DNA from: a virus
Length of the DNA stretch: 64,000 bases
Strand: one strand, 5' to 3'
IMG/VR virus record: IMGVR_UViG_3300027782_000044
Coordinates: 52,501 to 116,500 of that record
The notes beneath the pieces are model-generated. The model was not told the origin of the DNA. It worked only from the letters and a program-made list of their open reading frames with translations, and did no database searches. Within the stretch, counting starts at the first letter, position 1. Every line of letters begins with the position of its first letter. Below are positions 1 to 64,000 of the stretch, in pieces. The translations under genes and the position numbers were made by a program.

Positions 1-861
1 ACTTGATGTTGTGGCTTCTGATGTTCCATTAGCATTTGTTGCTGTTACGCTAAAAGTATAAGCTGTTGCTGAGCTAAGACTTTGAATGGTTATTGGGGAA
101 GCTCCAGAACCAGTAAGAGCGCCAGATGTGGCAGTATAAGAGGTAATTGCAGAACCACCAGTAGCGCCGCCAGTTGCTGTAATGGTTACTGCACCATTAT
201 TATATGCTCGACCAATTCCTACGTCTGCTACTGTTACAGTTGGTGCTTGAGGAACTGTAGTTGCCGTAACTGAACTTGATGTTGTGGCTGCTGATATTCC
301 ATTAGCATTTGTTGCTGTTACGCTAAAAGTATAAGCTGTTGCTGATGCAAGGCCTCCAATAGTTAATGGAAGTAATCCCGAACCACTAAGAGCTCCAGAT
401 GTAACAGTGTAAGCGGTAATTGCAGAACCACCAGTGGCGCCACCTGTTGATGCTAAAGTTATTGCACCATCATTATATGCTCGTCCTGTTCCTACATTTG
501 TTGCTGTTATTGTTGGTGCTTGAGGAACTGTAGTAACGGTAATAGCTCCAGTTGCTGCTGAAACAATTGAGGTTCCTGCTGCATTTGATGCTGTCATGCT
601 AAATGTTGGAGTTGCTCCAGAAGCAATTCCTTCAACAGTAATTGGTGAAGAAGATCCTGTTCCTGTTTGGCCAGTACTTGCTGTTACTGTAAAAGATGTT
701 GCTGCAGGGGATGCTGCTGGTAAAGTAAAGGTTATTGTCACCGCTCCATTATTAAATGGTCGAGATGTTCCAACGTTTGAAGCTCCAGTAATTGTTGGTT
801 GGCTTGGCTCTAAGAAATTATCTTGAGCCGATGATTTTATACCTCTTCTTTTACTTGCCAT
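1..861 (-). CDS. Fibronectin type III repeat virion/adhesin protein (runs off the window, 3' partial)
   Basis: Not in the ORF track. ATG at 861 (MASKRRGIKSSAQDNFLEP...), open to the window edge, with three Fn3-like repeats (TVPQAPT...GGATGGSAITAY...YTFSVTATNANG). Confidence 0.8.
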   Translation of the reverse strand, partial: MASKRRGIKSSAQDNFLEPSQPTITGASNVGTSRPFNNGAVTITFTLPAASPAATSFTVTASTGQTGTGSSSPITVEGIASGATPTFSMTASNAAGTSIVSAATGAITVTTVPQAPTITATNVGTGRAYNDGAITLASTGGATGGSAITAYTVTSGALSGSGLLPLTIGGLASATAYTFSVTATNANGISAATTSSSVTATTVPQAPTVTVADVGIGRAYNNGAVTITATGGATGGSAITSYTATSGALTGSGASPITIQSLSSATAYTFSVTATNANGTSEATTSS

Positions 862-888
862 TCATTTAACCCCTATCCATTTATTTTA

Positions 889-3800
889 TTATGCGCTTAG
901 ATCTCCAGCAAGTAACCATGTGTCTGTTGCGACCTTAGTTAATGTTGCTGATGAGTATGTTGTTCTTAATTTTAAACCTGGTGTACGAAGAATTGTGACT
1001 CCTACTGCTTCAACAAAGTTTGCACCTGTTCCAGCTGATTGATAGAAATCAATTGATGTTCCAATTGGGAAAGCTAATGTTGCATTTGTTGGCACTGTCA
1101 CTGCAAATGTTCCTGAAATTGGAATTAACTGATCTCTTAATGTAAGACCATGAGTTGGACCTGAAACTCCACCTGTTCCTAGGTTATATGCTGCTCCAAT
1201 TGTTGTTCCAATTGTTGTAAGTGATGGTACGCCAGCTTTTGTTTGTGTTCCATCTGTAAATGCTACGCCTGCTGCTGCAACTGTTACTGTACCAGTAAAT
1301 GTTGGTGAAGCAAGTGGAGCTTTTAGGCCAATGCTATTTGTAATTGTTGTTGAGAATGATGCATCATTTCCAAGAGCAGTTGCCAACTCATTAAGAGTAT
1401 TAAGAGCTGCTGGTGCTGATGCTACAAGATCTGACACTGCTGTTCCTACAAATGCTGTAGTTGCAACTTGTGTAGTATTTGTTCCAGCTGTTGCTGTTGG
1501 GGCTGTTGGAACACCTGTAAGTGCTGGTGAGGAAAGCGGTGCTTTCAAATCAAGTGCGGATGTTAGCCCTGAAATTTTAGATTGTGCAATTGCGGCTGAG
1601 GCGCTTATGTCTCCATCTACAATTGTTAAATCTGCAATCTTTGCTGAAGTAACTGCAGAATCTGCAATTTTTGCAGTTGATACAGCTACGTCTGCAATAT
1701 CTGCTGTTGCAACTGCTCCGTCAGCAATCATTCCAGTAGTAATTGTTCCAGTAGGAAGAGTTACTGTACCAGTAAATGTTGGTGATGCTAGTGGGGCATA
1801 TGTTGAGGCTGCAGTTGCTGAAGATAACTTAGTATCAATCTGAGTTTGAATGGCTGATGTTACTCCATTTACATATCCAAGTTCTGTTGCATCAACTGTT
1901 GAAGAGATTGCTAACTTAGTCCAATCAATTGCTGCTGTGGCATTTATATCAGAGTTAACAATTGTGCCTGCAACAATTTTTGCAGAAGTAATTGAATCGT
2001 CTGCAATTTTAGCAGTAGTTATTGCTGCATCTGCAATTTTTGCAGTTGATACAGCTACGTCTGCAATATCTGCTGTTGCAACTGCTCCGTCAGCAATCAT
2101 TCCAGTAGTAATTGTTCCAGTAGGAAGAGTTACTGTACCAGTAAATGTTGGTGAGGCTAATGGTGCTTTAAGATCAAGCGCTGTCTGAGTAGCAGTTGAT
2201 ATTGGCTTAGCTGCGTCTGAAGTATCGTCAGCATTTGTTAATCCTACCATTGCTTTAGTAACACCAGATACTGTACCAGTAAATGTTGGTGATGCAATTG
2301 GTGCTTTGAGGTCAAGTGCTGTCTGAGTAGCAGTTGATATTGGCTTTCCCAAATCTGATGTATTATTAACATTTGATAAGCCAACATCTGACTTTACAAT
2401 TCCAGTTGGTGTAGTAATTGATGGAGATGTAAGTGTTTTGTTAGTTAATGTTTGTGTACCAGATAGCGTTGCTACTGTTGAATCAATATCAATTGTAATT
2501 GTATTTGCTACATCATCATATACTTTATCTAAACCATTTCCAGCAATTATTGCTGTATTAACAGCATCTTGAGCCAGCTCTGTTATAGCAGAAGAATCTG
2601 CTTTTAGGTCAAGCGCTGTCTGAGTAGCAGTTGATATTGGCTTAGCTGCGTCTGAAGTGTTATCTACAGATCCAAGACCAACCATTGCTTTAGTAACACC
2701 AGATACTGTACCAGTAAATGTTGGTGATGCAATTGGTGCTTTAGAGTCAATTTGAGTTTGAATAGCTGAAGTAACTCCATTTACATATCCAAGTTCTGTT
2801 GAATCAACTAAACCTATTGATGTTGTCGAAGGCAGTGTAACTGTACCAGTAAATGTTGGTGCTGCTAATGGTGCCTTAAGATCAAGCGCTGTCTGAGTAT
2901 CAGTTGATATTGGCTTAGCTGCGTCTGAAGTGTTATCTACAGATCCAAGACCAACGTCTGCTTTAACTAAGCCAGATGGAGAGGTAATTGTTTTATTTGT
3001 AAGAGTTTGAGTTTCAGTTGTTCCAACAACTACTCCTGGAAGGCTTTTGCCTAAAACAGTAGTTAATGTCAGGATATCAATATTATTTATTTTAACTGTT
3101 TTATCAGCAGGAAGATTAATGTTTTCTGAAAAATCCCATGCCGATTTTGCAACACTATATTTAATTGACTTATCTGTTGTTCCCTTTAATATAATTCCAC
3201 CAGTATCTGCTCCTGCATCAGTTGGACTTGATGTTTGTCCTAAAACAATATCCTTGTCTTGAACAGTAAGGGTTGTTGAGTTAATTGTTGATGTCGTTCC
3301 ATTTACTGTCAAGTTGCCAGAAAGTGTTAGATTAACTGCAGTTGCATCTCCAGTAATTGCTGGTGAATTTAGTGGAGCTTTTAAGTCTAAAGCTACAAGA
3401 GTAGCATTTGATACTGGCTTCAAGGCATCTGATGTATTATCTACATTTGAAAGTCCTACTGAAGATTTTGTAAGTGCTGATACTGCAGTTGATATTTTAG
3501 TGTCTGCTGCAGTTCCAGATGAGGCAATTGCTTCTGATTTAGCAGTAGCTACGTTTGCTGTAGTTGCTAGTAGTGAAGTATTTGCAATTCCGTGAATATT
3601 AGTAGTATCTAATTCGTGTGTTGAAAGTGCTGATGCTGCTGCGGCAATTGCTGCATCTTGAGCTGTATTAGCTTTTGCAGTTGCATCAGTTCCCGCTGCT
3701 GTAATGGCTTCTGATTTAGCAGTAGCTACATTTGTTGTAGTTGCAAGAGCGGCTGTATCTGCAATACCGTGTACGCCAGTTGTATCAGATTCGTGAGTTG

Positions 3801-4248
3801 CGATTGCAGCAGAAATAGCTGCTGTTGCTGATATTTCCCGCCAGTTACCATTTGTACTTGCAGGGGAAGAAGCAAGTACATATGTTGTGCCGTTGTCTGA
3901 CTGAATTGCAATATCTCCAGGTTCTGCTGTTAAAGCCAAACGTGCAGCTTGGTTAGCTGCTGAAGAAACTGTTACTTTAGCAAGTGGGGGTAGCTGTGCT
4001 GAAGGAATAAATCCTGATGAGTCTAATGAGGCAACTCCATTTGCAACACCTTTAGTGCTTAAAAGAATATAATCGTCTACCGTTTGTGAGAGAGCATAAC
4101 TTAATGAATTCCAAGGGGTGCTTCCATCTCCAAATTTAAATGTGTTGGTATCTGTTTCAATACCAATTTCTCCTGCTGCTAGTGTTGGGTTGGCGGCATC
4201 CCATTGATCTGCTTCGCCTCTTCTTAATTGTAATCTAACTGTTGCCAT
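889..4248 (-). CDS. Long tail fibre/receptor-binding protein with Mtd-N/hyaluronidase-N-like N-terminus
   Basis: N-terminus LQLRRGEADQW..NPTLAAGEIGIETDT..FKFGDG; repeated KAPLASPTFTGTV and VGLGxVDNTSDAAKPISTATQTALDLK fibre motifs; APAALNTLNELATALGND motif. Confidence 0.85.
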   Translation of the reverse strand: MATVRLQLRRGEADQWDAANPTLAAGEIGIETDTNTFKFGDGSTPWNSLSYALSQTVDDYILLSTKGVANGVASLDSSGFIPSAQLPPLAKVTVSSAANQAARLALTAEPGDIAIQSDNGTTYVLASSPASTNGNWREISATAAISAAIATHESDTTGVHGIADTAALATTTNVATAKSEAITAAGTDATAKANTAQDAAIAAAASALSTHELDTTNIHGIANTSLLATTANVATAKSEAIASSGTAADTKISTAVSALTKSSVGLSNVDNTSDALKPVSNATLVALDLKAPLNSPAITGDATAVNLTLSGNLTVNGTTSTINSTTLTVQDKDIVLGQTSSPTDAGADTGGIILKGTTDKSIKYSVAKSAWDFSENINLPADKTVKINNIDILTLTTVLGKSLPGVVVGTTETQTLTNKTITSPSGLVKADVGLGSVDNTSDAAKPISTDTQTALDLKAPLAAPTFTGTVTLPSTTSIGLVDSTELGYVNGVTSAIQTQIDSKAPIASPTFTGTVSGVTKAMVGLGSVDNTSDAAKPISTATQTALDLKADSSAITELAQDAVNTAIIAGNGLDKVYDDVANTITIDIDSTVATLSGTQTLTNKTLTSPSITTPTGIVKSDVGLSNVNNTSDLGKPISTATQTALDLKAPIASPTFTGTVSGVTKAMVGLTNADDTSDAAKPISTATQTALDLKAPLASPTFTGTVTLPTGTITTGMIADGAVATADIADVAVSTAKIADAAITTAKIADDSITSAKIVAGTIVNSDINATAAIDWTKLAISSTVDATELGYVNGVTSAIQTQIDTKLSSATAASTYAPLASPTFTGTVTLPTGTITTGMIADGAVATADIADVAVSTAKIADSAVTSAKIADLTIVDGDISASAAIAQSKISGLTSALDLKAPLSSPALTGVPTAPTATAGTNTTQVATTAFVGTAVSDLVASAPAALNTLNELATALGNDASFSTTITNSIGLKAPLASPTFTGTVTVAAAGVAFTDGTQTKAGVPSLTTIGTTIGAAYNLGTGGVSGPTHGLTLRDQLIPISGTFAVTVPTNATLAFPIGTSIDFYQSAGTGANFVEAVGVTILRTPGLKLRTTYSSATLTKVATDTWLLAGDLSA
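1660..2955. repeat. Near-exact intragenic duplications in the fibre gene
   Basis: An approximately 125 bp block at ~1660-1785 recurs at ~2029-2154; 50-75 bp blocks recur at ~2170, ~2608, ~2880 and at ~2245, ~2682. Confidence 0.85.
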
Positions 4249-4301
4249 TTTGTTACCCCTTATATATTTTATTTATACTGCTTATTGTATCATTTATTGC
4301 T

Positions 4302-4667
4302 TTAAGATATGACTCCAGAGTCAAAAACCATAGAAACGTCGGCATCTGTAGAAGATGGAGACCCACCATCTACAAACTTGCTTGTTCCAGCAGGGTTTAC
4401 TCCATTTGCTTGAACTGTATAGATTGGTTGACCATTATAATCAATAGCTAAGCCAATATCCATAAAACTAACCTGTGAAGCTATGTCTGGAATCTCTGAA
4501 TTAAGTGCAATTGGAACCCAAGTTCCATTTATCTGAAGTTGCAACTTATTTGTTACTGTATCAAATCTAAGGGGTGTTTCGCCTAAAATGACATTAGACC
4601 CAAATGTGGCAGTGCCTGCTACATTGAGTCCGTTCTTTACTTTAAAATTCTTATTTTCTGTTGCCAT
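4302..4667 (-). CDS. Virion accessory/fibre-associated protein
   Basis: N-terminus NKNFKVKNGL is shared with the next ORF; C-terminal DGG motif; lies in the structural cluster. Confidence 0.65.
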   Translation of the reverse strand: MATENKNFKVKNGLNVAGTATFGSNVILGETPLRFDTVTNKLQLQINGTWVPIALNSEIPDIASQVSFMDIGLAIDYNGQPIYTVQANGVNPAGTSKFVDGGSPSSTDADVSMVFDSGVIS

Positions 4668-4736
4668 TTAAGTTCACATATCCCCTAAGTGTTTTGGTGG
4701 GGTTTTTAAAAGGAACCCCATAACCTTGTTATTTAA

Positions 4737-6227
4737 TTATTTAATAAGTGTTGCTACTACGGTTACTGTTGTATTTGCATAAACAGTATTTACTTCTATT
4801 CCAATGTTTCCCGCCACATATGAGGCAGTAATTGTTCCAAGGGAACCATTTGTGCCAGTCTCAGCAAAATCAGTAATTGCTATGTTATTTGATGAGTCTG
4901 TAGTTAGTAGAATTTCTGAAATTTGTGAATGTGTTGCTGTTGCAAACTTTACCCACAATTTAGCTGTTGGATAGTCTGACTTAGCCCATGACATTACAGA
5001 AGAGCCTGTTGCTATTGAAGCAAGAACTGCCTGGGCTGCCCGCTGTGAAACTAGGTCATTTACGTTTACTGCTGTAAACTTTGTAGTACCATTCTTTACT
5101 GCAGTAAGTGCTGATGCTGCTGTAGCCTCTGCTGCTGCCTGAGCTGCGTTAGCTTTTGTAGTAGCATCTGTTGCTGCTGCTGTAGTTGCTGCTGACTGAG
5201 CTGCATTAGCTTTTGTAGTAGCATCTGTTGCTGCTGCTGTAGTTGCTGCTGACTGAGCTGCATTAGCTTTTGTAGTAGCATCTGCTGCTGCTGTGGCTTC
5301 TGCTGCTGCTTGAGATGCATCTGCTTCTGCTTTTGCAAATGCTGTAGTTGCAATCTGAGTTGTGTCAGTGTTTGCTGCTGCAGTAGGTGCTGTTGGCACA
5401 CCAGTAAGTGCTGGTGAAGCAAGAGGGGCCTTTGTTCCCAAGGCTGTGGTAATAGTTGTTGTGTAATTGGCATCATCATTAATTGCTGCTGCTAATTCAT
5501 TTAATGTATTAAGAAGTGATGGTGCTCCGTCAACAAGGTTGTCTACTGCAGTTGAAATTGCTGTATTTCGGTTTGAAACTTCTGTTGAAATTGCAGAGGT
5601 TAATGCTGAGTTTGCTGCTGTTGCTGCTGCTGAAATTGCTGCTGCCTGGGCTGCGTTAGCTTTTGTAGTAGCATCTGCTGCTGCTGTGGCCTCTGCTGCT
5701 GCCTGGGCTGCGTTAGCCTTTGTAGTAGCATCTGTTGCTGCTGCAGTCTGTGCTGCTGAAGCTGCACCGTATGCATCATAAGTATTTGCAGTTACAGATA
5801 TTGCACCTGTTGCATCATTGTATGAAAGACCAGTACCTAAAGAATTACCTATAGCATCTTGAGCTCTTTCATCTGTGTAATATTTATTTGTTGATCCTTC
5901 TGAGATCTCGTCTGAACTATGTCCTGAAAGGCTTGATACTGTTCCAGCTTGACCGCTTACGTTACCAGTTACATCACCAGTTACGTTACCAGTAAGGTTA
6001 CCCGTAAATGTTGCAGTAATTGTTCCTGCAGCAAAATTTCCGTTGGCATCTCTTTTTACAACAGTATTAGCTGTATTGGCTGAGGTTGCTGTACCACCAA
6101 TAATACTAACAATGTAGTCTTGGTCCGCTTGTGCCTTTGTTAATACATCAAAACCATTAACGGTGGCTGAACCACCTTCAACGATAAGACCATTTTTAAC
6201 TCTAAAATTCTTATTTACTGTTGCCAT
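4737..6227 (-). CDS. Tail fibre-like protein with Ala-rich repeats
   Basis: ATSANTANTVVKRDANGNF, SEGSTNKYYTDERA, repeated DATTKANAAQ and LNTLNELAAAINDD motifs. Confidence 0.8.
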   Translation of the reverse strand: MATVNKNFRVKNGLIVEGGSATVNGFDVLTKAQADQDYIVSIIGGTATSANTANTVVKRDANGNFAAGTITATFTGNLTGNVTGDVTGNVSGQAGTVSSLSGHSSDEISEGSTNKYYTDERAQDAIGNSLGTGLSYNDATGAISVTANTYDAYGAASAAQTAAATDATTKANAAQAAAEATAAADATTKANAAQAAAISAAATAANSALTSAISTEVSNRNTAISTAVDNLVDGAPSLLNTLNELAAAINDDANYTTTITTALGTKAPLASPALTGVPTAPTAAANTDTTQIATTAFAKAEADASQAAAEATAAADATTKANAAQSAATTAAATDATTKANAAQSAATTAAATDATTKANAAQAAAEATAASALTAVKNGTTKFTAVNVNDLVSQRAAQAVLASIATGSSVMSWAKSDYPTAKLWVKFATATHSQISEILLTTDSSNNIAITDFAETGTNGSLGTITASYVAGNIGIEVNTVYANTTVTVVATLIK

Positions 6228-6253
6228 TGATATGACTCCCTTTTACTGCTTTT

Positions 6254-6805
6254 TTATGCTTTTAGTGCTGTTCTAAAATATCTTACTCTTATTGAGCCTG
6301 ATATCGGCGCAACACATAGACTTATTATACCGCTATTTTCTTCAAAAGTTATATTACCCAAAACATCATTTGTATTTGAAATAACATTAGATTCGGACAT
6401 GTAGACATTCGTTCCATCATTTAGAATCAGTACTGTTGAGCTTGTAGTTGAGTTTCCAGCCTGCTTATCAATCTGAATTTTATACTCAACTGTTTTGTAA
6501 ACATTTTTAGAAAACGAATCAATAGTTGTTTTGTTCTCTATACCGTTTATAGTTAAATCATTATTGCCATCTAGTCCTAAAATCTCTGAAGCATTTTCAG
6601 AATCTAGAATAGCAAGATTTTGTTCAAGTTGTGTAACTTTATAGTCTATTGAGTTTGTATCAGTTGACCCATTTACGCCAAGCTTGTTTTCAATTGCTTC
6701 AATTGCATCATTTACATTGCCATGCAGCGTTGCGTGGCCCTCCATTGATTCACTTGATGCGGGATTTGTAAGGTTATCTTTTGATGTAGGATAATTAGTC
6801 GCCAA
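6254..6805 (-). CDS. Virion accessory protein
   Basis: MATNYPTSKD...HGNVNDAIEAIENKLG, a common phage structural N-terminal motif. Confidence 0.65.
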   Translation of the reverse strand: MATNYPTSKDNLTNPASSESMEGHATLHGNVNDAIEAIENKLGVNGSTDTNSIDYKVTQLEQNLAILDSENASEILGLDGNNDLTINGIENKTTIDSFSKNVYKTVEYKIQIDKQAGNSTTSSTVLILNDGTNVYMSESNVISNTNDVLGNITFEENSGIISLCVAPISGSIRVRYFRTALKA

Positions 6806-7169
6806 TTTGGCCTCCGTCCAACAATGTTAACTGCGTGTAACTTGCATTTACATACGATGATGTTGGAGTACCACCGTCTATGCCTATTATAGCAGGACTT
6901 GTTTCTACAACTCCTGCGTTATTGTTAATATCAGAAAAATCAATTGTTTGTTGTAAATTAACTGTATGTACATTTCCATCATAAGAGTGAGTGTGCATAT
7001 AAAATGGAGCGGGATCAGTAGAACCAGGAGTTAAGTCAACCCAAATTGCACCATTGTATATCTTAATGTTTTTACTTGTAACATTAAAGTATACATCTCC
7101 AGATGAGCCAACAAGTGGATCTTCTGCAAGTGTAAGGAGATTGAGTAATGACTTAAACTTTTTGGCCAT
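6795..7169 (-). CDS. Virion accessory protein
   Basis: GDVYFN..IKIYNGAIW motif; structural operon context. Confidence 0.6.
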   Translation of the reverse strand: MAKKFKSLLNLLTLAEDPLVGSSGDVYFNVTSKNIKIYNGAIWVDLTPGSTDPAPFYMHTHSYDGNVHTVNLQQTIDFSDINNNAGVVETSPAIIGIDGGTPTSSYVNASYTQLTLLDGGQIGD

Positions 7170-7178
7170 TTTAAATCC

Positions 7179-8474
7179 TTATCCTATTACAACTACTCTA
7201 TATTCTCCAGCTGTTGGGGCAACTGCAAATCTAATAGTTACTACTGAATCTGATGTGTGCTCAACATCTGTTTCTATCTGTGCAAATGGAGAAGCAACTT
7301 CATAAATAGCAGTTACTACGTCTTTTGTTCCTAAATTATGAGTTATTGTATAAGATGTTGCGGATGTGCCAAGAGTAGTTTTATATTTTCTTGTTATTTC
7401 GTGGTAATTTGTGCCATCATTTGTTAATGTCCACTGATCTGATGTTTCATTCCACAAAATTTCTGTATCTGGAGATGTTCCTCGTTCAACACGAATTCCA
7501 GCATCAACTGTTGGAGCTCCAGCAAAATCTGTATTAAGATTAATCTTATTATCAACAATATTTACTTGAGTAGTGTTTACTGAGTTAATTGTTCCAGTTA
7601 CATTTAAGTTACCACCAACTGTTAAGTTATTAGCAATTGTTACGTCATCTGGGAGTCCAATTGTTACAGCTGCTGATTCTCCGCTATTTGGAGAAACGGT
7701 AACTTCATTGGCTGTGCCAACAATTGTGGCTACATAGTCTCCAGTTGTATCTGTTCCAAGAGCGACTGAGTTTGGCTGAATTGTGGTTGATATTGTTACA
7801 TCACCCAAATTGGTCATTGTTGCAGAACCAGTCACATCTCCTGAGAGTGTAATTACTGGATCTTTATTAAGCGATACCGCTCCTGCTGTTACTGTAAAAT
7901 CTGTTGAGCTAAATGAAGCAACACCCTTATTTGTATATGTTGCATCTTCTGCAGATACAGTAATAGTGTTATTTGTTACTGCTACATCTATTCCTTCCCC
8001 GCCAGCTACTGTAAGAGTATCTGTAAGAAGGTCTACGGTGTCGGTTCCAGTATCTCCAGCAACCGAAAGATTGGTTGCTACGTTTACTGTTCCTGCTGCA
8101 GTCAAACGACCTTGAGCGTCAACTGTAAATGTCGGAATTGCTGTGGTTGATCCATATGATCCAGCAGTTACAGCTGTATCATTAAGTTTTAATGTTGTTG
8201 TGCCTGCGGCATCATCATATGTTGCTGTTAATGCTGTACCAGCAAGTACGGATGCACCAATAACGTCTTGAATGACCTCTGTAGATCCAGACATTGCCAT
8301 CCATGGACCATTAGGTGAGGATAGTCCATTGTAGTAGTACATCGTTTGATTTGATGTATCATAATAAATTTGACCAGATACTGGATTTGATGGTGCTGCG
8401 CCTAAGTTTTGGATTCTAGCATTGAGCAACTCATTCTTGTTGAGATCAACGCTAACTAAAAATTTTCTTGCCAT
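7179..8474 (-). CDS. Tail fibre-like structural protein
   Basis: GQIYYDTS, AGSYGSTTAIPTFTVDAQGRLT, GIRVERG and THNLGT motifs. Confidence 0.75.
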   Translation of the reverse strand: MARKFLVSVDLNKNELLNARIQNLGAAPSNPVSGQIYYDTSNQTMYYYNGLSSPNGPWMAMSGSTEVIQDVIGASVLAGTALTATYDDAAGTTTLKLNDTAVTAGSYGSTTAIPTFTVDAQGRLTAAGTVNVATNLSVAGDTGTDTVDLLTDTLTVAGGEGIDVAVTNNTITVSAEDATYTNKGVASFSSTDFTVTAGAVSLNKDPVITLSGDVTGSATMTNLGDVTISTTIQPNSVALGTDTTGDYVATIVGTANEVTVSPNSGESAAVTIGLPDDVTIANNLTVGGNLNVTGTINSVNTTQVNIVDNKINLNTDFAGAPTVDAGIRVERGTSPDTEILWNETSDQWTLTNDGTNYHEITRKYKTTLGTSATSYTITHNLGTKDVVTAIYEVASPFAQIETDVEHTSDSVVTIRFAVAPTAGEYRVVVIG

Positions 8475-8485
8475 TTGCTATCTCC

Positions 8486-8926
8486 TTATGACAGGTATGC
8501 TGTCCCTGAAAATGGTTGAGCCATTGTCAGTGTTATTTGGTTAGTACTATTGTAATCTATTCCAGTTTCTAAAATATCTCCAGCACTAGATTTTACGGTA
8601 ACATTTGGTTGATACCCTAATCCATGGCTAATAGCAACAGAATATACTCCTAGAGTTGGCCCAGTAACCTGAGTAAGCTCCCATGAATAAGCTAATGTGT
8701 TATTTGTTAAAAATATTTTATTTGAACCAGACCATGTTAGATCTGAAACTTTTGGACCGTGAAATGCTGAAGAAACTGTATCGTAATAAAAATCTCCAGA
8801 AAGTCCTAAATTTGGTGAAGGATTTCCAGAGCCATTAAGAATGGTTCTTCCTCTAGGGCCTTGTGGACCTGGAGAGGATACGACAACTTTATTTATTTGC
8901 TCTCTAACAACTACGGAATCAACCAT
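8486..8926 (-). CDS. Minor tail protein with a short collagen-like stretch
   Basis: PGPQGPRG, GDFYYD and HGLGYQPNV motifs. Confidence 0.65.
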   Translation of the reverse strand: MVDSVVVREQINKVVVSSPGPQGPRGRTILNGSGNPSPNLGLSGDFYYDTVSSAFHGPKVSDLTWSGSNKIFLTNNTLAYSWELTQVTGPTLGVYSVAISHGLGYQPNVTVKSSAGDILETGIDYNSTNQITLTMAQPFSGTAYLS

Positions 8927-9273
8927 TATATAGTTACCGATCTATTTAGGGTGAGAAACCCTTCAAGGAGCTTGATCTTATTCGCATTAGAATCTACAAC
9001 CATAATGTCATATACTGATTTTGGATAAAAGAGTTTATTTGTTTGAGTTGGTGTAAGTGTTACAGTTACTTTTCCAAGTGTGCCGTTTATTACTATTCCG
9101 CCGCTTGGAGATGTTAAAGTTACTGCTAACTTTGTTCCACCTTTTACATCACGCACCTGCATTTTTGCAGATGCGCCAGTAAGATCAATCGCATTACCAT
9201 TATCGTCTTTATATTCTACTACAAAGCTAAATGTTGCATTCTGATCTACTTCAAAATTCTTTTGTCCTGCCAT
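8926..9273 (-). CDS. Baseplate/tail adaptor-like protein (BppU-like)
   Basis: IDLTGASAKMQVR...YDIMVVD..KLLEG pattern typical of phage tail proteins. Confidence 0.6.
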   Translation of the reverse strand: MAGQKNFEVDQNATFSFVVEYKDDNGNAIDLTGASAKMQVRDVKGGTKLAVTLTSPSGGIVINGTLGKVTVTLTPTQTNKLFYPKSVYDIMVVDSNANKIKLLEGFLTLNRSVTI

Positions 9274-9293
9274 TTGCCATAGTCTCCTAAATA

Positions 9294-9329
9294 GGAATAC
9301 TCCTGTACTAATTTTAGCACAGGAGTATT
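9294..9329 (-). terminator. Stem-loop overlapping an extended -10 promoter
   Basis: GAATACTCCTGT-N12-ACAGGAGTATTT inverted repeat; the loop reads TGCTAAAAT on the minus strand. Confidence 0.55.
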
Positions 9330-9346
9330 TCTAATCGACTATATTT

Positions 9347-9580
9347 TTACTTTTTTGTAAAACCGAACGATGCTTCGTTTGGGTTGAGTGCTTTTAAAAT
9401 TACGGGTGCTGTGGCAGCAAAACCGCCCATTAGTAGGTCTCTTGGACTAGTGTTGCCAGTCATGTATAGAGCAATTGCGGCTCCCAAGAAATGACGTCCG
9501 TAACTTGCCAGTGCTGCTAGAATTTTCTCTTGCATTGTAACCTTTCCATCTCCATTAAGATCTTCTTTAGCTTTTGCCAT
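9347..9580 (-). CDS. Small membrane protein, possible holin
   Basis: Two hydrophobic segments; DLNGDGKV N-terminus. Confidence 0.5.
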   Translation of the reverse strand: MAKAKEDLNGDGKVTMQEKILAALASYGRHFLGAAIALYMTGNTSPRDLLMGGFAATAPVILKALNPNEASFGFTKK

Positions 9581-9652
9581 TTTTGATCCTCCTTATTTCT
9601 AGGCGGGAAGCCTAGGAATTTTGAGCCTTAGCCCAATTCTATAATTGTACCA

Positions 9653-11587
9653 CTATGCGCTAATATCTACCAATTCACAATTTCCATCAGAGCTGCAAGC
9701 AAGAGTAGCATTTGTTGAAGTTCCATCTTCTGTTTCATAAAAAGATAAATCCTCCCAACGAATTTCTTTTGGCATTTTTGCAACAAGGATCTCGTACTCT
9801 GCTTTGGTCACTTCTTGGTAAGGGGCTTGCTTATAAGAGTGATCTGAATGTGGAAGGAATGAAATTCCAGACACTTCATCAAAATGCTTATATACCCAAG
9901 CACCAACTTCCATCCACTCATCTTCCTTTACAGAAACTGTGATTGATGGCTTATGCTCACACCATGCACGTTGGTAAACTAACCAAATATTTAAATGCTC
10001 AATAGCAGTTAAATCATTTCTAACAATTGCTCCTTCTGGTGCTTTTACTGGGAAAGAAAAAACATACGTTTCATTTGGCTTCATCACATCATCTTCTACT
10101 GGAATTCCAACTTCTTTAAGAAATACAGAAATAGGATCTCCCTTTGAACCACGAACAGTTCTAATATAATATGGGGAATGCCACGCATGCATACCAGAAG
10201 ATACTCCAACTAGTTGAGACACGGTTCCAGATGGTTTTACGCATGTAATGGCTGCAGATTCTGGAATTCCAATTTTTCCTGCTTCTTTTTTATTTGTTTC
10301 TCTTGCTGATTCACGAAGATTCATCAAAAAAGCTTCAAGGGAAACTAGGTCTTCTTTCCCTGACATAAACTTGTTTCCAAATTGTCCAGTCAGAGAAACT
10401 CCAAGTAATCTTTCTTCTTCTGTATTATCTTTCCATATCTTTCTAAGATATTTAAAATCAGTAAGCGTAGATTGCCATGTGCCAAGAATTGTAGCTAGTT
10501 CTACTTTGCGTTCAATATCTTTCTTTGTATCACCTTCACGTAATACGACTTCTGAAAGATTACAAAACTGGTAAGGACGTAAAATAATTTCTGAACACGG
10601 GTTAGTGCCATAGTGTATATCTGGATCTCTTCTTCCATATTTGGCTGCTTGGGCTTGAGCTGCGGCCACATTATATATACCTCGTTCTCCCGACTTTGAG
10701 TCATATAGAGATTTCCATTCTGCAATAAATTGCTCCATATCTGGCTTGCGTGAGTATGCAACAGAATTATTAGACAATGCTCTCTGAGGGCTTTGCTCCC
10801 ACCAGTTTCCTGATTTAGCCTGTGCCATTTCAATATCGTTAATGTTAGAAAGAGAAATCATTGCTGAGCGACGAACTCCTCCTACAACAACTACTTCACC
10901 AATCTTGCACATAATATCATGGCATTCAATTGGCTTAAGGTTTCTTCCTGCGGCATTTTTAAATTTTGCAATTGTAAAATCAAACAAGTTAACCAAGGGC
11001 TGTGGACCAGATGATCTTCCGCCCATTGTCTTAAGTCTTGCGCCTGCAGGACGAACCTTAGAAACATCTATTGCTGGAATCTGACCAGACCAAAGAAGGG
11101 CTAGCAACTCACGATACGCTTTTGCCCATCCTTGCTTTGAATCTTCTACAATAATAACTGTAGTTGATTTTTCTAAAGATTCTGGGACGGCAGGAAGTTT
11201 ATTAATATACTTGTATTCAACAGAAAACCCTACACCCGTTCCACACATAAGGATATACATTGTTTCATCAAATGAACGTGGTGAGTCAACTGGCAAAAAA
11301 GCACAATTGTATCCTGCAACATTATCTCGTTCTAGTGCTGCTCCTGAAGTCATTACGGAGCGCATTGAGGGCATGACATTTCTTTTAAATACACCGTCTT
11401 TTAATTCCGCTACAAGCTTCTCAGTTGGAATGTAATTGTGGTTTTGCTTTAGGTGATTCAGCATATAGTCAAAATATCTATCTACTGTTTCACCCCACGT
11501 TTCACGACGGTTCTCTTCTGGAATCCATCTAGCGTAACGCGATAACGCAATAAAATTTTCGTAAGGGTTTGCAATAGTATTTGACAT
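9653..11587 (-). CDS. nrdJ: Adenosylcobalamin-dependent (class II) ribonucleotide reductase
   Basis: GYNCAF, CGTGVGFSVE, VVVGGVRRSA, TNPCSEI (thiyl Cys), TCVKPSGTVSQL and C-terminal CSSDGNC. Confidence 0.95.
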   Translation of the reverse strand: MSNTIANPYENFIALSRYARWIPEENRRETWGETVDRYFDYMLNHLKQNHNYIPTEKLVAELKDGVFKRNVMPSMRSVMTSGAALERDNVAGYNCAFLPVDSPRSFDETMYILMCGTGVGFSVEYKYINKLPAVPESLEKSTTVIIVEDSKQGWAKAYRELLALLWSGQIPAIDVSKVRPAGARLKTMGGRSSGPQPLVNLFDFTIAKFKNAAGRNLKPIECHDIMCKIGEVVVVGGVRRSAMISLSNINDIEMAQAKSGNWWEQSPQRALSNNSVAYSRKPDMEQFIAEWKSLYDSKSGERGIYNVAAAQAQAAKYGRRDPDIHYGTNPCSEIILRPYQFCNLSEVVLREGDTKKDIERKVELATILGTWQSTLTDFKYLRKIWKDNTEEERLLGVSLTGQFGNKFMSGKEDLVSLEAFLMNLRESARETNKKEAGKIGIPESAAITCVKPSGTVSQLVGVSSGMHAWHSPYYIRTVRGSKGDPISVFLKEVGIPVEDDVMKPNETYVFSFPVKAPEGAIVRNDLTAIEHLNIWLVYQRAWCEHKPSITVSVKEDEWMEVGAWVYKHFDEVSGISFLPHSDHSYKQAPYQEVTKAEYEILVAKMPKEIRWEDLSFYETEDGTSTNATLACSSDGNCELVDISA

Positions 11588-11742
11588 TTATAGTACCTGT
11601 TTCTCCGCCTAGCGGTCTAATTTAATTTAAGTAGAGTCCTATTCTACCAAACTTTTTTACGCATGGGAAGAGCATTAAATTAAAAGTAAAGAAAATAGCT
11701 TTATTATTAGTTAACTAAAACAAATATAACATGACCTCTAGG

Positions 11743-11772
11743 TTGACAGATTAAACTTTTTAATGGTATTCT
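11743..11772 (+). promoter_or_regulatory. Sigma-A type promoter
   Basis: TTGACA-N18-TATTCT with an extended TGG, upstream of the transglycosylase. Confidence 0.6.
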
Positions 11773-11790
11773 TAGAGTTCGTTATCTCTA

Positions 11791-12366
11791 TTGGAGGAAA
11801 TGCCTATGGAGAATATAAAAGAAAAGCTTAGCGATGTTTTACATCACTATGTTGCAATAGCAGTAGCTGTATTGTTTTTATTTACTGGTCAACCAGAAAT
11901 GATTCAATCAGCATCTGCACTGGTTGTAAAACCAGATGTAAAAACCGAAGCACAACTTGACAAGGAAACGCTGAAGCAATTCAGTAATACTGTGTGGAAA
12001 CCATCTGAGTCTTTAACAGATAAAGAATTGGTTGAACTTCTCAAAGCTGTAGGCTTTGAGGGTAGCGCCCTTAAAATGGCGTGGGCCGTAGCTAAAAAGG
12101 AGTCTAATGGACGCCCAATGGCTTATAACGGCAACATAAAAACTGGAGACAGCTCTTATGGAATTTTTCAGATTAACATGTTGGGAAACCTAGGTGATAA
12201 TCGTAAAGAAAAGTTCAAACTGGACAGTAACTATTCGTTATTTGATCCAGCAATCAACGCAGAGATAACGTATTATATGACCAATGGCGGTCAAGATTGG
12301 TCGTCATGGAAAGGTTTAACTCCTCAAACAAAAGAGTGGCTAAACAAATTTCCATCTAGAAGTTAG
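11791..12366 (+). CDS. Secreted lytic transglycosylase (SLT/lysozyme-like)
   Basis: N-terminal TM segment; AWAVAKKES (catalytic Glu), SYGIFQIN and WSSW motifs. Confidence 0.85.
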   Translation: MEEMPMENIKEKLSDVLHHYVAIAVAVLFLFTGQPEMIQSASALVVKPDVKTEAQLDKETLKQFSNTVWKPSESLTDKELVELLKAVGFEGSALKMAWAVAKKESNGRPMAYNGNIKTGDSSYGIFQINMLGNLGDNRKEKFKLDSNYSLFDPAINAEITYYMTNGGQDWSSWKGLTPQTKEWLNKFPSRS

Positions 12367-12390
12367 AAAGGATTTACTATTAAGATACAA

Positions 12391-12600
12391 TTGGTATCTG
12401 AATATCTGAGCCTTTCAAGAGAAGGTCTTGTTTCAGAAATGGCTTGTCCATTAGATCAAGGCCTTCTCTTTTCTAACACAGACAACGAAGATAAAATTTT
12501 TATTTATTGTGTTTCTTGTAAATACAAAAGCTATGTCGGTACAGCCCTTTATAGCAAAATGGTGAAAGAAATAAAAAATGCAAATAGAAAGCAAGTTTAA
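12391..12600 (+). CDS. Small zinc-ribbon protein
   Basis: CPLD...CVSC. Confidence 0.55.
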   Translation: MVSEYLSLSREGLVSEMACPLDQGLLFSNTDNEDKIFIYCVSCKYKSYVGTALYSKMVKEIKNANRKQV

Positions 12601-12772
12601 TAAGGACTTGGTTTTAGATATGTCTTCTAATATACCATGTGCACATATACCTAGGGCATTTCTTGCTGAAAAAGCATTAAATGTCATACAATCATATTTA
12701 GAGCTAGCTAAAGTTCGAGGCTTAAATACAATTGACGAAGTGCTTGAAGATATAAAAGTAAAAAATGACTGA
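12578..12772 (+). CDS. Hypothetical protein
   Basis: Overlapping start/stop with neighbouring genes. Confidence 0.55.
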   Translation: MQIESKFNKDLVLDMSSNIPCAHIPRAFLAEKALNVIQSYLELAKVRGLNTIDEVLEDIKVKND

Positions 12773-12968
12773 AACTAATTCTAGCAACCTAGAAGACAAT
12801 CTGCCTATGGTAAATTATATAATGCTTCATAGAATATATGACGTATTATGCCTGATAGCCAAGCAAGGTGGGGATGTAAAAGAAATAGAGAAAATGGTAG
12901 AATATCATAAAGAAGGATTCTTGCTGGGACCTTCCCCAGCATTTATTTCTGAGGAGAATAATGGATAG
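12765..12968 (+). CDS. Hypothetical protein
   Basis: Translationally coupled ORF. Confidence 0.6.
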   Translation: MTETNSSNLEDNLPMVNYIMLHRIYDVLCLIAKQGGDVKEIEKMVEYHKEGFLLGPSPAFISEENNG

Positions 12969-13146
12969 AGAAGAAATAATCAACCTCATGACTGAGGTTT
13001 TTAGCGAAACAAATAAGAGCATGGCTCTAGCAAGCGGTATGGAAGAGGCTGAAGTAGATAAGTTTATTGAGCAAAGCACTCCTTCTATTAATCATGCATT
13101 GACTGCTGTATACGATGTGCTTCTTGAAAAAGAACTCGTAAAATAG
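12961..13146 (+). CDS. Hypothetical protein
   Basis: GAGGAG RBS; coupled ORF. Confidence 0.6.
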   Translation: MDREEIINLMTEVFSETNKSMALASGMEEAEVDKFIEQSTPSINHALTAVYDVLLEKELVK

Positions 13147-13219
13147 TATTGCTTTGTCAAAAAAAATATACTACAATATAAGTGTGTAATATTAATTACA
13201 CTATGCGGATATAACGCAA

Positions 13220-13260
13220 CAAAAACCCTAAAGGATCCGCCTCCTTTGGGGTTTTTTGTT
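13220..13260 (+). terminator. Intrinsic terminator-like hairpin in the leader of the methyltransferase
   Basis: AAAAACCCTAAAGGA-TCCGCC-TCCTTTGGGGTTTTTT. Confidence 0.6.
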
Positions 13261-13271
13261 TAAGGAGCAAA

Positions 13272-13904
13272 ATGGACTCGTATTTAAGCAGATGGACTGA
13301 AGACCAAGATTTTGTAAAACTACATAATGATTTTAATTTAATATGTAACATACAAAATTCTATGGACAATGCCCAGTACGGAAGAATATATATACTTAGG
13401 CAATTAGCAAGACATCAATCTGTAGTAAACCCTGATTTAAATTTTGCTGAGTCTGGTGTATACGCTGGAATGACAATGTTTTTTACCGCCGAGTTCTGTA
13501 ATAAATCTTTTATAGGCATTGATTCTTGGGAAGGTGTTTCTGAGCCAGGAGAATTCGATACAGAATATTTTAAAACAGTAAAGTTAAAATCTGAAATGGC
13601 GTGGGCAAAAAACAACCTATCTAGATACAAAAATATAGAATTAAAAAAAGGCTGGATACCAGAAGTATTTAAAGACATAGAAGATAAGCAATACTCATTT
13701 GTACATGTAGATGTAGACCTATATGAACCAACAAAAGAATCTATAGAGTACTTTTGGCCTAAAATAGTTTCTGGTGGGGTATTAATATGTGATGACTACG
13801 GATCTTATAAAACAGAAGGATCTAGGAAAGCTGTAAAAGATGCTTTTGAAAACCACAATATACTTGAGTTGCCGACTGGCCAGGCTATTATGTGGAAGAA
13901 ATGA
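13272..13904 (+). CDS. TylF/MycF-family O-methyltransferase
   Basis: ESGVYAG, GIDSWEG, KGWIPE, FVHVDVDLYEPT and GGVLICDDYG motifs. Confidence 0.9.
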   Translation: MDSYLSRWTEDQDFVKLHNDFNLICNIQNSMDNAQYGRIYILRQLARHQSVVNPDLNFAESGVYAGMTMFFTAEFCNKSFIGIDSWEGVSEPGEFDTEYFKTVKLKSEMAWAKNNLSRYKNIELKKGWIPEVFKDIEDKQYSFVHVDVDLYEPTKESIEYFWPKIVSGGVLICDDYGSYKTEGSRKAVKDAFENHNILELPTGQAIMWKK

Positions 13905-13916
13905 TACAATAATACT

Positions 13917-14567
13917 ATGACTACTTGGATGAAAAAAGAATTTGAAGATAGTGGATATTCTGTAGAGTGCCCTATTGATGGGCTTCTAGTTGTTAAAAAT
14001 TTTATAACACCAGAAGAAATTGAAGAATATAAATCTATTATTGCAAATATTACGGAAGAGCAATGGGATGAGTGGTATACAAGCCAATTAAAAGTTTTTA
14101 CAAAACAAAAATTTGGAAGAGAAGATGTTGAAAATTTAGTCAAAGAAGGTTTGTATGAAATAACATCAAACTGGAATGACAAAAACTATTCATTTATCAA
14201 CGCAGAAATTCATAGAAGAATAGATAAAAGATTTAATGATGTTCTTGAAAAAACAGATGAAGGACTAATATTGAGTGGATTTTATTTCTTTCAAAGAATG
14301 TACGACGGTGTTCAGCTAGTATCCCATCATGATCAAAACACAGATGAATCAATTAAGCATGCTGCAGTAATATATATAAATGACGATTATAATGGTGGAG
14401 AAATTTTTTGGGCTAAAAAGAATTTTGAAATGAAACCAGCCCCTGGAGATCTTTTACTATTTGGTGGAGATCCAGAGTGGGAACACGGAGTAAGGTTTGT
14501 AACGGAAGGACCTATGAGATATGTCCTTCCAGGATTTATAAAGATACCTAACTTTTATAAGCCTTAA
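13917..14567 (+). CDS. 2OG-Fe(II) oxygenase (prolyl 4-hydroxylase-like)
   Basis: HHD...YINDDYNGGEI...HGV..V..G.RY. Confidence 0.85.
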   Translation: MTTWMKKEFEDSGYSVECPIDGLLVVKNFITPEEIEEYKSIIANITEEQWDEWYTSQLKVFTKQKFGREDVENLVKEGLYEITSNWNDKNYSFINAEIHRRIDKRFNDVLEKTDEGLILSGFYFFQRMYDGVQLVSHHDQNTDESIKHAAVIYINDDYNGGEIFWAKKNFEMKPAPGDLLLFGGDPEWEHGVRFVTEGPMRYVLPGFIKIPNFYKP

Positions 14568-14570
14568 TTT

Positions 14571-15125
14571 TTATGAAAAAGTAACACACAAAATAAGAGA
14601 GTCTTCTTCTCCAAAATTAGATAGCTCTTCGCTACAAGGATTTGTAAGTATACAATATGATTCATTTGCACTGAAAGTTTTTTCTTCAACAAGGCTTGTC
14701 TTTAAGCTTCCGTCAAATACAATATACATCTTGTACCGCTCTTCGGCATCGTCTTCTACTTCTGATCCATAAAAAACATTATTTGTATATGTAAATGGCT
14801 CAGAATTAGAATAAGCAATTGTATAATACTTACTTACTGTTGGGAAAGAACCATTTTGTGTTTCAAAAAGCTCTGCTAGCTTTGTTCTAATTCCAACAAA
14901 AATAGGTTTTACTAAAAATCTTGAATGATAATAAACAGTTTTTGTTATATTGCCATCAACATCGACAAATTTTTCATCATCTGCTGCAGTTGCTAGCCAT
15001 TCTTTAAGAGCAATTATATCTTCTTCTGGAATACTCATAAAAAAAATATTCTCTTTAACTTTAGGCTCAAGGCCTGTGATTTCTGGCTCTTCTCCAGCGT
15101 GAGTTACATCATCAAGTATTCCCAT
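14571..15125 (-). CDS. Hypothetical protein
   Basis: Likely start at ATG 15125 (MGILDD), coupled to the upstream stop. Confidence 0.6.
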   Translation of the reverse strand: MGILDDVTHAGEEPEITGLEPKVKENIFFMSIPEEDIIALKEWLATAADDEKFVDVDGNITKTVYYHSRFLVKPIFVGIRTKLAELFETQNGSFPTVSKYYTIAYSNSEPFTYTNNVFYGSEVEDDAEERYKMYIVFDGSLKTSLVEEKTFSANESYCILTNPCSEELSNFGEEDSLILCVTFS

Positions 15126-15418
15126 TACTTTGCAGCCTTCCAAGCTTCAAGATCTGACATATCAGATTCTGTTCCAAAGTTTGATACTAGGTATTCTTCC
15201 GATTCTTCCAACTTTAAATTGGCTGTATCAGTAGTCAATTCATCGTAATTTTGATCTTCTTGATACTTGAGTGTCAACTTGCCATCTTTTGTTGCTTCAA
15301 CAATGTCTTCATCAGATAGTGATGGGTTTGCTGCTTTAAATTCTTTAACTAGAAAAAGGTCAAACTTATTCCAGATAGCCTCTACTCTTTCAGAGTCAAT
15401 TGTACTAAAAAATGCCAT
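15125..15418 (-). CDS. Hypothetical protein
   Basis: AAGGAG RBS and TATAAT upstream on the minus strand. Confidence 0.7.
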   Translation of the reverse strand: MAFFSTIDSERVEAIWNKFDLFLVKEFKAANPSLSDEDIVEATKDGKLTLKYQEDQNYDELTTDTANLKLEESEEYLVSNFGTESDMSDLEAWKAAK

Positions 15419-15701
15419 GGTGTATCTCCTTTAATTTTTAAGAATAAGTATATTATACCCTACATATTCTACAGATTCAATGTCATAAAAAGTGCGGCGA
15501 AAAGTGAGCCGAAAATTAGAGACCATCATTTTCACTTTCCTGTATTTTCCTCAACATCTCTATATATGCCAGTGCATCTTCCTCAGATGGCCCCTTTATA
15601 TATTCCTGTACAGGTACACCTGCCCATAGAATAAAAAGGAGGGCGGAAAGAGGAACATCATAAGCTAGCATATAGGTATTATACTCCCAATTTAATCCAA
15701 G

Positions 15702-15776
15702 TAGGCCTATTGGGATTTGAACCCAAAGTCGATTGCATATAAGACAATTGCTTTAACCAGATTAAGCTATAGGCCC
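15702..15776 (-). tRNA. tRNA-Ile (anticodon UAU)
   Basis: GGGCCTA/TAGGCCT acceptor stem, D-arm, ATTGT-CTTATAT-GCAAT anticodon arm and GGTTCAAATCC T-arm. Confidence 0.85.
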
Positions 15777-16496
15777 TTATATTAGCCTATTATCTGATAT
15801 ATGATACCAAGGATAAAAGTCATTGCAGTTACTATGGCTATAGCCAAAAGAAGTTTCACTGTTCTATCCCCGTTTTTTTAAAAATTGAATCTAGGACTTG
15901 ATCCATAGAATCATCTATCGTTCTAGTATGTTGCTTTGTACAGCTTCCACATTCTCTACACATATCTATCACCTATTTGTCTTATATTCTTTATCTTGTT
16001 TTATAGATTTTATCTGGGGATATTAGATTTTAGGAAAGCCCCCCTACCCCCCAAATTTTTTCTTTTTGGAAAGATAGAGAAAGCAATTCCTGGAACATAT
16101 ATCCACAGATGTTATCTGGTACATATTGAGTTTCAGGGTAAGCCCCCCACAAAGCAAACTAAGTGTAGCATTTTACTTTTACCAAAGTCAATAGCTTATA
16201 TAACAGCTATGTTGATCAAGTAGTATCTTACCATATTCCCCGCCATATATTCTAGTTGACTGCTTTTTCAGATTTCACAAAATGTTAATATATTTTTTAC
16301 ATGTATGATACACAATCTAGGCAAAACGGACATTTGGGATAGTGCGCCCATAGTTAAGCGTTTTTGTGATGTATCTCACGCAATTATTTTGTGATGTGCC
16401 TCACAATGTCCGAATTATACGCATTTTGGATTAGACATTTGTCAGACCCCCATGCTATGCTTAAGGTATAACAAACAAACGAAAGGTAATCATCTA

Positions 16497-16643
16497 ATGA
16501 ATACACTAGAACGAATTAGAAAAGAACAACAAGAGCGTTATGCGATACAGCGTGAGAAAGATAAGGCTAAAATTGAGGCTATGTTTTCTAACAATTCCCG
16601 CCCATTAAATAACGCTTACCTACTAGCAAAAGAGGAGAACTAG
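16497..16643 (+). CDS. Small early protein (first gene of the plus-strand block)
   Basis: Promoter 16440, GAAAGG RBS, ATG 16497. Confidence 0.6.
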   Translation: MNTLERIRKEQQERYAIQREKDKAKIEAMFSNNSRPLNNAYLLAKEEN

Positions 16644-16864
16644 TGTGACGAAGGTCACATAAATACTTTTGCGACACACCCGACAATGTCCCCAAAATGT
16701 CAGACCCCCATGCTACACTTACAACATAACAACAACGAAAGGTCACAATAAATGACACTAGATGAATACAAGCAAATGGTAGAGGCTCAACGCCTTGCCT
16801 CCCTATCAGTAGCCCTAGAGGCGCTAACTAAGTCAGACGCTATTGCTAAGGAGATGAATAAATA

Positions 16865-17047
16865 ATGTCATACGCATACTCATACGAAACTAACTCAGTA
16901 TCTAAATGGGATACTATCCAATCAGATGTCGCAGACGCATACGCATACCTTGATGAGGTAGATGAGGAACAACCTCCACTAGATGATTTTGATGACTCAG
17001 ATGATGAGGCACTAGCAAAACTATTCGCACTAACATGGGAGAACTAA
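16865..17047 (+). CDS. Small acidic early protein
   Basis: GGAG RBS; very D/E-rich. Confidence 0.65.
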   Translation: MSYAYSYETNSVSKWDTIQSDVADAYAYLDEVDEEQPPLDDFDDSDDEALAKLFALTWEN

Positions 17048-18084
17048 TAATGATGTACCCTAACGATACACTAGCAAACATGGCTAAAGATTTTGGCTAT
17101 GATGTAACACCTAACTTTCTTGAACTACTAAACAAGGCTTATGAACTAGGCGTGGAGGATACTTACTAATGATTAACGCTTTTGAGAATTTACTATCTAT
17201 CGAACTAAACGAATACGGACTATGCGTTGATACAGCATGGTTTTACATAGCGTTAGATTATCGCTTTTTAACTACCGCCCTGCTAGTAACTATTGCCTAT
17301 AAGATTTATAAAAGAAAGAAGAATAAGTAATGAATAGACTACTTACCACACTAGTACAGTTAGCCCTTATCATCCCCGCCCTTATCATGGGGCGCATGAT
17401 GTGGCGTGAGATCGTAGCGAACTTTAGAGAGTGGGCTAACTCACACTAGCCTAACGGCGTGTCGGCTTGACAATGTCAAGCTGGCCCGCAAGTACTTGCG
17501 GGAGTTATCCACAGGGTTACGTACGACTGTGGAAAACCCCAGGATTTATGTGAGATTAATCACAAAAAATAGTTTTGCGACACGCCCGAGAAACACCTCA
17601 AAATGTCAGACCCCCCTGCTATAATTGCGGTATAACGAAAAGAAAGGTGGTCTAAAATGACTACACTAGAAATGACCAAGTGCCTAGAGCACACCCCTAA
17701 TAAGCCTGCTATCTCAGATGTAGGAGATGAGCAATTCACCTTCTGTGAGAATTGTGAGCAAAACATCTCACGCTATTATGGTGACCATGACCCTGAGCGT
17801 TTGCCTATGTGGACAGATTGGTATTTAACTAAATGAGTATCTTTACTAAGTTTGCTACTGTAAGCGATTACCCTAAAGGCTTAATGAACCTATGCCCATG
17901 CGGGCAGGTAGTGTTAGCCCCTGCCCTATACCATGCGGGGCAACCCCATTGGGATAACCCTAATAAGTGTAAAGAATTGTGGGCTATCTCACAAAAAGAA
18001 ATTACCAACACGCCCTCTAAATAAGGCAAAATGTCAGTACCCTCTGCTATAATTCCATTATCAACAAAACGAAAGGCGGTCAAA

Positions 18085-18264
18085 ATGACTGTACTAATCT
18101 CATCAGAGGTTCTAGAGAATAGAGCCCTCTCTATCTCAGAGCCTCAATTCTATCGTGTGGCTACTACCTCACTAATTGCTTGCTCTATCTGTGCGGATAA
18201 CTACCTAGAGGTATTCTCTAAAGATGCCGACTTTACTAAATTTACATGTGAGGGGTGCTGGTAA
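18085..18264 (+). CDS. Small Cys-rich (zinc ribbon) early protein
   Basis: CSIC...CEGC; the real start follows the GAAAGG RBS. Confidence 0.6.
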   Translation: MTVLISSEVLENRALSISEPQFYRVATTSLIACSICADNYLEVFSKDADFTKFTCEGCW

Positions 18265-18414
18265 TGAATAAAGATGAAAAGATTGCTAAGATTACCGAAA
18301 TGGCAAAAGCACAATTTGGAGACAACTACCTTGCTTGCTTATGGGGATCATCTCGCGTTTTATTATCAGATAAAGATTTAAACATTATTATAAAAGTATT
18401 GGAGAATAAATAAA

Positions 18415-18612
18415 ATGGGAAAAACACAATTCGAAAAAGATTTAGAAATTAAAGAAAGTTTTATAGATTTACTAAATGATGTTTACCCTGATGTAAAAAT
18501 TGGTTACTCTACTTTTACAGCCGCCGAAATTTTGGAATGTTGCGACCCAATCGCTTTTTCAATCGGACTAATTGAACATGAAGATTATTTAGCAGAAATG
18601 GAAAACGAATAA
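18415..18612 (+). CDS. Hypothetical early protein
   Basis: GGAG RBS; LNDVYP..ILECCDPIAF. Confidence 0.65.
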   Translation: MGKTQFEKDLEIKESFIDLLNDVYPDVKIGYSTFTAAEILECCDPIAFSIGLIEHEDYLAEMENE

Positions 18613-19088
18613 TGAAAGAAACAGAAATTAAAAATAAGTGTACCTGTGACGAACACGATTGTGAAATTAAAGATGACTATACGCAAAATGGTTATATGTG
18701 CGAAGATTGTTTTATGGATTGCGTAGAAATGGAAAACGAATGAGCGACATTTTTGGATTTGAAAAAGCAATTCAATTAGATCATCTTAGCGATGAGCAGA
18801 TTTTAAAGCTTGAAGAAATTTTTAAAGATTTCGAATAAGTAACGGCGTGTCGGCTTGACAAAAGCTGATCCGCCCGCAAAAGAGCGGGGTCGGGCGTGTC
18901 GTTACGGGTGTGATCAAAATTACCCAGGTTTTACGGCGTGTCGATTTGACAGACAAAACGGACATTTTTGTGTGAGGTTTATCACATGGCTTGAGCGTCT
19001 CAAAATGTGGAATTACTCGCTAGTAATGTGAAAATGTCAGTGCGATAGGCTATAATTGCTACTATCAACAAACGAAAGGTGACAACTA

Positions 19089-19298
19089 ATGTCAGCAAAA
19101 CCATACACAATCGTAAGCCTCTTAGAGGGAAAATACTATCGCTCACACTCACGCCATGATGAAGGCGTTATCCAATACGCAACGCCTCGCCCTGAAATTT
19201 GGTACGGCTCAGGCTTTGAGGCTTATGCTATCGAGGTTCGCTCAACTCGTGGAATTAAAAACTTTTGGGCAACTGTCGCGGTAAAGGTTGGTGACTAA
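19089..19298 (+). CDS. Hypothetical early protein
   Basis: Directly after promoter 19035 and the GAAAGG RBS. Confidence 0.7.
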   Translation: MSAKPYTIVSLLEGKYYRSHSRHDEGVIQYATPRPEIWYGSGFEAYAIEVRSTRGIKNFWATVAVKVGD

Positions 19299-19607
19299 TG
19301 ATTAAAGAATACTTAGATGAAAACGAATTTTATTTTATTAAAGACCAAATAAAAATTCATTGTGACGAGCAACAATTTGTCCATGTCTGTAAAGCGCATG
19401 GCGAACAAATGGGTTGCTACTTTTGCGAATTTGACTACGATAAGAAATGCGAGTGTGAAGGATAATGATTAACTCAGTATTAACAATAGATTGCTCAGAG
19501 TGTAACTCAACAGGTTTAATCTTTTTTGGTAGTGGAGAGGATTTTGATGTCGAGTCTTGCGATTGCGTAGATGATGGCTCACTATTCAGAAATGGAGAAA
19601 ATAACTA

Positions 19608-19814
19608 ATGTATAAAATAACTATTGCTTATGACTCAAATACTCCTCATTGGACTAAGCCTTACAATGATGAAATGGAAGCATGGAAAGATTTCTTTTCT
19701 TTTACCGATTGGGGTTTTGCTAATGAATTCTCAACTGTAAATATTTACACGCCAGCAGGCAAATGCTACACAAAAGTTTTTTACCGAGAAGGCAGAAGGG
19801 TCGTAACTAAATAA
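19608..19814 (+). CDS. Hypothetical early protein
   Basis: GGAG RBS; coupled ORF. Confidence 0.6.
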   Translation: MYKITIAYDSNTPHWTKPYNDEMEAWKDFFSFTDWGFANEFSTVNIYTPAGKCYTKVFYREGRRVVTK

Positions 19815-19977
19815 TGGAAATTTTTGAGTTTAATACTTTCATAGATGTAGAAGCAGAGTCGTATGATGAAGCCATAGATGTATTTCAGTTTCAGTTAAAG
19901 TATGGAATAAATAAAGATAATGTTTATGTCGCCGACATAAAACAATTAACCAATAACGAAAGCGTGGAAGTATAAAA

Positions 19978-20169
19978 ATGATGACTCGTAAAGATTATGT
20001 TGCCGTTGCTGAAATTTTAAAGTTTGCTAGTGATAAAGCGCACCCTGCTTTATTTTCTAAAATTGTAAATGATTTCGCAGTTATGTTCGCAAAAGATAAT
20101 GAGCGATTTGATGTAAACCGATTTCATGAAGCGAGTGGCTATCATGTCACAAAACTCACTTCGAGATAA
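19978..20169 (+). CDS. Conserved small phage protein (MTRKDY...NERFD..RF type)
   Basis: MTRKDYVAVA...DNERFDVNRF motif. Confidence 0.65.
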   Translation: MMTRKDYVAVAEILKFASDKAHPALFSKIVNDFAVMFAKDNERFDVNRFHEASGYHVTKLTSR

Positions 20170-20444
20170 AGTTAAACGCATACAGGAATTGCGTCGCAGT
20201 AATGCGGCGCAGCCTGTACGCAATAAGAAAAAATATTTTAGAAAAATAAAACATAAAAATAAATTTGATCAATAGCGCTGCCCGCCCGTAAAGCTGCGGG
20301 GTTATCCACAGGGTTACGGGACTTATCCACAACCCCCTGGATTTTGTGATTAATCTCACAAAAGCTGCGACACGCCGAGAATGGATTAGGTAATGTCAGT
20401 GGCATAGGCTATAATACTCTTATACCAACAACGAAAGGCAATAA

Positions 20445-20648
20445 ATGAAAATAGAACATAATCTAAAATTCGTTACAGAATTTATGGAAGGTCATCCAGT
20501 AACTCGTCAAATAGAAATGCTTGATGAGCAATCACAAATTGAAATGCTAGAGGGTATGCTAAAGTCTTTAGTCGCACCACGCCTACAACCTATCCTTGAT
20601 GAGATAAATGCTAATGGCTCTTACGCAATTCTAAAGGTGGCAGAGTAA
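20445..20648 (+). CDS. Hypothetical early protein
   Basis: Follows promoter 20394. Confidence 0.65.
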   Translation: MKIEHNLKFVTEFMEGHPVTRQIEMLDEQSQIEMLEGMLKSLVAPRLQPILDEINANGSYAILKVAE

Positions 20649-20842
20649 TGATTAGGATTTATAAAGTAAATATGGAACACTCTTATATTGTAAAGACAAG
20701 TGACATAAATGAAGTCTTATTAAACTATGAGTTTCCAGACTTTACTGCTTGTGAGTCTTTAGATGAAAATAACTTTCCAGAATATATCAGTAGCGTAGTT
20801 GGATATGAAGAAATAACCGAAGAAGAATTGGAGAATATGTAA
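20648..20842 (+). CDS. Acidic hypothetical protein
   Basis: TAATG coupling. Confidence 0.6.
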   Translation: MIRIYKVNMEHSYIVKTSDINEVLLNYEFPDFTACESLDENNFPEYISSVVGYEEITEEELENM

Positions 20843-21108
20843 TGGGATACAATACAGCGTTAGATTTATCTAATGAATTAGATTTAGAGGTAGCACTAGG
20901 TTATCACTTACAGGGTAATCATTACCCTCCCGTCCCTCTTTCTATGGTACAGCCTTGTATCGATGCTATCGATGCTTATTATGATGAGGATTATAATAAG
21001 ATGATCGAAATGCCTGAAGGCGTATCTTATAAGGGTGACTCTTATGCGCCAGCGTGGGCTATTATCGAACAGCACCACTTAGACGCTTGGCTACCTGAAA
21101 GTGACTAA
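20842..21108 (+). CDS. Hypothetical early protein
   Basis: HLQGNHYPPVP...HHLDAW; TAATG coupling. Confidence 0.65.
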   Translation: MGYNTALDLSNELDLEVALGYHLQGNHYPPVPLSMVQPCIDAIDAYYDEDYNKMIEMPEGVSYKGDSYAPAWAIIEQHHLDAWLPESD

Positions 21109-21204
21109 GGTCACACAATAACTTTCTCAAATACTGAGATAGGGCTAGACTAATGTCAGACCCCAATGCTATACTACAACCCTAACAAAGAAAAGAGGCA
21201 ATAA

Positions 21205-21387
21205 ATGACAATCAACGACAAGTTGTACCAAGTGGGCGATTTATTCACCACACTAAAGTCAAAGAAAACTGGTGTGATTAAGGAAATCCACCCACAGGCA
21301 TCTGGCTCGGTGCGTGTGCTACTAGAAATGCCAACGAAAGAAACTCGTTGGACTTCAGTATCCGCTCAAACGCTACTAGGCGTATAA
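21205..21387 (+). CDS. Small SH3/KOW-like protein
   Basis: YQVGDLF..KTGVIKEI..VRVLL..RWT beta-barrel pattern. Confidence 0.55.
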   Translation: MTINDKLYQVGDLFTTLKSKKTGVIKEIHPQASGSVRVLLEMPTKETRWTSVSAQTLLGV

Positions 21388-21481
21388 TCTAAAGGCAGGG
21401 GGGTCGCAGAAATGTCAGACCCCCCTGCTATAATTACAACTTCACAAACCCACTAAACCCACTAACGAAAGAAGGCAACAA

Positions 21482-21904
21482 ATGGCTAGAAGCAAAGCAA
21501 TAAATGTAAAAATCGCAACAGTTAAAATCATCACCGCACTAGAAAGCGCACTCGCTAAACTAGAAAAAGATTATGCGGCACAAGCAACTAACGAAGCAAA
21601 GTATGAAAAGTCTATGGAAGTATGGCGTAAGGCTATTGGCAAATGGGCTATGGAACGCTGGGCTAAGGCTGAGGACATCAGAACTAACTACCGCTCTTGG
21701 AATAACCAGTTAAACATTGACTTTAACTTAACAACCAAAGAGGCAGACTTTCCTGCTGAACCTCAAAAGGACTATGAAACAATCCACTCTAGCACTTATC
21801 GTGAGTCTAAGAAGGAATTGGAAAACGCAATTCGTATTCTAAAGATGACAGATGAGGAAACAGTTAATACATCAACCTACAATGCGGTTGCTGAGTATCT
21901 CTAA
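21482..21904 (+). CDS. Hypothetical coiled-coil early protein
   Basis: Follows promoter 21413; ends ELENAIRILKMTDEETVNTSTY. Confidence 0.75.
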   Translation: MARSKAINVKIATVKIITALESALAKLEKDYAAQATNEAKYEKSMEVWRKAIGKWAMERWAKAEDIRTNYRSWNNQLNIDFNLTTKEADFPAEPQKDYETIHSSTYRESKKELENAIRILKMTDEETVNTSTYNAVAEYL

Positions 21905-21913
21905 ATAAACCAA

Positions 21914-21952
21914 CGACCTGAGTATGTCGCCAAACTGCTCTCCCTTCGGGGA
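21914..21952 (+). ncRNA. Putative small H-type pseudoknot RNA element (copy 1) plus UUCG hairpin
   Basis: CGAC-CTGAGTAT-GTCG stem; loop GAGTA pairs with downstream TGCTC; followed by TCCC-TTCG-GGGA. Confidence 0.5.
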
Positions 21953-21975
21953 CAACTACTAACAAAGGCAACAAA

Positions 21976-22230
21976 ATGAAAAATCGTTTCAGAGTAGAAA
22001 TCTATGATGAGAACAAGTTAAATGATGTAACAATTTATTCAGAGCAAGGCGTTGATAAGGAATACTTAACTGAATTAGCATTCTCTAATCGCCGTAACTT
22101 CTTTGGTGATGTTCGTGCTTATGTGTATGATACATTGAAGAAGACTAAGACAACTGCTCTTTACCTCCCGTCCGAAGTTATTAACTTCAATCGCAAAAAC
22201 CAATTAACTAGGGATGAGTTAGGTCTGTAA
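21976..22230 (+). CDS. Hypothetical early protein
   Basis: AAAGG RBS; 84 aa ORF. Confidence 0.65.
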   Translation: MKNRFRVEIYDENKLNDVTIYSEQGVDKEYLTELAFSNRRNFFGDVRAYVYDTLKKTKTTALYLPSEVINFNRKNQLTRDELGL

Positions 22231-22430
22231 AGATCTAACACTGGCTGCATATCCTGCAGCTGGCCCGTAAAGGTAAGGGGTTATCCACAGGTTTACGGGA
22301 GCCTGTGGAAAACCCTGGAATTTTGTGAGATTAATCACATGGATCAATTCGGACATATTGTATCTAATCATAGACAATGTCAGTGGCACCTGTTATACTT
22401 ATGACTAATCAAACGAAAGGTAAAAAATAT

Positions 22431-23438
22431 ATGGCTCACAATCTAGAAATGGAAAACGGCGAAGTTGCTTTCGCTCTCCGTGGCTCACCTGCTTGGCACA
22501 ACCTAGCAAATCGCATCTTCACAAAAGATGAAGAAGTTACTACCGCCCTAATGCTTGAAGAAGCAAAGTTGGCAAATTGGAATGTTCGTCTATCTCCAAT
22601 CACTGAGCACATTCCAGAATCTTGGAATGATGTATCTACAGCATCTCTTGTCATTCGTGACAATCCATTCAATAATGGAACTGATGTTCTTGCCACTGTT
22701 GGCAAGCGTTACAAGCCTGTACAGAATGAAGAGTTATTCGCATTCGCTGATGCTATTCATGATGCGAACGCTGATTGCCGTTGGGAATCTGCTGGCTCAT
22801 TAAAAAAGGGTAAAGTAGTTTTTGGCACTGTTGATATTCCTCGCACAATGGTTCTTGACCCACAAGGCGCCAATGATGAAACTAAACTCTATTTAATTGT
22901 ATGGACATCACATGACGGGTCAGTTGCTGTTCAGGCTGCTGTTACTCCTGTTCGTGTTGTATGCCAAAACACATTGAATCTTGCTATGCGTAACGCTAAG
23001 CAATCATTCAAGATTCGCCACACGCAATCTGTTGAAGGTCGCATTCAAGTTGCTCGTGAAACTCTTGGGCTTGCTCTTGGTTACTTTGATGAATTCGAGA
23101 AAGAGGCGCAAGCACTTTATTCTCAGGCAATTACTGATGCTGAATTCTCAAAGTTGATTCACACAATTTATCCAAAGCCTGCTGATGATGCTTCTAAGGT
23201 TGCGCTAACTAAATGGGAGAATAAAGTTGTTCTCCTTGATGACCTTTATCATAACTCACCAACTAACGCTAACATCAAGGGAACTAAATGGGGTGCGTTT
23301 AACGCTCTCACCGAACGCCTTGACTACTATCGCTCAGGTCGCGGAAATTCTGAAACGCTTATGGCTGGCGCATCAGGATTTGACCCAGTGCTAACCGCAG
23401 AAAAAAATAAAATTAAGAAATTAATTTCTGCGTTCTAA
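22431..23438 (+). CDS. DUF932-family phage/plasmid protein
   Basis: MAHNLE..PAWH.L, YKPVQNEE, ESAGSL..GKVVF, SHDGS, TPVRVVCQNTL, IRHT and GTKWGAFNALTE motifs; start after the GAAAGG RBS. Confidence 0.9.
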   Translation: MAHNLEMENGEVAFALRGSPAWHNLANRIFTKDEEVTTALMLEEAKLANWNVRLSPITEHIPESWNDVSTASLVIRDNPFNNGTDVLATVGKRYKPVQNEELFAFADAIHDANADCRWESAGSLKKGKVVFGTVDIPRTMVLDPQGANDETKLYLIVWTSHDGSVAVQAAVTPVRVVCQNTLNLAMRNAKQSFKIRHTQSVEGRIQVARETLGLALGYFDEFEKEAQALYSQAITDAEFSKLIHTIYPKPADDASKVALTKWENKVVLLDDLYHNSPTNANIKGTKWGAFNALTERLDYYRSGRGNSETLMAGASGFDPVLTAEKNKIKKLISAF

Positions 23439-23444
23439 ATAAAA

Positions 23445-23473
23445 TAAATCCTGAGCAAGATTTAAAACTGCTC
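23445..23473 (+). ncRNA. Putative small H-type pseudoknot RNA element (copy 2)
   Basis: TAAATC-CTGAGCAA-GATTTA stem, AAAC linker, then TGCTC pairing with loop GAGCA. Confidence 0.5.
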
Positions 23474-23485
23474 ACAATTTTTCTT

Positions 23486-23562
23486 GGTCCATTAGCTCAG
23501 TTGGTTAGAGCGCTACCCTGTCACGGTAGAGGTCGACGGTTCAAGTCCGTTATGGATCGCCA
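23486..23562 (+). tRNA. tRNA-Asp (GUC)
   Basis: Canonical cloverleaf; CTACC-CTGTCAC-GGTAG anticodon arm; encoded CCA. Confidence 0.95.
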
Positions 23563-23663
23563 AGCGCCCTCAATGCTAAGGGGGCAAAAAGTGTGTTACG
23601 AGTCACAAAGAAATTCCCTGGAATCTATTGTAAATGTCAGTGGGCTCCTGTATAATTCTCTTC

Positions 23664-24338
23664 ATGACCAACGAACTAGTATCAAGTAAATATACTTTTG
23701 TCTGTGACCCAGATGAATGCGATTGCTTAATAGAACTAACATCATCTGATGGATTTGGATTCCCATCAGGTGTGACTCAACTCACATGCCCGTGTGGCCG
23801 TAAGACCACATTAGTGTCAGTGGAGCATGCTACAATTACATCCTTAAACCAAACGAAAGAAGGAAATACAATGGACGGAATGACAGTAGAAAATCTACCG
23901 CTATCAGATTCAGAGAAGTACAACCCTGACCTATTAGTTACATATAAGGTTATCCGTGGATTCTCGGATGAAACATATGAAACAGATAAGGTTCGCAACA
24001 TTGAATGGGAACTACATAATGCTAGAACTAATTCTAAAGCAGTTTCTTCTCTCCAAAATAAGATTAGCGTAGTTAAAGATATTATTTCTGAGGCATATGC
24101 TGATTCGGAAGACCAAGAAACACTGCAGGCAATTGCCGAGGCACTTGAGATTGAATTAGTTAAGGAAATTGAATGGAGCGCATCTATTGAAGTTAGCGGA
24201 ATTATTACCGTTAATCTACTTGAAGATACTCACTTTGATTTAGATTCAGAAATTGAAGATGCTCTTTATGCTGATTCACATAATGGCAACATTGAAGTTG
24301 TTGACCAAGAAATCTGTAATGTAAGAGAGAACTGCTAA
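23664..24338 (+). CDS. Hypothetical protein with N-terminal Zn knuckle; probable internal in-frame start at 23871
   Basis: CDPDEC..CPCG; internal promoter at 23815 and an RBS precede MDGM. Confidence 0.65.
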   Translation: MTNELVSSKYTFVCDPDECDCLIELTSSDGFGFPSGVTQLTCPCGRKTTLVSVEHATITSLNQTKEGNTMDGMTVENLPLSDSEKYNPDLLVTYKVIRGFSDETYETDKVRNIEWELHNARTNSKAVSSLQNKISVVKDIISEAYADSEDQETLQAIAEALEIELVKEIEWSASIEVSGIITVNLLEDTHFDLDSEIEDALYADSHNGNIEVVDQEICNVRENC

Positions 24339-24541
24339 TGTATTTTGAACTTACCGCTCCTAATAGGCTCTCCATGGAGAGGGCCTATTGGGATGCAGAA
24401 ATAAATGGACTAGACCCGCAGCGTATGGCTCCATTGACATTCAACATTGGAACTGGTAGTATTGAGAAAGTAAGTCGCTTACGAGATAAGTATAACTTAA
24501 CTGAATCATACATATCAGACTACGAAACAACAGGCTACTAA
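24338..24541 (+). CDS. Hypothetical protein
   Basis: TAATG coupling. Confidence 0.65.
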   Translation: MYFELTAPNRLSMERAYWDAEINGLDPQRMAPLTFNIGTGSIEKVSRLRDKYNLTESYISDYETTGY

Positions 24542-24693
24542 GGAGAAATTATGTCAGAGTATAAAGATGGTTGGGCAGATGGATATAAATTTGCTCGTGA
24601 AGAAATTATGGAGAAATTGTCAGAGATTGATATCAACGACATTGACTCTTGGATTCTTGACCGTCTATCTGAGATGATTGAGGGAGGAAAGCT

Positions 24694-24903
24694 ATGACAA
24701 CGGAAGATCTAACAAGATGGATAGCATGCGACCAATGTGGCACTGCTCAAGCAATGTATATGGTTAAACTAGTAGAAGGTCAACTTTTCTTCTGCGGGCA
24801 CCATTACAATGCAAGCAAGCGTGGCCTTGACAAGGTCTCATATGAAGTGGTAGAATTAAATAAAAAGGAAGAACTAATACCTCAACTAGAAACGGCGGAA
24901 TAA
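24694..24903 (+). CDS. Small Cys/His zinc-binding protein of actinobacterial type
   Basis: CDQCG..AMYMV..LFFCGHH. Confidence 0.7.
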   Translation: MTTEDLTRWIACDQCGTAQAMYMVKLVEGQLFFCGHHYNASKRGLDKVSYEVVELNKKEELIPQLETAE

Positions 24904-24904
24904 A

Positions 24905-25270
24905 ATGGGCGACAGAGCAAACTTTGGATTCAGAGATTCCAAGGAGAATGTACTATTTCTATATGGACACTGGGCTGGATATAATATGCTAGCCAAGTTG
25001 GCCAATGCTGTGCAGGCTGCAGAGCCTCGCTGGCAGGATGAATCATATGCAACACGTATTGCTATATCTAATCTAATTGGAGAAGACTGGACTGAAAAAA
25101 CAGGCTGGGGTATCTACATTAATCAATTAGGAGATAATGAGCATAAGGTGCCTGTTATTGATTGGGCCAACCAAACGTTTACATTGTATGAAGAGGACCT
25201 GAGCACAGTAGTGTTTACTTCGTCCCTCGCAGCATTCGTAGACAAATACAGTCGACTAGTTATGGTATAA
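24905..25270 (+). CDS. Conserved actinophage hypothetical protein
   Basis: MGDRANF..LYGHWAG..RWQDESYATRI. Confidence 0.75.
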   Translation: MGDRANFGFRDSKENVLFLYGHWAGYNMLAKLANAVQAAEPRWQDESYATRIAISNLIGEDWTEKTGWGIYINQLGDNEHKVPVIDWANQTFTLYEEDLSTVVFTSSLAAFVDKYSRLVMV

Positions 25271-25393
25271 TAGTATCAGGACTTTGGTCCTGGTTTTAAT
25301 ATAGAAATGAAATGGTGCGTCTATTAGTCTATGGGCCAGGCGCTAAGTAAAGCGGTTTATTTCTTTCGTTGGAAATCAGCAGCCATATTCATA

Positions 25394-25424
25394 CCCCCCA
25401 GCTTTTAGCTGGGGGTTTCTTTTT
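25394..25424 (+). terminator. Intrinsic terminator
   Basis: CCCCCAGC-TTTTA-GCTGGGGG followed by TTTCTTTTT. Confidence 0.8.
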
Positions 25425-25599
25425 GCCCGCAAAGACTTGAGGGTAGCATATTGTTCTTACGACTGTCAAATATATTTCCCAGGAATTTGTGTGATCTTGA
25501 CCACAAAGCTGAATAATGTGGCATGTATCACATGCCAATTCTATTCCATTTGTCAGTGGTCCATTGTATAATTGGAACATATCAACGAAAGGATATAAA

Positions 25600-26334
25600 A
25601 TGCCAAATTGGGTATTTAATGGATTAACTATTGAAGGTAATCCTGAGCAAGTAAAATCTCTAATCAAGCAAATGAATAAGCCATTTGTTTATTCTATCAC
25701 TGCAGTAGGTGATTTGTCATATGATGTTAAGCAGACTAAGTATGTTAATCCTATCTTTGCTTTTCATAATATCTATAACTATAGAGATGCTGGTATTACT
25801 GATGAGGTATATCATGGACAGCCTCCTCGTTCCACCGATTTTTCTCAGGCAATGAAGTTTGAAACCAATGACTGGTACAACTTCAATGTGCGTGAGTGGG
25901 GAACCAAATGGGATGTTGCTGTAGCCGAGGATAATGTTTATCCTGACACAACTATTGAAGAAGCCGAGAACGGTGAGAACTATGTAGTCCATTACAACTT
26001 TAACACTGCATGGTCACGACCTCTTGGTGCTATATCTAAACTATCTGCACAATACCCAACACTACTATTTACTTTATCATATGAAGAAGAAACAGGTTGG
26101 GGTGGAGAAATGGAATTCCTCCGTGGTGAAGTTATCTCAGAATCAGAATACGATAACATGTGCCGTGATTGTGATGCAACTGACCAAATGGAATACTGCG
26201 ACAATGATTGCGGTGAAATCTGTAGCAACTGCAACTGGCTTGGCGAGGCAGACCTAGAGGCTGTCGCAATTTGTCAGACCCATAAGATATACTTAGACAC
26301 TAAAGTACCCGAATATAGAAAGGCGGAAGCATAA
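25600..26334 (+). CDS. DUF1281/YubB ferredoxin-like domain protein
   Basis: MPNWVFNGLTI, WYNFNVREWGTKWDV, FNTAWSRP and Cys-rich C-terminus. Confidence 0.8.
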   Translation: MPNWVFNGLTIEGNPEQVKSLIKQMNKPFVYSITAVGDLSYDVKQTKYVNPIFAFHNIYNYRDAGITDEVYHGQPPRSTDFSQAMKFETNDWYNFNVREWGTKWDVAVAEDNVYPDTTIEEAENGENYVVHYNFNTAWSRPLGAISKLSAQYPTLLFTLSYEEETGWGGEMEFLRGEVISESEYDNMCRDCDATDQMEYCDNDCGEICSNCNWLGEADLEAVAICQTHKIYLDTKVPEYRKAEA

Positions 26335-26546
26335 TGGAACCATTTACAGATACAGTAGGAGAACATATCCTTGGAGCAATTCAAGTAGATATTGAGCAAC
26401 ATCTCTTTGAACAATGGAATGATAAGAATTTAGATGAGGGTAGCGATTATGCTGAATATATGTTCATGCAATTTGCTCCTGATAACTTAAAACAATCATA
26501 CAATGAGTATTATGGTTATATTGAAGGAGATGATTTCTGCTTATGA
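26334..26546 (+). CDS. Acidic hypothetical protein
   Basis: TAATG coupling. Confidence 0.6.
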   Translation: MEPFTDTVGEHILGAIQVDIEQHLFEQWNDKNLDEGSDYAEYMFMQFAPDNLKQSYNEYYGYIEGDDFCL

Positions 26547-27054
26547 TTACCAGCCAAGAACTAATTGATTATATCTATGATGACAACTTAATCCATTTTG
26601 ACGACAGAGATACATCAGATGATTGTGATTGTCACATTCATATAACATTAAACACTATGGTTAAATATATGGAGGCAATTGAATGCTAGGTTATACTAAA
26701 ACAGATCTTGATGAGATGATTAACTCAGTACATGATGCTAAGTTATTTTATCTTAGGACCCCGTCCGATTTAATGGACAAGTCATTATTAACTGAAGGTT
26801 TGTTAAAAACAAATGATTTCCTCCAGGGGTTATGGGCGGAGGGTTACTTTGACTAAGTCATCACACTTCATAGAATATATGAAGATACATTTAATTAGTC
26901 TTAACCAGGATTTAGAGGATGCAAGAAACAATGAACCTTTAGATGAAGATGAATATTGGGAATCAGATTCATTCTATATGGGAGCAATTGACGCAACCGA
27001 ACATTTATTGTCAGTGGCAACTGATATAATGATTAATAACGAAAGGGTATATTA

Positions 27055-27327
27055 ATGAACTCAGAAGACATTGGGCTCCCGCCCCATTTGCAACGCTTGG
27101 TCAATGCAGGTGTTAGTGGATTAGATATAATGCACGGTGAACTAAAGAATCTAATGCTAATTGCCGAGCAGGAACTAGCAGACGCAATTGAACGGGAAGA
27201 AGAGTCAGGCGAGGCTATGGACTCTATGGTCCGTACAGAATGCGAAGGCGCACTAGATACCTTGGTTTTACTATACCAACTAACATACGACCTATCATTT
27301 GCGATTGGAGCACGAGATGAAGCCTGA
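27055..27327 (+). CDS. Hypothetical protein
   Basis: Follows promoter 27009 and the GAAAGG RBS. Confidence 0.7.
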   Translation: MNSEDIGLPPHLQRLVNAGVSGLDIMHGELKNLMLIAEQELADAIEREEESGEAMDSMVRTECEGALDTLVLLYQLTYDLSFAIGARDEA

Positions 27328-27631
27328 CGATAAAGATAAACTAAACAAGTGTTTAGAGATTCTAGACAGCACTGACCTAGGTCTATCATTAGTTTGGCTA
27401 TGGACATGGTCAACAATTAATAACATCCTAGAGGATGACACCTATGTTGCCAAGGTAACCCAAGATGACATGTGGAACCACCTGTGTGAGGCTGTGGAGG
27501 CTGGACAAGGCTTCTCCTTGGAATGGGGCGCCGAACAACATCAGGAAGAAGTTTTAGATTGGATGATGAACAGGGATTACATCGTAGACCCTGATGATGA
27601 GGAAGAGGAGGACGAAGATGAAGATGAGTGA
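27317..27631 (+). CDS. Hypothetical protein with acidic tail
   Basis: GGAG RBS; ends DDEEEEDEDEDE. Confidence 0.65.
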   Translation: MKPDDKDKLNKCLEILDSTDLGLSLVWLWTWSTINNILEDDTYVAKVTQDDMWNHLCEAVEAGQGFSLEWGAEQHQEEVLDWMMNRDYIVDPDDEEEEDEDEDE

Positions 27632-27757
27632 TAAGTACTTAAACGATCAACTTAGTAAAGCCCAAAAGCTTTTGTGGGGTGGGTCCGAAACAGAAAACAT
27701 CGAGGCCCATAACATCATTGCTAAACTAATTAAAGAAAAGATAGAACAGGTGGAACT

Positions 27758-27940
27758 ATGAGTAAAGAGTTTAAAGTCTATGGAGACATTATTCAGGAGT
27801 ACTACATTGTAGTAGAAGCCAAAGATAGTGATGAAGCATGGTACAAAGCAGTAGCCACACCTAAAAAGGAATGGAAAAAGGGTACCACTCGCAAGGACAA
27901 GATAGAACCTTATCAAGTAGAAGAACTAACAACTGAATAA
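27758..27940 (+). CDS. Hypothetical protein
   Basis: VEAKDSDEAW motif; RBS present. Confidence 0.6.
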   Translation: MSKEFKVYGDIIQEYYIVVEAKDSDEAWYKAVATPKKEWKKGTTRKDKIEPYQVEELTTE

Positions 27941-28086
27941 AGATAGGTTGGGCCGTTATGGACAATTCGGACATAACGGTCATAATCTAAGGGCACGGGC
28001 AAAAATATTGCTTTACGTACCCTATTTACAAATCCCCGAAATTCATATATAATATATATAACAAAGATCTAGAAAGGATCAAACAA

Positions 28087-28236
28087 ATGACAACATCAAC
28101 AACAACTCGTGAATACCTAAAGACCCAGGGCATTGCTGTGGGCAAGCGTGGTCGCTTCTCAGCTGCAGCTCTAGGAGTTATCAGCAAGGCTGTGCAAGAC
28201 GGAGTAGTCTTCTCAGACAAGAAGAACGCCAAGTAA
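28087..28236 (+). CDS. Lsr2-like DNA-binding-domain-only mini protein (49 aa)
   Basis: Not in the ORF track. MTTSTTTREYLKTQGIAVGKRGRFSAAALGVISKAVQDGVVFSDKKNAK; GAAAGGA RBS; RGR AT-hook in an Lsr2-like context. Confidence 0.7.
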   Translation: MTTSTTTREYLKTQGIAVGKRGRFSAAALGVISKAVQDGVVFSDKKNAK

Positions 28237-28348
28237 TAAACTAAGTGTGGGGACCCTCCTCTCGTGGGAAACGGGAAAGGGGAGGGTCCTCGCTTCATTT
28301 ACAAATGTCAGTGGTCAATGGTATAATCAAAACGAAAGGCGGAACTCA

Positions 28349-28693
28349 ATGGCTAAAGCAAACGAATTCAAAGCAGCAGAAAAACTAACAGACTATCTAA
28401 ACAATGCTAACTTCTCACCTGCCGTAATGGCAAATGTATTAACAACTGAACATACCTTGTATACCCAAGACAGACTAATGGAACTAGTTAGATATATTAT
28501 CCAATACAATTCCCTTAGATTAAAGTCAGAATGGGATAAGGGATATACATCCGAAGGATTGCTTTTAGCAGATGCGCTCAATGATATGCTGGAAGCAAAA
28601 TATGGAGCGGTGGATAGAAACCTAACAATAGACTCCTTGAAAGAAACAAGAGTAAGAGACCCTAAATATATAATGGATCTAGATTCATTCTAA
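28349..28693 (+). CDS. Hypothetical protein (last gene of the plus block)
   Basis: Follows promoter 28306; MAKANEFK start. Confidence 0.7.
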   Translation: MAKANEFKAAEKLTDYLNNANFSPAVMANVLTTEHTLYTQDRLMELVRYIIQYNSLRLKSEWDKGYTSEGLLLADALNDMLEAKYGAVDRNLTIDSLKETRVRDPKYIMDLDSF

Positions 28694-28705
28694 GATAACT
28701 TCCCC

Positions 28706-28746
28706 TATGGGGCATATGGCTTTAATTAGCTGTATGTCCCATTTTT
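28706..28746 (+). terminator. Terminator hairpin ending the plus-strand block
   Basis: ATGGGGCATATGGC-TTTAATTA-GCTGTATGTCCCAT followed by TTTT. Confidence 0.65.
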
Positions 28747-29200
28747 GTATGCCCATCTTATGGGCCAAATTTTTGCTTTACGAAGCATATAAAAAACCCC
28801 TGGAAATTGTATACATATCGATCAAAATCTGTCAATATCTGCATAGAATATCTCATTATATGAGACAAATAATGCAGAATTAGACATAATTTTTTGCCAT
28901 AAATATGGGCCAAAATTGCTCTTTACGACCAAATAAAAAAATTTCCTGGAATTTTATATGAAAGCTATTGACAAATATTGGCCAATATGCTTTATATGGG
29001 CGCTATTGACATTACGTCCCATCATATGATATGCTCAATTACATACATATGTTTAGATAGTTATAATGATAGTATTTGGATCTAAATTGATAGTATGATT
29101 CTCCACTTTACTCCACAATACTCCACTAAATAAGCCTATAGGAGGCTGATACAAGGGAGATTAAGGGGAGGGGGATATAGTAGTTAGCTCCTACTTTGCT

Positions 29201-29383
29201 CTATTTGCAAGATACGCAGTAATATGGAGCACGAAGGTTTTCTGGAGCAGTATATCCTGTTCGAGCACATTTGTGACATGTAGCTTTAATTAGATTAGAT
29301 TGCTCTATATCAAAAGTAAATGATCTTGTGTAATAGATCTTAGTTAAATACCATGTAATGGCTATGGCTAGTATAGTTATCAT
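29201..29383 (-). CDS. Small membrane-anchored zinc-finger protein
   Basis: N-terminal TM segment; CHKC..CVSC; leaderless after TGATATAAT. Confidence 0.6.
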   Translation of the reverse strand: MITILAIAITWYLTKIYYTRSFTFDIEQSNLIKATCHKCARTGYTAPENLRAPYYCVSCK

Positions 29384-29697
29384 TCATCTATTATATCACT
29401 CCTATATAATCTTAGTCAACTAAGACTCTAATTGTCTGCCTATTTGTGCAGCTTTCTTTCTTACCTTGTCTGCTGATTCTATGGTATGTTCAATTGATTG
29501 TTGAAAGGATTTGCACATTTTGCAGAGATCGAGCATATCTGGATATTTAGCCCATGCTGCTCTATTTGTCTCTATTGAACATGTCTTGCACATTGGAGTA
29601 TTCATGTTATGTCTTTCTATAGTAAACGAGGATGTTTATCCCTATAGTACTATTGTACTCTATTGGATCCCCGCCTAAAGGCTAATGGCTAGGGCTA

Positions 29698-30729
29698 TCA
29701 CTCATCTCTTCCAACCAGATACTCCCTCTTAAATTTAAAAAAATTAGATAGGTCTATGCCTATTTTATCATAATACTGAGCAATCGATTCCTTATTTGGT
29801 GCTCCCCAATACCCAAGGTATTCTCCAGAAAATATTTGAGACTGATAATAGGCTGACTTTCTTTCATCGTATACACCAATCCTGCCCCTACTTAAAGCTC
29901 TCCAGTCATTATCAGATAAAAGCTTTCCATCGTTAAACTTATCTTTAGTCCAGGCTATACATTTTTTAATTCCAAACATCCTGTAGCCTCTAGTACCTGC
30001 TCTAAAAGATAGATTAGTCTGATCTCCATTAAAAGGATTAGTTGGATCGTGCATTATCTCACGAGCAAAGGCAAAGTTTGTGAACATGAATGAAGCATGT
30101 ATTAATCCATGCTCAACAAAATCTTGGCCATCTTTCCAGTTCATGCCACTTCCTTCAATAAAAGGGTGCTCTATCATTTCTTCGCTGTGAGTTGTACTAT
30201 TAATATGGTCAGAAGAGTTAACAGTTATAATCCTTATTGCCAATGAGCCAAAGTTTTCTTCAGTCTTAAAGTTTAATGGATCTATCTGCACACCGCTAAA
30301 TCCATGCAATAATACTTCTTTATTTGGTCCATCTATCCATCTCGGAGGACATGCAGATATTATAGGCTTATCGCAAACCTTTAGCAAATCTTTGTAGTGC
30401 TTCTTGAGAGTAGTATCCCAGCCTTTTTCAAAAATATTATGTGCATCAACTTGGAGCAAATACTCATGATCCCTATGGTTCATCATAGAAGCCATAAGTC
30501 TACCAATCCCAGTTCCTAATGGACGTTCATGCTTTATCTCTACATAGTTTATTCTTGGATTATTGAATATTGGATCTGACAAAAAGTCTTTTTCATCTAT
30601 AACTGTGTTAGCAATTCCAAAATATAATAGATCTGGGCTATCTGCATTTTCAAGTGCGCTTTTAATTGTTTGAACTAAGAATTCTTCTTTACATGCGGCT
30701 ATAGATATATAAATTGTTTCTTCTATCAC
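29698..30729 (-). CDS. GT-A glycosyltransferase, Skp1-hydroxyproline GlcNAc-transferase-like
   Basis: TIYISIAACKE..LVQTIKSAL..A..P..LYFGI and YLLQVDAHNIFEKGWD. Confidence 0.8.
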   Translation of the reverse strand: MIEETIYISIAACKEEFLVQTIKSALENADSPDLLYFGIANTVIDEKDFLSDPIFNNPRINYVEIKHERPLGTGIGRLMASMMNHRDHEYLLQVDAHNIFEKGWDTTLKKHYKDLLKVCDKPIISACPPRWIDGPNKEVLLHGFSGVQIDPLNFKTEENFGSLAIRIITVNSSDHINSTTHSEEMIEHPFIEGSGMNWKDGQDFVEHGLIHASFMFTNFAFAREIMHDPTNPFNGDQTNLSFRAGTRGYRMFGIKKCIAWTKDKFNDGKLLSDNDWRALSRGRIGVYDERKSAYYQSQIFSGEYLGYWGAPNKESIAQYYDKIGIDLSNFFKFKREYLVGRDE

Positions 30730-30953
30730 AAATGAATCTCATTTACAGGTTCTTTTGACCAGTGTATATATGATCTAATATAGACTATTGCATAGGCAAT
30801 TGCTGAGGCTATAAATCCATATTGTTTTGTAATTAGAGCATACGTTATCCATAGGCATTCATTAAATAGAAGAATGAACCATCCCCATATAGTCTTTCTA
30901 CCTACAAAGTAGATACCTGTTACGCCTATAATAGCTAATATCCATGACCACAT
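30726..30953 (-). CDS. PnuC-like small membrane protein
   Basis: Three TM helices; GW...NECLWITYA..TKQYGF. Confidence 0.65.
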   Translation of the reverse strand: MWSWILAIIGVTGIYFVGRKTIWGWFILLFNECLWITYALITKQYGFIASAIAYAIVYIRSYIHWSKEPVNEIHL

Positions 30954-31459
30954 TATTTAGGCTCCCCGCCTTCTTTATCCCAGTATGGGATTCCATCTTC
31001 ATCATAATCAGAGCCTAGTCTGCTAAGCAATTCCTGAGTGTATGGATCTATTTTCCATGCGTCAAGCATGGTTTCTAGATCAGATTTATCAAAATTCATC
31101 TCTACTTTTCGACTTCACTTTCGGTCAATATTTATTAAATTAGATCTTTAATAAATTGTACTAATTCATCACAATCACATCTATATAGTCCATGATGATT
31201 AGTCCATTCTTTATCAAAGGAGGATCCATCATCATGTCGTTGCTGTACTTTTTGTGCTATTTCAGTAATTATTTCATCTCTAGATAAAGGTATTATGAGT
31301 TTAATCCTTTAAATGAATGGCATTCGCATACGCCTACTACATCATATCTACATGTATCTACTTCTGCTAAATCATTATACTTAGCTGCTTTAGTGCAGTA
31401 GTGACACTTCTGTGGCTCTTCCGCCTCTAATGCTGCTTCAAAGTTATCGAGTATACCCA

Positions 31460-31693
31460 TCACTTATTCCTTGGTACAAGGCTCTGTGGCCCTTCTGTGC
31501 CAAATAAAGACTTCTTTACTGGTACGCAGTTAGGGACTTTTTTACCACCCTTATCCTTCATGCCAACCTGCTTGTATCCAGTCCAGCATGCCTTTTCAAG
31601 GTTGTCCCACTTATCTTCTTCTGGGTTATCTGATTTGTATCCCTTTGAGATCTCTTCATCTGTTAAATTAATATCATTATTGTCCATAATCAT
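31460..31693 (-). CDS. Small protein with CWxGY..GKKVPNCVP motif
   Basis: ACWTGYKQVGMKDKGGKKVPNCVP. Confidence 0.65.
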   Translation of the reverse strand: MIMDNNDINLTDEEISKGYKSDNPEEDKWDNLEKACWTGYKQVGMKDKGGKKVPNCVPVKKSLFGTEGPQSLVPRNK

Positions 31694-31694
31694 A

Positions 31695-32066
31695 TTATAT
31701 CATATTCTTAGATTTATCTTTTGACACTTGCTCTAAGTATATTTTAGCTGAAATTGCAAGCTCTTCGTATGTCATTGCTGTATGCTTATGCTCTTTATCT
31801 TTTCCAAATAAGCTTTTTAGCAGCTCTATTGGGGTTATAATTTTATCTTCTGGCAAACCTCCGTGCTTATAAAGCATTTTAAGTAGTAGTCCTGCAATAA
31901 ATATATCATCTGTAAATGCCGCCCAAGGAAACAATATATCGAATGGATCAATTGGTGAAGCCAGCCAAACAACACACAAGATAGACAGAACCTTTATGTG
32001 TCTTGGTGATCTATCAAATTGTGCTCTATACGGCTTTAATAATATCTTTAGTTTGTTATACTTCAT
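31695..32066 (-). CDS. YkvA/DUF1232-like membrane protein
   Basis: WLASPIDPFDILFPWAAFTDD. Confidence 0.65.
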   Translation of the reverse strand: MKYNKLKILLKPYRAQFDRSPRHIKVLSILCVVWLASPIDPFDILFPWAAFTDDIFIAGLLLKMLYKHGGLPEDKIITPIELLKSLFGKDKEHKHTAMTYEELAISAKIYLEQVSKDKSKNMI

Positions 32067-32198
32067 CTATTGTCTGTACCATTCTTATTTGATTTTCATG
32101 ATACTGAATATGATAATCTCTTAGTTGATGTGTTACTGCACAATAGCATATTGGACAGCTGGTGATCCACTGAGATTTATCTTCCCAATGTTTAGGCA

Positions 32199-32429
32199 TT
32201 AAGCTTCAGGTGAAGGAATCGGACCTTCATTATCAGTTTCGGAAACTGCTCTACGACCATTATAGGAACCTGAACTGTCCTTGGGGACAATTCGCTTAAT
32301 TTCAAGATAACAAATTGGGCACTCTCCGATATGCAACCAATTACCTGAATCTAAGACAACCATCTCGGTTAACTTTCCTTCTACATTATTATTACAAGGA
32401 ATGCAGAAAGCATTTATCTTTATTGTCAT
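32199..32429 (-). CDS. Zinc-ribbon protein (DUF5679-like) whose 3' end overlaps a tRNA
   Basis: AFCIPC...GECPIC. Confidence 0.6.
   Translation of the reverse strand: MTIKINAFCIPCNNNVEGKLTEMVVLDSGNWLHIGECPICYLEIKRIVPKDSSGSYNGRRAVSETDNEGPIPSPEA
32204..32274 (-). tRNA. Atypical tRNA-Arg (CCG)
   Basis: TTCAGGT/ACCTGAA acceptor stem; loop TTCCGAA; T-arm GAAGG-TCCGATT-CCTTC with a non-canonical T loop. Confidence 0.6.
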
Positions 32430-32600
32430 TACATTGGTCCGCTAAACTTTTTGCCATTCCATTCATATTTTAATCCACAATCACATTTCCAAATAGACCC
32501 AGCATGTCTTTTTTGAAGATGCGTTACGCCCATTCTAGGTGGCTCTATAGACCAAGGCAAATCGCAAAAGTGCCCTTGTTCTCCAACTATTTTAATCCAT

Positions 32601-32873
32601 TCACTCATTGATATCTGCTTCCTTTAGCCATTGATCTTCCCATAATCCAATGAGAGACTTATTGCCAATGTCATCAAAGTAGTAACGCTTGGCGTTACTA
32701 TCATAGTTCCAACCATACCACATATCGCCTTCCATCCAGCTACATGATGCAATCTTCATTCCTTCTGGGTCATTAACAATTGTATCTAAATGATCATAAA
32801 GATGGACTTCATCAAAAATATATTCTCTAAGGCTTGTCCAGCTAAATATGCGTCTTGCTAGCCATTCAATCAT
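32601..32873 (-). CDS. Hypothetical protein
   Basis: Trp-rich ORF; start uncertain. Confidence 0.55.
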   Translation of the reverse strand: MIEWLARRIFSWTSLREYIFDEVHLYDHLDTIVNDPEGMKIASCSWMEGDMWYGWNYDSNAKRYYFDDIGNKSLIGLWEDQWLKEADINE

Positions 32874-33139
32874 CTTTTGGATCCTTTTCCCATGTAAGTT
32901 TTCCATCTTTATATACGGGCCAATATCCTAATGGACGCCAGTCCATCTTCATAATCTTAGGCTCTTTCATACTGCCAACTGAATTGGAATCATGGCTTCA
33001 CATCTTTCACAATACTGATATGTTGATCCAGTATATGGGCATGTTCCTGCTTGTACGAGGGTATGCCCTTTTACTTTACATATTATTTTATTTATCATTA
33101 TAGTTTATTATATAATATAAACTAAACGCTGTCAATAGA

Positions 33140-33922
33140 TTATTTGTTATTAAAATTAATTAAAGATTCTTCCAGTGCATGGTACGGCTCTCCCAGAGCG
33201 GAGGTTATTCCTGTTCCAGTGTGCATAAATAAGAATATATATGTTTTATTTCCAGACAAAACTTCATTTACTGAATGGGAAGTTAAGCATGGAAGGAACA
33301 CTACACTGCCAGCTGAAGGCTTTATTGAGTAGCCTAGGTCATCAAAAACAATTTCTCCACCCTCATAATCTTCATTAAGATATATTAAAGATGTCCAGTC
33401 CATAGTATTTTTTGGGTTTAATATATTTCTATCTATGTGAGGCCCCATTGCTCCACCAACTCTATACTTTCTAATACAATAGTTTCTAGTTATGTGGTGT
33501 GGCAAATCATTATTTGTTTTTTCTGCCCAAATTTTTAAAGCGCTAATGTAATCTTCTTCTATCATCTTGATAGCTGGCAACGACAATTGATGTTCTACGC
33601 TATTGTTTGCATAATCAGATATATCTTTACGTGGCCACACAGAGTTGTTGTCGTTATAAGATAGATCCCAATCTAAAAGTTTTGCAACGCCCCTGATAGC
33701 ATCTTCTGTGTCTGGAAACAACTGCTCCCACTTTGTCATATCGTCTGGATCAAGACTGACTGGGTACCCGTCAATCCATGTTGTCCATGAAGGAAAAACC
33801 TTTAGGATATCTTCATTTTTATCGTTATTCTCAACAAAATCTAAAAACTCTTTTGCTTTAGGGAATGCATTTTCAATGTATATTACGCCACCAGGCATGT
33901 CGTGAATTATAGGAGTAGTCAT
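33140..33922 (-). CDS. 2OG-Fe(II) oxygenase (P4H-like)
   Basis: MGPHID, YLNEDYEGGEI and HSVNEVLSG motifs; leaderless after TGCTATAAT. Confidence 0.85.
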   Translation of the reverse strand: MTTPIIHDMPGGVIYIENAFPKAKEFLDFVENNDKNEDILKVFPSWTTWIDGYPVSLDPDDMTKWEQLFPDTEDAIRGVAKLLDWDLSYNDNNSVWPRKDISDYANNSVEHQLSLPAIKMIEEDYISALKIWAEKTNNDLPHHITRNYCIRKYRVGGAMGPHIDRNILNPKNTMDWTSLIYLNEDYEGGEIVFDDLGYSIKPSAGSVVFLPCLTSHSVNEVLSGNKTYIFLFMHTGTGITSALGEPYHALEESLINFNNK

Positions 33923-33929
33923 ATGGTAA

Positions 33930-34115
33930 TTATAGCACTTCCTTGCTTATCGTGTCTTTAATAAGTGGGTTTAGCCTATCCCAATGCCCATTACTGCTAC
34001 CCTGATAAATCTGACCAGTTTCTCTGTCAACAAGAAGCCATTTTTCTGGACATTTAGTTTTAACTTGCAAAGTTACGGATTTTAAAATTGTTTTAAACTT
34101 AAATCGGCTTCGCAA
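33930..34115 (-). CDS. Small protein, TKCPxKWxLxDxETGQ family (paralog 1)
   Basis: Motif shared with 53799..54065. Confidence 0.65.
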   Translation of the reverse strand: MRSRFKFKTILKSVTLQVKTKCPEKWLLVDRETGQIYQGSSNGHWDRLNPLIKDTISKEVL

Positions 34116-34118
34116 TGC

Positions 34119-34415
34119 TTATCCTTTTATTGCCAGCACACTTTTTGTATTTAAAAGTAAGTACTTTTCTCCATCTGTATCTTCAATATCAGTTCCGCTG
34201 TTTTGATTATAATAAACAATATCGTCAACATTAAGGCCAGTTATTGGAATAAGCTCACCCTTGTAGTTGTACTCACCATTGCCCATTTGCAGGATCTTGC
34301 CAGTTCTAAGGTTAGATTCACTTAATGAAGCCATAAGCACTATGCCAGATGTTGTAGTCCTATCTTCAACTTTATCTTCTTTAATTAACAAAAGGTTACC
34401 AAACGGTTTAATCAT
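34119..34415 (-). CDS. groES: Co-chaperonin GroES
   Basis: IKPFGNLLLI...TTSGIVL..G.ILQMGNG..GTDIE..GEKYLLL...VLA. Confidence 0.85.
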   Translation of the reverse strand: MIKPFGNLLLIKEDKVEDRTTTSGIVLMASLSESNLRTGKILQMGNGEYNYKGELIPITGLNVDDIVYYNQNSGTDIEDTDGEKYLLLNTKSVLAIKG

Positions 34416-34590
34416 TTATTTTTACTCCTCAAAAGATTCTTGCGTCTCCCAAAAACTGTCCTTCTTGAACTGCTCTTGTATTCTTTTTGCATCTAAAATT
34501 ACAGACATTTCTTTATATAAATTATACGCAATGTATCCGCATGTTGTAAAAACAACTGCTCCTAATATAATAAATTTGTTCATAACTATA

Positions 34591-35217
34591 TTATACCTTA
34601 TCTATGTTAATTGTGTCAATAGTATTTTTATTTGTTCCAGGAAATATATCTACTAATAAATGTACTCTATCAGTATCGCTATCATTTAAAACTGAATGTG
34701 GTTTTTGATTATTTATCTCCCAACATTCCCCCTCTTTCATGTTGACAGTTTCCCCATTAACTGTGTAAGATACAAGGTCGTTGGTTATTATTGGTATATG
34801 AAACCTTCTAACAGCAGATAGATACTCTCCACGATCTGTATGCTCAGACACGTCTTTATTTGCAAAAAGCTTAAGCAATAAAACTCTGCCAGATATACCT
34901 TCGCACATTAACTCTAGATCTTTTACAATATCAGAAACAGAATTTAGCATATCAATATCTTTAATTTCTGAGTTAATTTTGTCTCCAAAATTCCAGTCGA
35001 AGCTGTGATACTGTATAACAAATGTATTTGTATAAAGATGAGGATTCCTTCTATCTAAATATTTAACATTTTGCCTAAAGTTATAGGTATCCCACCCATC
35101 GACAATGTTTTTTACTTTATTTGAAATGCTGCCTATATTATATTTTTTATAAAATTTAAAATTAAAATCTGCTTCATCTTTTTCTGAAGTTTCTTTATAA
35201 TAGATCAACTGTTTCAT
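34591..35217 (-). CDS. Aspartyl/asparaginyl beta-hydroxylase family oxygenase
   Basis: HTD..RRFHIPIITN..GECWEINN..HSV.N..DRVHLLVD. Confidence 0.85.
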   Translation of the reverse strand: MKQLIYYKETSEKDEADFNFKFYKKYNIGSISNKVKNIVDGWDTYNFRQNVKYLDRRNPHLYTNTFVIQYHSFDWNFGDKINSEIKDIDMLNSVSDIVKDLELMCEGISGRVLLLKLFANKDVSEHTDRGEYLSAVRRFHIPIITNDLVSYTVNGETVNMKEGECWEINNQKPHSVLNDSDTDRVHLLVDIFPGTNKNTIDTINIDKV

Positions 35218-36037
35218 TATCCTTTACATAATTGTATATAAAATAATCAATATCGTTATTTTTTAATATTAAATCTATTTCTGATTGTGATAAAAGAGAG
35301 ATTAGATGCTTAGTGGTGATTTCTTTTTCATTTCCATAGCTAAAAACACCAGCATTAACAACTTTAGATTTGTCAAACTTTATGTCTATATTATAATTAA
35401 TGTTAAACCAGTTATTAATATTTTTTTCAAATAGGTCCATCCTATCTAAAGAGTTAACTATTTTAAAGCTCTTTATTGCTTTTAAGGCATTTTCCTTTGA
35501 TGTGTTTGCATTATCTATGAACCAAGTAAATGCCTCTCCTTTTTTTAAAAAGGGGTTCATTAGCTCTTCATAATGGGTTTTGTAAAAATCTAATGGTCTA
35601 AAAGATCTAGAGTCTGCTGAGTTACATATAAACCTAGACTGATAATTATTATGTAGTTCAAAGTTTGGGTCTTCAAACAAATAGTACCTTAGTTTATCTA
35701 TGGGAGTATCTATATCAGAATACTCTTTTCTGTTAAAAAGAGCACGATTATATATAAAATTAAAATAGCTAACCCTAGCTTCTACAGGGTTTCTTATTAT
35801 TGTAGCGACATCAATATTAGGTACCATGTCAATAGGGTATGTTCCAGCATGAATAGATGTGTAAACTTTTTTAGTAAAATTATTATTATTTGGATGATGA
35901 GTGCTTATATAATAAGATATATCATTAGCATCTAATGATCTTTTTATGTTTTCAGAAACGTATTTACCTGCAGTTTTTGGAATATGTAAAAAATATAACT
36001 GCTTTAGTCTTCCTTCTTCATAAGAGACTCGTTCCAC
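35195..36037 (-). CDS. Sulfotransferase family 2 protein
   Basis: FLHIPKTAG (5'-PSB) and IIRNPVEARVSYF (3'-PB). Confidence 0.85.
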   Translation of the reverse strand: MERVSYEEGRLKQLYFLHIPKTAGKYVSENIKRSLDANDISYYISTHHPNNNNFTKKVYTSIHAGTYPIDMVPNIDVATIIRNPVEARVSYFNFIYNRALFNRKEYSDIDTPIDKLRYYLFEDPNFELHNNYQSRFICNSADSRSFRPLDFYKTHYEELMNPFLKKGEAFTWFIDNANTSKENALKAIKSFKIVNSLDRMDLFEKNINNWFNINYNIDIKFDKSKVVNAGVFSYGNEKEITTKHLISLLSQSEIDLILKNNDIDYFIYNYVKDNETVDLL

Positions 36038-36843
36038 TTGTTAAGGCTCCTTCCTTGATTGTAAGAACCTTCCTTATGTCTTTCACGAAGAATTTCTGTC
36101 CATTCCTCTTCACTATATTGAGCTTTTTCAGCATGCCATTTTTCAGATCCTGCAAACTCATATCTCCAATACGCCCTAATCAAAGCTTTAGATCCACCCT
36201 TTGCAACCATTGGGCTATGATAAAAAGGATGTCCAGAAGGAAAAATAATTAAGTCCCCAGCGCTTGGCTTGTAGTACATGTGATTAATTAAATTTTCTTT
36301 GTCATCGCTTATTTCTATTATGTTTACTCCGCCATCTTCATAGTCATCATTTAAATAGAATAAGCATGTTGTCCCAAACTTTAAGCCTGGATCTTCTCTT
36401 CTTTCTTCTTGAAAATCAGTATGGTAGTTCATTCCCTGATAATCATTAACGCCCATTCCATCTTTATAGTATGCTACATCAACAGAATCCCAGCACCAAT
36501 TAGGATAATTAACTTCAACTGAAGCAAAATACTCATCTGAACATTCATGGAATACCTTGAACAAATTTTTGATGTATTGATTACTTGAAACACCATCTTC
36601 TTTATCATTAAAATTTTCATCTGAAAATGTTTTCCACTCATCTTTACTAGGGAATGACTCAAAGAACCCACGAGTAGTTGGTATTGCTATATGAAAGCCA
36701 AATGTATACCAAGGTGTAGACTGATCCTCATGATTGGTTAGGTAGTACTCCAGCATATCTTTTGAGTTATTTAATGCATTCTTAAAAACCCAAACTTTGT
36801 CATGGAGTTTTAATACTTCAACATCATTTCCATCAATTATCAA
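36004..36843 (-). CDS. 2OG-Fe(II) oxygenase (P4H-like)
   Basis: YHTD, YLNDDYEDGG and FPSGHPFYH motifs. Confidence 0.85.
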   Translation of the reverse strand: MIIDGNDVEVLKLHDKVWVFKNALNNSKDMLEYYLTNHEDQSTPWYTFGFHIAIPTTRGFFESFPSKDEWKTFSDENFNDKEDGVSSNQYIKNLFKVFHECSDEYFASVEVNYPNWCWDSVDVAYYKDGMGVNDYQGMNYHTDFQEERREDPGLKFGTTCLFYLNDDYEDGGVNIIEISDDKENLINHMYYKPSAGDLIIFPSGHPFYHSPMVAKGGSKALIRAYWRYEFAGSEKWHAEKAQYSEEEWTEILRERHKEGSYNQGRSLNKWNESLMKKED

Positions 36844-37027
36844 TGTTCAATACCTAACCTTTATACAACGCTAATACTTTATTAAGCGTTAGTCTTCTTA
36901 GGGTGCCTTGGAGTATACTCTCCAACAATAGCTTTTATTCTGCCGTCTTTTCTTAATCTAACGATTTTACCATCACGAATAACAGTGTCATTAAAAGGTA
37001 CTTGCCTGCCAAATTTTTTTGGTGGCA

Positions 37028-37210
37028 TTATACTTTTTTTCTTCCAGTTTTTCTAGGCGCTTGTGGGACAGCTGGAGTTTCTCTTCGAATACCATGTTTA
37101 TTAACATCGATCTTCATCGGAGGTCTTTTGGGCTGTACACCAGACTTAAATTTGCCCTGAGAAGGATTTTTTTTAGTTGCTTCTCCAGAGCTTACAACGT
37201 TTTCTGACAC
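37028..37210 (-). CDS. Small basic protein
   Basis: K/R/P-rich; GTG start with GGAG RBS. Confidence 0.55.
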   Translation of the reverse strand: MSENVVSSGEATKKNPSQGKFKSGVQPKRPPMKIDVNKHGIRRETPAVPQAPRKTGRKKV

Positions 37211-37317
37211 TATGCTCCCTTAATTTGTGAGATAGTTACAACGTTATTACTAGCTGGTGATGGAGCTGATTCATTTTGAATCTGCTCATCTTTTCCGCAT
37301 CCGCAATCTTTACACAT
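37210..37317 (-). CDS. MCxxCGC peptide 3 (35 aa)
   Basis: MCKDCGCGKDEQIQNESAPSPASNNVVTISQIKGA; coupled to the upstream stop (TAATG). Confidence 0.65.
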   Translation of the reverse strand: MCKDCGCGKDEQIQNESAPSPASNNVVTISQIKGA

Positions 37318-37508
37318 TAGTCTGGATCCTCTATTCCTTCGCCCATTTCATGAAGAGGGCTCTCTTCAATGAAAGATTCTCTTTGAGATGACGTTGATGT
37401 CATATCTAGTGTTAAACCAGAAGCCCCCTGGCTTGTCATATCAATTATAGAAACTGGAACAATGCCAGTCTCACTGCCAACACTCTGGCATCCACACTCA
37501 ACGCACAT
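37317..37508 (-). CDS. MCxxCGC peptide 2 (63 aa)
   Basis: MCVECGCQSVGSETG...; ATG lies just after the upstream stop. Confidence 0.65.
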   Translation of the reverse strand: MCVECGCQSVGSETGIVPVSIIDMTSQGASGLTLDMTSTSSQRESFIEESPLHEMGEGIEDPD

Positions 37509-37509
37509 A

Positions 37510-37659
37510 TTACTTAGGGCCTTGAGCTTGTGCCTGGTTTGACATATCCGTTGATGGGAATGCTGCAGCAGGTGCATCTGACAAGTGCAAGTTTAGGTCG
37601 TTTGATCCTGATTGCTCGCCTGTCTCGTTAAATCCTTTTAAATCTTTTCCGTCTGACAT
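37510..37659 (-). CDS. Small low-complexity peptide (49 aa)
   Basis: AGGAG RBS; MSDGKDLKGFNETGEQSGSND... Confidence 0.6.
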   Translation of the reverse strand: MSDGKDLKGFNETGEQSGSNDLNLHLSDAPAAAFPSTDMSNQAQAQGPK

Positions 37660-37706
37660 GTTGTTACTCCTATAGGTTATTTATTTAAGCGGGACTAGTA
37701 TTCCGC

Positions 37707-37811
37707 TTATGAATCTATTATATCATTTAGTTGATTAGGATCAACTTCCACCTCAGTAGGCCTTTCGTTACCAAGACCTACGTGGTCGGCACATCCGCAT
37801 ATCCAACACAT
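37707..37811 (-). CDS. MCxxCGC peptide 1 (34 aa)
   Basis: MCWICGCADHVGLGNERPTEVEVDPNQLNDIIDS; starts 5 nt after the radical SAM stop. Confidence 0.6.
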   Translation of the reverse strand: MCWICGCADHVGLGNERPTEVEVDPNQLNDIIDS

Positions 37812-37816
37812 CTGTA

Positions 37817-38815
37817 TTAGCCCCAGATGGCCGCTGAGCACTTAGTACACATATTGGAGTATGAATCCTCTATCATGTCCGCTCTATCTTTGCTAAACCA
37901 TATATCCTTAATTGTAGAATTATTAGAATTTCCGTAGACTGTTTTAAAGTCAAAATCAGCACAACATATAAATAGGTCTCCATTTGGGTTAATATGCACC
38001 CACTCATTAGTTCTGCTTCTTACACCTAATCCGCCATTGCATCCAATTACTTTTTTGCCTTCTCCCGCCAAATATTTATTAATGGCTGAAGTCTGATCAA
38101 TTATTCCTGAGTCTGCAAGATGCCCAGCCCTATCGTATAGATGGTAAGCTGGGAAAACTTGGATTGAAGGGAATATAGACTTTAGCAGATCAACCTCCTG
38201 AGCTAAATCTCCACCTTCTACATCTAAGTTTAAATTTGGAGCTCCAGGAAGGATGTCTAACCATCCACCATTTTCAACTAACGAGTTATTGTTTAAGCCA
38301 TTGACCATCAAATAGAATCTATTGTCTAATACTAATTCTTTTAATTCTTCTGCTGCATACAAAACGTTTTCTACCATTTTGTCAAACATTTTTTCATTTA
38401 AATTAACATACTTAGACCATCTGGTTTTATCTCCAGATGGTATATTTAGAAGCATTCCACCAACTACATCAATATTATTTTTAATAATATCAGTTTTTTT
38501 CTTTGTTAATGGAGTACCATTGGTAAGTATGTTTATAGTAAAATTATATTTTCTGTACAAATCAAACATTTCTTCAAAGTTTTTATATAATAAAACTTCA
38601 TTATAATTAGCGGTATATATATTTTTTAGATTGGGATCTACAAAATCTCCTTTGCCATTATGAAGTTGAGAGAGTATATTTTCTAACTCCCCCAACTCCA
38701 TATCTCTAATAGCAGATTTTGGATTTCCTTCATAAGAAACTGGGCAAAACCAGCAACCAGCATTGCATAGACCATTTACATCTATCTGTACTGCACTGAT
38801 TTTGTATTGTGACAA
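37817..38815 (-). CDS. Radical SAM protein with SPASM/twitch-like C-terminus
   Basis: CNAGCWFC, TNGT and C..INPNGDLFICC.D..YGN..IKDIW..CTKC. Confidence 0.9.
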   Translation of the reverse strand: MSQYKISAVQIDVNGLCNAGCWFCPVSYEGNPKSAIRDMELGELENILSQLHNGKGDFVDPNLKNIYTANYNEVLLYKNFEEMFDLYRKYNFTINILTNGTPLTKKKTDIIKNNIDVVGGMLLNIPSGDKTRWSKYVNLNEKMFDKMVENVLYAAEELKELVLDNRFYLMVNGLNNNSLVENGGWLDILPGAPNLNLDVEGGDLAQEVDLLKSIFPSIQVFPAYHLYDRAGHLADSGIIDQTSAINKYLAGEGKKVIGCNGGLGVRSRTNEWVHINPNGDLFICCADFDFKTVYGNSNNSTIKDIWFSKDRADMIEDSYSNMCTKCSAAIWG

Positions 38816-38816
38816 C

Positions 38817-39287
38817 TTAGTCTTTTAGTGACTTCCATGGGTTAGGAGGAAGCTTTAAGCTTGACTCCAAGAACCAGTTCCACTCTTGATGAGATGAAAG
38901 TCTTTCAGACAAATATGATGATAGACCGTACTCATTATTTTCATTGGCAACAGAGATAAGGTTCTTTATCTCCTCGATCATCTTTTTATTAATTGGAACT
39001 AGGTGAATTGCCATTTCAACTCCACAATATGTGTCTGGCTTAACATTGCCTAAAGTTTGGTTTGCTGCATATTCTTCTAGGGTATACGGCGCCTCTCCGC
39101 CTAATCGGCGAAGCCATGTTGAGGTATTGTGTACGCCCTCTTCAGAGTCTAGATAGATATCTTCATAAACAATGCGTGATTGACGCATCAAGACAGATTC
39201 TGTATTCCAGAAAAAGCCTCTTACTAAATTTGTGTATACCACAGAGTTAGCTTGAAATGTTTTTAATAGATTAATTAAATTTTCCAT
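38817..39287 (-). CDS. Dps/ferritin-like protein (divergent)
   Basis: Dps helix pattern: FFWN, YEDIY, LRRLGGEAP, ERLSSHQEWNWFL. Confidence 0.75.
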   Translation of the reverse strand: MENLINLLKTFQANSVVYTNLVRGFFWNTESVLMRQSRIVYEDIYLDSEEGVHNTSTWLRRLGGEAPYTLEEYAANQTLGNVKPDTYCGVEMAIHLVPINKKMIEEIKNLISVANENNEYGLSSYLSERLSSHQEWNWFLESSLKLPPNPWKSLKD

Positions 39288-39434
39288 TTTATTCCTTTGC
39301 CCTTTACCTTTTATAAATTTTATTATAACAGGTCTTACATACTTGAATCATTTTGGTTTCTGTAGAAGTTATATATTTTGCTTCTTCAAAACAATCTTTA
39401 ATTTCACACTTATCTAAATCGGTCATTAATTTAA

Positions 39435-39650
39435 TTACTTACCTTTAATCTTTTCCCAAATTTTTTCATGAAGATAATAGAATGACATTTCTACGAGCAA
39501 GTATGATATAGCTCCAATTCCAATATATTCCCATTCAGCTTCTCCTGTAAGAAGTTTAGTTACAATATAAAGTAACCCTCCTACAAAAAATACATGCACA
39601 AATGGCCATGTAATTGATTTGTATAGGCTTTTCTTATTAGGATCTATCAC
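39435..39650 (-). CDS. DUF2061-like membrane protein
   Basis: KSLYKSITW...YYLHEKIW. Confidence 0.75.
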   Translation of the reverse strand: MIDPNKKSLYKSITWPFVHVFFVGGLLYIVTKLLTGEAEWEYIGIGAISYLLVEMSFYYLHEKIWEKIKGK

Positions 39651-39889
39651 TTTATTGACTTGCTCTTAGTAACGCCAGTCTTCTTGGCTGGTGCCTTCTT
39701 GGCTGGTGCCTTCTTGGCTGGTGCCTTCTTGGCTGGTGCCTTCTTGGCTGGTGCCTTCTTGGCTGGTGCCTTCTTGGCTGGTGCCTTAATTGATGCTAAA
39801 ATCGCATCCGTAATAACTTTTTCAAACATAGCTTCTTTTGGTGTTACACGAAGCCAACCCATAATCTTCATTTTTAATTTAATTAACAT
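39647..39889 (-). CDS. Histone H1-like protein with (APAKK)7 tail
   Basis: Seven APAKK repeats. Confidence 0.7.
   Translation of the reverse strand: MLIKLKMKIMGWLRVTPKEAMFEKVITDAILASIKAPAKKAPAKKAPAKKAPAKKAPAKKAPAKKAPAKKTGVTKSKSIK
39681..39785. repeat. Perfect 15-bp tandem repeat x7
   Basis: TTCTTGGCTGGTGCC x7. Confidence 0.95.
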
Positions 39890-40052
39890 GATTCCTCTTT
39901 TTCTTTTAATTTTCTAAGTACTAAACTTAAAACCTCTCTTGGTCTCCAGTCTGGTGGTATCTCTAAACTTTCTAATTCTTTAATTAGATCTTCTAGAACT
40001 TTTTTTTGAATCACATGAAAGTGATCCCATTCATTATCTAATTGTACCATTA

Positions 40053-40682
40053 TTAAAGATCATCCGCAATAGGATTATTCTTATTAGCATTTACAAGGAA
40101 TCCAGCTCTTGGACCAGTTGCCCAAACACGATGTGTTGTTTTTTTAGGGAAAAACAATAAGTCTCCTTTTTTTAATTCATAAATTTTTGTAGAATTCTCT
40201 CCTTTTATTTCCCAAAAGGAAGTTCCTATTGATTGTAAATAGCAGGCTGGCCAGGGATCACTATGCTCGTTTACAGTTTTTTCTCCTAATGAAACCTTTA
40301 TTCCTTCTGTATGCCACAAAGCTTTACAGTTACAGACTCTATCATCCCATTCTCTGTAATATTTACAGTTTGAAAATTCATCATTAAAACCTGATTCGTT
40401 GTTTATCTTAACTAAAAAATCTTTTATTTCTACAAAGTGTTCCCAGACTAATCCAGTTTGAGGAGCAAGCCACAGCGGCCTCTGAGCTAACACGTTACCC
40501 AATGTATCTACACCAGCATCTGGGTCCCTACTTTTTGCTTGAAGGTCAGCATTGTTTATCTTTGTTTGATTATAAATAAAATCTAAAACATTTTGCCAAG
40601 TAAATGTTGTTTTAAAATAATCTTTAACTAAAACAGCTTCGTCTTTTTTGGCTGCTTCTTTAAATTCTGAAAGTAGATTCAT
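40053..40682 (-). CDS. Cupin/JmjC-like oxygenase
   Basis: HSD...Q..G...W...LKKGDLLFFPKKTTHRV. Confidence 0.75.
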   Translation of the reverse strand: MNLLSEFKEAAKKDEAVLVKDYFKTTFTWQNVLDFIYNQTKINNADLQAKSRDPDAGVDTLGNVLAQRPLWLAPQTGLVWEHFVEIKDFLVKINNESGFNDEFSNCKYYREWDDRVCNCKALWHTEGIKVSLGEKTVNEHSDPWPACYLQSIGTSFWEIKGENSTKIYELKKGDLLFFPKKTTHRVWATGPRAGFLVNANKNNPIADDL

Positions 40683-40695
40683 AGCGTTTACCCTA

Positions 40696-40727
40696 TTTAA
40701 GGGCAGTGGTTTCCCACTGCCCTTAAA
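40696..40727 (-). terminator. Intrinsic terminator
   Basis: TTTAAGGGCAGTGG-TTTC-CCACTGCCCTTAAA. Confidence 0.8.
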
Positions 40728-40730
40728 AGA

Positions 40731-41924
40731 TTACTTAATTAGGGTTACCTTAGCTTTTGGGTTTTTTGCATTCCACTTTTTAGCGAGTGCATTGAAAGAG
40801 GCTTTGATTGCCTTAAGTGCTGCTGCATTATCTGCTGTTAGCTTAGCAATGGCTGCATCCTTAGCAAGGATAGAGGCATCTGAAGCAGTCTTAGCATCGG
40901 CAAGAGCCTTAGCTGAAGCAGCCTTCTCCGCTGTAATAGCAGCATCTGAAGCAGTTTTAGCATCGGCAAGAGCCTTAGCTGAAGCAGCCTTCTCCGCTGC
41001 AATAGCAGCATCTGAAGCAGTCTTAGCAGCAACAGCATCTGAAGCAGCCTTTACGACTGCAGCATCTGAAACTGCTTTAGCAGCAAGCGCTGCATCTGTT
41101 GCTGACTTAGCAGCAGCAAGTTCTGACACTAGATCACGAACTGCAATTTCTGCAAATGGCGCAAGCGCACGAGCAGGAAGACCGACTACGTCTACTGATG
41201 TTGCATCAGATGATGTAGTAGGTGAGAATGTAATTAGTGATCGTGTTCCAGTTGCTGGAAGTGTTGCAGTAAACTTTGCAACTCCAAAGTCTGAAAGTGT
41301 CGCTCCAGTTGTAACTGTTGAGGTATCAACTGTTGCTGTTGAAGCAAAGATTGTTGCAGTAATTGACTTACCAGATACTTTGTTTCCGAATGTATCTGTT
41401 GCGGTTACTGAGATATCTTGCTTTGTACCAGCAGCGCCTGTAGCAGGAGCAGATACTGTAAGAGTATTAATCTTGCCAGCAGTTCCTTGTACATAATATG
41501 TAAGCTGTGTTCCACCATTAGTGATTACAACTGTACCAATTGCTGTTGTCTTTGTATAGACATAAAATGTTGCTGTTGTTCCTGTACCAGTTGCAACTGT
41601 CAAAGATGATGATCCTGACGCTGCGCCTACTGGAGCAGCTGTTGTATGTAGTGCTGAAAGAATTGTTGCATTTGTTGCTGATACTGAAACGCTTGTTCCA
41701 ACATCAACTGTTGCAATAAACTTTAGTGCATCTGCAGCATCAACTGTGTTGTCTGCAGGTACTGGCAATGAAGCTGGTGTAGCAATTGCAGATGCTGTAG
41801 TATTTGCTACAGTATCTAGTGATACAGCGACTGTCATTACAGCAGCACTTGCAGGTGTTGCTACCATTGTGCCCAAAGTCATGGCTGCAACCATGGCTAG
41901 TGCGATTTTCTTAAATGAGTTCAT
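40731..41924 (-). CDS. Secreted Ala/Thr-rich surface protein (Ig-like region plus coiled-coil tail)
   Basis: Signal peptide ending ASA; beta-rich middle; duplicated AEKAASAKALADAKTASD; strong RBS. Confidence 0.75.
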   Translation of the reverse strand: MNSFKKIALAMVAAMTLGTMVATPASAAVMTVAVSLDTVANTTASAIATPASLPVPADNTVDAADALKFIATVDVGTSVSVSATNATILSALHTTAAPVGAASGSSSLTVATGTGTTATFYVYTKTTAIGTVVITNGGTQLTYYVQGTAGKINTLTVSAPATGAAGTKQDISVTATDTFGNKVSGKSITATIFASTATVDTSTVTTGATLSDFGVAKFTATLPATGTRSLITFSPTTSSDATSVDVVGLPARALAPFAEIAVRDLVSELAAAKSATDAALAAKAVSDAAVVKAASDAVAAKTASDAAIAAEKAASAKALADAKTASDAAITAEKAASAKALADAKTASDASILAKDAAIAKLTADNAAALKAIKASFNALAKKWNAKNPKAKVTLIK

Positions 41925-41972
41925 TTAATTTATTCTCCTTATTTCCTCTGTATTCTTTGCGAATACAGAATT

Positions 41973-42167
41973 TTAGTGTAGTGCATTTATTTTTACATGG
42001 AATGAACATGGGTCTCCACCCTCATTCCATTCTTGTTCTTCTTCATCTGTTAAAGGTGGCCCATCATGTGTATCGCAAAATACATCAGATATCCAGCCTC
42101 TGTCGTAACCACTTTTGAGCCATATCTCAAACTCTAAATGATCTGAATCTATATTCTCTAGATCCAT
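41973..42167 (-). CDS. Small conserved protein
   Basis: GWISDVFCDTHDG..EGGDPC. Confidence 0.65.
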   Translation of the reverse strand: MDLENIDSDHLEFEIWLKSGYDRGWISDVFCDTHDGPPLTDEEEQEWNEGGDPCSFHVKINALH

Positions 42168-42460
42168 TCTGAAAGCTCTTCTAGCATAATATGCTTAGGT
42201 TTTGCACCAGTAATAGTTTTTACTGGCTTCCCCGACTTAAATAGTACCATATAAGGGATAGAAGTTACAGAGTATTCTGCTGATTTTATAGGATTCTCAT
42301 CAACATTTAACTTACCGACCCATAATCCACGTTCTGCAGATATCTCGTCTAGTATTGGAGATACTTGCTTGCATGGTCCGCACCATGGAGCCCAAAAGTC
42401 GACAAGAACTATATTATGAGAATCTAGAACCCTATCGAAGCTTTCATCTGTAACTATCAA
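42158..42460 (-). CDS. trxA: Thioredoxin
   Basis: DFWAPWCGPCK and SIP motifs. Confidence 0.95.
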   Translation of the reverse strand: MIVTDESFDRVLDSHNIVLVDFWAPWCGPCKQVSPILDEISAERGLWVGKLNVDENPIKSAEYSVTSIPYMVLFKSGKPVKTITGAKPKHIMLEELSEWI

Positions 42461-42461
42461 C

Positions 42462-42671
42462 TTACTCTCCTTTTAATTCATCCGCTGCTTTATTAAACTT
42501 ATCCATAAATTTTTGGATTACCCAAATTGCGGTTTCTCCTGCGTTAACAGACATTGCCCTAGAGGCCTCTTCTGTTCTGTCTTCAACTGCAAGGGCGTTG
42601 TACCATTTCTGGTACAACTCCTCACCAATCTCTTTGATTATTTCTTCAAGTACTGTTAGCTTTTTATCCAT
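42462..42671 (-). CDS. Hypothetical protein
   Basis: Coupled ORF. Confidence 0.6.
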   Translation of the reverse strand: MDKKLTVLEEIIKEIGEELYQKWYNALAVEDRTEEASRAMSVNAGETAIWVIQKFMDKFNKAADELKGE

Positions 42672-43644
42672 TGATTACTTTACTCAACTTAAATAGATAA
42701 ACGTTTTGCCCATAAGAATTGTCTACTGGATCAGACGCCGACTTCATTAATGAAATTATCTGTGTTGATGTCAATGTGGGCCTTGATGCTTTTATGGAGA
42801 CATACTTTGCAGCGATTACTTGAACAGAAACAGATGTTCCATAAGAATATCCGCTGACATTTCCAGGATAAATTGTTGGCTGTTGTACCTCACCCCATAG
42901 ATCTACAAGATTTGCATCGTAGTTGCTGACTAAAGAAACTTGAGGCTTATCTAAATTTAGAGTTTCGACTCCACCAACTGCAATTGATTGGCTAATACAG
43001 GCTGGCCATTCAATCTTGCCATTCATTTTTGGGTTTCCAGCGCTATTTCCAGAAGGGAAAAATACTGGTACCCCAGAATTATTTAAATTAGAAACTACTG
43101 TGTCAACTGCTGTTGGTAAGCAATATGCAGATGATGCGCTTCGATTAATAACTGGAGCATTTGTAGCATGAGATGAAGCAACTGCAACAATGTTATACTT
43201 TAACTTATTATTATTTACCCATGTTAAAGCATTTACAAGGGTGTTGAGTCCATAAGTCTGGACATCGCCCTTTGAGGTGTTGCCAACAATTCTAATAAAT
43301 ATAATATTTACATTTGGATTAGCTGCTATGGCTGCTGAAACCATTTGAGTTCCGTGATTAAAGTTGTTTGTTGCTAGAAACTTCATTGGTAAAACTGCTG
43401 ATCCTGGGCCTTCCATAAAGTTTTTTCCATTTGGACAAGATGACCAGTCGAGAATACAAACTTCAGCAACAATACGTGGCTTAATAGACTCAATTGATGT
43501 ATCTAGAGCCGTATCAAGAATAGCTAGTGTTGGTACTGATGTAGTTGACTTTAATGTATTTGTTTTTAAGGCTGCCTGTGCAGGCATTGAGGTGATTGCG
43601 ATTGTTGTGGCAATTAATGCCATAGTAGTTATTAGTTTTTTCAT
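42664..43644 (-). CDS. Secreted subtilisin-like (S8) serine protease
   Basis: Signal peptide; catalytic triad ILDT / HGTQM / GTSVS; oxyanion SGN. Confidence 0.85.
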   Translation of the reverse strand: MKKLITTMALIATTIAITSMPAQAALKTNTLKSTTSVPTLAILDTALDTSIESIKPRIVAEVCILDWSSCPNGKNFMEGPGSAVLPMKFLATNNFNHGTQMVSAAIAANPNVNIIFIRIVGNTSKGDVQTYGLNTLVNALTWVNNNKLKYNIVAVASSHATNAPVINRSASSAYCLPTAVDTVVSNLNNSGVPVFFPSGNSAGNPKMNGKIEWPACISQSIAVGGVETLNLDKPQVSLVSNYDANLVDLWGEVQQPTIYPGNVSGYSYGTSVSVQVIAAKYVSIKASRPTLTSTQIISLMKSASDPVDNSYGQNVYLFKLSKVING

Positions 43645-43860
43645 AAAGCTAATCTTACTAAATAGTGCAGTGTTTGTCAACAGATTAAGAGTTCTGATTT
43701 GGGTTCTTGCGTGGATACCACTTACCAGAATCCATATTTCTTGCTTCTGCCGCTTGGGTCTGTACGTTTATAATGTTGCTCATTATTTCGTGCATTATAT
43801 CTAATTCAATTCTAATTTTGTACAGTTCAAGTTCTAGCATGTCAATTCTTCTTTGCGATC

Positions 43861-44073
43861 TCATTCTTCTTCTTCTCTATCCAGTGGCGTTGGTGCTGTT
43901 GCCAGTGTGCCACAATTAGCACACTCCATATCTAAAAAATAAGTTGCAATTTCACAACTATCAAAAATAACTTTAAGGTTCCATATTTCACAACCGCATG
44001 GACATACATGTGTTGGTACACCTCTTATGTCCATTGATTTTGAATAGTCTGGTCTTAAGTCGTTTATATCCAT
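43861..44073 (-). CDS. Small zinc-ribbon protein
   Basis: THVCPCGC...CANCG..TAPTPLD. Confidence 0.7.
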   Translation of the reverse strand: MDINDLRPDYSKSMDIRGVPTHVCPCGCEIWNLKVIFDSCEIATYFLDMECANCGTLATAPTPLDREEEE

Positions 44074-44087
44074 TAACTAATTATACA

Positions 44088-44645
44088 CTAAACTTGAATG
44101 TATGTATAGGGGGCAGCTACGCTCATATTAAACTCAGTTGCTGCTTCTAATGCTGCCTTAAGCCTCAGTCTTGGGTTCTTTTGATTCTTTGTAGCATGAA
44201 GTGCACCTAATGCTATCTGTCCGCCGCTTCCTTCTGCCATATAGTTTACTATGTTTTCTCCAACATGGAAGTCTTCATCTATAGTAAAGATTCTGCCTTC
44301 AAGACCTACTATAAAAATTCCACCAGTATCTTCCTCAGATGATGATCCAATGCTTCCGTATCCATGCTCTTTAAATGCAGCCTTAACAGAATCAACAAAC
44401 TTAGTTCTCATAAACTTATCTAATCCAGAATTAGTTTTTGTTGGTGTGTATTTTGGTGGAGTCCACATATACTGAAGAATTTGCCCCATGCGAAATGAAT
44501 CTGTAAATGCAATAGCATACTGACCAACTTTAAAACACTTTGGCTCTTTACGAGATAGGATCCATCCGCTCTTATCATCTGAGGCGGCATGATCTGAGCC
44601 CATATACACAACACCATTTTGGGCAATAGCAACAATACAAGTCAT
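44088..44645 (-). CDS. HslV/proteasome-beta-like Ntn hydrolase
   Basis: M-T-C start (N-terminal Thr), GSD, K, and GSGGQIALGALHA. Confidence 0.85.
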   Translation of the reverse strand: MTCIVAIAQNGVVYMGSDHAASDDKSGWILSRKEPKCFKVGQYAIAFTDSFRMGQILQYMWTPPKYTPTKTNSGLDKFMRTKFVDSVKAAFKEHGYGSIGSSSEEDTGGIFIVGLEGRIFTIDEDFHVGENIVNYMAEGSGGQIALGALHATKNQKNPRLRLKAALEAATEFNMSVAAPYTYIQV

Positions 44646-44666
44646 ACCCTTATTGTACTATTTTAA

Positions 44667-44981
44667 TTATTCTGTGTCCAGCATCTCATGATATTCTAAA
44701 TGATTTAATTGATTCATTACACTATCTAATTCAGATCTCATTTCAATTAAGTCCTGTATGGCTTTATAATACTTATCTTTCCAATCAGTTAATTCTTTTT
44801 CCAACTGATATAACTCTATTTTAAGGTCTTTTATATCTAATCTAAGCTGGTCTTTTTCTTTTTCTTCCCGCCTAATTCTTTCCTTTTTGGCGTCCCTAAT
44901 TCCAGCAACAATAGCAGTTCCAAAACCACTTAGGCTTGCCGCTAATATTGATACTAATATGGTTATGTATGATATCTGCAT
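44667..44981 (-). CDS. Membrane-anchored coiled-coil protein
   Basis: N-terminal TM segment followed by heptad repeats. Confidence 0.6.
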   Translation of the reverse strand: MQISYITILVSILAASLSGFGTAIVAGIRDAKKERIRREEKEKDQLRLDIKDLKIELYQLEKELTDWKDKYYKAIQDLIEMRSELDSVMNQLNHLEYHEMLDTE

Positions 44982-45010
44982 TATATATCATATTATACCT
45001 TATACTCAGT

Positions 45011-45250
45011 CTAAATTAATAACTCTGAAGCTGTTATTTCAGCGCCAATGTATTTTCTTTTTTGTATAAAATCTTTAACTAATTCATGTCCAAATTGCCT
45101 TCCAGCAATTAAAACTACCCACCTTGGTTCAAGTTTATCATCTATGCATGTCTGACATAAAAATAAATTAATTGGCAAAAGAGATGACTTCTTTAAGTTT
45201 AATTTATTTTTTGTTTTGTTGCATGAATAACATAATATTTTTTCGCTCAA
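45011..45250 (-). CDS. Zinc-finger hypothetical protein
   Basis: CYSC..CQTC..EPRW. Confidence 0.65.
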   Translation of the reverse strand: MSEKILCYSCNKTKNKLNLKKSSLLPINLFLCQTCIDDKLEPRWVVLIAGRQFGHELVKDFIQKRKYIGAEITASELLI

Positions 45251-45555
45251 TTTGTTGGTTTCCCTTCAAGTTCTACTCGAACACCATAAGACTCAAGTAG
45301 TTTTTTAACCTTTGTAACATAATCAATAACTTTTTCTTTTTCTACCCCGTCAAACTGAATGAAGTTATCCTCATACAATCTTAATGCCAGAAAGTCTGGA
45401 TACTTTACTATATCCATTAAAAGAAACATGGGCTTCTTTAGTTCCCATACCCTTTTTTTCATTTCTTCTGTGTAGAACACTGGCTTATTTGGTTCACCAG
45501 TCCACTGGTTCATTCCATATTTAAAGTGTTTGTTGTCATATACATTAGATACCAT
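45247..45555 (-). CDS. Hypothetical protein
   Basis: Coupled ORF. Confidence 0.6.
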   Translation of the reverse strand: MVSNVYDNKHFKYGMNQWTGEPNKPVFYTEEMKKRVWELKKPMFLLMDIVKYPDFLALRLYEDNFIQFDGVEKEKVIDYVTKVKKLLESYGVRVELEGKPTN

Positions 45556-45856
45556 GCTTCACCTTTAGTTGCTTCCATACTTCTTTAGTTTTGTGCACAT
45601 TCTTTATCTTATCAACAAGCCCAGAAGAAAGAAATACCCCGCCCCAAACTCCGTATTCATCTTGCTCTACTCCAGATTTGTAGCACATGCTGATAACTGG
45701 GCATGACAAGCAACATTGATCAATTGCATTAGCCATTTGAACATCTGACTCATACTTATCAAAGAATAAATTTGTGTCCATGCCATTGCATGCTGCTAAA
45801 TCCCACCATCTTATAGAATCTTGGTCTGAATTTAATTTATTTAAAATGTCTGACAT
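45545..45856 (-). CDS. whiB: WhiB-family Fe-S transcription factor
   Basis: WWDLAACNGMDTNLFF...CLSCPVISMC...YGVWGG. Confidence 0.9.
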   Translation of the reverse strand: MSDILNKLNSDQDSIRWWDLAACNGMDTNLFFDKYESDVQMANAIDQCCLSCPVISMCYKSGVEQDEYGVWGGVFLSSGLVDKIKNVHKTKEVWKQLKVKHGI

Positions 45857-46058
45857 GTTTTAGCGGAATTGACCATATACCTTTGGAATTAACTGGAAAC
45901 TCATTTGCGATTCCCCAGGAATTATTTCTATAAATACCCTTGAGATTAAAATACCCGCTACTATTTTTTTCCCACGCTATTAAATTATAGTTGTTCCAGT
46001 AAAAATTATCTGATCTTTTAATCAGAATTTCTACGCCTCGCTCTGTTAAGTTTAGCAT
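45837..46058 (-). CDS. Hypothetical protein
   Basis: Trp-rich ORF with a promoter upstream. Confidence 0.6.
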   Translation of the reverse strand: MLNLTERGVEILIKRSDNFYWNNYNLIAWEKNSSGYFNLKGIYRNNSWGIANEFPVNSKGIWSIPLKHVRHFK

Positions 46059-46258
46059 ATTTAAATTGCCTTATCTATACAATTATACATTACGACAGCA
46101 AGAGAAGTCAAGCTATTTTTTCTCTTTTATACTCGCAATTTTTACTGATTGAACCTCTTCATCAGTACCAAATATTTCATTAACATAGTCTCTGGCATCA
46201 TCTTCATTAAAAGCTTCAATGACTGCTGTTATCTCTATCTTAATAGAATATTTATTCA

Positions 46259-46828
46259 TTACTTCCCGCAGGTAGGACAAACTTTTGTCTTAGGCTTAGT
46301 AGCCTTTTTTTCTTCTGGCTTTGCTGCTGCCCCAAACTTTGGACGACCAAATCCTACTATAGAAATCATTACTCCAGCTTTATTTTTCTTGTATGCACGA
46401 AGCTGTTTGCAAACTTCTCCGCCATTTCTTTGGCTTCCAGACTTCTTTGAGGATGTGTTTCCTTCTATACACCAAACAGTTCCATCTTCATTATCTTTAA
46501 CAACAATTCCTACGTGAGATACTCTATCAACACCATCTGATGGAAAATCAAAGTAGGCGATATCGCCTGGCTCTGGATCTGCAATGTCTCCATCAATCCA
46601 CGAACCTGCTTTTTTAAATGCTGTTACTCCTGCTGGAGTGTAAACTGTATTAGGAATTTTTACGGACGCTTCGTTCCCGCACCAATTTACGAAACTTCCG
46701 CACCATGGTTGGAAGTTAGCTTTAGTGTAAGCACCGTACTTAGTTTCGTTATCCTTTGGACCTTCGATGGTCCCAATCTCTGCAGTAGCAACTTCAATTA
46801 AACGTGCTGCTGTACCTTGTTCTGCCAT
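46259..46828 (-). CDS. CHAP-domain endolysin
   Basis: PWCGSFVNW, PGDIAYF, HVGIV and IEGNT motifs. Confidence 0.9.
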   Translation of the reverse strand: MAEQGTAARLIEVATAEIGTIEGPKDNETKYGAYTKANFQPWCGSFVNWCGNEASVKIPNTVYTPAGVTAFKKAGSWIDGDIADPEPGDIAYFDFPSDGVDRVSHVGIVVKDNEDGTVWCIEGNTSSKKSGSQRNGGEVCKQLRAYKKNKAGVMISIVGFGRPKFGAAAKPEEKKATKPKTKVCPTCGK

Positions 46829-47238
46829 TAGTCTTTGTCCCAATCTGTGTCAACTGGCTGCTCTTCTGGCATTTGTCCATCTGGCTTAGCTGCCAAGCGA
46901 GCTGCAGTTGCATCAATTTCTGCTTCTAATTTTTTATCTGCCTGTGTATTTTTTGCATCTACTTCTTTATTTTGTATCTGTGCTGCCATAATATCTTTAG
47001 CGCCTGAGTTACCAATTAGAATTCCTGCAAGTGTTCCTGTAATAAATGTTGCAATGCTACCTAGAACATTGAAGAACATTTTGTCATTTTCTGACTGAGC
47101 TCCAATAGGTTGTGTTACAAACAACAGCCCATAGATAATTCCAAGAGCTGTCATAAAAAGAATACTTCCAAGAGTTATTCCTAGAATAAACTTTAATCGA
47201 GCATCTAAATCTGCGGGCGTTAGTTTTTGTTTAGCCAT
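46828..47238 (-). CDS. Two-TM membrane protein, holin candidate
   Basis: Two TM helices directly upstream of the endolysin. Confidence 0.6.
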   Translation of the reverse strand: MAKQKLTPADLDARLKFILGITLGSILFMTALGIIYGLLFVTQPIGAQSENDKMFFNVLGSIATFITGTLAGILIGNSGAKDIMAAQIQNKEVDAKNTQADKKLEAEIDATAARLAAKPDGQMPEEQPVDTDWDKD

Positions 47239-47452
47239 TTGTTATTTCCTGTTCTGGTGTGTTAGGTGTAATTTTTATTACATCTTCTGTGCAAGTCTGC
47301 GTAGCTTCGCATTCTGGAGGATTACATTCTGCAATTTCCCAATTTTTAGGATCTTGGCATGGATATCGGTATCTATTTAAAGAGTCTGGTGAACATGCAC
47401 TTAATGATATCATTAGTAAGCTTGCTAAAGCAATATAAAATATTTTCCTCAT
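47231..47452 (-). CDS. Small Cys-rich lipoprotein
   Basis: Lipobox LSAC; YRYPCQDP.NW...CNPPEC....C. Confidence 0.7.
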   Translation of the reverse strand: MRKIFYIALASLLMISLSACSPDSLNRYRYPCQDPKNWEIAECNPPECEATQTCTEDVIKITPNTPEQEITNG

Positions 47453-47466
47453 AGTACAATTATACA

Positions 47467-47697
47467 CTATTTATCGTCTTTTCTAAGTGGTATAGTTATT
47501 AGCCAAATTACAGTAGTTATTAATACTGCAATTCCAACAATATCTCTAGCTGAGCCCGTCAAAGTTAGCCATGCGATAAAGAAGCCTAGGAGGGTGAATG
47601 CCTGGGCAATTAGCTCCATTCCCGCGTCTTTAAACCATTTAGCCAAGCCCTTAATTGCCTTGCCTATAAGATTAAACATCTTTTTGATTATCTTCAT
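47467..47697 (-). CDS. Small membrane protein
   Basis: Two TM helices. Confidence 0.6.
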   Translation of the reverse strand: MKIIKKMFNLIGKAIKGLAKWFKDAGMELIAQAFTLLGFFIAWLTLTGSARDIVGIAVLITTVIWLITIPLRKDDK

Positions 47698-49862
47698 TTG
47701 TTCCTCCTTATGACTGCCCCTGCAATTTGTGATACGATGATCACTGGGACAATTACTTCTTGCGCTTTTTCTCTCTGATCATCTGTCATGTCCATACCTA
47801 ATTCAGAGAAATTAGATAGTAGTTCTACTGGGTCCACCGCAAATACAGTTCCAAGCGGGTCTGCCAAGAATGCTTCTGCTTGCACTTCTGTTGTTGCATC
47901 TGCTAATGTAAATGGCATTGGGGTATCTCCTGCATCCACCGCTCTTTCTGCAAACTCAACAAATGCTTCTGCAACTGCAGGATCTGATTTCATTGCCTCT
48001 GCGACCTTTGCGACTTCTGCTGTAGAAATACCAAGGTCTGCTGCAACTTCAGCCTTTGCCTCTTGTGTTAAAGACTTAAGTGTTTGGCTAACTGCTGCTG
48101 TTTGCTCAACAGAAAGTTTAACTAATTTATTGTCCTTGCTTGTAAGGTTTGCTATAACTCCAGAAAGATCTTCTGAATTTCCTGTACCCTTTTGTGGGAT
48201 AAGTGCTGCCAATTCTGCATCCTTAATTACTGGATCAATATTTTCTGCTGGCTTGAAGTCTGGTCTTGGAAGTGGTTTAGGCTCTGGAGAAGGCTCAACA
48301 GGAGGCTCTGGAGAAGGCTCTGGCTTTGGTTCAGGACTTGGGGAAGGGGTAGGTTTAGGCTCTTCTGGCTTTGGCTTATCTGTTGGTTCTGGCTTTGGCT
48401 TATCGGTAGGCTCTGGCTTTGGCTTATCTGTTGGTTCTGGCTTAGGCTCAGGCTCTGTGGGCTTTGGACCTGGCTGTGTAGGCTTTGGTCCTGGTTCTTC
48501 TGTAGCAGTATTGTTAGTTGGCTTAGGCTCAGGCTTATCTGTTGGTGGGGGAGAAGGTTTTGGCTTTTCTGGTTCAGCAGTTGGCTTTGTGGAAGGTTCT
48601 GGTTTTGGTTGGTTTGCTGCAGCATTGGCTGCTGCTTGAGCAATTGCTCTTTGAATTTCTCTTTGTGATTGTTCATCATAGTAACGCCATGCGTCATCAA
48701 TGGCGCTATTCACATCAAGGACTGCGTTGTTAAAATTGGATATGGAATTATTTTTTTCAGATAAAGCGTCTTCTGTATCGTTAACAGCATTTTCATACTC
48801 AGATGTTTTATTGGTTAACTCCTGATTATATGAATTTAATGTTGCAACTTCTTGATTATATACATTTAGTTTATCATTATATTCCTGCTGTGCTGATTGC
48901 TTTGCACCTAGTGCTGCTTGATACTCAGCAGTCTGTGTTGCAGTTGGTCCAGATCCAGAAGAAAATGTGTTTAAATTACAACTAAAGTTTTGTCCCCACA
49001 CTCTTGGATTTCCAGCATAGTCACAACCTGCTCCAGTCCATCCTCCAGGAATTCCCCATCCAAGATGATAGGATCCTGGCCCTCCACCGTTGTACCACCA
49101 AATCTCTACATCAAAAACTTTATCGCTTGTTACATCATATACAGGAGAATAAGCACTCCAAGTTGTTCCTTGCTCCCGCCAATTATTAATCGCAAGTTCT
49201 CCATCAATGTACATTCTAAAACCATCATCTGTATATCCTGCAAAGTATGCCTGTGTAAACCATGAAGGAACTGTTATCTGTCCAGTAAATTTAACAATAA
49301 AATTCTGATACCGATTTCCACAAACTGGCAGTTGCATATAGTTTGAATTCCATGTACCACTACATAGCAATTGATCTGTGGCTGCTTGCCCATTAACTCT
49401 AATCAGGCTATAAACATCGTATTGTAGTCCTGCCACACCAGAATTATTTAAGGCTTGTTGGGCTGTTTGTAGATTAATGTTGGCTATACTAAGGGCATCG
49501 TAGGCATTATCTCTATGTTCAAGGGCTAGGGCTACTGTTGCTGTCTGTCCGTCTACATTTGACTGGGCAAGATCCATATCTTCTAAAGATATTTCTTCTG
49601 CATCTACTGCATCTTCGTAGGCTTCATAGGCAGCATCTCTAACATCCCGCAGATTTTTAGCATACATAAACTTATTTTCTGCTATGTCAATCATATTAAT
49701 TAGACCGTCTTTATAGTCTAGCTTATCTACGGCTGAATTTAAATTTTCAATCTTTTTTGCGGCTATTGTTAGGGGATCATCAGAATACGCGGGGGACATA
49801 AAAAGCCATCCAAATGCAAGCATTGTGGCTGCTGTTATTCTAAATAACTTATTCCTTGTCAA
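47694..49862 (-). CDS. Large secreted/membrane-anchored protein with PA14 domain and Pro-rich linker
   Basis: Signal peptide; FTGQI..TDDGFRMYIDG..WYNGGG (PA14); KPEP repeats; C-terminal hydrophobic anchor. Confidence 0.8.
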   Translation of the reverse strand: MTRNKLFRITAATMLAFGWLFMSPAYSDDPLTIAAKKIENLNSAVDKLDYKDGLINMIDIAENKFMYAKNLRDVRDAAYEAYEDAVDAEEISLEDMDLAQSNVDGQTATVALALEHRDNAYDALSIANINLQTAQQALNNSGVAGLQYDVYSLIRVNGQAATDQLLCSGTWNSNYMQLPVCGNRYQNFIVKFTGQITVPSWFTQAYFAGYTDDGFRMYIDGELAINNWREQGTTWSAYSPVYDVTSDKVFDVEIWWYNGGGPGSYHLGWGIPGGWTGAGCDYAGNPRVWGQNFSCNLNTFSSGSGPTATQTAEYQAALGAKQSAQQEYNDKLNVYNQEVATLNSYNQELTNKTSEYENAVNDTEDALSEKNNSISNFNNAVLDVNSAIDDAWRYYDEQSQREIQRAIAQAAANAAANQPKPEPSTKPTAEPEKPKPSPPPTDKPEPKPTNNTATEEPGPKPTQPGPKPTEPEPKPEPTDKPKPEPTDKPKPEPTDKPKPEEPKPTPSPSPEPKPEPSPEPPVEPSPEPKPLPRPDFKPAENIDPVIKDAELAALIPQKGTGNSEDLSGVIANLTSKDNKLVKLSVEQTAAVSQTLKSLTQEAKAEVAADLGISTAEVAKVAEAMKSDPAVAEAFVEFAERAVDAGDTPMPFTLADATTEVQAEAFLADPLGTVFAVDPVELLSNFSELGMDMTDDQREKAQEVIVPVIIVSQIAGAVIRRNK

Positions 49863-49912
49863 GTAGGGCCCCTAAGTAAACAATATGTTTACATAGTAAT
49901 TATACCACTTAG

Positions 49913-50101
49913 CTATTTAGGATTATCTGTTTTATAAAAGCCATTACCCTTAAATTGCACACCAACTGTAGTAAAAAATCGTGTCATTTTAGACTCACAT
50001 TCTACGCATGTATAACCAGGGTCATCTTCAGTCATTGATCTGTGTACTGACATTTTTGGATGTGCATCATCATATGAACATTTATATTCGTATACTGGCA
50101 T
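49913..50101 (-). CDS. FmdB-family zinc-ribbon protein
   Basis: MPVYEYKC...CVEC...FKGNGFYKTD. Confidence 0.85.
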   Translation of the reverse strand: MPVYEYKCSYDDAHPKMSVHRSMTEDDPGYTCVECESKMTRFFTTVGVQFKGNGFYKTDNPK

Positions 50102-50508
50102 TACTTACCGCTTTTTTTCCTCGCCTTAGCTAAGGCGTCAAAGTCTTTAATTTTTGTTTCTCCCATATAGCCCCATGCATGTCCGTCTTCAATCATCTTT
50201 TGATTAATAGATTTATCTGATCCGTCCAAGAAAACCCAACCTAAAATGCGACCATATTTTTCTGATGAGTCCATTTTTTCTGTTTTAATAACAACAGTTT
50301 TGGCTGAGTCAATTGCATTCTTAAGGTAAGCCTTTGCTTCAAGGCCTAGTGCCTTCTCCATCTTGTCTGCTGTGCGGCTTTCTGGAGTGTCTATCCCAGC
50401 CAATCGTACTCTTGAGCTAAACGATATATCAAACCCAAGATCGATATCAACATCAATTGTATCTCCGTCTACAACTTTACTTACTTTCTTTACATAATAT
50501 TCAAACAT
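50101..50508 (-). CDS. Thermonuclease (SNase) family nuclease
   Basis: VVDGDTID, VRLAGIDTPE and KYGRILG motifs. Confidence 0.9.
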   Translation of the reverse strand: MFEYYVKKVSKVVDGDTIDVDIDLGFDISFSSRVRLAGIDTPESRTADKMEKALGLEAKAYLKNAIDSAKTVVIKTEKMDSSEKYGRILGWVFLDGSDKSINQKMIEDGHAWGYMGETKIKDFDALAKARKKSGK

Positions 50509-50711
50509 TATTTTCTCCCCCATTTAATTTTATTCCAACCACGCTCATGGAAGTAATAAAGAATTGTTTTTGTAAATACCTCAAAACTTGCGATTGCTCC
50601 AGCCGTAACTGGCTCTTTGGTTATTGCCCAAGATATTACAAAGGTGTCTGCTGTACCAATGATACGCCAAGTAATTGCTTTTAATGCTGATCTTTGTTTA
50701 CTTACGTTCAT
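50508..50711 (-). CDS. DUF2061 membrane protein
   Basis: RSALKAITWRIIGTADT..YYFHERGW. Confidence 0.85.
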   Translation of the reverse strand: MNVSKQRSALKAITWRIIGTADTFVISWAITKEPVTAGAIASFEVFTKTILYYFHERGWNKIKWGRK

Positions 50712-50776
50712 CTTTATCCTCAGAAAAAAGTCTTTCTTCTGCTTCGTTCATTGCCTTTCCAGCATTTTCTAATTGT

Positions 50777-51538
50777 TTAAAGACCCATTTCCCTACGTTT
50801 TTCAGTTGCTGAAATAGCATGAATCGTTGCCCCCAAATCTACTTGTTCAATCTTGTATCCTACATCACGACCATACACAATGTTAGTAATGTTGGGTAGT
50901 CTTAATACTAATGCTCCATCCATAAATTCATCTTTAGCAATATACTCTTTAACCTGATCGAACTTAAGCGGATCTTTTTCACTTGTGTTGTATGTATTAC
51001 GGACTCCAAGCAGAACCTGATCTGTTCTTTTGCCCGCCTCTTTGTATAAAGCGTGGTGACCCTCATGCCATGGCTGGTATCTTCCAAGCATTAGAGTTGT
51101 TGGTGCAGACCAGTCATGCAGATTAAAATATTTAATTATTACAGTTGCTTTTTGTTCAGCAGATAGCCTATGATCTTCAAATGTTGAATCAAATTCTGTT
51201 GGTCGCTCAAACATTTTGTTTGTGTCTTCAAAGCGGCCCTCTTCAATTGTATCCATAAAAATAAGAATGTCTGGCTTTCCGAATGCTGCACGTGTAAGCT
51301 CTGTTGGGCAAACAAAATCAACAATGACTGGAGCAACACCTTGTTTAGATATCAATCTGGCCATCTCGCCCATGCGTCTTGCTTGCTCTAATCTATCTTC
51401 TGGTGTGAACCCTAGGTCGGAGTTTACTGTAGCACGAACCTCGTCTGCATTAAGATGAATAGCGTTAATTCTTTCTTTCAAAGCCTTTGCAAGTTCTGTT
51501 TTGCCAGATCCTGGTAGACCAATTATTTGTATAATCAT
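50777..51538 (-). CDS. cysC: Adenylyl-sulfate kinase fused to an HxGH nucleotidyltransferase domain
   Basis: GLPGSGKT, ADEVR...DLGFT.EDR and FERP; C-terminal GRYQPWHEGH and ISATEKR. Confidence 0.8.
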   Translation of the reverse strand: MIIQIIGLPGSGKTELAKALKERINAIHLNADEVRATVNSDLGFTPEDRLEQARRMGEMARLISKQGVAPVIVDFVCPTELTRAAFGKPDILIFMDTIEEGRFEDTNKMFERPTEFDSTFEDHRLSAEQKATVIIKYFNLHDWSAPTTLMLGRYQPWHEGHHALYKEAGKRTDQVLLGVRNTYNTSEKDPLKFDQVKEYIAKDEFMDGALVLRLPNITNIVYGRDVGYKIEQVDLGATIHAISATEKRREMGL

Positions 51539-51557
51539 GGTGTTCCTTTCCACTAAA

Positions 51558-52196
51558 CTATAGTACCATAGGGCTGGGAGCATAGTCAAACTTATTTATT
51601 TCCCAAGACCAGTCTTTATATATCTCTTCAATATGTCTTGGTTTAAAAATATCTACGGGCTTAATGTCTTTAGGCTTGTACATTTTTTCTTTGGCATTAA
51701 TTACTATTGAGTCTATGCCCACATCATTTAATGTCTTGTTAATTTGATCTAGGCCATTCTCATACTTATATACATTTTTTGCCATCACTACGTCATCTTT
51801 TGCATATATATTCCTTGACTTGTGGCTAGTAATCTTATTTAGTATAGTCTTATTACTAAAGTATTTATCTACATCTGATTCAGATGGACTATCTATACCG
51901 CTCCAAGAAAATGACATATACATATGAGATAAAACTACATCGAATGGGTTTCTTACAAAAACAACGGACTCCGCTTTATCAAGAACCTCCTTGCCCAACA
52001 GACCCTCAAGCTCAATGTAAGTGATATGATTATGAAAGTTATTAAAGTTCCTTGGCTTATGCAATAAATTTTCTGGATAAATTGGTGTAACAATTGCAGA
52101 ATCATCTAAAACTTGTGATAGCTCAACCTCTAGGGATGTGCTACCAACTTTATAATTTTTTAATAGCAAAAAGTTATGCTTTGCTGAATAGATCAT
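51558..52196 (-). CDS. Sulfotransferase family 2-like protein
   Basis: KNYKVGSTS and FVRNPFDVVLS. Confidence 0.75.
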   Translation of the reverse strand: MIYSAKHNFLLLKNYKVGSTSLEVELSQVLDDSAIVTPIYPENLLHKPRNFNNFHNHITYIELEGLLGKEVLDKAESVVFVRNPFDVVLSHMYMSFSWSGIDSPSESDVDKYFSNKTILNKITSHKSRNIYAKDDVVMAKNVYKYENGLDQINKTLNDVGIDSIVINAKEKMYKPKDIKPVDIFKPRHIEEIYKDWSWEINKFDYAPSPMVL

Positions 52197-52753
52197 TTAA
52201 TAAACTTGTTAGGCAATATATCTAGCAAAAGATGAATTCGCTCTGTGCTTCCATTGTTTTCTACGCTATGCAGGAGGCTGTTATTTATTTCCCAACATTC
52301 TCCCACCTTCATGTTTTTGCTTTCTTTATTAACAAAGAAAAGTACATCTTCATTTGTTGTTATTGGAATGTGGTGCCTTCTAACTGCCCCCAAATAGTCC
52401 ATTTTATCCGTATGCTCTCCAACATTTTTATTTCCAGGAAGCTTAATAAAAAGACATTTGCCAACCCTACCATCATGAATTAACTCAAGACTTTTAACAA
52501 TTGGAGAAACAAGATCAATCATAACTGACTGACTATCATTTATTTTTAAAGCATATTTATTGCCGAGGAACCAGTTAGTTGTATGGTCATAAATAAATAT
52601 AGAGTTGGTTTCTTTATGCACTTCGTATGACATTTGTCTTTCTTTGTCTACAAACCACTCATCGGAATATTGCAATATGTGATCTGATATTTTTGATACG
52701 TCGAACTTCCCGTGAAACTTATAGTTAAATGGCTCATCTATTTTGCTAATCAT
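52193..52753 (-). CDS. Aspartyl/asparaginyl beta-hydroxylase family oxygenase
   Basis: HTD..RRHHIPITTN..GECWEINN..HSVEN..RIHLLLD. Confidence 0.85.
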   Translation of the reverse strand: MISKIDEPFNYKFHGKFDVSKISDHILQYSDEWFVDKERQMSYEVHKETNSIFIYDHTTNWFLGNKYALKINDSQSVMIDLVSPIVKSLELIHDGRVGKCLFIKLPGNKNVGEHTDKMDYLGAVRRHHIPITTNEDVLFFVNKESKNMKVGECWEINNSLLHSVENNGSTERIHLLLDILPNKFIK

Positions 52754-53802
52754 CTATGACCAGACTCTAAGCTAGACATTGATGAAACCTCAATGTAGGT
52801 AGAATTTTGTCTAAAGTCTAATAGGTTTTCTGATCCAGAGTAAGATAAAGCGCTCTTTAAGTTGTTCAAAAGCATATTCAAAGAGTACTCTACTGGGCCT
52901 TTTGGGCTAACAAAGCCTGAAACTCCTTCAACATATACATTTTTTAAATCTTTAACTATGTCTGGGTTATTATCTCTTTGAACCTCCATTGAAGCAGAAC
53001 CTCTAAATACATGCCTACCGTCTTTGTCAGTATCACATTCATCATGACCAGAGAAAAAGGATCCCATCATTACAGCAGAAGCACCAGCAGCCAGAGCTTT
53101 TGCAACATCTCCGTTGTTCTTAATACCTCCATCAGATATTATTCCATTTACATTTTTTATATCAATTCCATCATAAACATCCATAACAGATGCAAGGACT
53201 GGGACCCCGAATCCTGTAACAACTCTAGTTGTGCATGCTGCACCACCGCCTATGCCGACTCTTACTGAATCTGCACCAGCATCCATTAAGCTTTTATAAG
53301 CCTCATAGGAAGAAACATTTCCAACCATAATGTGCACATCAGAATCTACTGTGCTTCTAAGCTCTCTTACTGCGTCAACAACAATTTGTAAATGCCCAAA
53401 CGCAACCTCCAAAAGCAATACTGTTACTCCAAGATCCTTTAAGTCTTTAATGCATCTTGCATCCCTAGACTCTTCAATAGATATGGCAAAGCCAATTAAA
53501 TTTTTATCGACATTTGCAGGGATTGTCTTTAGCCTATTAATTCTTTCTTCAAAGTTAGCGTACCTTGGCAGGATTGCCATTCCGCCAAATGATGTGACCT
53601 TTTCTATCATAGAGTTACTTGTAATAAAATCCATAGGAGCCATAATTATAGGGGCTTTTAAATTAATAAAAGCTTCTGGTCTAATTGGATTTCCAATTAC
53701 AGTATCTAATTTTATAGCACCTCTTGTTATTATGTTAGACTTTTGAGGTACAAGAAGTATGTCATCAAAGCATACTGATCTAGTGTTTGTATCTTTTCTC
53801 AT
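52750..53802 (-). CDS. IMP dehydrogenase/GMP reductase family protein (no CBS domains)
   Basis: FDDILLVP, APMD, GIGGGAACTTR, SDGGI and EGVSG motifs. Confidence 0.9.
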   Translation of the reverse strand: MRKDTNTRSVCFDDILLVPQKSNIITRGAIKLDTVIGNPIRPEAFINLKAPIIMAPMDFITSNSMIEKVTSFGGMAILPRYANFEERINRLKTIPANVDKNLIGFAISIEESRDARCIKDLKDLGVTVLLLEVAFGHLQIVVDAVRELRSTVDSDVHIMVGNVSSYEAYKSLMDAGADSVRVGIGGGAACTTRVVTGFGVPVLASVMDVYDGIDIKNVNGIISDGGIKNNGDVAKALAAGASAVMMGSFFSGHDECDTDKDGRHVFRGSASMEVQRDNNPDIVKDLKNVYVEGVSGFVSPKGPVEYSLNMLLNNLKSALSYSGSENLLDFRQNSTYIEVSSMSSLESGHR

Positions 53803-54065
53803 TCATCCTCCTTCAACTCATGTCTTTTATTAAACTTTATCCATGATCCATAATGAATATTGATAGATGGAGATAGGCCATTTTTTATTGCTGTTAAAAT
53901 ATCTAGATTAGGATTTTCTATATCCCTGGTTGCTAGATATTCTTGGCCAGTCTCCATGTCTATCAATTTCCATTTGTTAGGACACTTGGTATATATTGTA
54001 ACAGTTATAGGGTAATCATATTCTTTAGCAGAAGTTCCGTCTAATAGTTTTCTATATTTCCCCAC
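53799..54065 (-). CDS. Small protein, TKCPxKWxLxDxETGQ family (paralog 2)
   Basis: YTKCPNKWKLIDMETGQEY. Confidence 0.65.
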   Translation of the reverse strand: MGKYRKLLDGTSAKEYDYPITVTIYTKCPNKWKLIDMETGQEYLATRDIENPNLDILTAIKNGLSPSINIHYGSWIKFNKRHELKEDE

Positions 54066-54076
54066 ACTGTCCCCTT

Positions 54077-54589
54077 TTAAGCAGACAATATTTTTGACAA
54101 AGCATTGATGGTTGCTGCAATTCTTCCGATATCACGCAATTGCTCAACACTGTACCCCTCTTGCTTCAATGTTTCATAATGTGCTTTAACACAAAAATGA
54201 CACTTTCCAATTATGGAAGAAGCCAGTGAGTATGCTTCGAACTTAGCCTTTGTGGTTCCACCGTGAGATGAAATGGCATTCATTCTCAATTGTGCTGGCA
54301 GCCCTTTAAGATTAGCATCGTCTGCCATCTCTATAAAGGGATACCACACATTGTTTTGAGCCATGATAGATCCAGCAGAAAGAGCAGCATTTTTTTCAAC
54401 TTCATTTGTTGCGCTTGCTACAATAAAAGAAAGTAGTTTTGCGTTCCCTGTAGCAAAAGCTGCTGCGATTGCAATATATGTTGCATCATCAGGATCAATA
54501 GTAGACCTATTAATAACGGCATCCAGATTTAACTTTATATCTTTTGCATAATCTGGAATTGATTCTTTAAGCTGTTCTACCCATGTCAT
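54077..54589 (-). CDS. ahpD: Alkyl hydroperoxide reductase AhpD
   Basis: IPDYAKDIKLNL, MAQNNVWY, LRMN and CHFCVKAH. Confidence 0.9.
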   Translation of the reverse strand: MTWVEQLKESIPDYAKDIKLNLDAVINRSTIDPDDATYIAIAAAFATGNAKLLSFIVASATNEVEKNAALSAGSIMAQNNVWYPFIEMADDANLKGLPAQLRMNAISSHGGTTKAKFEAYSLASSIIGKCHFCVKAHYETLKQEGYSVEQLRDIGRIAATINALSKILSA

Positions 54590-55125
54590 TATAGAGTTTC
54601 TCCTCCGAGTGGTCTGTTGCAAGCACATAGCTCACCAGTTTGTAGTGCATCCAAAACACGTAAAGCTTCATCTGCATTACGTCCAACATCTAGGTTATTG
54701 CATGTGACATGCTGGATAACATTATCTGGATCGATAATAAATGTTGCACGATATGTTACGCCAGATGGATGGTGCACACCGAGATCGTTTGCTAGTGCAT
54801 GTGATGTGTCTGCAAATGACCATGAGTTTGTCTTCTTTAAATCTTCATGAGCATTTCGCCATGCGACCTTACAGAATTCATTATCTACAGATCCAGTTAA
54901 CAAAACAGTGTCTCTGTCATTAAAATCATTTACTAATGCATCATACGCAACAATTTCGGTTGGGCATACAAAAGTAAAGTCTTTTGGATAAAACGCAATA
55001 ATTTTCCATTTGCCTGGAAAAGAATCTTGTGTAATTACTTCAAATGAGGAATCATCATATGACAATGCCCCAGGTTTAACTCCAGTAACAGCAAAGTTAC
55101 CTATCTTATCTCCTACAGTTTTCAT
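54589..55125 (-). CDS. ahpC: Peroxiredoxin AhpC
   Basis: FYPKDFTFVCPTEI, GRNADE and ELCAC (actinobacterial type). Confidence 0.95.
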   Translation of the reverse strand: MKTVGDKIGNFAVTGVKPGALSYDDSSFEVITQDSFPGKWKIIAFYPKDFTFVCPTEIVAYDALVNDFNDRDTVLLTGSVDNEFCKVAWRNAHEDLKKTNSWSFADTSHALANDLGVHHPSGVTYRATFIIDPDNVIQHVTCNNLDVGRNADEALRVLDALQTGELCACNRPLGGETL

Positions 55126-55158
55126 TTATTCTCCTTATATAAGTTGGATATTCATCCG

Positions 55159-55231
55159 CTGGGGGTATAGGACTCGAACCTATGGCCTAGAAGTTAACAG
55201 CTTCCCGCTCTGCCGACTGAGCTAACCCCCA
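55159..55231 (-). tRNA. tRNA-Asn (GUU)
   Basis: Cloverleaf; GGAAG-CTGTTAA-CTTCT anticodon arm. Confidence 0.9.
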
Positions 55232-55234
55232 TTG

Positions 55235-55307
55235 TGTCCCCAGATGGTTTCGAACCATCGACCCGCAGATTAAAAGTCTGCTGCTCTACCAACTGAGCTA
55301 TAGGAAC
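55235..55307 (-). tRNA. tRNA-Lys (UUU)
   Basis: GCAGA-CTTTTAA-TCTGC anticodon arm. Confidence 0.9.
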
Positions 55308-55315
55308 ATTTCAAG

Positions 55316-55387
55316 CACCCCTGGCTGGATTCGAACCAGCGGCCAACAGATTAGAAGTCTGTTGCTCTTCCTCTGAGCTACAGAGGT
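55316..55387 (-). tRNA. tRNA-Arg (UCU)
   Basis: ACAGA-CTTCTAA-TCTGT anticodon arm. Confidence 0.9.
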
Positions 55388-55390
55388 ATA

Positions 55391-55723
55391 TTAAATATCA
55401 AAGTCTTCAATGTTATCTAACGGAACGATTCCTTTTCTTTTAGCAATTTCGTATCCCTCTAGCGTAAAATTAAATGTAGCATTTAGATTTTCATCATATT
55501 CTACCTGCATTAAATCATTATCCATTAAGTCAAGCAGCTCTGCATCTATGTATTGCTCGTGAGCTTCCCATAGATCTGGAGCTAATTCCCGTGTTCTTTC
55601 TTCATTCAACTCAAAAATTGCTTCCCCGTCTGAGGTAAATCCAGCAATTCTTATTGCACCTATATCTAAATAATGTTGAATTTTATCCATTATTTCTTCT
55701 TCATCATCAAACTCATCGAACAT
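55391..55723 (-). CDS. Acidic hypothetical protein
   Basis: GGGGG RBS; ORF between tRNAs. Confidence 0.7.
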   Translation of the reverse strand: MFDEFDDEEEIMDKIQHYLDIGAIRIAGFTSDGEAIFELNEERTRELAPDLWEAHEQYIDAELLDLMDNDLMQVEYDENLNATFNFTLEGYEIAKRKGIVPLDNIEDFDI

Positions 55724-55735
55724 ATTTCCCCCTTG

Positions 55736-55809
55736 TGCAACAGGTAGGACTTGAACCTACGATTACCGAATTATGAGTTCGGGGCTTTAACCAACTAAGC
55801 TACTGTTGC
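55736..55809 (-). tRNA. tRNA with CAU anticodon (elongator Met or Ile2)
   Basis: CCGAA-CTCATAA-TTCGG; paired 1:72 and no run of three G-C pairs in the anticodon stem, so not an initiator. Confidence 0.85.
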
Positions 55810-55818
55810 CTAGTTGAA

Positions 55819-56067
55819 TTATAGTATTTTACTATCAGTTTTGTCAATAGATTGCTCAACTATTTGCTGAACATACTCTGAAAAGTGCTTTCTAATACTT
55901 CCTGGTGGCCTGTGACCTATATCAGACCATACTCTTTTATATTCATGGATGTTGTCAAACGTTGTTGGGCAGACTAGAACTCCACCATATTCTTTTAGCC
56001 TTGTTGGAAGAGGTACGTGCTTACTGCAACACTTACACTCTTTAGCTTTTTCTTGATATATGCTCAT
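55819..56067 (-). CDS. Cys-containing hypothetical protein
   Basis: CKCCSKHVPLP..CPTT. Confidence 0.6.
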   Translation of the reverse strand: MSIYQEKAKECKCCSKHVPLPTRLKEYGGVLVCPTTFDNIHEYKRVWSDIGHRPPGSIRKHFSEYVQQIVEQSIDKTDSKIL

Positions 56068-57854
56068 ACTATTTCCATTCCACTTAGTGCATCAGAAAGA
56101 TCTCTTGGCATTGGAGAAGGTGCTCTAATTAGATTAGGGCTATCTACGACTAAAGATTCTCTATATTGTTTTTTGACAGATGAATAATCGTGCACCTCTA
56201 TATCTCCGAATGCCGCTCTAGTCAAACTAATTGCATTATAAATAGATCCACAAACTGCGTCAGCTAAGTCCTTTGAACCTTTTCTAGGGTGGTCAACCTT
56301 ATCACGCATAATTCTTAGCTCTAGCAGTTCATCTACAAGAAGTGGTATGTGTGGTCCGTTTAATCTTTCTTCTAATACAACCATCGCCATATCGTCGTAA
56401 TGCTTTTTAGCTACAGATAAAGTTTCCGTATTAATGCCGTATTGCTTTAGCTGCTGCATCATATCGTGAGAGTTCCATCGGTCAAAGGTGCATATTCTAA
56501 TGTTAAACCCTCTTGACCTTAAAGACAAAATGTAATCTCTTACTTCACCAAAGTCTACTGACTTATCTGAAGTCGGCGTCCAATACATTACTGCATCTAC
56601 TTTAACTATTGGTGCTGGCTGAGAATAGGTATCAGTAACCTTTACGCTAACAAACTTTTCAATATGGGCCATAGACACAGCACAGTGGTCATGCTTTTGG
56701 GCTAAGTCAACATGGATAAAGTATTCTTTATCTTCTTCTGGCTGAAACCACTCTTCAAATCTTCCAAACCCATCTACGGCTATTGAGAGATCATTAAATG
56801 CCATCTCAATTTTTTCACGAGATTTAAAGAAGGCATCAATTGCTTCTGGTGGCATGCAAGCAAATCTTCCTAGTGCATCTGTTACGTCTCTATAGAATGC
56901 AATTTTAAAATCCTCAATGCTTCTTGTGGGGTTAACTTCCCAGGTTGGTCTGCGGATAGCATAAACTCTAGGATACTTGTAGGAAATGATTTGATCCTCA
57001 TCCCAGAAAATTTCAAATTCATTTCCAACGGTATGGTCTGGTAGTTCTGGATCTAGCTTAAACTTATGTGACCTAGATATAATTTCTTTTTCAGATATAA
57101 TATCTTCATATCTTTGCTGGATATAATCATTCTTAAATCTTGGAAAGGATAGAAGGATTACTTTGCCGTAATCTGGGAAACGAGAATCTACAGAAGCCCT
57201 GTACATATCATAGATGCCGCTTGCTGTTTTTGCTTGATCGTGACCGCTTGTGCTGTCTAAAGCAAAGCCAGAGATTTCATCTAGCACCGCAACAAGAACG
57301 TTGTATCCTTCAAATGCTTCTCTTTCTGAGTGACCAGAGTACACAGTTACGTTCTTATCAAATTTAATTTCTGAAGCTTTTTCAAAGTACTTGCCAGCAA
57401 ACCAAGGGGAGTGTGTGACTCTATTTTTAAAGCCCTTAAAGAAAACGTTGTTTGCTTGCTGAGCATTAATAGCAATGTTAATTATATCGATTGAGTCTCC
57501 AGGAGGCTTACCATAATAAGATGCTGGGTCCTTAAGGCATAATAGTAAATATACTATATAGGCTACAGATATGGTAGAGCAATAATCTTTACCGCTGCCC
57601 TTACCTAATTGTGCAACAACTTCATTGGCTGTCTGCTTATATCTTACAGATCCTTCTAATTCACCAAATAGTTTAATTAAAGTTGATTCTTTATATATCT
57701 GAGATGATTTTTCTATAAGAGTATACTGATGATCAGATAAGCTTGGTAATCCTAAGTAATTCTTATCTGTTACAAAAGTTTTAAGATCTACTGGTCTTTC
57801 ATCAAACTCTTCGCCATCTAAGATATCAATGAGGTCATTAAAATCAAACTCCAC
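56064..57854 (-). CDS. terL: Terminase large subunit
   Basis: Walker A GKGSGKD, Walker B VAVLDE, LLSFPR, and nuclease HVDLA..D / KDLADA. Confidence 0.9.
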   Translation of the reverse strand: MEFDFNDLIDILDGEEFDERPVDLKTFVTDKNYLGLPSLSDHQYTLIEKSSQIYKESTLIKLFGELEGSVRYKQTANEVVAQLGKGSGKDYCSTISVAYIVYLLLCLKDPASYYGKPPGDSIDIINIAINAQQANNVFFKGFKNRVTHSPWFAGKYFEKASEIKFDKNVTVYSGHSEREAFEGYNVLVAVLDEISGFALDSTSGHDQAKTASGIYDMYRASVDSRFPDYGKVILLSFPRFKNDYIQQRYEDIISEKEIISRSHKFKLDPELPDHTVGNEFEIFWDEDQIISYKYPRVYAIRRPTWEVNPTRSIEDFKIAFYRDVTDALGRFACMPPEAIDAFFKSREKIEMAFNDLSIAVDGFGRFEEWFQPEEDKEYFIHVDLAQKHDHCAVSMAHIEKFVSVKVTDTYSQPAPIVKVDAVMYWTPTSDKSVDFGEVRDYILSLRSRGFNIRICTFDRWNSHDMMQQLKQYGINTETLSVAKKHYDDMAMVVLEERLNGPHIPLLVDELLELRIMRDKVDHPRKGSKDLADAVCGSIYNAISLTRAAFGDIEVHDYSSVKKQYRESLVVDSPNLIRAPSPMPRDLSDALSGMEIV

Positions 57855-58380
57855 TGACTTCCTCGATAATCTCTATGGGCTCAACAATTCCAGTAATTTG
57901 AGACAAACGTTTAGCAACTTCCATCTTACACTTGGGGCATGATGCTGTTACTTCTTTTAATATTCTTACTAATACTTCTTGTTTTCTTTCTGACTCTGCA
58001 ATCTGTCCCGCAAGTTCTGCGTTATCAAGCAGTCCAACTTCTTGAAGCATTCCAATTCTTTTTCCTTCAATGTCAGCAATTAGCTTTAGCGCTCCAGATT
58101 TAACACTGAGCTGTCCAGCCTGATCTGCATCTTCAACTGTCTTCCAAGCTTCTTTAATAAGCATTGCATAGTGTTGGTCTGCGCCAGAGATAGCCTCCTT
58201 AGCACGTTCACGAGCTGATGTGTCGTTATGTACGACGTTCTTCCACTCATCTATCAACCCAATAACATCTGCCCTCTTAAGGCCTGTTAGGGTAGCAATC
58301 TGGGTGGGGTTGTTTCCTCTAAGTAGCTCTTCAACTACTTTGTTCATGCGATCAAAATGATCAGCTAATTCAATTTCCAT
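57844..58380 (-). CDS. Probable terminase small subunit (HTH plus helical domain)
   Basis: N-terminal HTH (PTQIATLTGL); immediately upstream of terL. Confidence 0.6.
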   Translation of the reverse strand: MEIELADHFDRMNKVVEELLRGNNPTQIATLTGLKRADVIGLIDEWKNVVHNDTSARERAKEAISGADQHYAMLIKEAWKTVEDADQAGQLSVKSGALKLIADIEGKRIGMLQEVGLLDNAELAGQIAESERKQEVLVRILKEVTASCPKCKMEVAKRLSQITGIVEPIEIIEEVSGV

Positions 58381-58397
58381 ATGACTTTATTATACTT

Positions 58398-58739
58398 CTA
58401 GTCGACTGAAATAGCAAATTCCTTAGCAACCTTTAATAATATAAGGTACCCAATAAGGTCGTCGATATCATTATCTCCTGGATATTCTTCACCCTTAATT
58501 AATCTATTTAGTTTATCATCAATTCTAACGTATAGCTGCTCTTTTGGCCCCGCCTTTGAAAATATACGAACTGGGTCCAATGCGGAGTTCCCATAGGAAA
58601 TATTCTTTTTAATAAGCATGTGAGCAATTTCAAGGCAAGTATTTAAAATTTCATGTCCTGCTTCAGTGCCAACTGTAAGCATATAAAGATCATCATACCT
58701 AAACTCTTTTGAATCTTCAAAAACTGGGGTTAGCTTCAT
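58398..58739 (-). CDS. Nucleotide-modification-associated domain 1 (DUF1599-like) protein
   Basis: KKNISYGNS..VRIDDKLNRL..DLIGYLIL. Confidence 0.75.
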   Translation of the reverse strand: MKLTPVFEDSKEFRYDDLYMLTVGTEAGHEILNTCLEIAHMLIKKNISYGNSALDPVRIFSKAGPKEQLYVRIDDKLNRLIKGEEYPGDNDIDDLIGYLILLKVAKEFAISVD

Positions 58740-58876
58740 TTAATTAAACCTTTTTCTTTTAGAGCTCTATATATGGTCATAACTGTTACGCCACATTCGC
58801 TAGCAATTTCTTCCATACTTTTTCTCTGTATAACATATCTTCTATGCAACCAGTCTTTATTCTTGTACAATTTCAC
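58736..58876 (-). CDS. Small HTH protein (46 aa)
   Basis: Not in the ORF track. GTG start; KLYKNKDWLHRRYVIQRKSMEEIASECGVTVMTIYRAL. Confidence 0.65.
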   Translation of the reverse strand: MKLYKNKDWLHRRYVIQRKSMEEIASECGVTVMTIYRALKEKGLIK

Positions 58877-59439
58877 CTCTTTGTCAACACTTCATTTGCG
58901 TAATGGGCAATACCAAAACTATCTGCCACATCAAAATCAACTACACTTAATCCATACTTCTTATTAAAGTAATCAGCAGTTCTTTGCTTTCTCATATTAC
59001 GTAACTTATTCTTATACCATGAATCAGCATATCCTGGATTCAATAATCTTATTGCTTCCTTCTCATCTTTTGTTGGATTCTTATTTCCAATATGAGCCTG
59101 CCAAGCACTAGGGGATATAGTAATAACGGAAGCGCCAGTAGACATAAGTTCAGCAATAACAACACCATACACATAAGACAATTTTATCACAGCATCAGGT
59201 GATCTGACAAGTATTGCTCCTTCAACTGCTATATAATCTGATTTTAGTTCATCCAGCATTAGTGCAGTCTTTACTTTGGCATCATAGATTTTTTCATATA
59301 TATCATTTCCAACTATATTGATCTTGCCCCATTTTACTGGCCTGTTATCTTCAATTAAGCAGAATGCAACAGATGAAGTAGATGCATCAATTCCAAGCAC
59401 CCTACTTGCTTTTGTTTTAGCTAATTTGGCCAGAGTCAT
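58873..59439 (-). CDS. ruvC: RuvC-like Holliday junction resolvase
   Basis: VLGIDAS, IAVE and DVADSFGIA. Confidence 0.8.
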   Translation of the reverse strand: MTLAKLAKTKASRVLGIDASTSSVAFCLIEDNRPVKWGKINIVGNDIYEKIYDAKVKTALMLDELKSDYIAVEGAILVRSPDAVIKLSYVYGVVIAELMSTGASVITISPSAWQAHIGNKNPTKDEKEAIRLLNPGYADSWYKNKLRNMRKQRTADYFNKKYGLSVVDFDVADSFGIAHYANEVLTKR

Positions 59440-59710
59440 TTAGCATCCTCAAAACTTTTTCTTTATCTGAAGTAGAGATACTCTTATCACACTTTGCACA
59501 AACTGTTGAGGTATTATATCTACTTAGACTAGAGTTGCACTTCTTACAGTGTCTTTTTTGTCCAGATCGAATAGCTTTTTTTTCATAATACTTTTCCATG
59601 ATTTTTTTATTTGTAGCCACTCTGCAGCATTCGTCAGAGCAATACTTTTGATTATGAGTTTTTGGAGTAAACTCTTTATCATTTAAACAATCTGAATTAG
59701 CGCATATCAC
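59417..59710 (-). CDS. Cys-rich zinc-finger protein
   Basis: C..C, QKYCSDEC, CKKC and CAKC. Confidence 0.7.
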   Translation of the reverse strand: MICANSDCLNDKEFTPKTHNQKYCSDECCRVATNKKIMEKYYEKKAIRSGQKRHCKKCNSSLSRYNTSTVCAKCDKSISTSDKEKVLRMLNDSGQIS

Positions 59711-60498
59711 AGCGTAGGTACCTTAAATCTTTCTATTTGTACTGTGCCAGTAGGGGTATCTTTTGAATAGCATTGCTTTTTAATTGGGCAATAGGTGCAC
59801 GGCATCTTTGTTTTTGTAGCACCTTCAGGCTTCATTGGTAAATCGCCATCCTTAAAATTGTCCCAAACCTCACGCATCCAAAGGAAAGCATCCTCAATTA
59901 TTTGCTTATTCTTTTCATTCATAACTACTGGGATAATCAGTACCTCTTGTGTATTTTTATTCTCATAAAGGAAGAAGCCTTCTTTTGCATCTTTGAGTTT
60001 CATGTATGTCAAAAGCTGTAGCATATGATTTGCAGATGGGCTCATCTCCGCCTGCCTTGCATCCCAAACCTCTTGCTTAGCAGTTTTAATTTCTCCGATT
60101 ACTGTTTCACCATCATACTCCATAATTAAGTCAATAAAGCCACGGATAGGAGGATATTCATTAATGATCTCTTCTTCTTCCGCTTTCCATTGAGGCATTG
60201 TTTTAATTAAGTTTTGAAGTCTTTCATGAGCCTGAGTTCCCTGGGCCATGTTGGCAACAGCAACTGCATCGTTATTATCAATGAACATTGCTCCAGAAAA
60301 TGCCATGTACCAGTACCTAGGACATGTTCCATGCCCATAACCAAGGGAGCTCGGACTAAATGATTTCTTAGTCATGTCTCCATCAGCTCTTTTAGTATTC
60401 TTATAAGACTCATCAAGCATCTCAGCAAATAATTCTGGGTCAAAGAACTTACCAGTATGTTTTTTAAACTTTAGATTTTTTACTATATTTCTGCCCAT
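59707..60498 (-). CDS. Cas4-like PD-(D/E)xK exonuclease
   Basis: SPSSL..CPR, GTQAHE, D..EIKT, QLLTY and CTYCP..C. Confidence 0.85.
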   Translation of the reverse strand: MGRNIVKNLKFKKHTGKFFDPELFAEMLDESYKNTKRADGDMTKKSFSPSSLGYGHGTCPRYWYMAFSGAMFIDNNDAVAVANMAQGTQAHERLQNLIKTMPQWKAEEEEIINEYPPIRGFIDLIMEYDGETVIGEIKTAKQEVWDARQAEMSPSANHMLQLLTYMKLKDAKEGFFLYENKNTQEVLIIPVVMNEKNKQIIEDAFLWMREVWDNFKDGDLPMKPEGATKTKMPCTYCPIKKQCYSKDTPTGTVQIERFKVPTL

Positions 60499-60836
60499 TA
60501 TAAATTATACCTAACGACATACTTAAGTGCATCTACAAGTTTGTCTATGGACTCCTTTGCTGAGTAATATATATTTTTCTTGTTATTGTTTGCTGTTCCA
60601 GCTTTATCTTTTGCTATTGTTGAATAGTAGGATGCCATCATAGCAAACTTAGTGGACATCGCCTGAAGCTCTATAATAAGCTGAGGCGCTTTGGCAGCAG
60701 GTACATCTGGGTTCAACAACAATTTAACTATAACAGCCAATGCTCTATCTAATTGAGCATCGTTCATATATTCATGAAGGTCGTTAAACTCAGTAATAGA
60801 GTTAATCAACTCTAGTGTATTTTTATCCTCTGTCAT
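60498..60836 (-). CDS. Hypothetical protein (recombination cluster)
   Basis: Helical ORF ending LVDALKY. Confidence 0.65.
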   Translation of the reverse strand: MTEDKNTLELINSITEFNDLHEYMNDAQLDRALAVIVKLLLNPDVPAAKAPQLIIELQAMSTKFAMMASYYSTIAKDKAGTANNNKKNIYYSAKESIDKLVDALKYVVRYNL

Positions 60837-60926
60837 TTTTAATCTTCTTGTCCCATCTATCCATCAGAAGACCGACTCCGTACCCAAGTACGAAGCCGAT
60901 CATTATTCCATAGGTAAATAATACCA

Positions 60927-61319
60927 TTAAAAAGGAACCTCTGCATAAGTTTTATATGATGGGAACTGATCATTGTTAGGCGCCTTATCCTTAGATAAAG
61001 TATATGCGGTTACAGAAATTGAATCAGCATTAATCTCATAAGAGGCTCGCTTAACTCCATCTTTATCTGTCCAGTTTTCTTCATATATCTTTCCTACAAT
61101 AATAACTTCCATGCCCTTTTTAATTACAGACTTTGATTGCTCTGCAAGTGTACGCCAAGCTTTGACTGTCCACCAAGATGTGTTCTTATCTTCCCACTCT
61201 CCAGTAGTATCATTCTTAACACGATCATTAGTTGCTACCCTAAAACGAAGACCATTTGATCCTACAGTTTCTGGTTCACTACCAACTCTTCCTACAATTG
61301 TAATAATTGGATTAGCCAT
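60927..61319 (-). CDS. ssb: Single-stranded DNA-binding protein
   Basis: OB fold (TSWWTVKAWRTLAE, KGMEVIIVG); C-terminal EVPF. Confidence 0.9.
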   Translation of the reverse strand: MANPIITIVGRVGSEPETVGSNGLRFRVATNDRVKNDTTGEWEDKNTSWWTVKAWRTLAEQSKSVIKKGMEVIIVGKIYEENWTDKDGVKRASYEINADSISVTAYTLSKDKAPNNDQFPSYKTYAEVPF

Positions 61320-61620
61320 TTTTATTTTCCTCCCAAAATGTGATAAGTTCTTCTAGAACTGACCACTCTATGATTCCAAGACGGACCTTGGAATCCCCAC
61401 CGATAATAATTTTAAGGGCTGGATGCATATCCCTGCTAACCTTAAAAGTATCTGTACAGATTTTAGCCCATACATCTTTATTCAAATTAAATGAGGCTTT
61501 AGATTCTTTGTAGTCTACTACGAAGTTTCTCCATTTAGCATCACCCTTTTGATATTCGCCACGGCCACTATTTTTTTGTGCCTTAGCGCCATCTCTTTTT
61601 ACTTCTGCTCTTTCCGACAT
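61312..61620 (-). CDS. PD-(D/E)xK endonuclease/resolvase-like protein
   Basis: SE..NSGRG..KGD..VDYK. Confidence 0.65.
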   Translation of the reverse strand: MSERAEVKRDGAKAQKNSGRGEYQKGDAKWRNFVVDYKESKASFNLNKDVWAKICTDTFKVSRDMHPALKIIIGGDSKVRLGIIEWSVLEELITFWEENKNG

Positions 61621-61811
61621 CAGTTTAGTTTGTACCTTGTCTCATGACCATCAGGACACTTCCAATACATCTCTAAAGTTACTTGATTAAAATTATAGAA
61701 TGGAGAAGACAGATCGCATTTACTGCACGGCCTTTCTTGATCTATTTTTTCAACTCGGCTATCCTGTATGTCTTCTGGCTTAGAAGTAAAAAACTCATTA
61801 ATTTTTGGCAT
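61620..61811 (-). CDS. Small zinc-ribbon protein
   Basis: CSKC..CPDGH. Confidence 0.6.
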   Translation of the reverse strand: MPKINEFFTSKPEDIQDSRVEKIDQERPCSKCDLSSPFYNFNQVTLEMYWKCPDGHETRYKLN

Positions 61812-62802
61812 CTATCTCCCTTTTTAGATCTTCAAGCACTTCTTTATTATCACGAAGATACTGAACTGCTTTTGCACGACCCTGAAGCCTTTCTTTATTA
61901 ATAGTATACCAAGCTCCGCCTTTTTCAACAACGCCGCACATTTCCGCAACGTCTAATGTTTCTCCAACATAATCTATACCAAGAGCTTCCCCTTGGTAGT
62001 AAAAGTCGTACTGTCCTGATAGATTTGGGGGGCCGACTTTGTTGTAATCAACAATCCAGTTAACTGGCCTTCCAACCCTTTGTTCAATAATCTTGTCGCC
62101 AACTTTAATGCCAGCCTTGATAGCATTAGCTTCAGCTTCCGAAGACCATAGCTTAATGACCGTGGAAGAGAAGAACTTAACTGCCATGCCACCTGTGGGG
62201 ATGTGACTAGCATGCATAGATCCAAATTGATTTCGTTGCTGTGAGATGAGAACAAGTAGTGTGTTTTTGTTTGCATAGTTTAACATCTTGACTGCGTGGG
62301 TCATATCCTTTGCTTCTGCGCCGATTTGCTTTGTATCTTGCAAATCTTTCATTTCATTTCCATCTTTTTCGAAGTAAATAGCTGGAAGAAGTGCAGATAT
62401 GGAATCAACTACAATTAGATCTACACCCGCCTCCATAAGTTTTGTTGCAACATCAACCATATCGTTAACTGTTTTTGCTGGTGAATAGATTAGCTCCTTA
62501 GAGTTTACTCCTAGCTTTTCAGCCCACTCTGGGTCATAGGAATGCTCTGCGTCGATCCAAGCACATGTCTTGCCTTCTTTTTGCGCTAAGGCAATCATCT
62601 GCAAACAAAACGAAGACTTTCCTGCGGACTTATTTCCCCATACAAGTATCTGTCTACCGTAAGCAAAACCTCCATTTAATGCAAAGTTTAGTCCGATACT
62701 TGGGGTAGGCTGTCTGTCTATCTGAATGTCGACAGCTGATTGAACCCTTGCTCTAGTCTTTGGGTCTAGTTTTGCTAAGATATCGTCTAGTTGCATGTCC
62801 AT
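61798..62802 (-). CDS. recA: RecA/UvsX-like recombinase
   Basis: GNKSAGKS, WIDAEHS, VVDSISAL, TGGMAVKFFSS and KGGAWY. Confidence 0.92.
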   Translation of the reverse strand: MDMQLDDILAKLDPKTRARVQSAVDIQIDRQPTPSIGLNFALNGGFAYGRQILVWGNKSAGKSSFCLQMIALAQKEGKTCAWIDAEHSYDPEWAEKLGVNSKELIYSPAKTVNDMVDVATKLMEAGVDLIVVDSISALLPAIYFEKDGNEMKDLQDTKQIGAEAKDMTHAVKMLNYANKNTLLVLISQQRNQFGSMHASHIPTGGMAVKFFSSTVIKLWSSEAEANAIKAGIKVGDKIIEQRVGRPVNWIVDYNKVGPPNLSGQYDFYYQGEALGIDYVGETLDVAEMCGVVEKGGAWYTINKERLQGRAKAVQYLRDNKEVLEDLKREIDAKN

Positions 62803-62807
62803 AATAA

Positions 62808-63032
62808 TTAATTGTTAGCCAGTTCTTCATCGGACTCTGAAGTTTTAGGCTCTAGCTTAAACTCAAATGACAACGACTCATCATTGTAGGAAACTGAAAG
62901 CTGAGTGTCCTCATTGTTAGAATTAATAAAGTCTTCTGTAGAAATTTCAATTGATCCAATTTTATTTAGGATTGCAACTAACACCCTAGATGCATTCATT
63001 GTCTTAAAAATATCTTCTGTGCTATCTGTCAT
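62808..63032 (-). CDS. Hypothetical protein
   Basis: Coupled to dnaE. Confidence 0.6.
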   Translation of the reverse strand: MTDSTEDIFKTMNASRVLVAILNKIGSIEISTEDFINSNNEDTQLSVSYNDESLSFEFKLEPKTSESDEELANN

Positions 63033-64000
63033 TTTACTTCCTTAACCATAAGTGTTCCATCTTCTAAAGTTTTTAGAACTGGTTCGCATATCATTCCTTC
63101 TCGCATTTTTGCCAACGATAATGGGTACATGCTTGAGAATACAATTGCTCTATTTAGATTCTTATCTTTATCTGACAGAACCAGGTGTGCCATAGTCTTG
63201 CCAGCTTTTGTTTTGTATGGTGTATAGCTTATCACAAACCTTTGATTTTCGTCAATAGGATAAGACTGTGCATACAGGTATTTAACAAAAGCATCTTCAG
63301 AGTCTTTATTAATTAAATCAACCTCTACATATCTAGATATTCTATTGTCACCAACAAGAACAAAATACATTTTGTTTGTTTCTATTTTTGTTTGTTCTAT
63401 ATCAAACAAACCAACCGATCCGCTTTCGTCAACAAGTTCGATTCTTGACCAGCCAGATCCACGCTTTATTGCCTTAGCCATTCCGAACATAACAAATGAT
63501 CCGAGCTCTTCAAATTCATCAATTGGTCTTGCTTGAGCTTTAATTTTTGGATCTAGGTTAGATAGATTAAATGATGGTATACCTAAAAATTCGTAATAAG
63601 ACTCGGCTTCTTTACCGCTTCTAGGGTTATCATCAAAAGCAGCACCGCCAATAGCGTTAAGAGAAGAGATGGCCCTAGAATTAATGCCACTGCCCTTTTG
63701 GGATGCTTTATCAACAAAGTCTTTATAGTTTTCATAGGGTCTCTTTTCAATAATTTTATTTGCAATACTGTCTGAAATAAATTTAATCTCTGCCAATCCA
63801 AATCTAATTGAATCTTTTTGCAACGAGAAGTTTACATCAGATTCATTTACATGGGGAAGCTTTACTTTAATCCCAAGTCTTTTTGCTTCAATCAAATAAC
63901 CTGTTCTGGCGTCTTTGTCGCCTTCGTTTTTGAGGATCGAGAATAAAAATTCCAAAGGATAATAGCACTTAAGCCAAGCGGTATAATAAGAAAGCATAGA
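63029..64000 (-). CDS. dnaE: DNA polymerase III alpha subunit (C-terminal part, 5' partial)
   Basis: YYTAWLKCYYPLEF, LPHVNES, IRFGLAEIK and GAAFD; C-terminal OB fold. Confidence 0.9.
   Translation of the reverse strand, partial: SMLSYYTAWLKCYYPLEFLFSILKNEGDKDARTGYLIEAKRLGIKVKLPHVNESDVNFSLQKDSIRFGLAEIKFISDSIANKIIEKRPYENYKDFVDKASQKGSGINSRAISSLNAIGGAAFDDNPRSGKEAESYYEFLGIPSFNLSNLDPKIKAQARPIDEFEELGSFVMFGMAKAIKRGSGWSRIELVDESGSVGLFDIEQTKIETNKMYFVLVGDNRISRYVEVDLINKDSEDAFVKYLYAQSYPIDENQRFVISYTPYKTKAGKTMAHLVLSDKDKNLNRAIVFSSMYPLSLAKMREGMICEPVLKTLEDGTLMVKEVK

Follow-up and report, generated by a model that had tools for sequence, protein, structure and literature searches.

TGTCRG-N10-TAnnnT promoters within a block of small genes in an uncultured lake actinophage: possible reading by host PafBC

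The 116.5-kb genome of an uncultured lake phage (37.5% GC), of which one 64-kb stretch (the window) is described here, has a strand map with only one sizeable plus-strand block of genes. Its ORFs were counted with a crude ORF caller that requires a Shine-Dalgarno (SD) sequence. A Pfam scan of 50 ORFs, 43 of them from the block, placed DUF932, DUF7455 and DUF1281_C in the block and found no HTH family at E<=0.01; most of the small ORFs are without a known family. Fifteen candidate promoters with the pattern TGTCAG-N10-TANNNT punctuate the block, each about 29-47 nt before an ATG except for promoter 10 (7 nt), and an SD is present at 14 of the 15 ATGs. The features are as follows.

15936..28883, plus strand: gene block, about 36 ORFs of 30-335 aa with ACGAAAGG-type SD
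16440..16461, plus strand: promoter 1, TGTCAGACCC class, -10 TATGCT, TAGACA 18 nt upstream of the -10; ATG 16497 (48 aa)
16698..16719, plus strand: promoter 2, TGTCAGACCC class, -10 TACACT; ATG 16752 (37 aa)
17604..17625, plus strand: promoter 3, the exact 22-mer TGTCAGACCCCCCTGCTATAAT, common to at least 118 viral contigs; ATG 17657 (59 aa)
18032..18053, plus strand: promoter 4, TGTCAGTACC, TGCTATAAT; ATG 18085
19035..19056, plus strand: promoter 5, TGTCAGTG class, -10 TATAAT; ATG 19089 (69 aa)
20394..20415, plus strand: promoter 6, TGTCAGTGG class; ATG 20445 (67 aa)
21154..21175, plus strand: promoter 7, TGTCAGACCC class; ATG 21205 (60 aa)
21413..21434, plus strand: promoter 8, same 22-mer as promoter 3, within the GC-rich hairpin GCAGGGGGGTC...GACCCCCCTGC; ATG 21482 (140 aa)
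22378..22399, plus strand: promoter 9, TGTCAGTGG class, TAGACA 17 nt upstream of the -10; ATG 22431 (335 aa, DUF932)
23486-23562: tRNA-Asp, inside the gene block
23635..23656, plus strand: promoter 10, TGTCAGTGG class; ATG 23664, 7 nt past the -10
23815..23836, plus strand: promoter 11, TGTCAGTGG class, within the ORF starting at 23664; SD and ATG 23871 (155 aa)
25551..25572, plus strand: promoter 12, TGTCAGTGG class; ATG 25600 (244 aa, DUF1281_C)
26272..26293, plus strand: promoter 13, TGTCAGACCC class, inside the 3′ end of the preceding ORF; ATG 26334 (70 aa)
27009..27030, plus strand: promoter 14, TGTCAGTGG class; ATG 27055 (90 aa)
28306..28327, plus strand: promoter 15, TGTCAGTGG class, TTTACA 18 nt upstream of the -10; ATG 28349 (114 aa)

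Transcription from promoter 10 would yield a leaderless message for a Cys-rich ORF, which shares the reading frame of the gene that follows. The hairpin around promoter 8, folded as DNA, has a free energy of -14.9 kcal/mol (z -6.6); no family was found for the 140-aa ORF behind it, and the context of this promoter and its gene is repeated in many related contigs.

A pattern search on both strands of the window returned 16 matches to TGTCAG-N10-TANNNT, compared with an expectation of 0.79 (sd 0.78, max 3) from 100 dinucleotide-preserving shuffles of the window, none of which reached 16. Fifteen of the matches are on the plus strand at 16440-28327. The sixteenth (45834-45855, minus strand) coincides with the opening codons of whiB (ATG TCA GAC ...) and was rejected as a promoter, being a chance match in a coding start. 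The genome’s other 52.5 kb contains no match to the TGTCAG pattern and one minus-strand match to its TGTCGG counterpart, which equals the level of the backwards-pattern control. A previous sequence-only reading had listed 14 of the sites; all of its coordinates are exact, but it overlooked the site at 26272-26293, and its statement that none was seen outside the block is nearly right, the chance whiB match being the one exception. We also recovered the eight sites that it had described as TGTCAGTG-N8-TA (19035, 20394, 22378, 23635, 23815, 25551, 27009, and 28306); the rest comprise six TGTCAGACCC sites and one TGTCAGTACC site. Its caveat about -35-like hexamers was well taken: at six of the 15 sites, a hexamer agreeing with TTGACA in 4-5 of 6 positions stands 17-18 nt upstream of the -10 (16432, 19028, 21146, 22371, 23628, and 28298). 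A perfect TGn extended -10 (TGnTATAAT) is found at 10 of the 15 sites. Most of these promoters also have CRP-type palindromes upstream, which makes the involvement of further host regulators probable. Number, strand and position relative to the ORFs support the 15 sites as real, same-strand promoters ahead of small ORFs.

The same architecture is found in relatives of this phage. Across 118 related loci (1.12 Mb), TGTCAG precedes TANNNT 830 times at a distance of 10 nt, compared with 21, 8, 8, and 29 times at 8, 9, 11, and 12 nt, respectively; for TGTCGG the corresponding numbers are 62 versus 3, 5, 1, and 16. No further NGTCNN hexamer was clearly enriched in these loci, with CGTCAT (38 versus 1-15) and AGTCAG (17 versus 0-5) slightly raised at N10. 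The consensus of the class is TGTCRG-N10-TAnnnT. A sequence logo of 626 distinct cores from the relatives has an A-rich stretch at -2 to 0, W-S-S after the hexamer, an extended -10 TG (G in 83%) and TATAAT, while a -35 consensus is absent (the information at the -35 positions does not exceed 0.2 bit); A occupies hexamer position 5 in 570 of the 626. The spacer varies freely (TGG..., ACC..., TCC...; relative L006 has an ACCCCCC spacer at the promoter orthologous to promoter 9), and the hexamer and the N10 distance are fixed. In all eight near-complete genomes searched (this one and seven relatives) the copies, 6-21 per genome, fall on one strand within a single cluster of about 6-13 kb, whereas the backwards control gives 0-4. 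All genomes found with the cluster belong to one phage group, with RecA 83% identical in the one sub-lineage measured, so a lineage-specific phage factor is conceivable.

The phage’s gene content and kinship support its being an actinophage. It encodes a WhiB protein (PF02467, 47.4 bits; 45635-45808, minus strand), a marker of actinophages according to the available portions of two reports (PMC6802176; PMC10202952). whiB is present in all seven relatives with a completeness of 90% or more and in 16 of 40 records overall, and the protein is orthologous to the WhiB proteins in 127 phage records from Streptomyces and 9 from Rhodococcus, with 44-49% identity among the 40 matches listed. The closest cultured relatives infect Streptomyces, Gordonia, and Rhodococcus, and the terminase shares 63% identity with the one from Streptomyces phage Gilson, a member of the Stanwilliamsviridae. 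M. smegmatis is not plausible as the natural host, since this is a 37.5% GC lake phage, and its use would be confined to that of a surrogate. Canonical TTGACN-N16-18-TANAMT promoters number 12 on the minus strand and two on the plus strand (shuffle mean 3.7 for both strands together). Since the TGTCAG sites lack a -35 consensus and the 12 minus-strand promoters have canonical -35/-10 elements, the phage has two promoter classes.

PafBC is a WYL-domain activator that is turned on by single-stranded DNA (ssDNA); it takes its place between the DNA and domain 4 of sigma-A, a mode termed sigma adaptation. The RecA-NDp consensus has ‘gtg’ after the hexamer, and recA behind a LexA-type box is a known place of a PafBC promoter. 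We know of no other described actinobacterial system in which a TGTCRG element stands 10 nt from TAnnnT. The available portion of a ChIP study gives the PafBC consensus as tGTCgg(N10)tA(N3)T, assigns reading of GTC to the PafB HTH with contact at -23 to -28, and describes PafBC promoters as being without a -35 (PMC8635444). The phage motif equals this consensus in hexamer, N10 spacing and -10, which bears out the resemblance first proposed from the sequence. A pattern scan of metagenomes gave 31 stretches, 16 of which start a RecA ORF. Seven of the loci are of actinobacterial type (five distinct promoter sequences) and carry TGTCRG-N10-TAnnnT 29-52 nt upstream of the start codon; a LexA-type box (TCGAAC-N4-GTTC) lies upstream of the element in the four sequences inspected that have the box. 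One locus, at 46% GC, adjoins ftsK and pgsA and reads TGTCAGTG-N8-TAGATT. As these loci were picked by a pattern containing the motif, they establish that low-GC actinobacteria can have such a layout and carry no implication for its frequency or for those organisms being hosts of this phage.

These likenesses incline us, by somewhat better than an even chance, to the view that the 15 promoters are used by a host sigma-A-type polymerase and that the TGTCRG element is most likely read by host PafBC or a close host paralogue. The host housekeeping RNA polymerase would recognize a -10 that is usually preceded by TGn, and TGTCRG at about -28 to -23 would take the place of the -35 box. The one plus-strand block, with its roughly 36 small genes of mostly unknown function, would thereby be wired to the host ssDNA alarm, triggered by phage DNA on entry, by early host DNA damage or by DNA damage from outside, while the remainder of the genome would be transcribed from ordinary -35/-10 promoters. 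We infer PafBC as the reader, its presence in the host, when the block is expressed and ssDNA as the trigger; the label ‘early’, taken from gene content only, is likewise presumptive. The PafBC wiring suggested by the sequence-only reading is thus supported in part, through the promoters, the consensus match, the actinophage affiliation and the lack of a WYL gene in the phage itself.

Some observations run against PafBC. A perfect TGn extended -10, as at 10 of the 15 sites, can work without an upstream element; six sites have the weak -35-like hexamer; and six have ACC instead of the ‘gtg’ of the RecA-NDp consensus. Moreover, two cultured Streptomyces relatives are without the motif, at control level for TGTCRG-N10-TANNNT (1 and 3 matches versus 3 and 2), though their hosts are reported, in the part of the source available, to use RecA-NDp promoters (PMC5087735).

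The identity of the reader is central to the alternatives. Profile searches found WYL in neither this genome (0 of 1, answering the earlier suggestion to look for WYL genes elsewhere in the phage) nor its relatives (0 of 13), HTH_PafC in 0 of 5, and nothing above the cut-off for HTH_11 or Sigma70_r4; with no WYL or PafBC-like gene in the phage, a PafBC-related reader would have to be supplied by the host. An adaptor made by the phage or delivered with the virion, analogous to T4 MotA/AsiA sigma appropriation, could also read TGTCAG, in which case the block would be a delayed (‘middle’) class following the canonical promoters. The layout does resemble that of T4 middle promoters as far as these are described in the available text (PMC2988021), the 12 canonical minus-strand promoters could make such a factor available beforehand, the motif has so far turned up in a single phage group, and the many small ORFs without a family leave room for it. 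However, MotCF (PF09158) and AsiA (PF09010) gave no match in six frames at E<=1, WYL, PafC-HTH and sigma homologues were not found in six frames either, and the transcription-type matches among 113 ORFs scanned were only WhiB and one weak 45-51-aa HTH adjoining the terminase genes. The WhiB, moreover, has orthologues in Streptomyces phages, and the two of these phages that were checked lack the motif. An adaptor would also make the PafBC hexamer, the A/G wobble and the exact spacing all coincidental, and we regard it as unlikely.

We consider it quite unlikely that the sites work as plain, strong sigma-A promoters with an extended -10 and no need of an activator, TGTCAG being kept either as an operator for a repressor that shuts them off later or as one element of a promoter cassette through which genes are spread and shuffled by recombination. 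The frequency of TGnTATAAT here, and of the G of TGn in the 626 promoters of relatives, fits such promoters. Spread as a cassette is suggested by a whole 22-mer (TGTCAGACCCCCNTGCTATAAT) that is identical in at least 118 contigs with differing flanks, by contigs of other runs that join promoter to promoter (e.g., 16717 to 17638 and 28327 to 25586), and by the overlap of promoter 8 with a terminator-like hairpin, as in the PeSL cassettes of T4-type phages in the accessible parts of PMC2839356 and PMC4122927. However, spread of a cassette leaves the free spacer with fixed hexamer and N10 unexplained, an operator does not need single-base spacing to the -10, and TGTCRG is placed exactly there at 345 of 634 extended -10 sites of relatives. 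A host factor other than PafBC, such as another activator or a sigma-A accessory protein, seems very improbable: WYL regulators are numerous in Actinobacteria, according to the available part of PMC6789036, and the CRP-type palindromes point to additional host regulators, but the element occurs at actinobacterial-type recA behind a LexA-type box, the known PafBC place, and no other described actinobacterial system is known to have TGTCRG 10 nt from TAnnnT.

Reading by host PafBC might be taken further, to a gate made of an activator rather than a repressor, in which the whole takeover block stays silent until host PafBC fires upon entry of phage DNA or outside damage such as sunlight. We consider this stronger version rather unlikely. 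If it were true, the host’s DNA-damage alarm would set the time of infection in lake actinobacteria that are very abundant and slow-growing, and the phage would offer the first example of sigma adaptation controlling a lytic programme.

Several known systems share parts of this organization. T4 middle promoters, in the available description, combine an (a/t)(a/t)(a/t)TGCTTtA box 12 +/- 1 bp from a sigma-70 -10 with TGn in about half of cases (PMC2988021); like the phage sites they use a host -10, often with TGn, and a box centered near -30 that replaces the -35, but the box sequence, the spacing and the phage-encoded reader differ, and MotCF and AsiA homologues were not found here. In PeSL cassettes, as here, small variable ORFs lie between conserved promoters, some of them over a stem-loop, and the promoters sit at the joints where relatives differ, whereas phage family, host and promoter type are all different (PMC2839356 and PMC4122927, available parts). 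The Stanwilliamsviridae Streptomyces phages (e.g., Anedea) are kin, with about 61-64% identity in terminase among the matches listed, 44-49% in WhiB and about 50% in DUF932. Their array of small genes at the genome end also includes DUF932 and has a promoter for each gene or small group of genes, but these are ordinary-looking TTGACA-N17-TAGACT promoters behind terminators. PafBC/RecA-NDp promoters differ from the phage sites in that the latter form a run of 15 in a phage and precede small genes without known function instead of host repair genes, have A far more commonly than G at position 5, combine a strong TGn extended -10 with an A-tract just upstream, and in about half of cases have ACC (six of 15 sites here) or another S-rich triplet instead of ‘gtg’. 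The two sets nonetheless share TGTCRG with an invariant GTC, its position at about -28 to -23, the distance of exactly 10 nt to TAnnnT and the absence of a -35 consensus, and eight of the 15 phage sites also share the TG that follows the hexamer in the RecA-NDp consensus.

The window has 16 matches to TGTCAG followed by exactly 10 nt and TANNNT, where 100 dinucleotide-preserving shuffles average 0.79 and never exceed 3; 15 of the 16 lie on the plus strand, from 16440 to 28327. All 14 sites reported in the sequence-only reading were recovered by this count, which added one more at 26272. The features named below are as follows.

15936-28883, plus strand: the block, a run of small genes holding promoters 1-15 (the TGTCAG-N10-TANNNT sites)
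21413-21434, plus strand: promoter 8
23635-23656, plus strand: promoter 10
23815-23836, plus strand: promoter 11

The source virus record is 116.5 kb long, 37.5% GC and rated 97% complete, and the window is its right-hand 64 kb. The statement that no copy lies outside the block held for the 52.5 kb of the record beyond the window, where TGTCAG-N10-TANNNT has no match, but not for the window itself, where 45834-45855 (minus strand) fits the pattern by chance; this match is simply where the whiB ORF begins (codons ATG TCA GAC), and it was rejected as a promoter. A ACGAAAGG-type Shine-Dalgarno (SD) sequence with an ATG follows 29-47 nt downstream at 14 of the 15 block sites. At promoter 10 (23635), an ATG lies 7 nt past the -10, and the mRNA would be leaderless. 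The possible leaderless ORF beginning there (23664-24338) has a Cys-rich N-terminus (CDPDECDC...CPCG). It encloses promoter 11 and, in frame, an SD-ATG at 23871, and so may give long and short forms of one protein. Promoter 8 sits within a GC-rich hairpin (21395-21428) followed by TATAATT (-14.9 kcal/mol folded as DNA, z -6.6); this arrangement, possibly a terminator-promoter cassette, is found again in many related contigs.

One 22-mer of the block, TGTCAGACCCCCNTGCTATAAT, is present without mismatch in at least 118 IMG/VR contigs of 33-41% GC. Across 40 of these, longer contigs have higher CheckV completeness, the pattern that pieces of a single genome type of ~100-116 kb should give. TGTC[AG]G-N10-TANNNT occurs 892 times in 1.12 Mb of the 22-mer contigs, and the logo of the 626 distinct cores is A-rich at -2 to 0, has W-S-S after the hexamer, an extended -10 TG (G at 83%) and TATAAT, and is blank at the -35 position; position 5 of the hexamer is A in 570 cores and G in 56. 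Spacing in the related loci is sharply defined: TGTCAG precedes TANNNT at N10 830 times, versus 21, 8, 8, and 29 times at N8, N9, N11, and N12, and TGTCGG does so 62 times versus 3, 5, 1, and 16. The remaining NGTCNN hexamers were not clearly prominent in this comparison, with CGTCAT (38 vs. 1-15) and AGTCAG (17 vs. 0-5) slightly raised. TGTCRG was exactly in place at 345 of 634 extended -10 sites in related loci. In all eight near-complete genomes searched (the phage's own and seven relatives) the sites are grouped in one stretch of ~6-13 kb on one strand, with 6-21 copies per genome versus 0-4 for a backwards control. A sub-lineage of 39.5% GC, with RecA 83% identical, keeps the element, with TGTCGG more frequent and -10 boxes such as TAGACT. 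The orthologous DUF932 promoter in one relative (L006) has a changed spacer with hexamer and distance unchanged; conservation thus falls on the hexamer and on how far it stands from the -10, not on the spacer. Partial contigs with RecA 59-66% identical lack the motif, and their span leaves out the block region.

The block is the sole sizeable plus-strand gene run of the genome, with ~36 ORFs of 30-335 aa by a crude ORF caller. Its designation as early, made in the sequence-only reading, is suggested only by gene content. Pfam searches of 50 ORFs, 43 of them from the block, assigned DUF932, DUF7455, and DUF1281_C to block ORFs, with no HTH family reaching E<=0.01; Rfam found nothing beyond two tRNAs over 12000-31000. 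Among GenBank phages, neither the block nor one promoter-plus-gene had a DNA match in close or in distant searches. Canonical TTGACN-N16-18-TANAMT promoters are distributed differently in the full 116.5-kb genome, with 12 on the minus strand versus 2 on the plus (shuffle mean 3.7, both strands). The phage therefore has two strand-separated promoter classes, the canonical -35/-10 type being chiefly on the minus strand. Canonical minus-strand examples in the window are at 55847, 46111, 34619, 33135, 29419, and 28835; one canonical promoter precedes a gene pair ending in whiB and another a tRNA cluster.

Other sequences accompany the block. Some 650 nt without a convincing ORF (15780-16440), containing C and G runs (e.g., 16040-16056, 16140-16150), separate tRNA-Ile-bearing minus-strand genes from the first promoter. 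CRP/GlxR-type palindromes (TGTGA-N6-TCACA) occur from 16365 to 25532, for example at 16390, 16644, 17549, 18971, 20345, 22324, and 23771. With at most one mismatch there are 14 in the window, 13 of them inside the block, where 12 lie 34-64 nt upstream of TGTCAG and one lies at 75 nt; the commonest spacing, 54 nt, would place the palindrome centre at about -74.5 if transcription starts 7 nt past the -10. Two further upstream words, ATGTCCGA(T/A)TT and GCGACACGCCCGA, repeat before many promoters of the phage group (35-50 nt before TGTCAG in the related viral loci L003-L120; 16405-16416 in the window). Contigs from other public runs fuse promoter regions (16717/17638, 16723/18007, 17672/19063, 28327/25586), and gene cassettes seem to be gained, lost or swapped among relatives at conserved promoters. 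One lake metatranscriptome held 30% of the sampled block words and three other runs held small shares, all as assembled contigs, which carry no start sites, strand or level. An error-free 453-nt contig among these begins 6 nt before promoter 8; because this end is upstream of the promoter, it is not a transcript start.

Several observations associate the phage with actinobacteria. In the terminase it shares 63% identity with Streptomyces phage Gilson (Stanwilliamsviridae), and its DUF932 protein is ~50% identical to those of the Streptomyces phages listed, such as Anedea. The gene whiB, which serves as an actinophage marker (PMC6802176, PMC10202952), is carried by the phage and by all seven relatives at least 90% complete (16 of 40 records overall, the remainder mostly fragments). 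Freshwater actinobacteria are described in the same sources at ~42% GC, with one isolate at 46.5% (PMC6802176, PMC10202952). Searched against bacterial and archaeal genomes, the 22-mer had a single match, L121, a 3.8-kb contig in a Methylophilaceae MAG, which is probably a phage fragment misplaced in the bin by its low GC and composition and not host evidence. A search with the phage RecA returned only phage relatives among the 120 matches listed. The minus strand from 29200 to 64000 encodes a set of host-like and repair proteins: RecA (61798-62802), SSB, RuvC, SNase, a PD-(D/E)XK nuclease, class II ribonucleotide reductase, a GMP reductase/IMPDH-like protein, thioredoxin, AhpC, a ferritin-like protein, Cpn10, a radical SAM/SPASM protein accompanied by a subtilase, and a number of 2OG-Fe(II) oxygenases.

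On host-type DNA, a metagenome scan for the promoter motif followed by a start codon plus the RecA GKGxxM motif, back-translated for low GC, returned 31 stretches, of which 16 start a RecA ORF. Seven of the 16 starts are actinobacterial-type (5 distinct promoter sequences, 46-66% GC), with TGTCRG-N10-TAnnnT 29-52 nt upstream of the start codon. The actinobacterial LexA box is TCGAAC-N4-GTTCGA, and TCGAAC-N4-GTTC lies ~40-55 nt upstream in four of the five distinct sequences. We take box plus motif to be the arrangement known from recA, in which LexA and RecA-NDp control are combined. That this gene is under dual control is reported (PMC8223512). The locus of 46% GC reads TGTCAGTG-N8-TAGATT behind an A/T-rich stretch and is adjoined by ftsK and pgsA; pgsA likewise adjoins recA at a locus of 55% GC. 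The neighbourhood ftsK-pgsA-recA is that of mycobacteria. The layout with A at position 5 thus exists at recA of low-GC actinobacteria, and existence is all that the scan shows, not frequency or phage hosts, because the search pattern itself held the motif. The remaining matches, from RecAs of Bacteroidota-like and other types, appear to be chance hits or sites of a different kind. At two metagenome recA loci of 41-47% GC (L231, L243), TGTCAG forms the right arm of a CTGACA-N6-TGTCAG palindrome, which looks like an operator of another kind and not a RecA-NDp site.

Which factor reads the element can be weighed from these data. Host PafBC, a WYL-domain activator switched by ssDNA that acts by sigma adaptation, is somewhat favoured as the best explanation, because hexamer, wobble and single-base spacing match the described host system and because a phage of the right phylum is without a reader of a known kind of its own. 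The search for WYL genes proposed with the original claim, run in six frames, gave none in the phage or in 13 relatives. HTH_PafC was likewise absent (0 of 5), HTH_11 and Sigma70_r4 gave nothing above cut-off, and MotCF and AsiA gave nothing. Alternatively, a phage-made adaptor could read TGTCAG, expressed first from canonical promoters as T4 does with MotA and AsiA (PMC2988021); the 12 canonical minus-strand promoters could fire first and express such a factor. Among 113 window ORFs, Pfam yields only two DNA-binding candidates, WhiB and a small HTH of weak score close to the terminase genes. The phage WhiB is orthologous to that of 127 Streptomyces and 9 Rhodococcus phage records (44-49% identity near full length, 40 rows listed). 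It was rejected as the reader since Gilson and Anedea carry orthologous WhiB with the motif no higher than control level; unlike the block, the Anedea small-gene array has TTGACA-N17-TAGACT promoters. We regard a phage adaptor as rather unlikely.

Against host PafBC, the strong TGn -10 could be sufficient by itself, with nothing upstream; the motif is limited to one phage group, and Streptomyces relatives do without it. We consider it less probable still that the promoters are plain ones in which TGTCAG persists as an operator or within a cassette that shuffles genes, and there is little to recommend a different host factor over PafBC in reading the element. If host PafBC reads TGTCAG-N10-TANNNT, the ssDNA alarm would be the switch for phage takeover genes: a very abundant lake phage group would be using it, so that DNA damage would set the timing of phage genes with no prophage repressor involved, and the 626 distinct cores would be a large natural variant set for learning PafBC's DNA needs. 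If that reading is wrong, the alternative is that actinophages have a new sigma-redirecting factor, which would be interesting in its own right.

To our knowledge, PafBC and sigma adaptation have been described only in the host's response to DNA damage. Among the matches listed in a literature search on PafBC and RecA-NDp, phage promoters of this type were not found, and PafBC-type hybrid promoters in series in a phage would be new here. The RecA-NDp consensus is tTGTCRgtg-N8-TAnnnT. Its 'gtg' after the hexamer is matched as TG in 8 of the 15 phage sites; in the relatives' cores, position 7 is T in 59% and position 8 is G in 45%. Passages of PMC8635444 give the in vivo PafBC consensus as tGTCgg(N10)tA(N3)T, and describe a promoter class without a -35 consensus whose guanines are conserved across actinobacteria, with the PafB HTH touching -23 to -28 and two arginines reading the GTC triplet (PMC8635444). 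Set against this ChIP consensus, as the sequence-only reading had proposed, the phage sites resemble PafBC promoters in the features these passages give: the same hexamer with its A/G wobble, the N10 spacing, the -10 and the missing -35.
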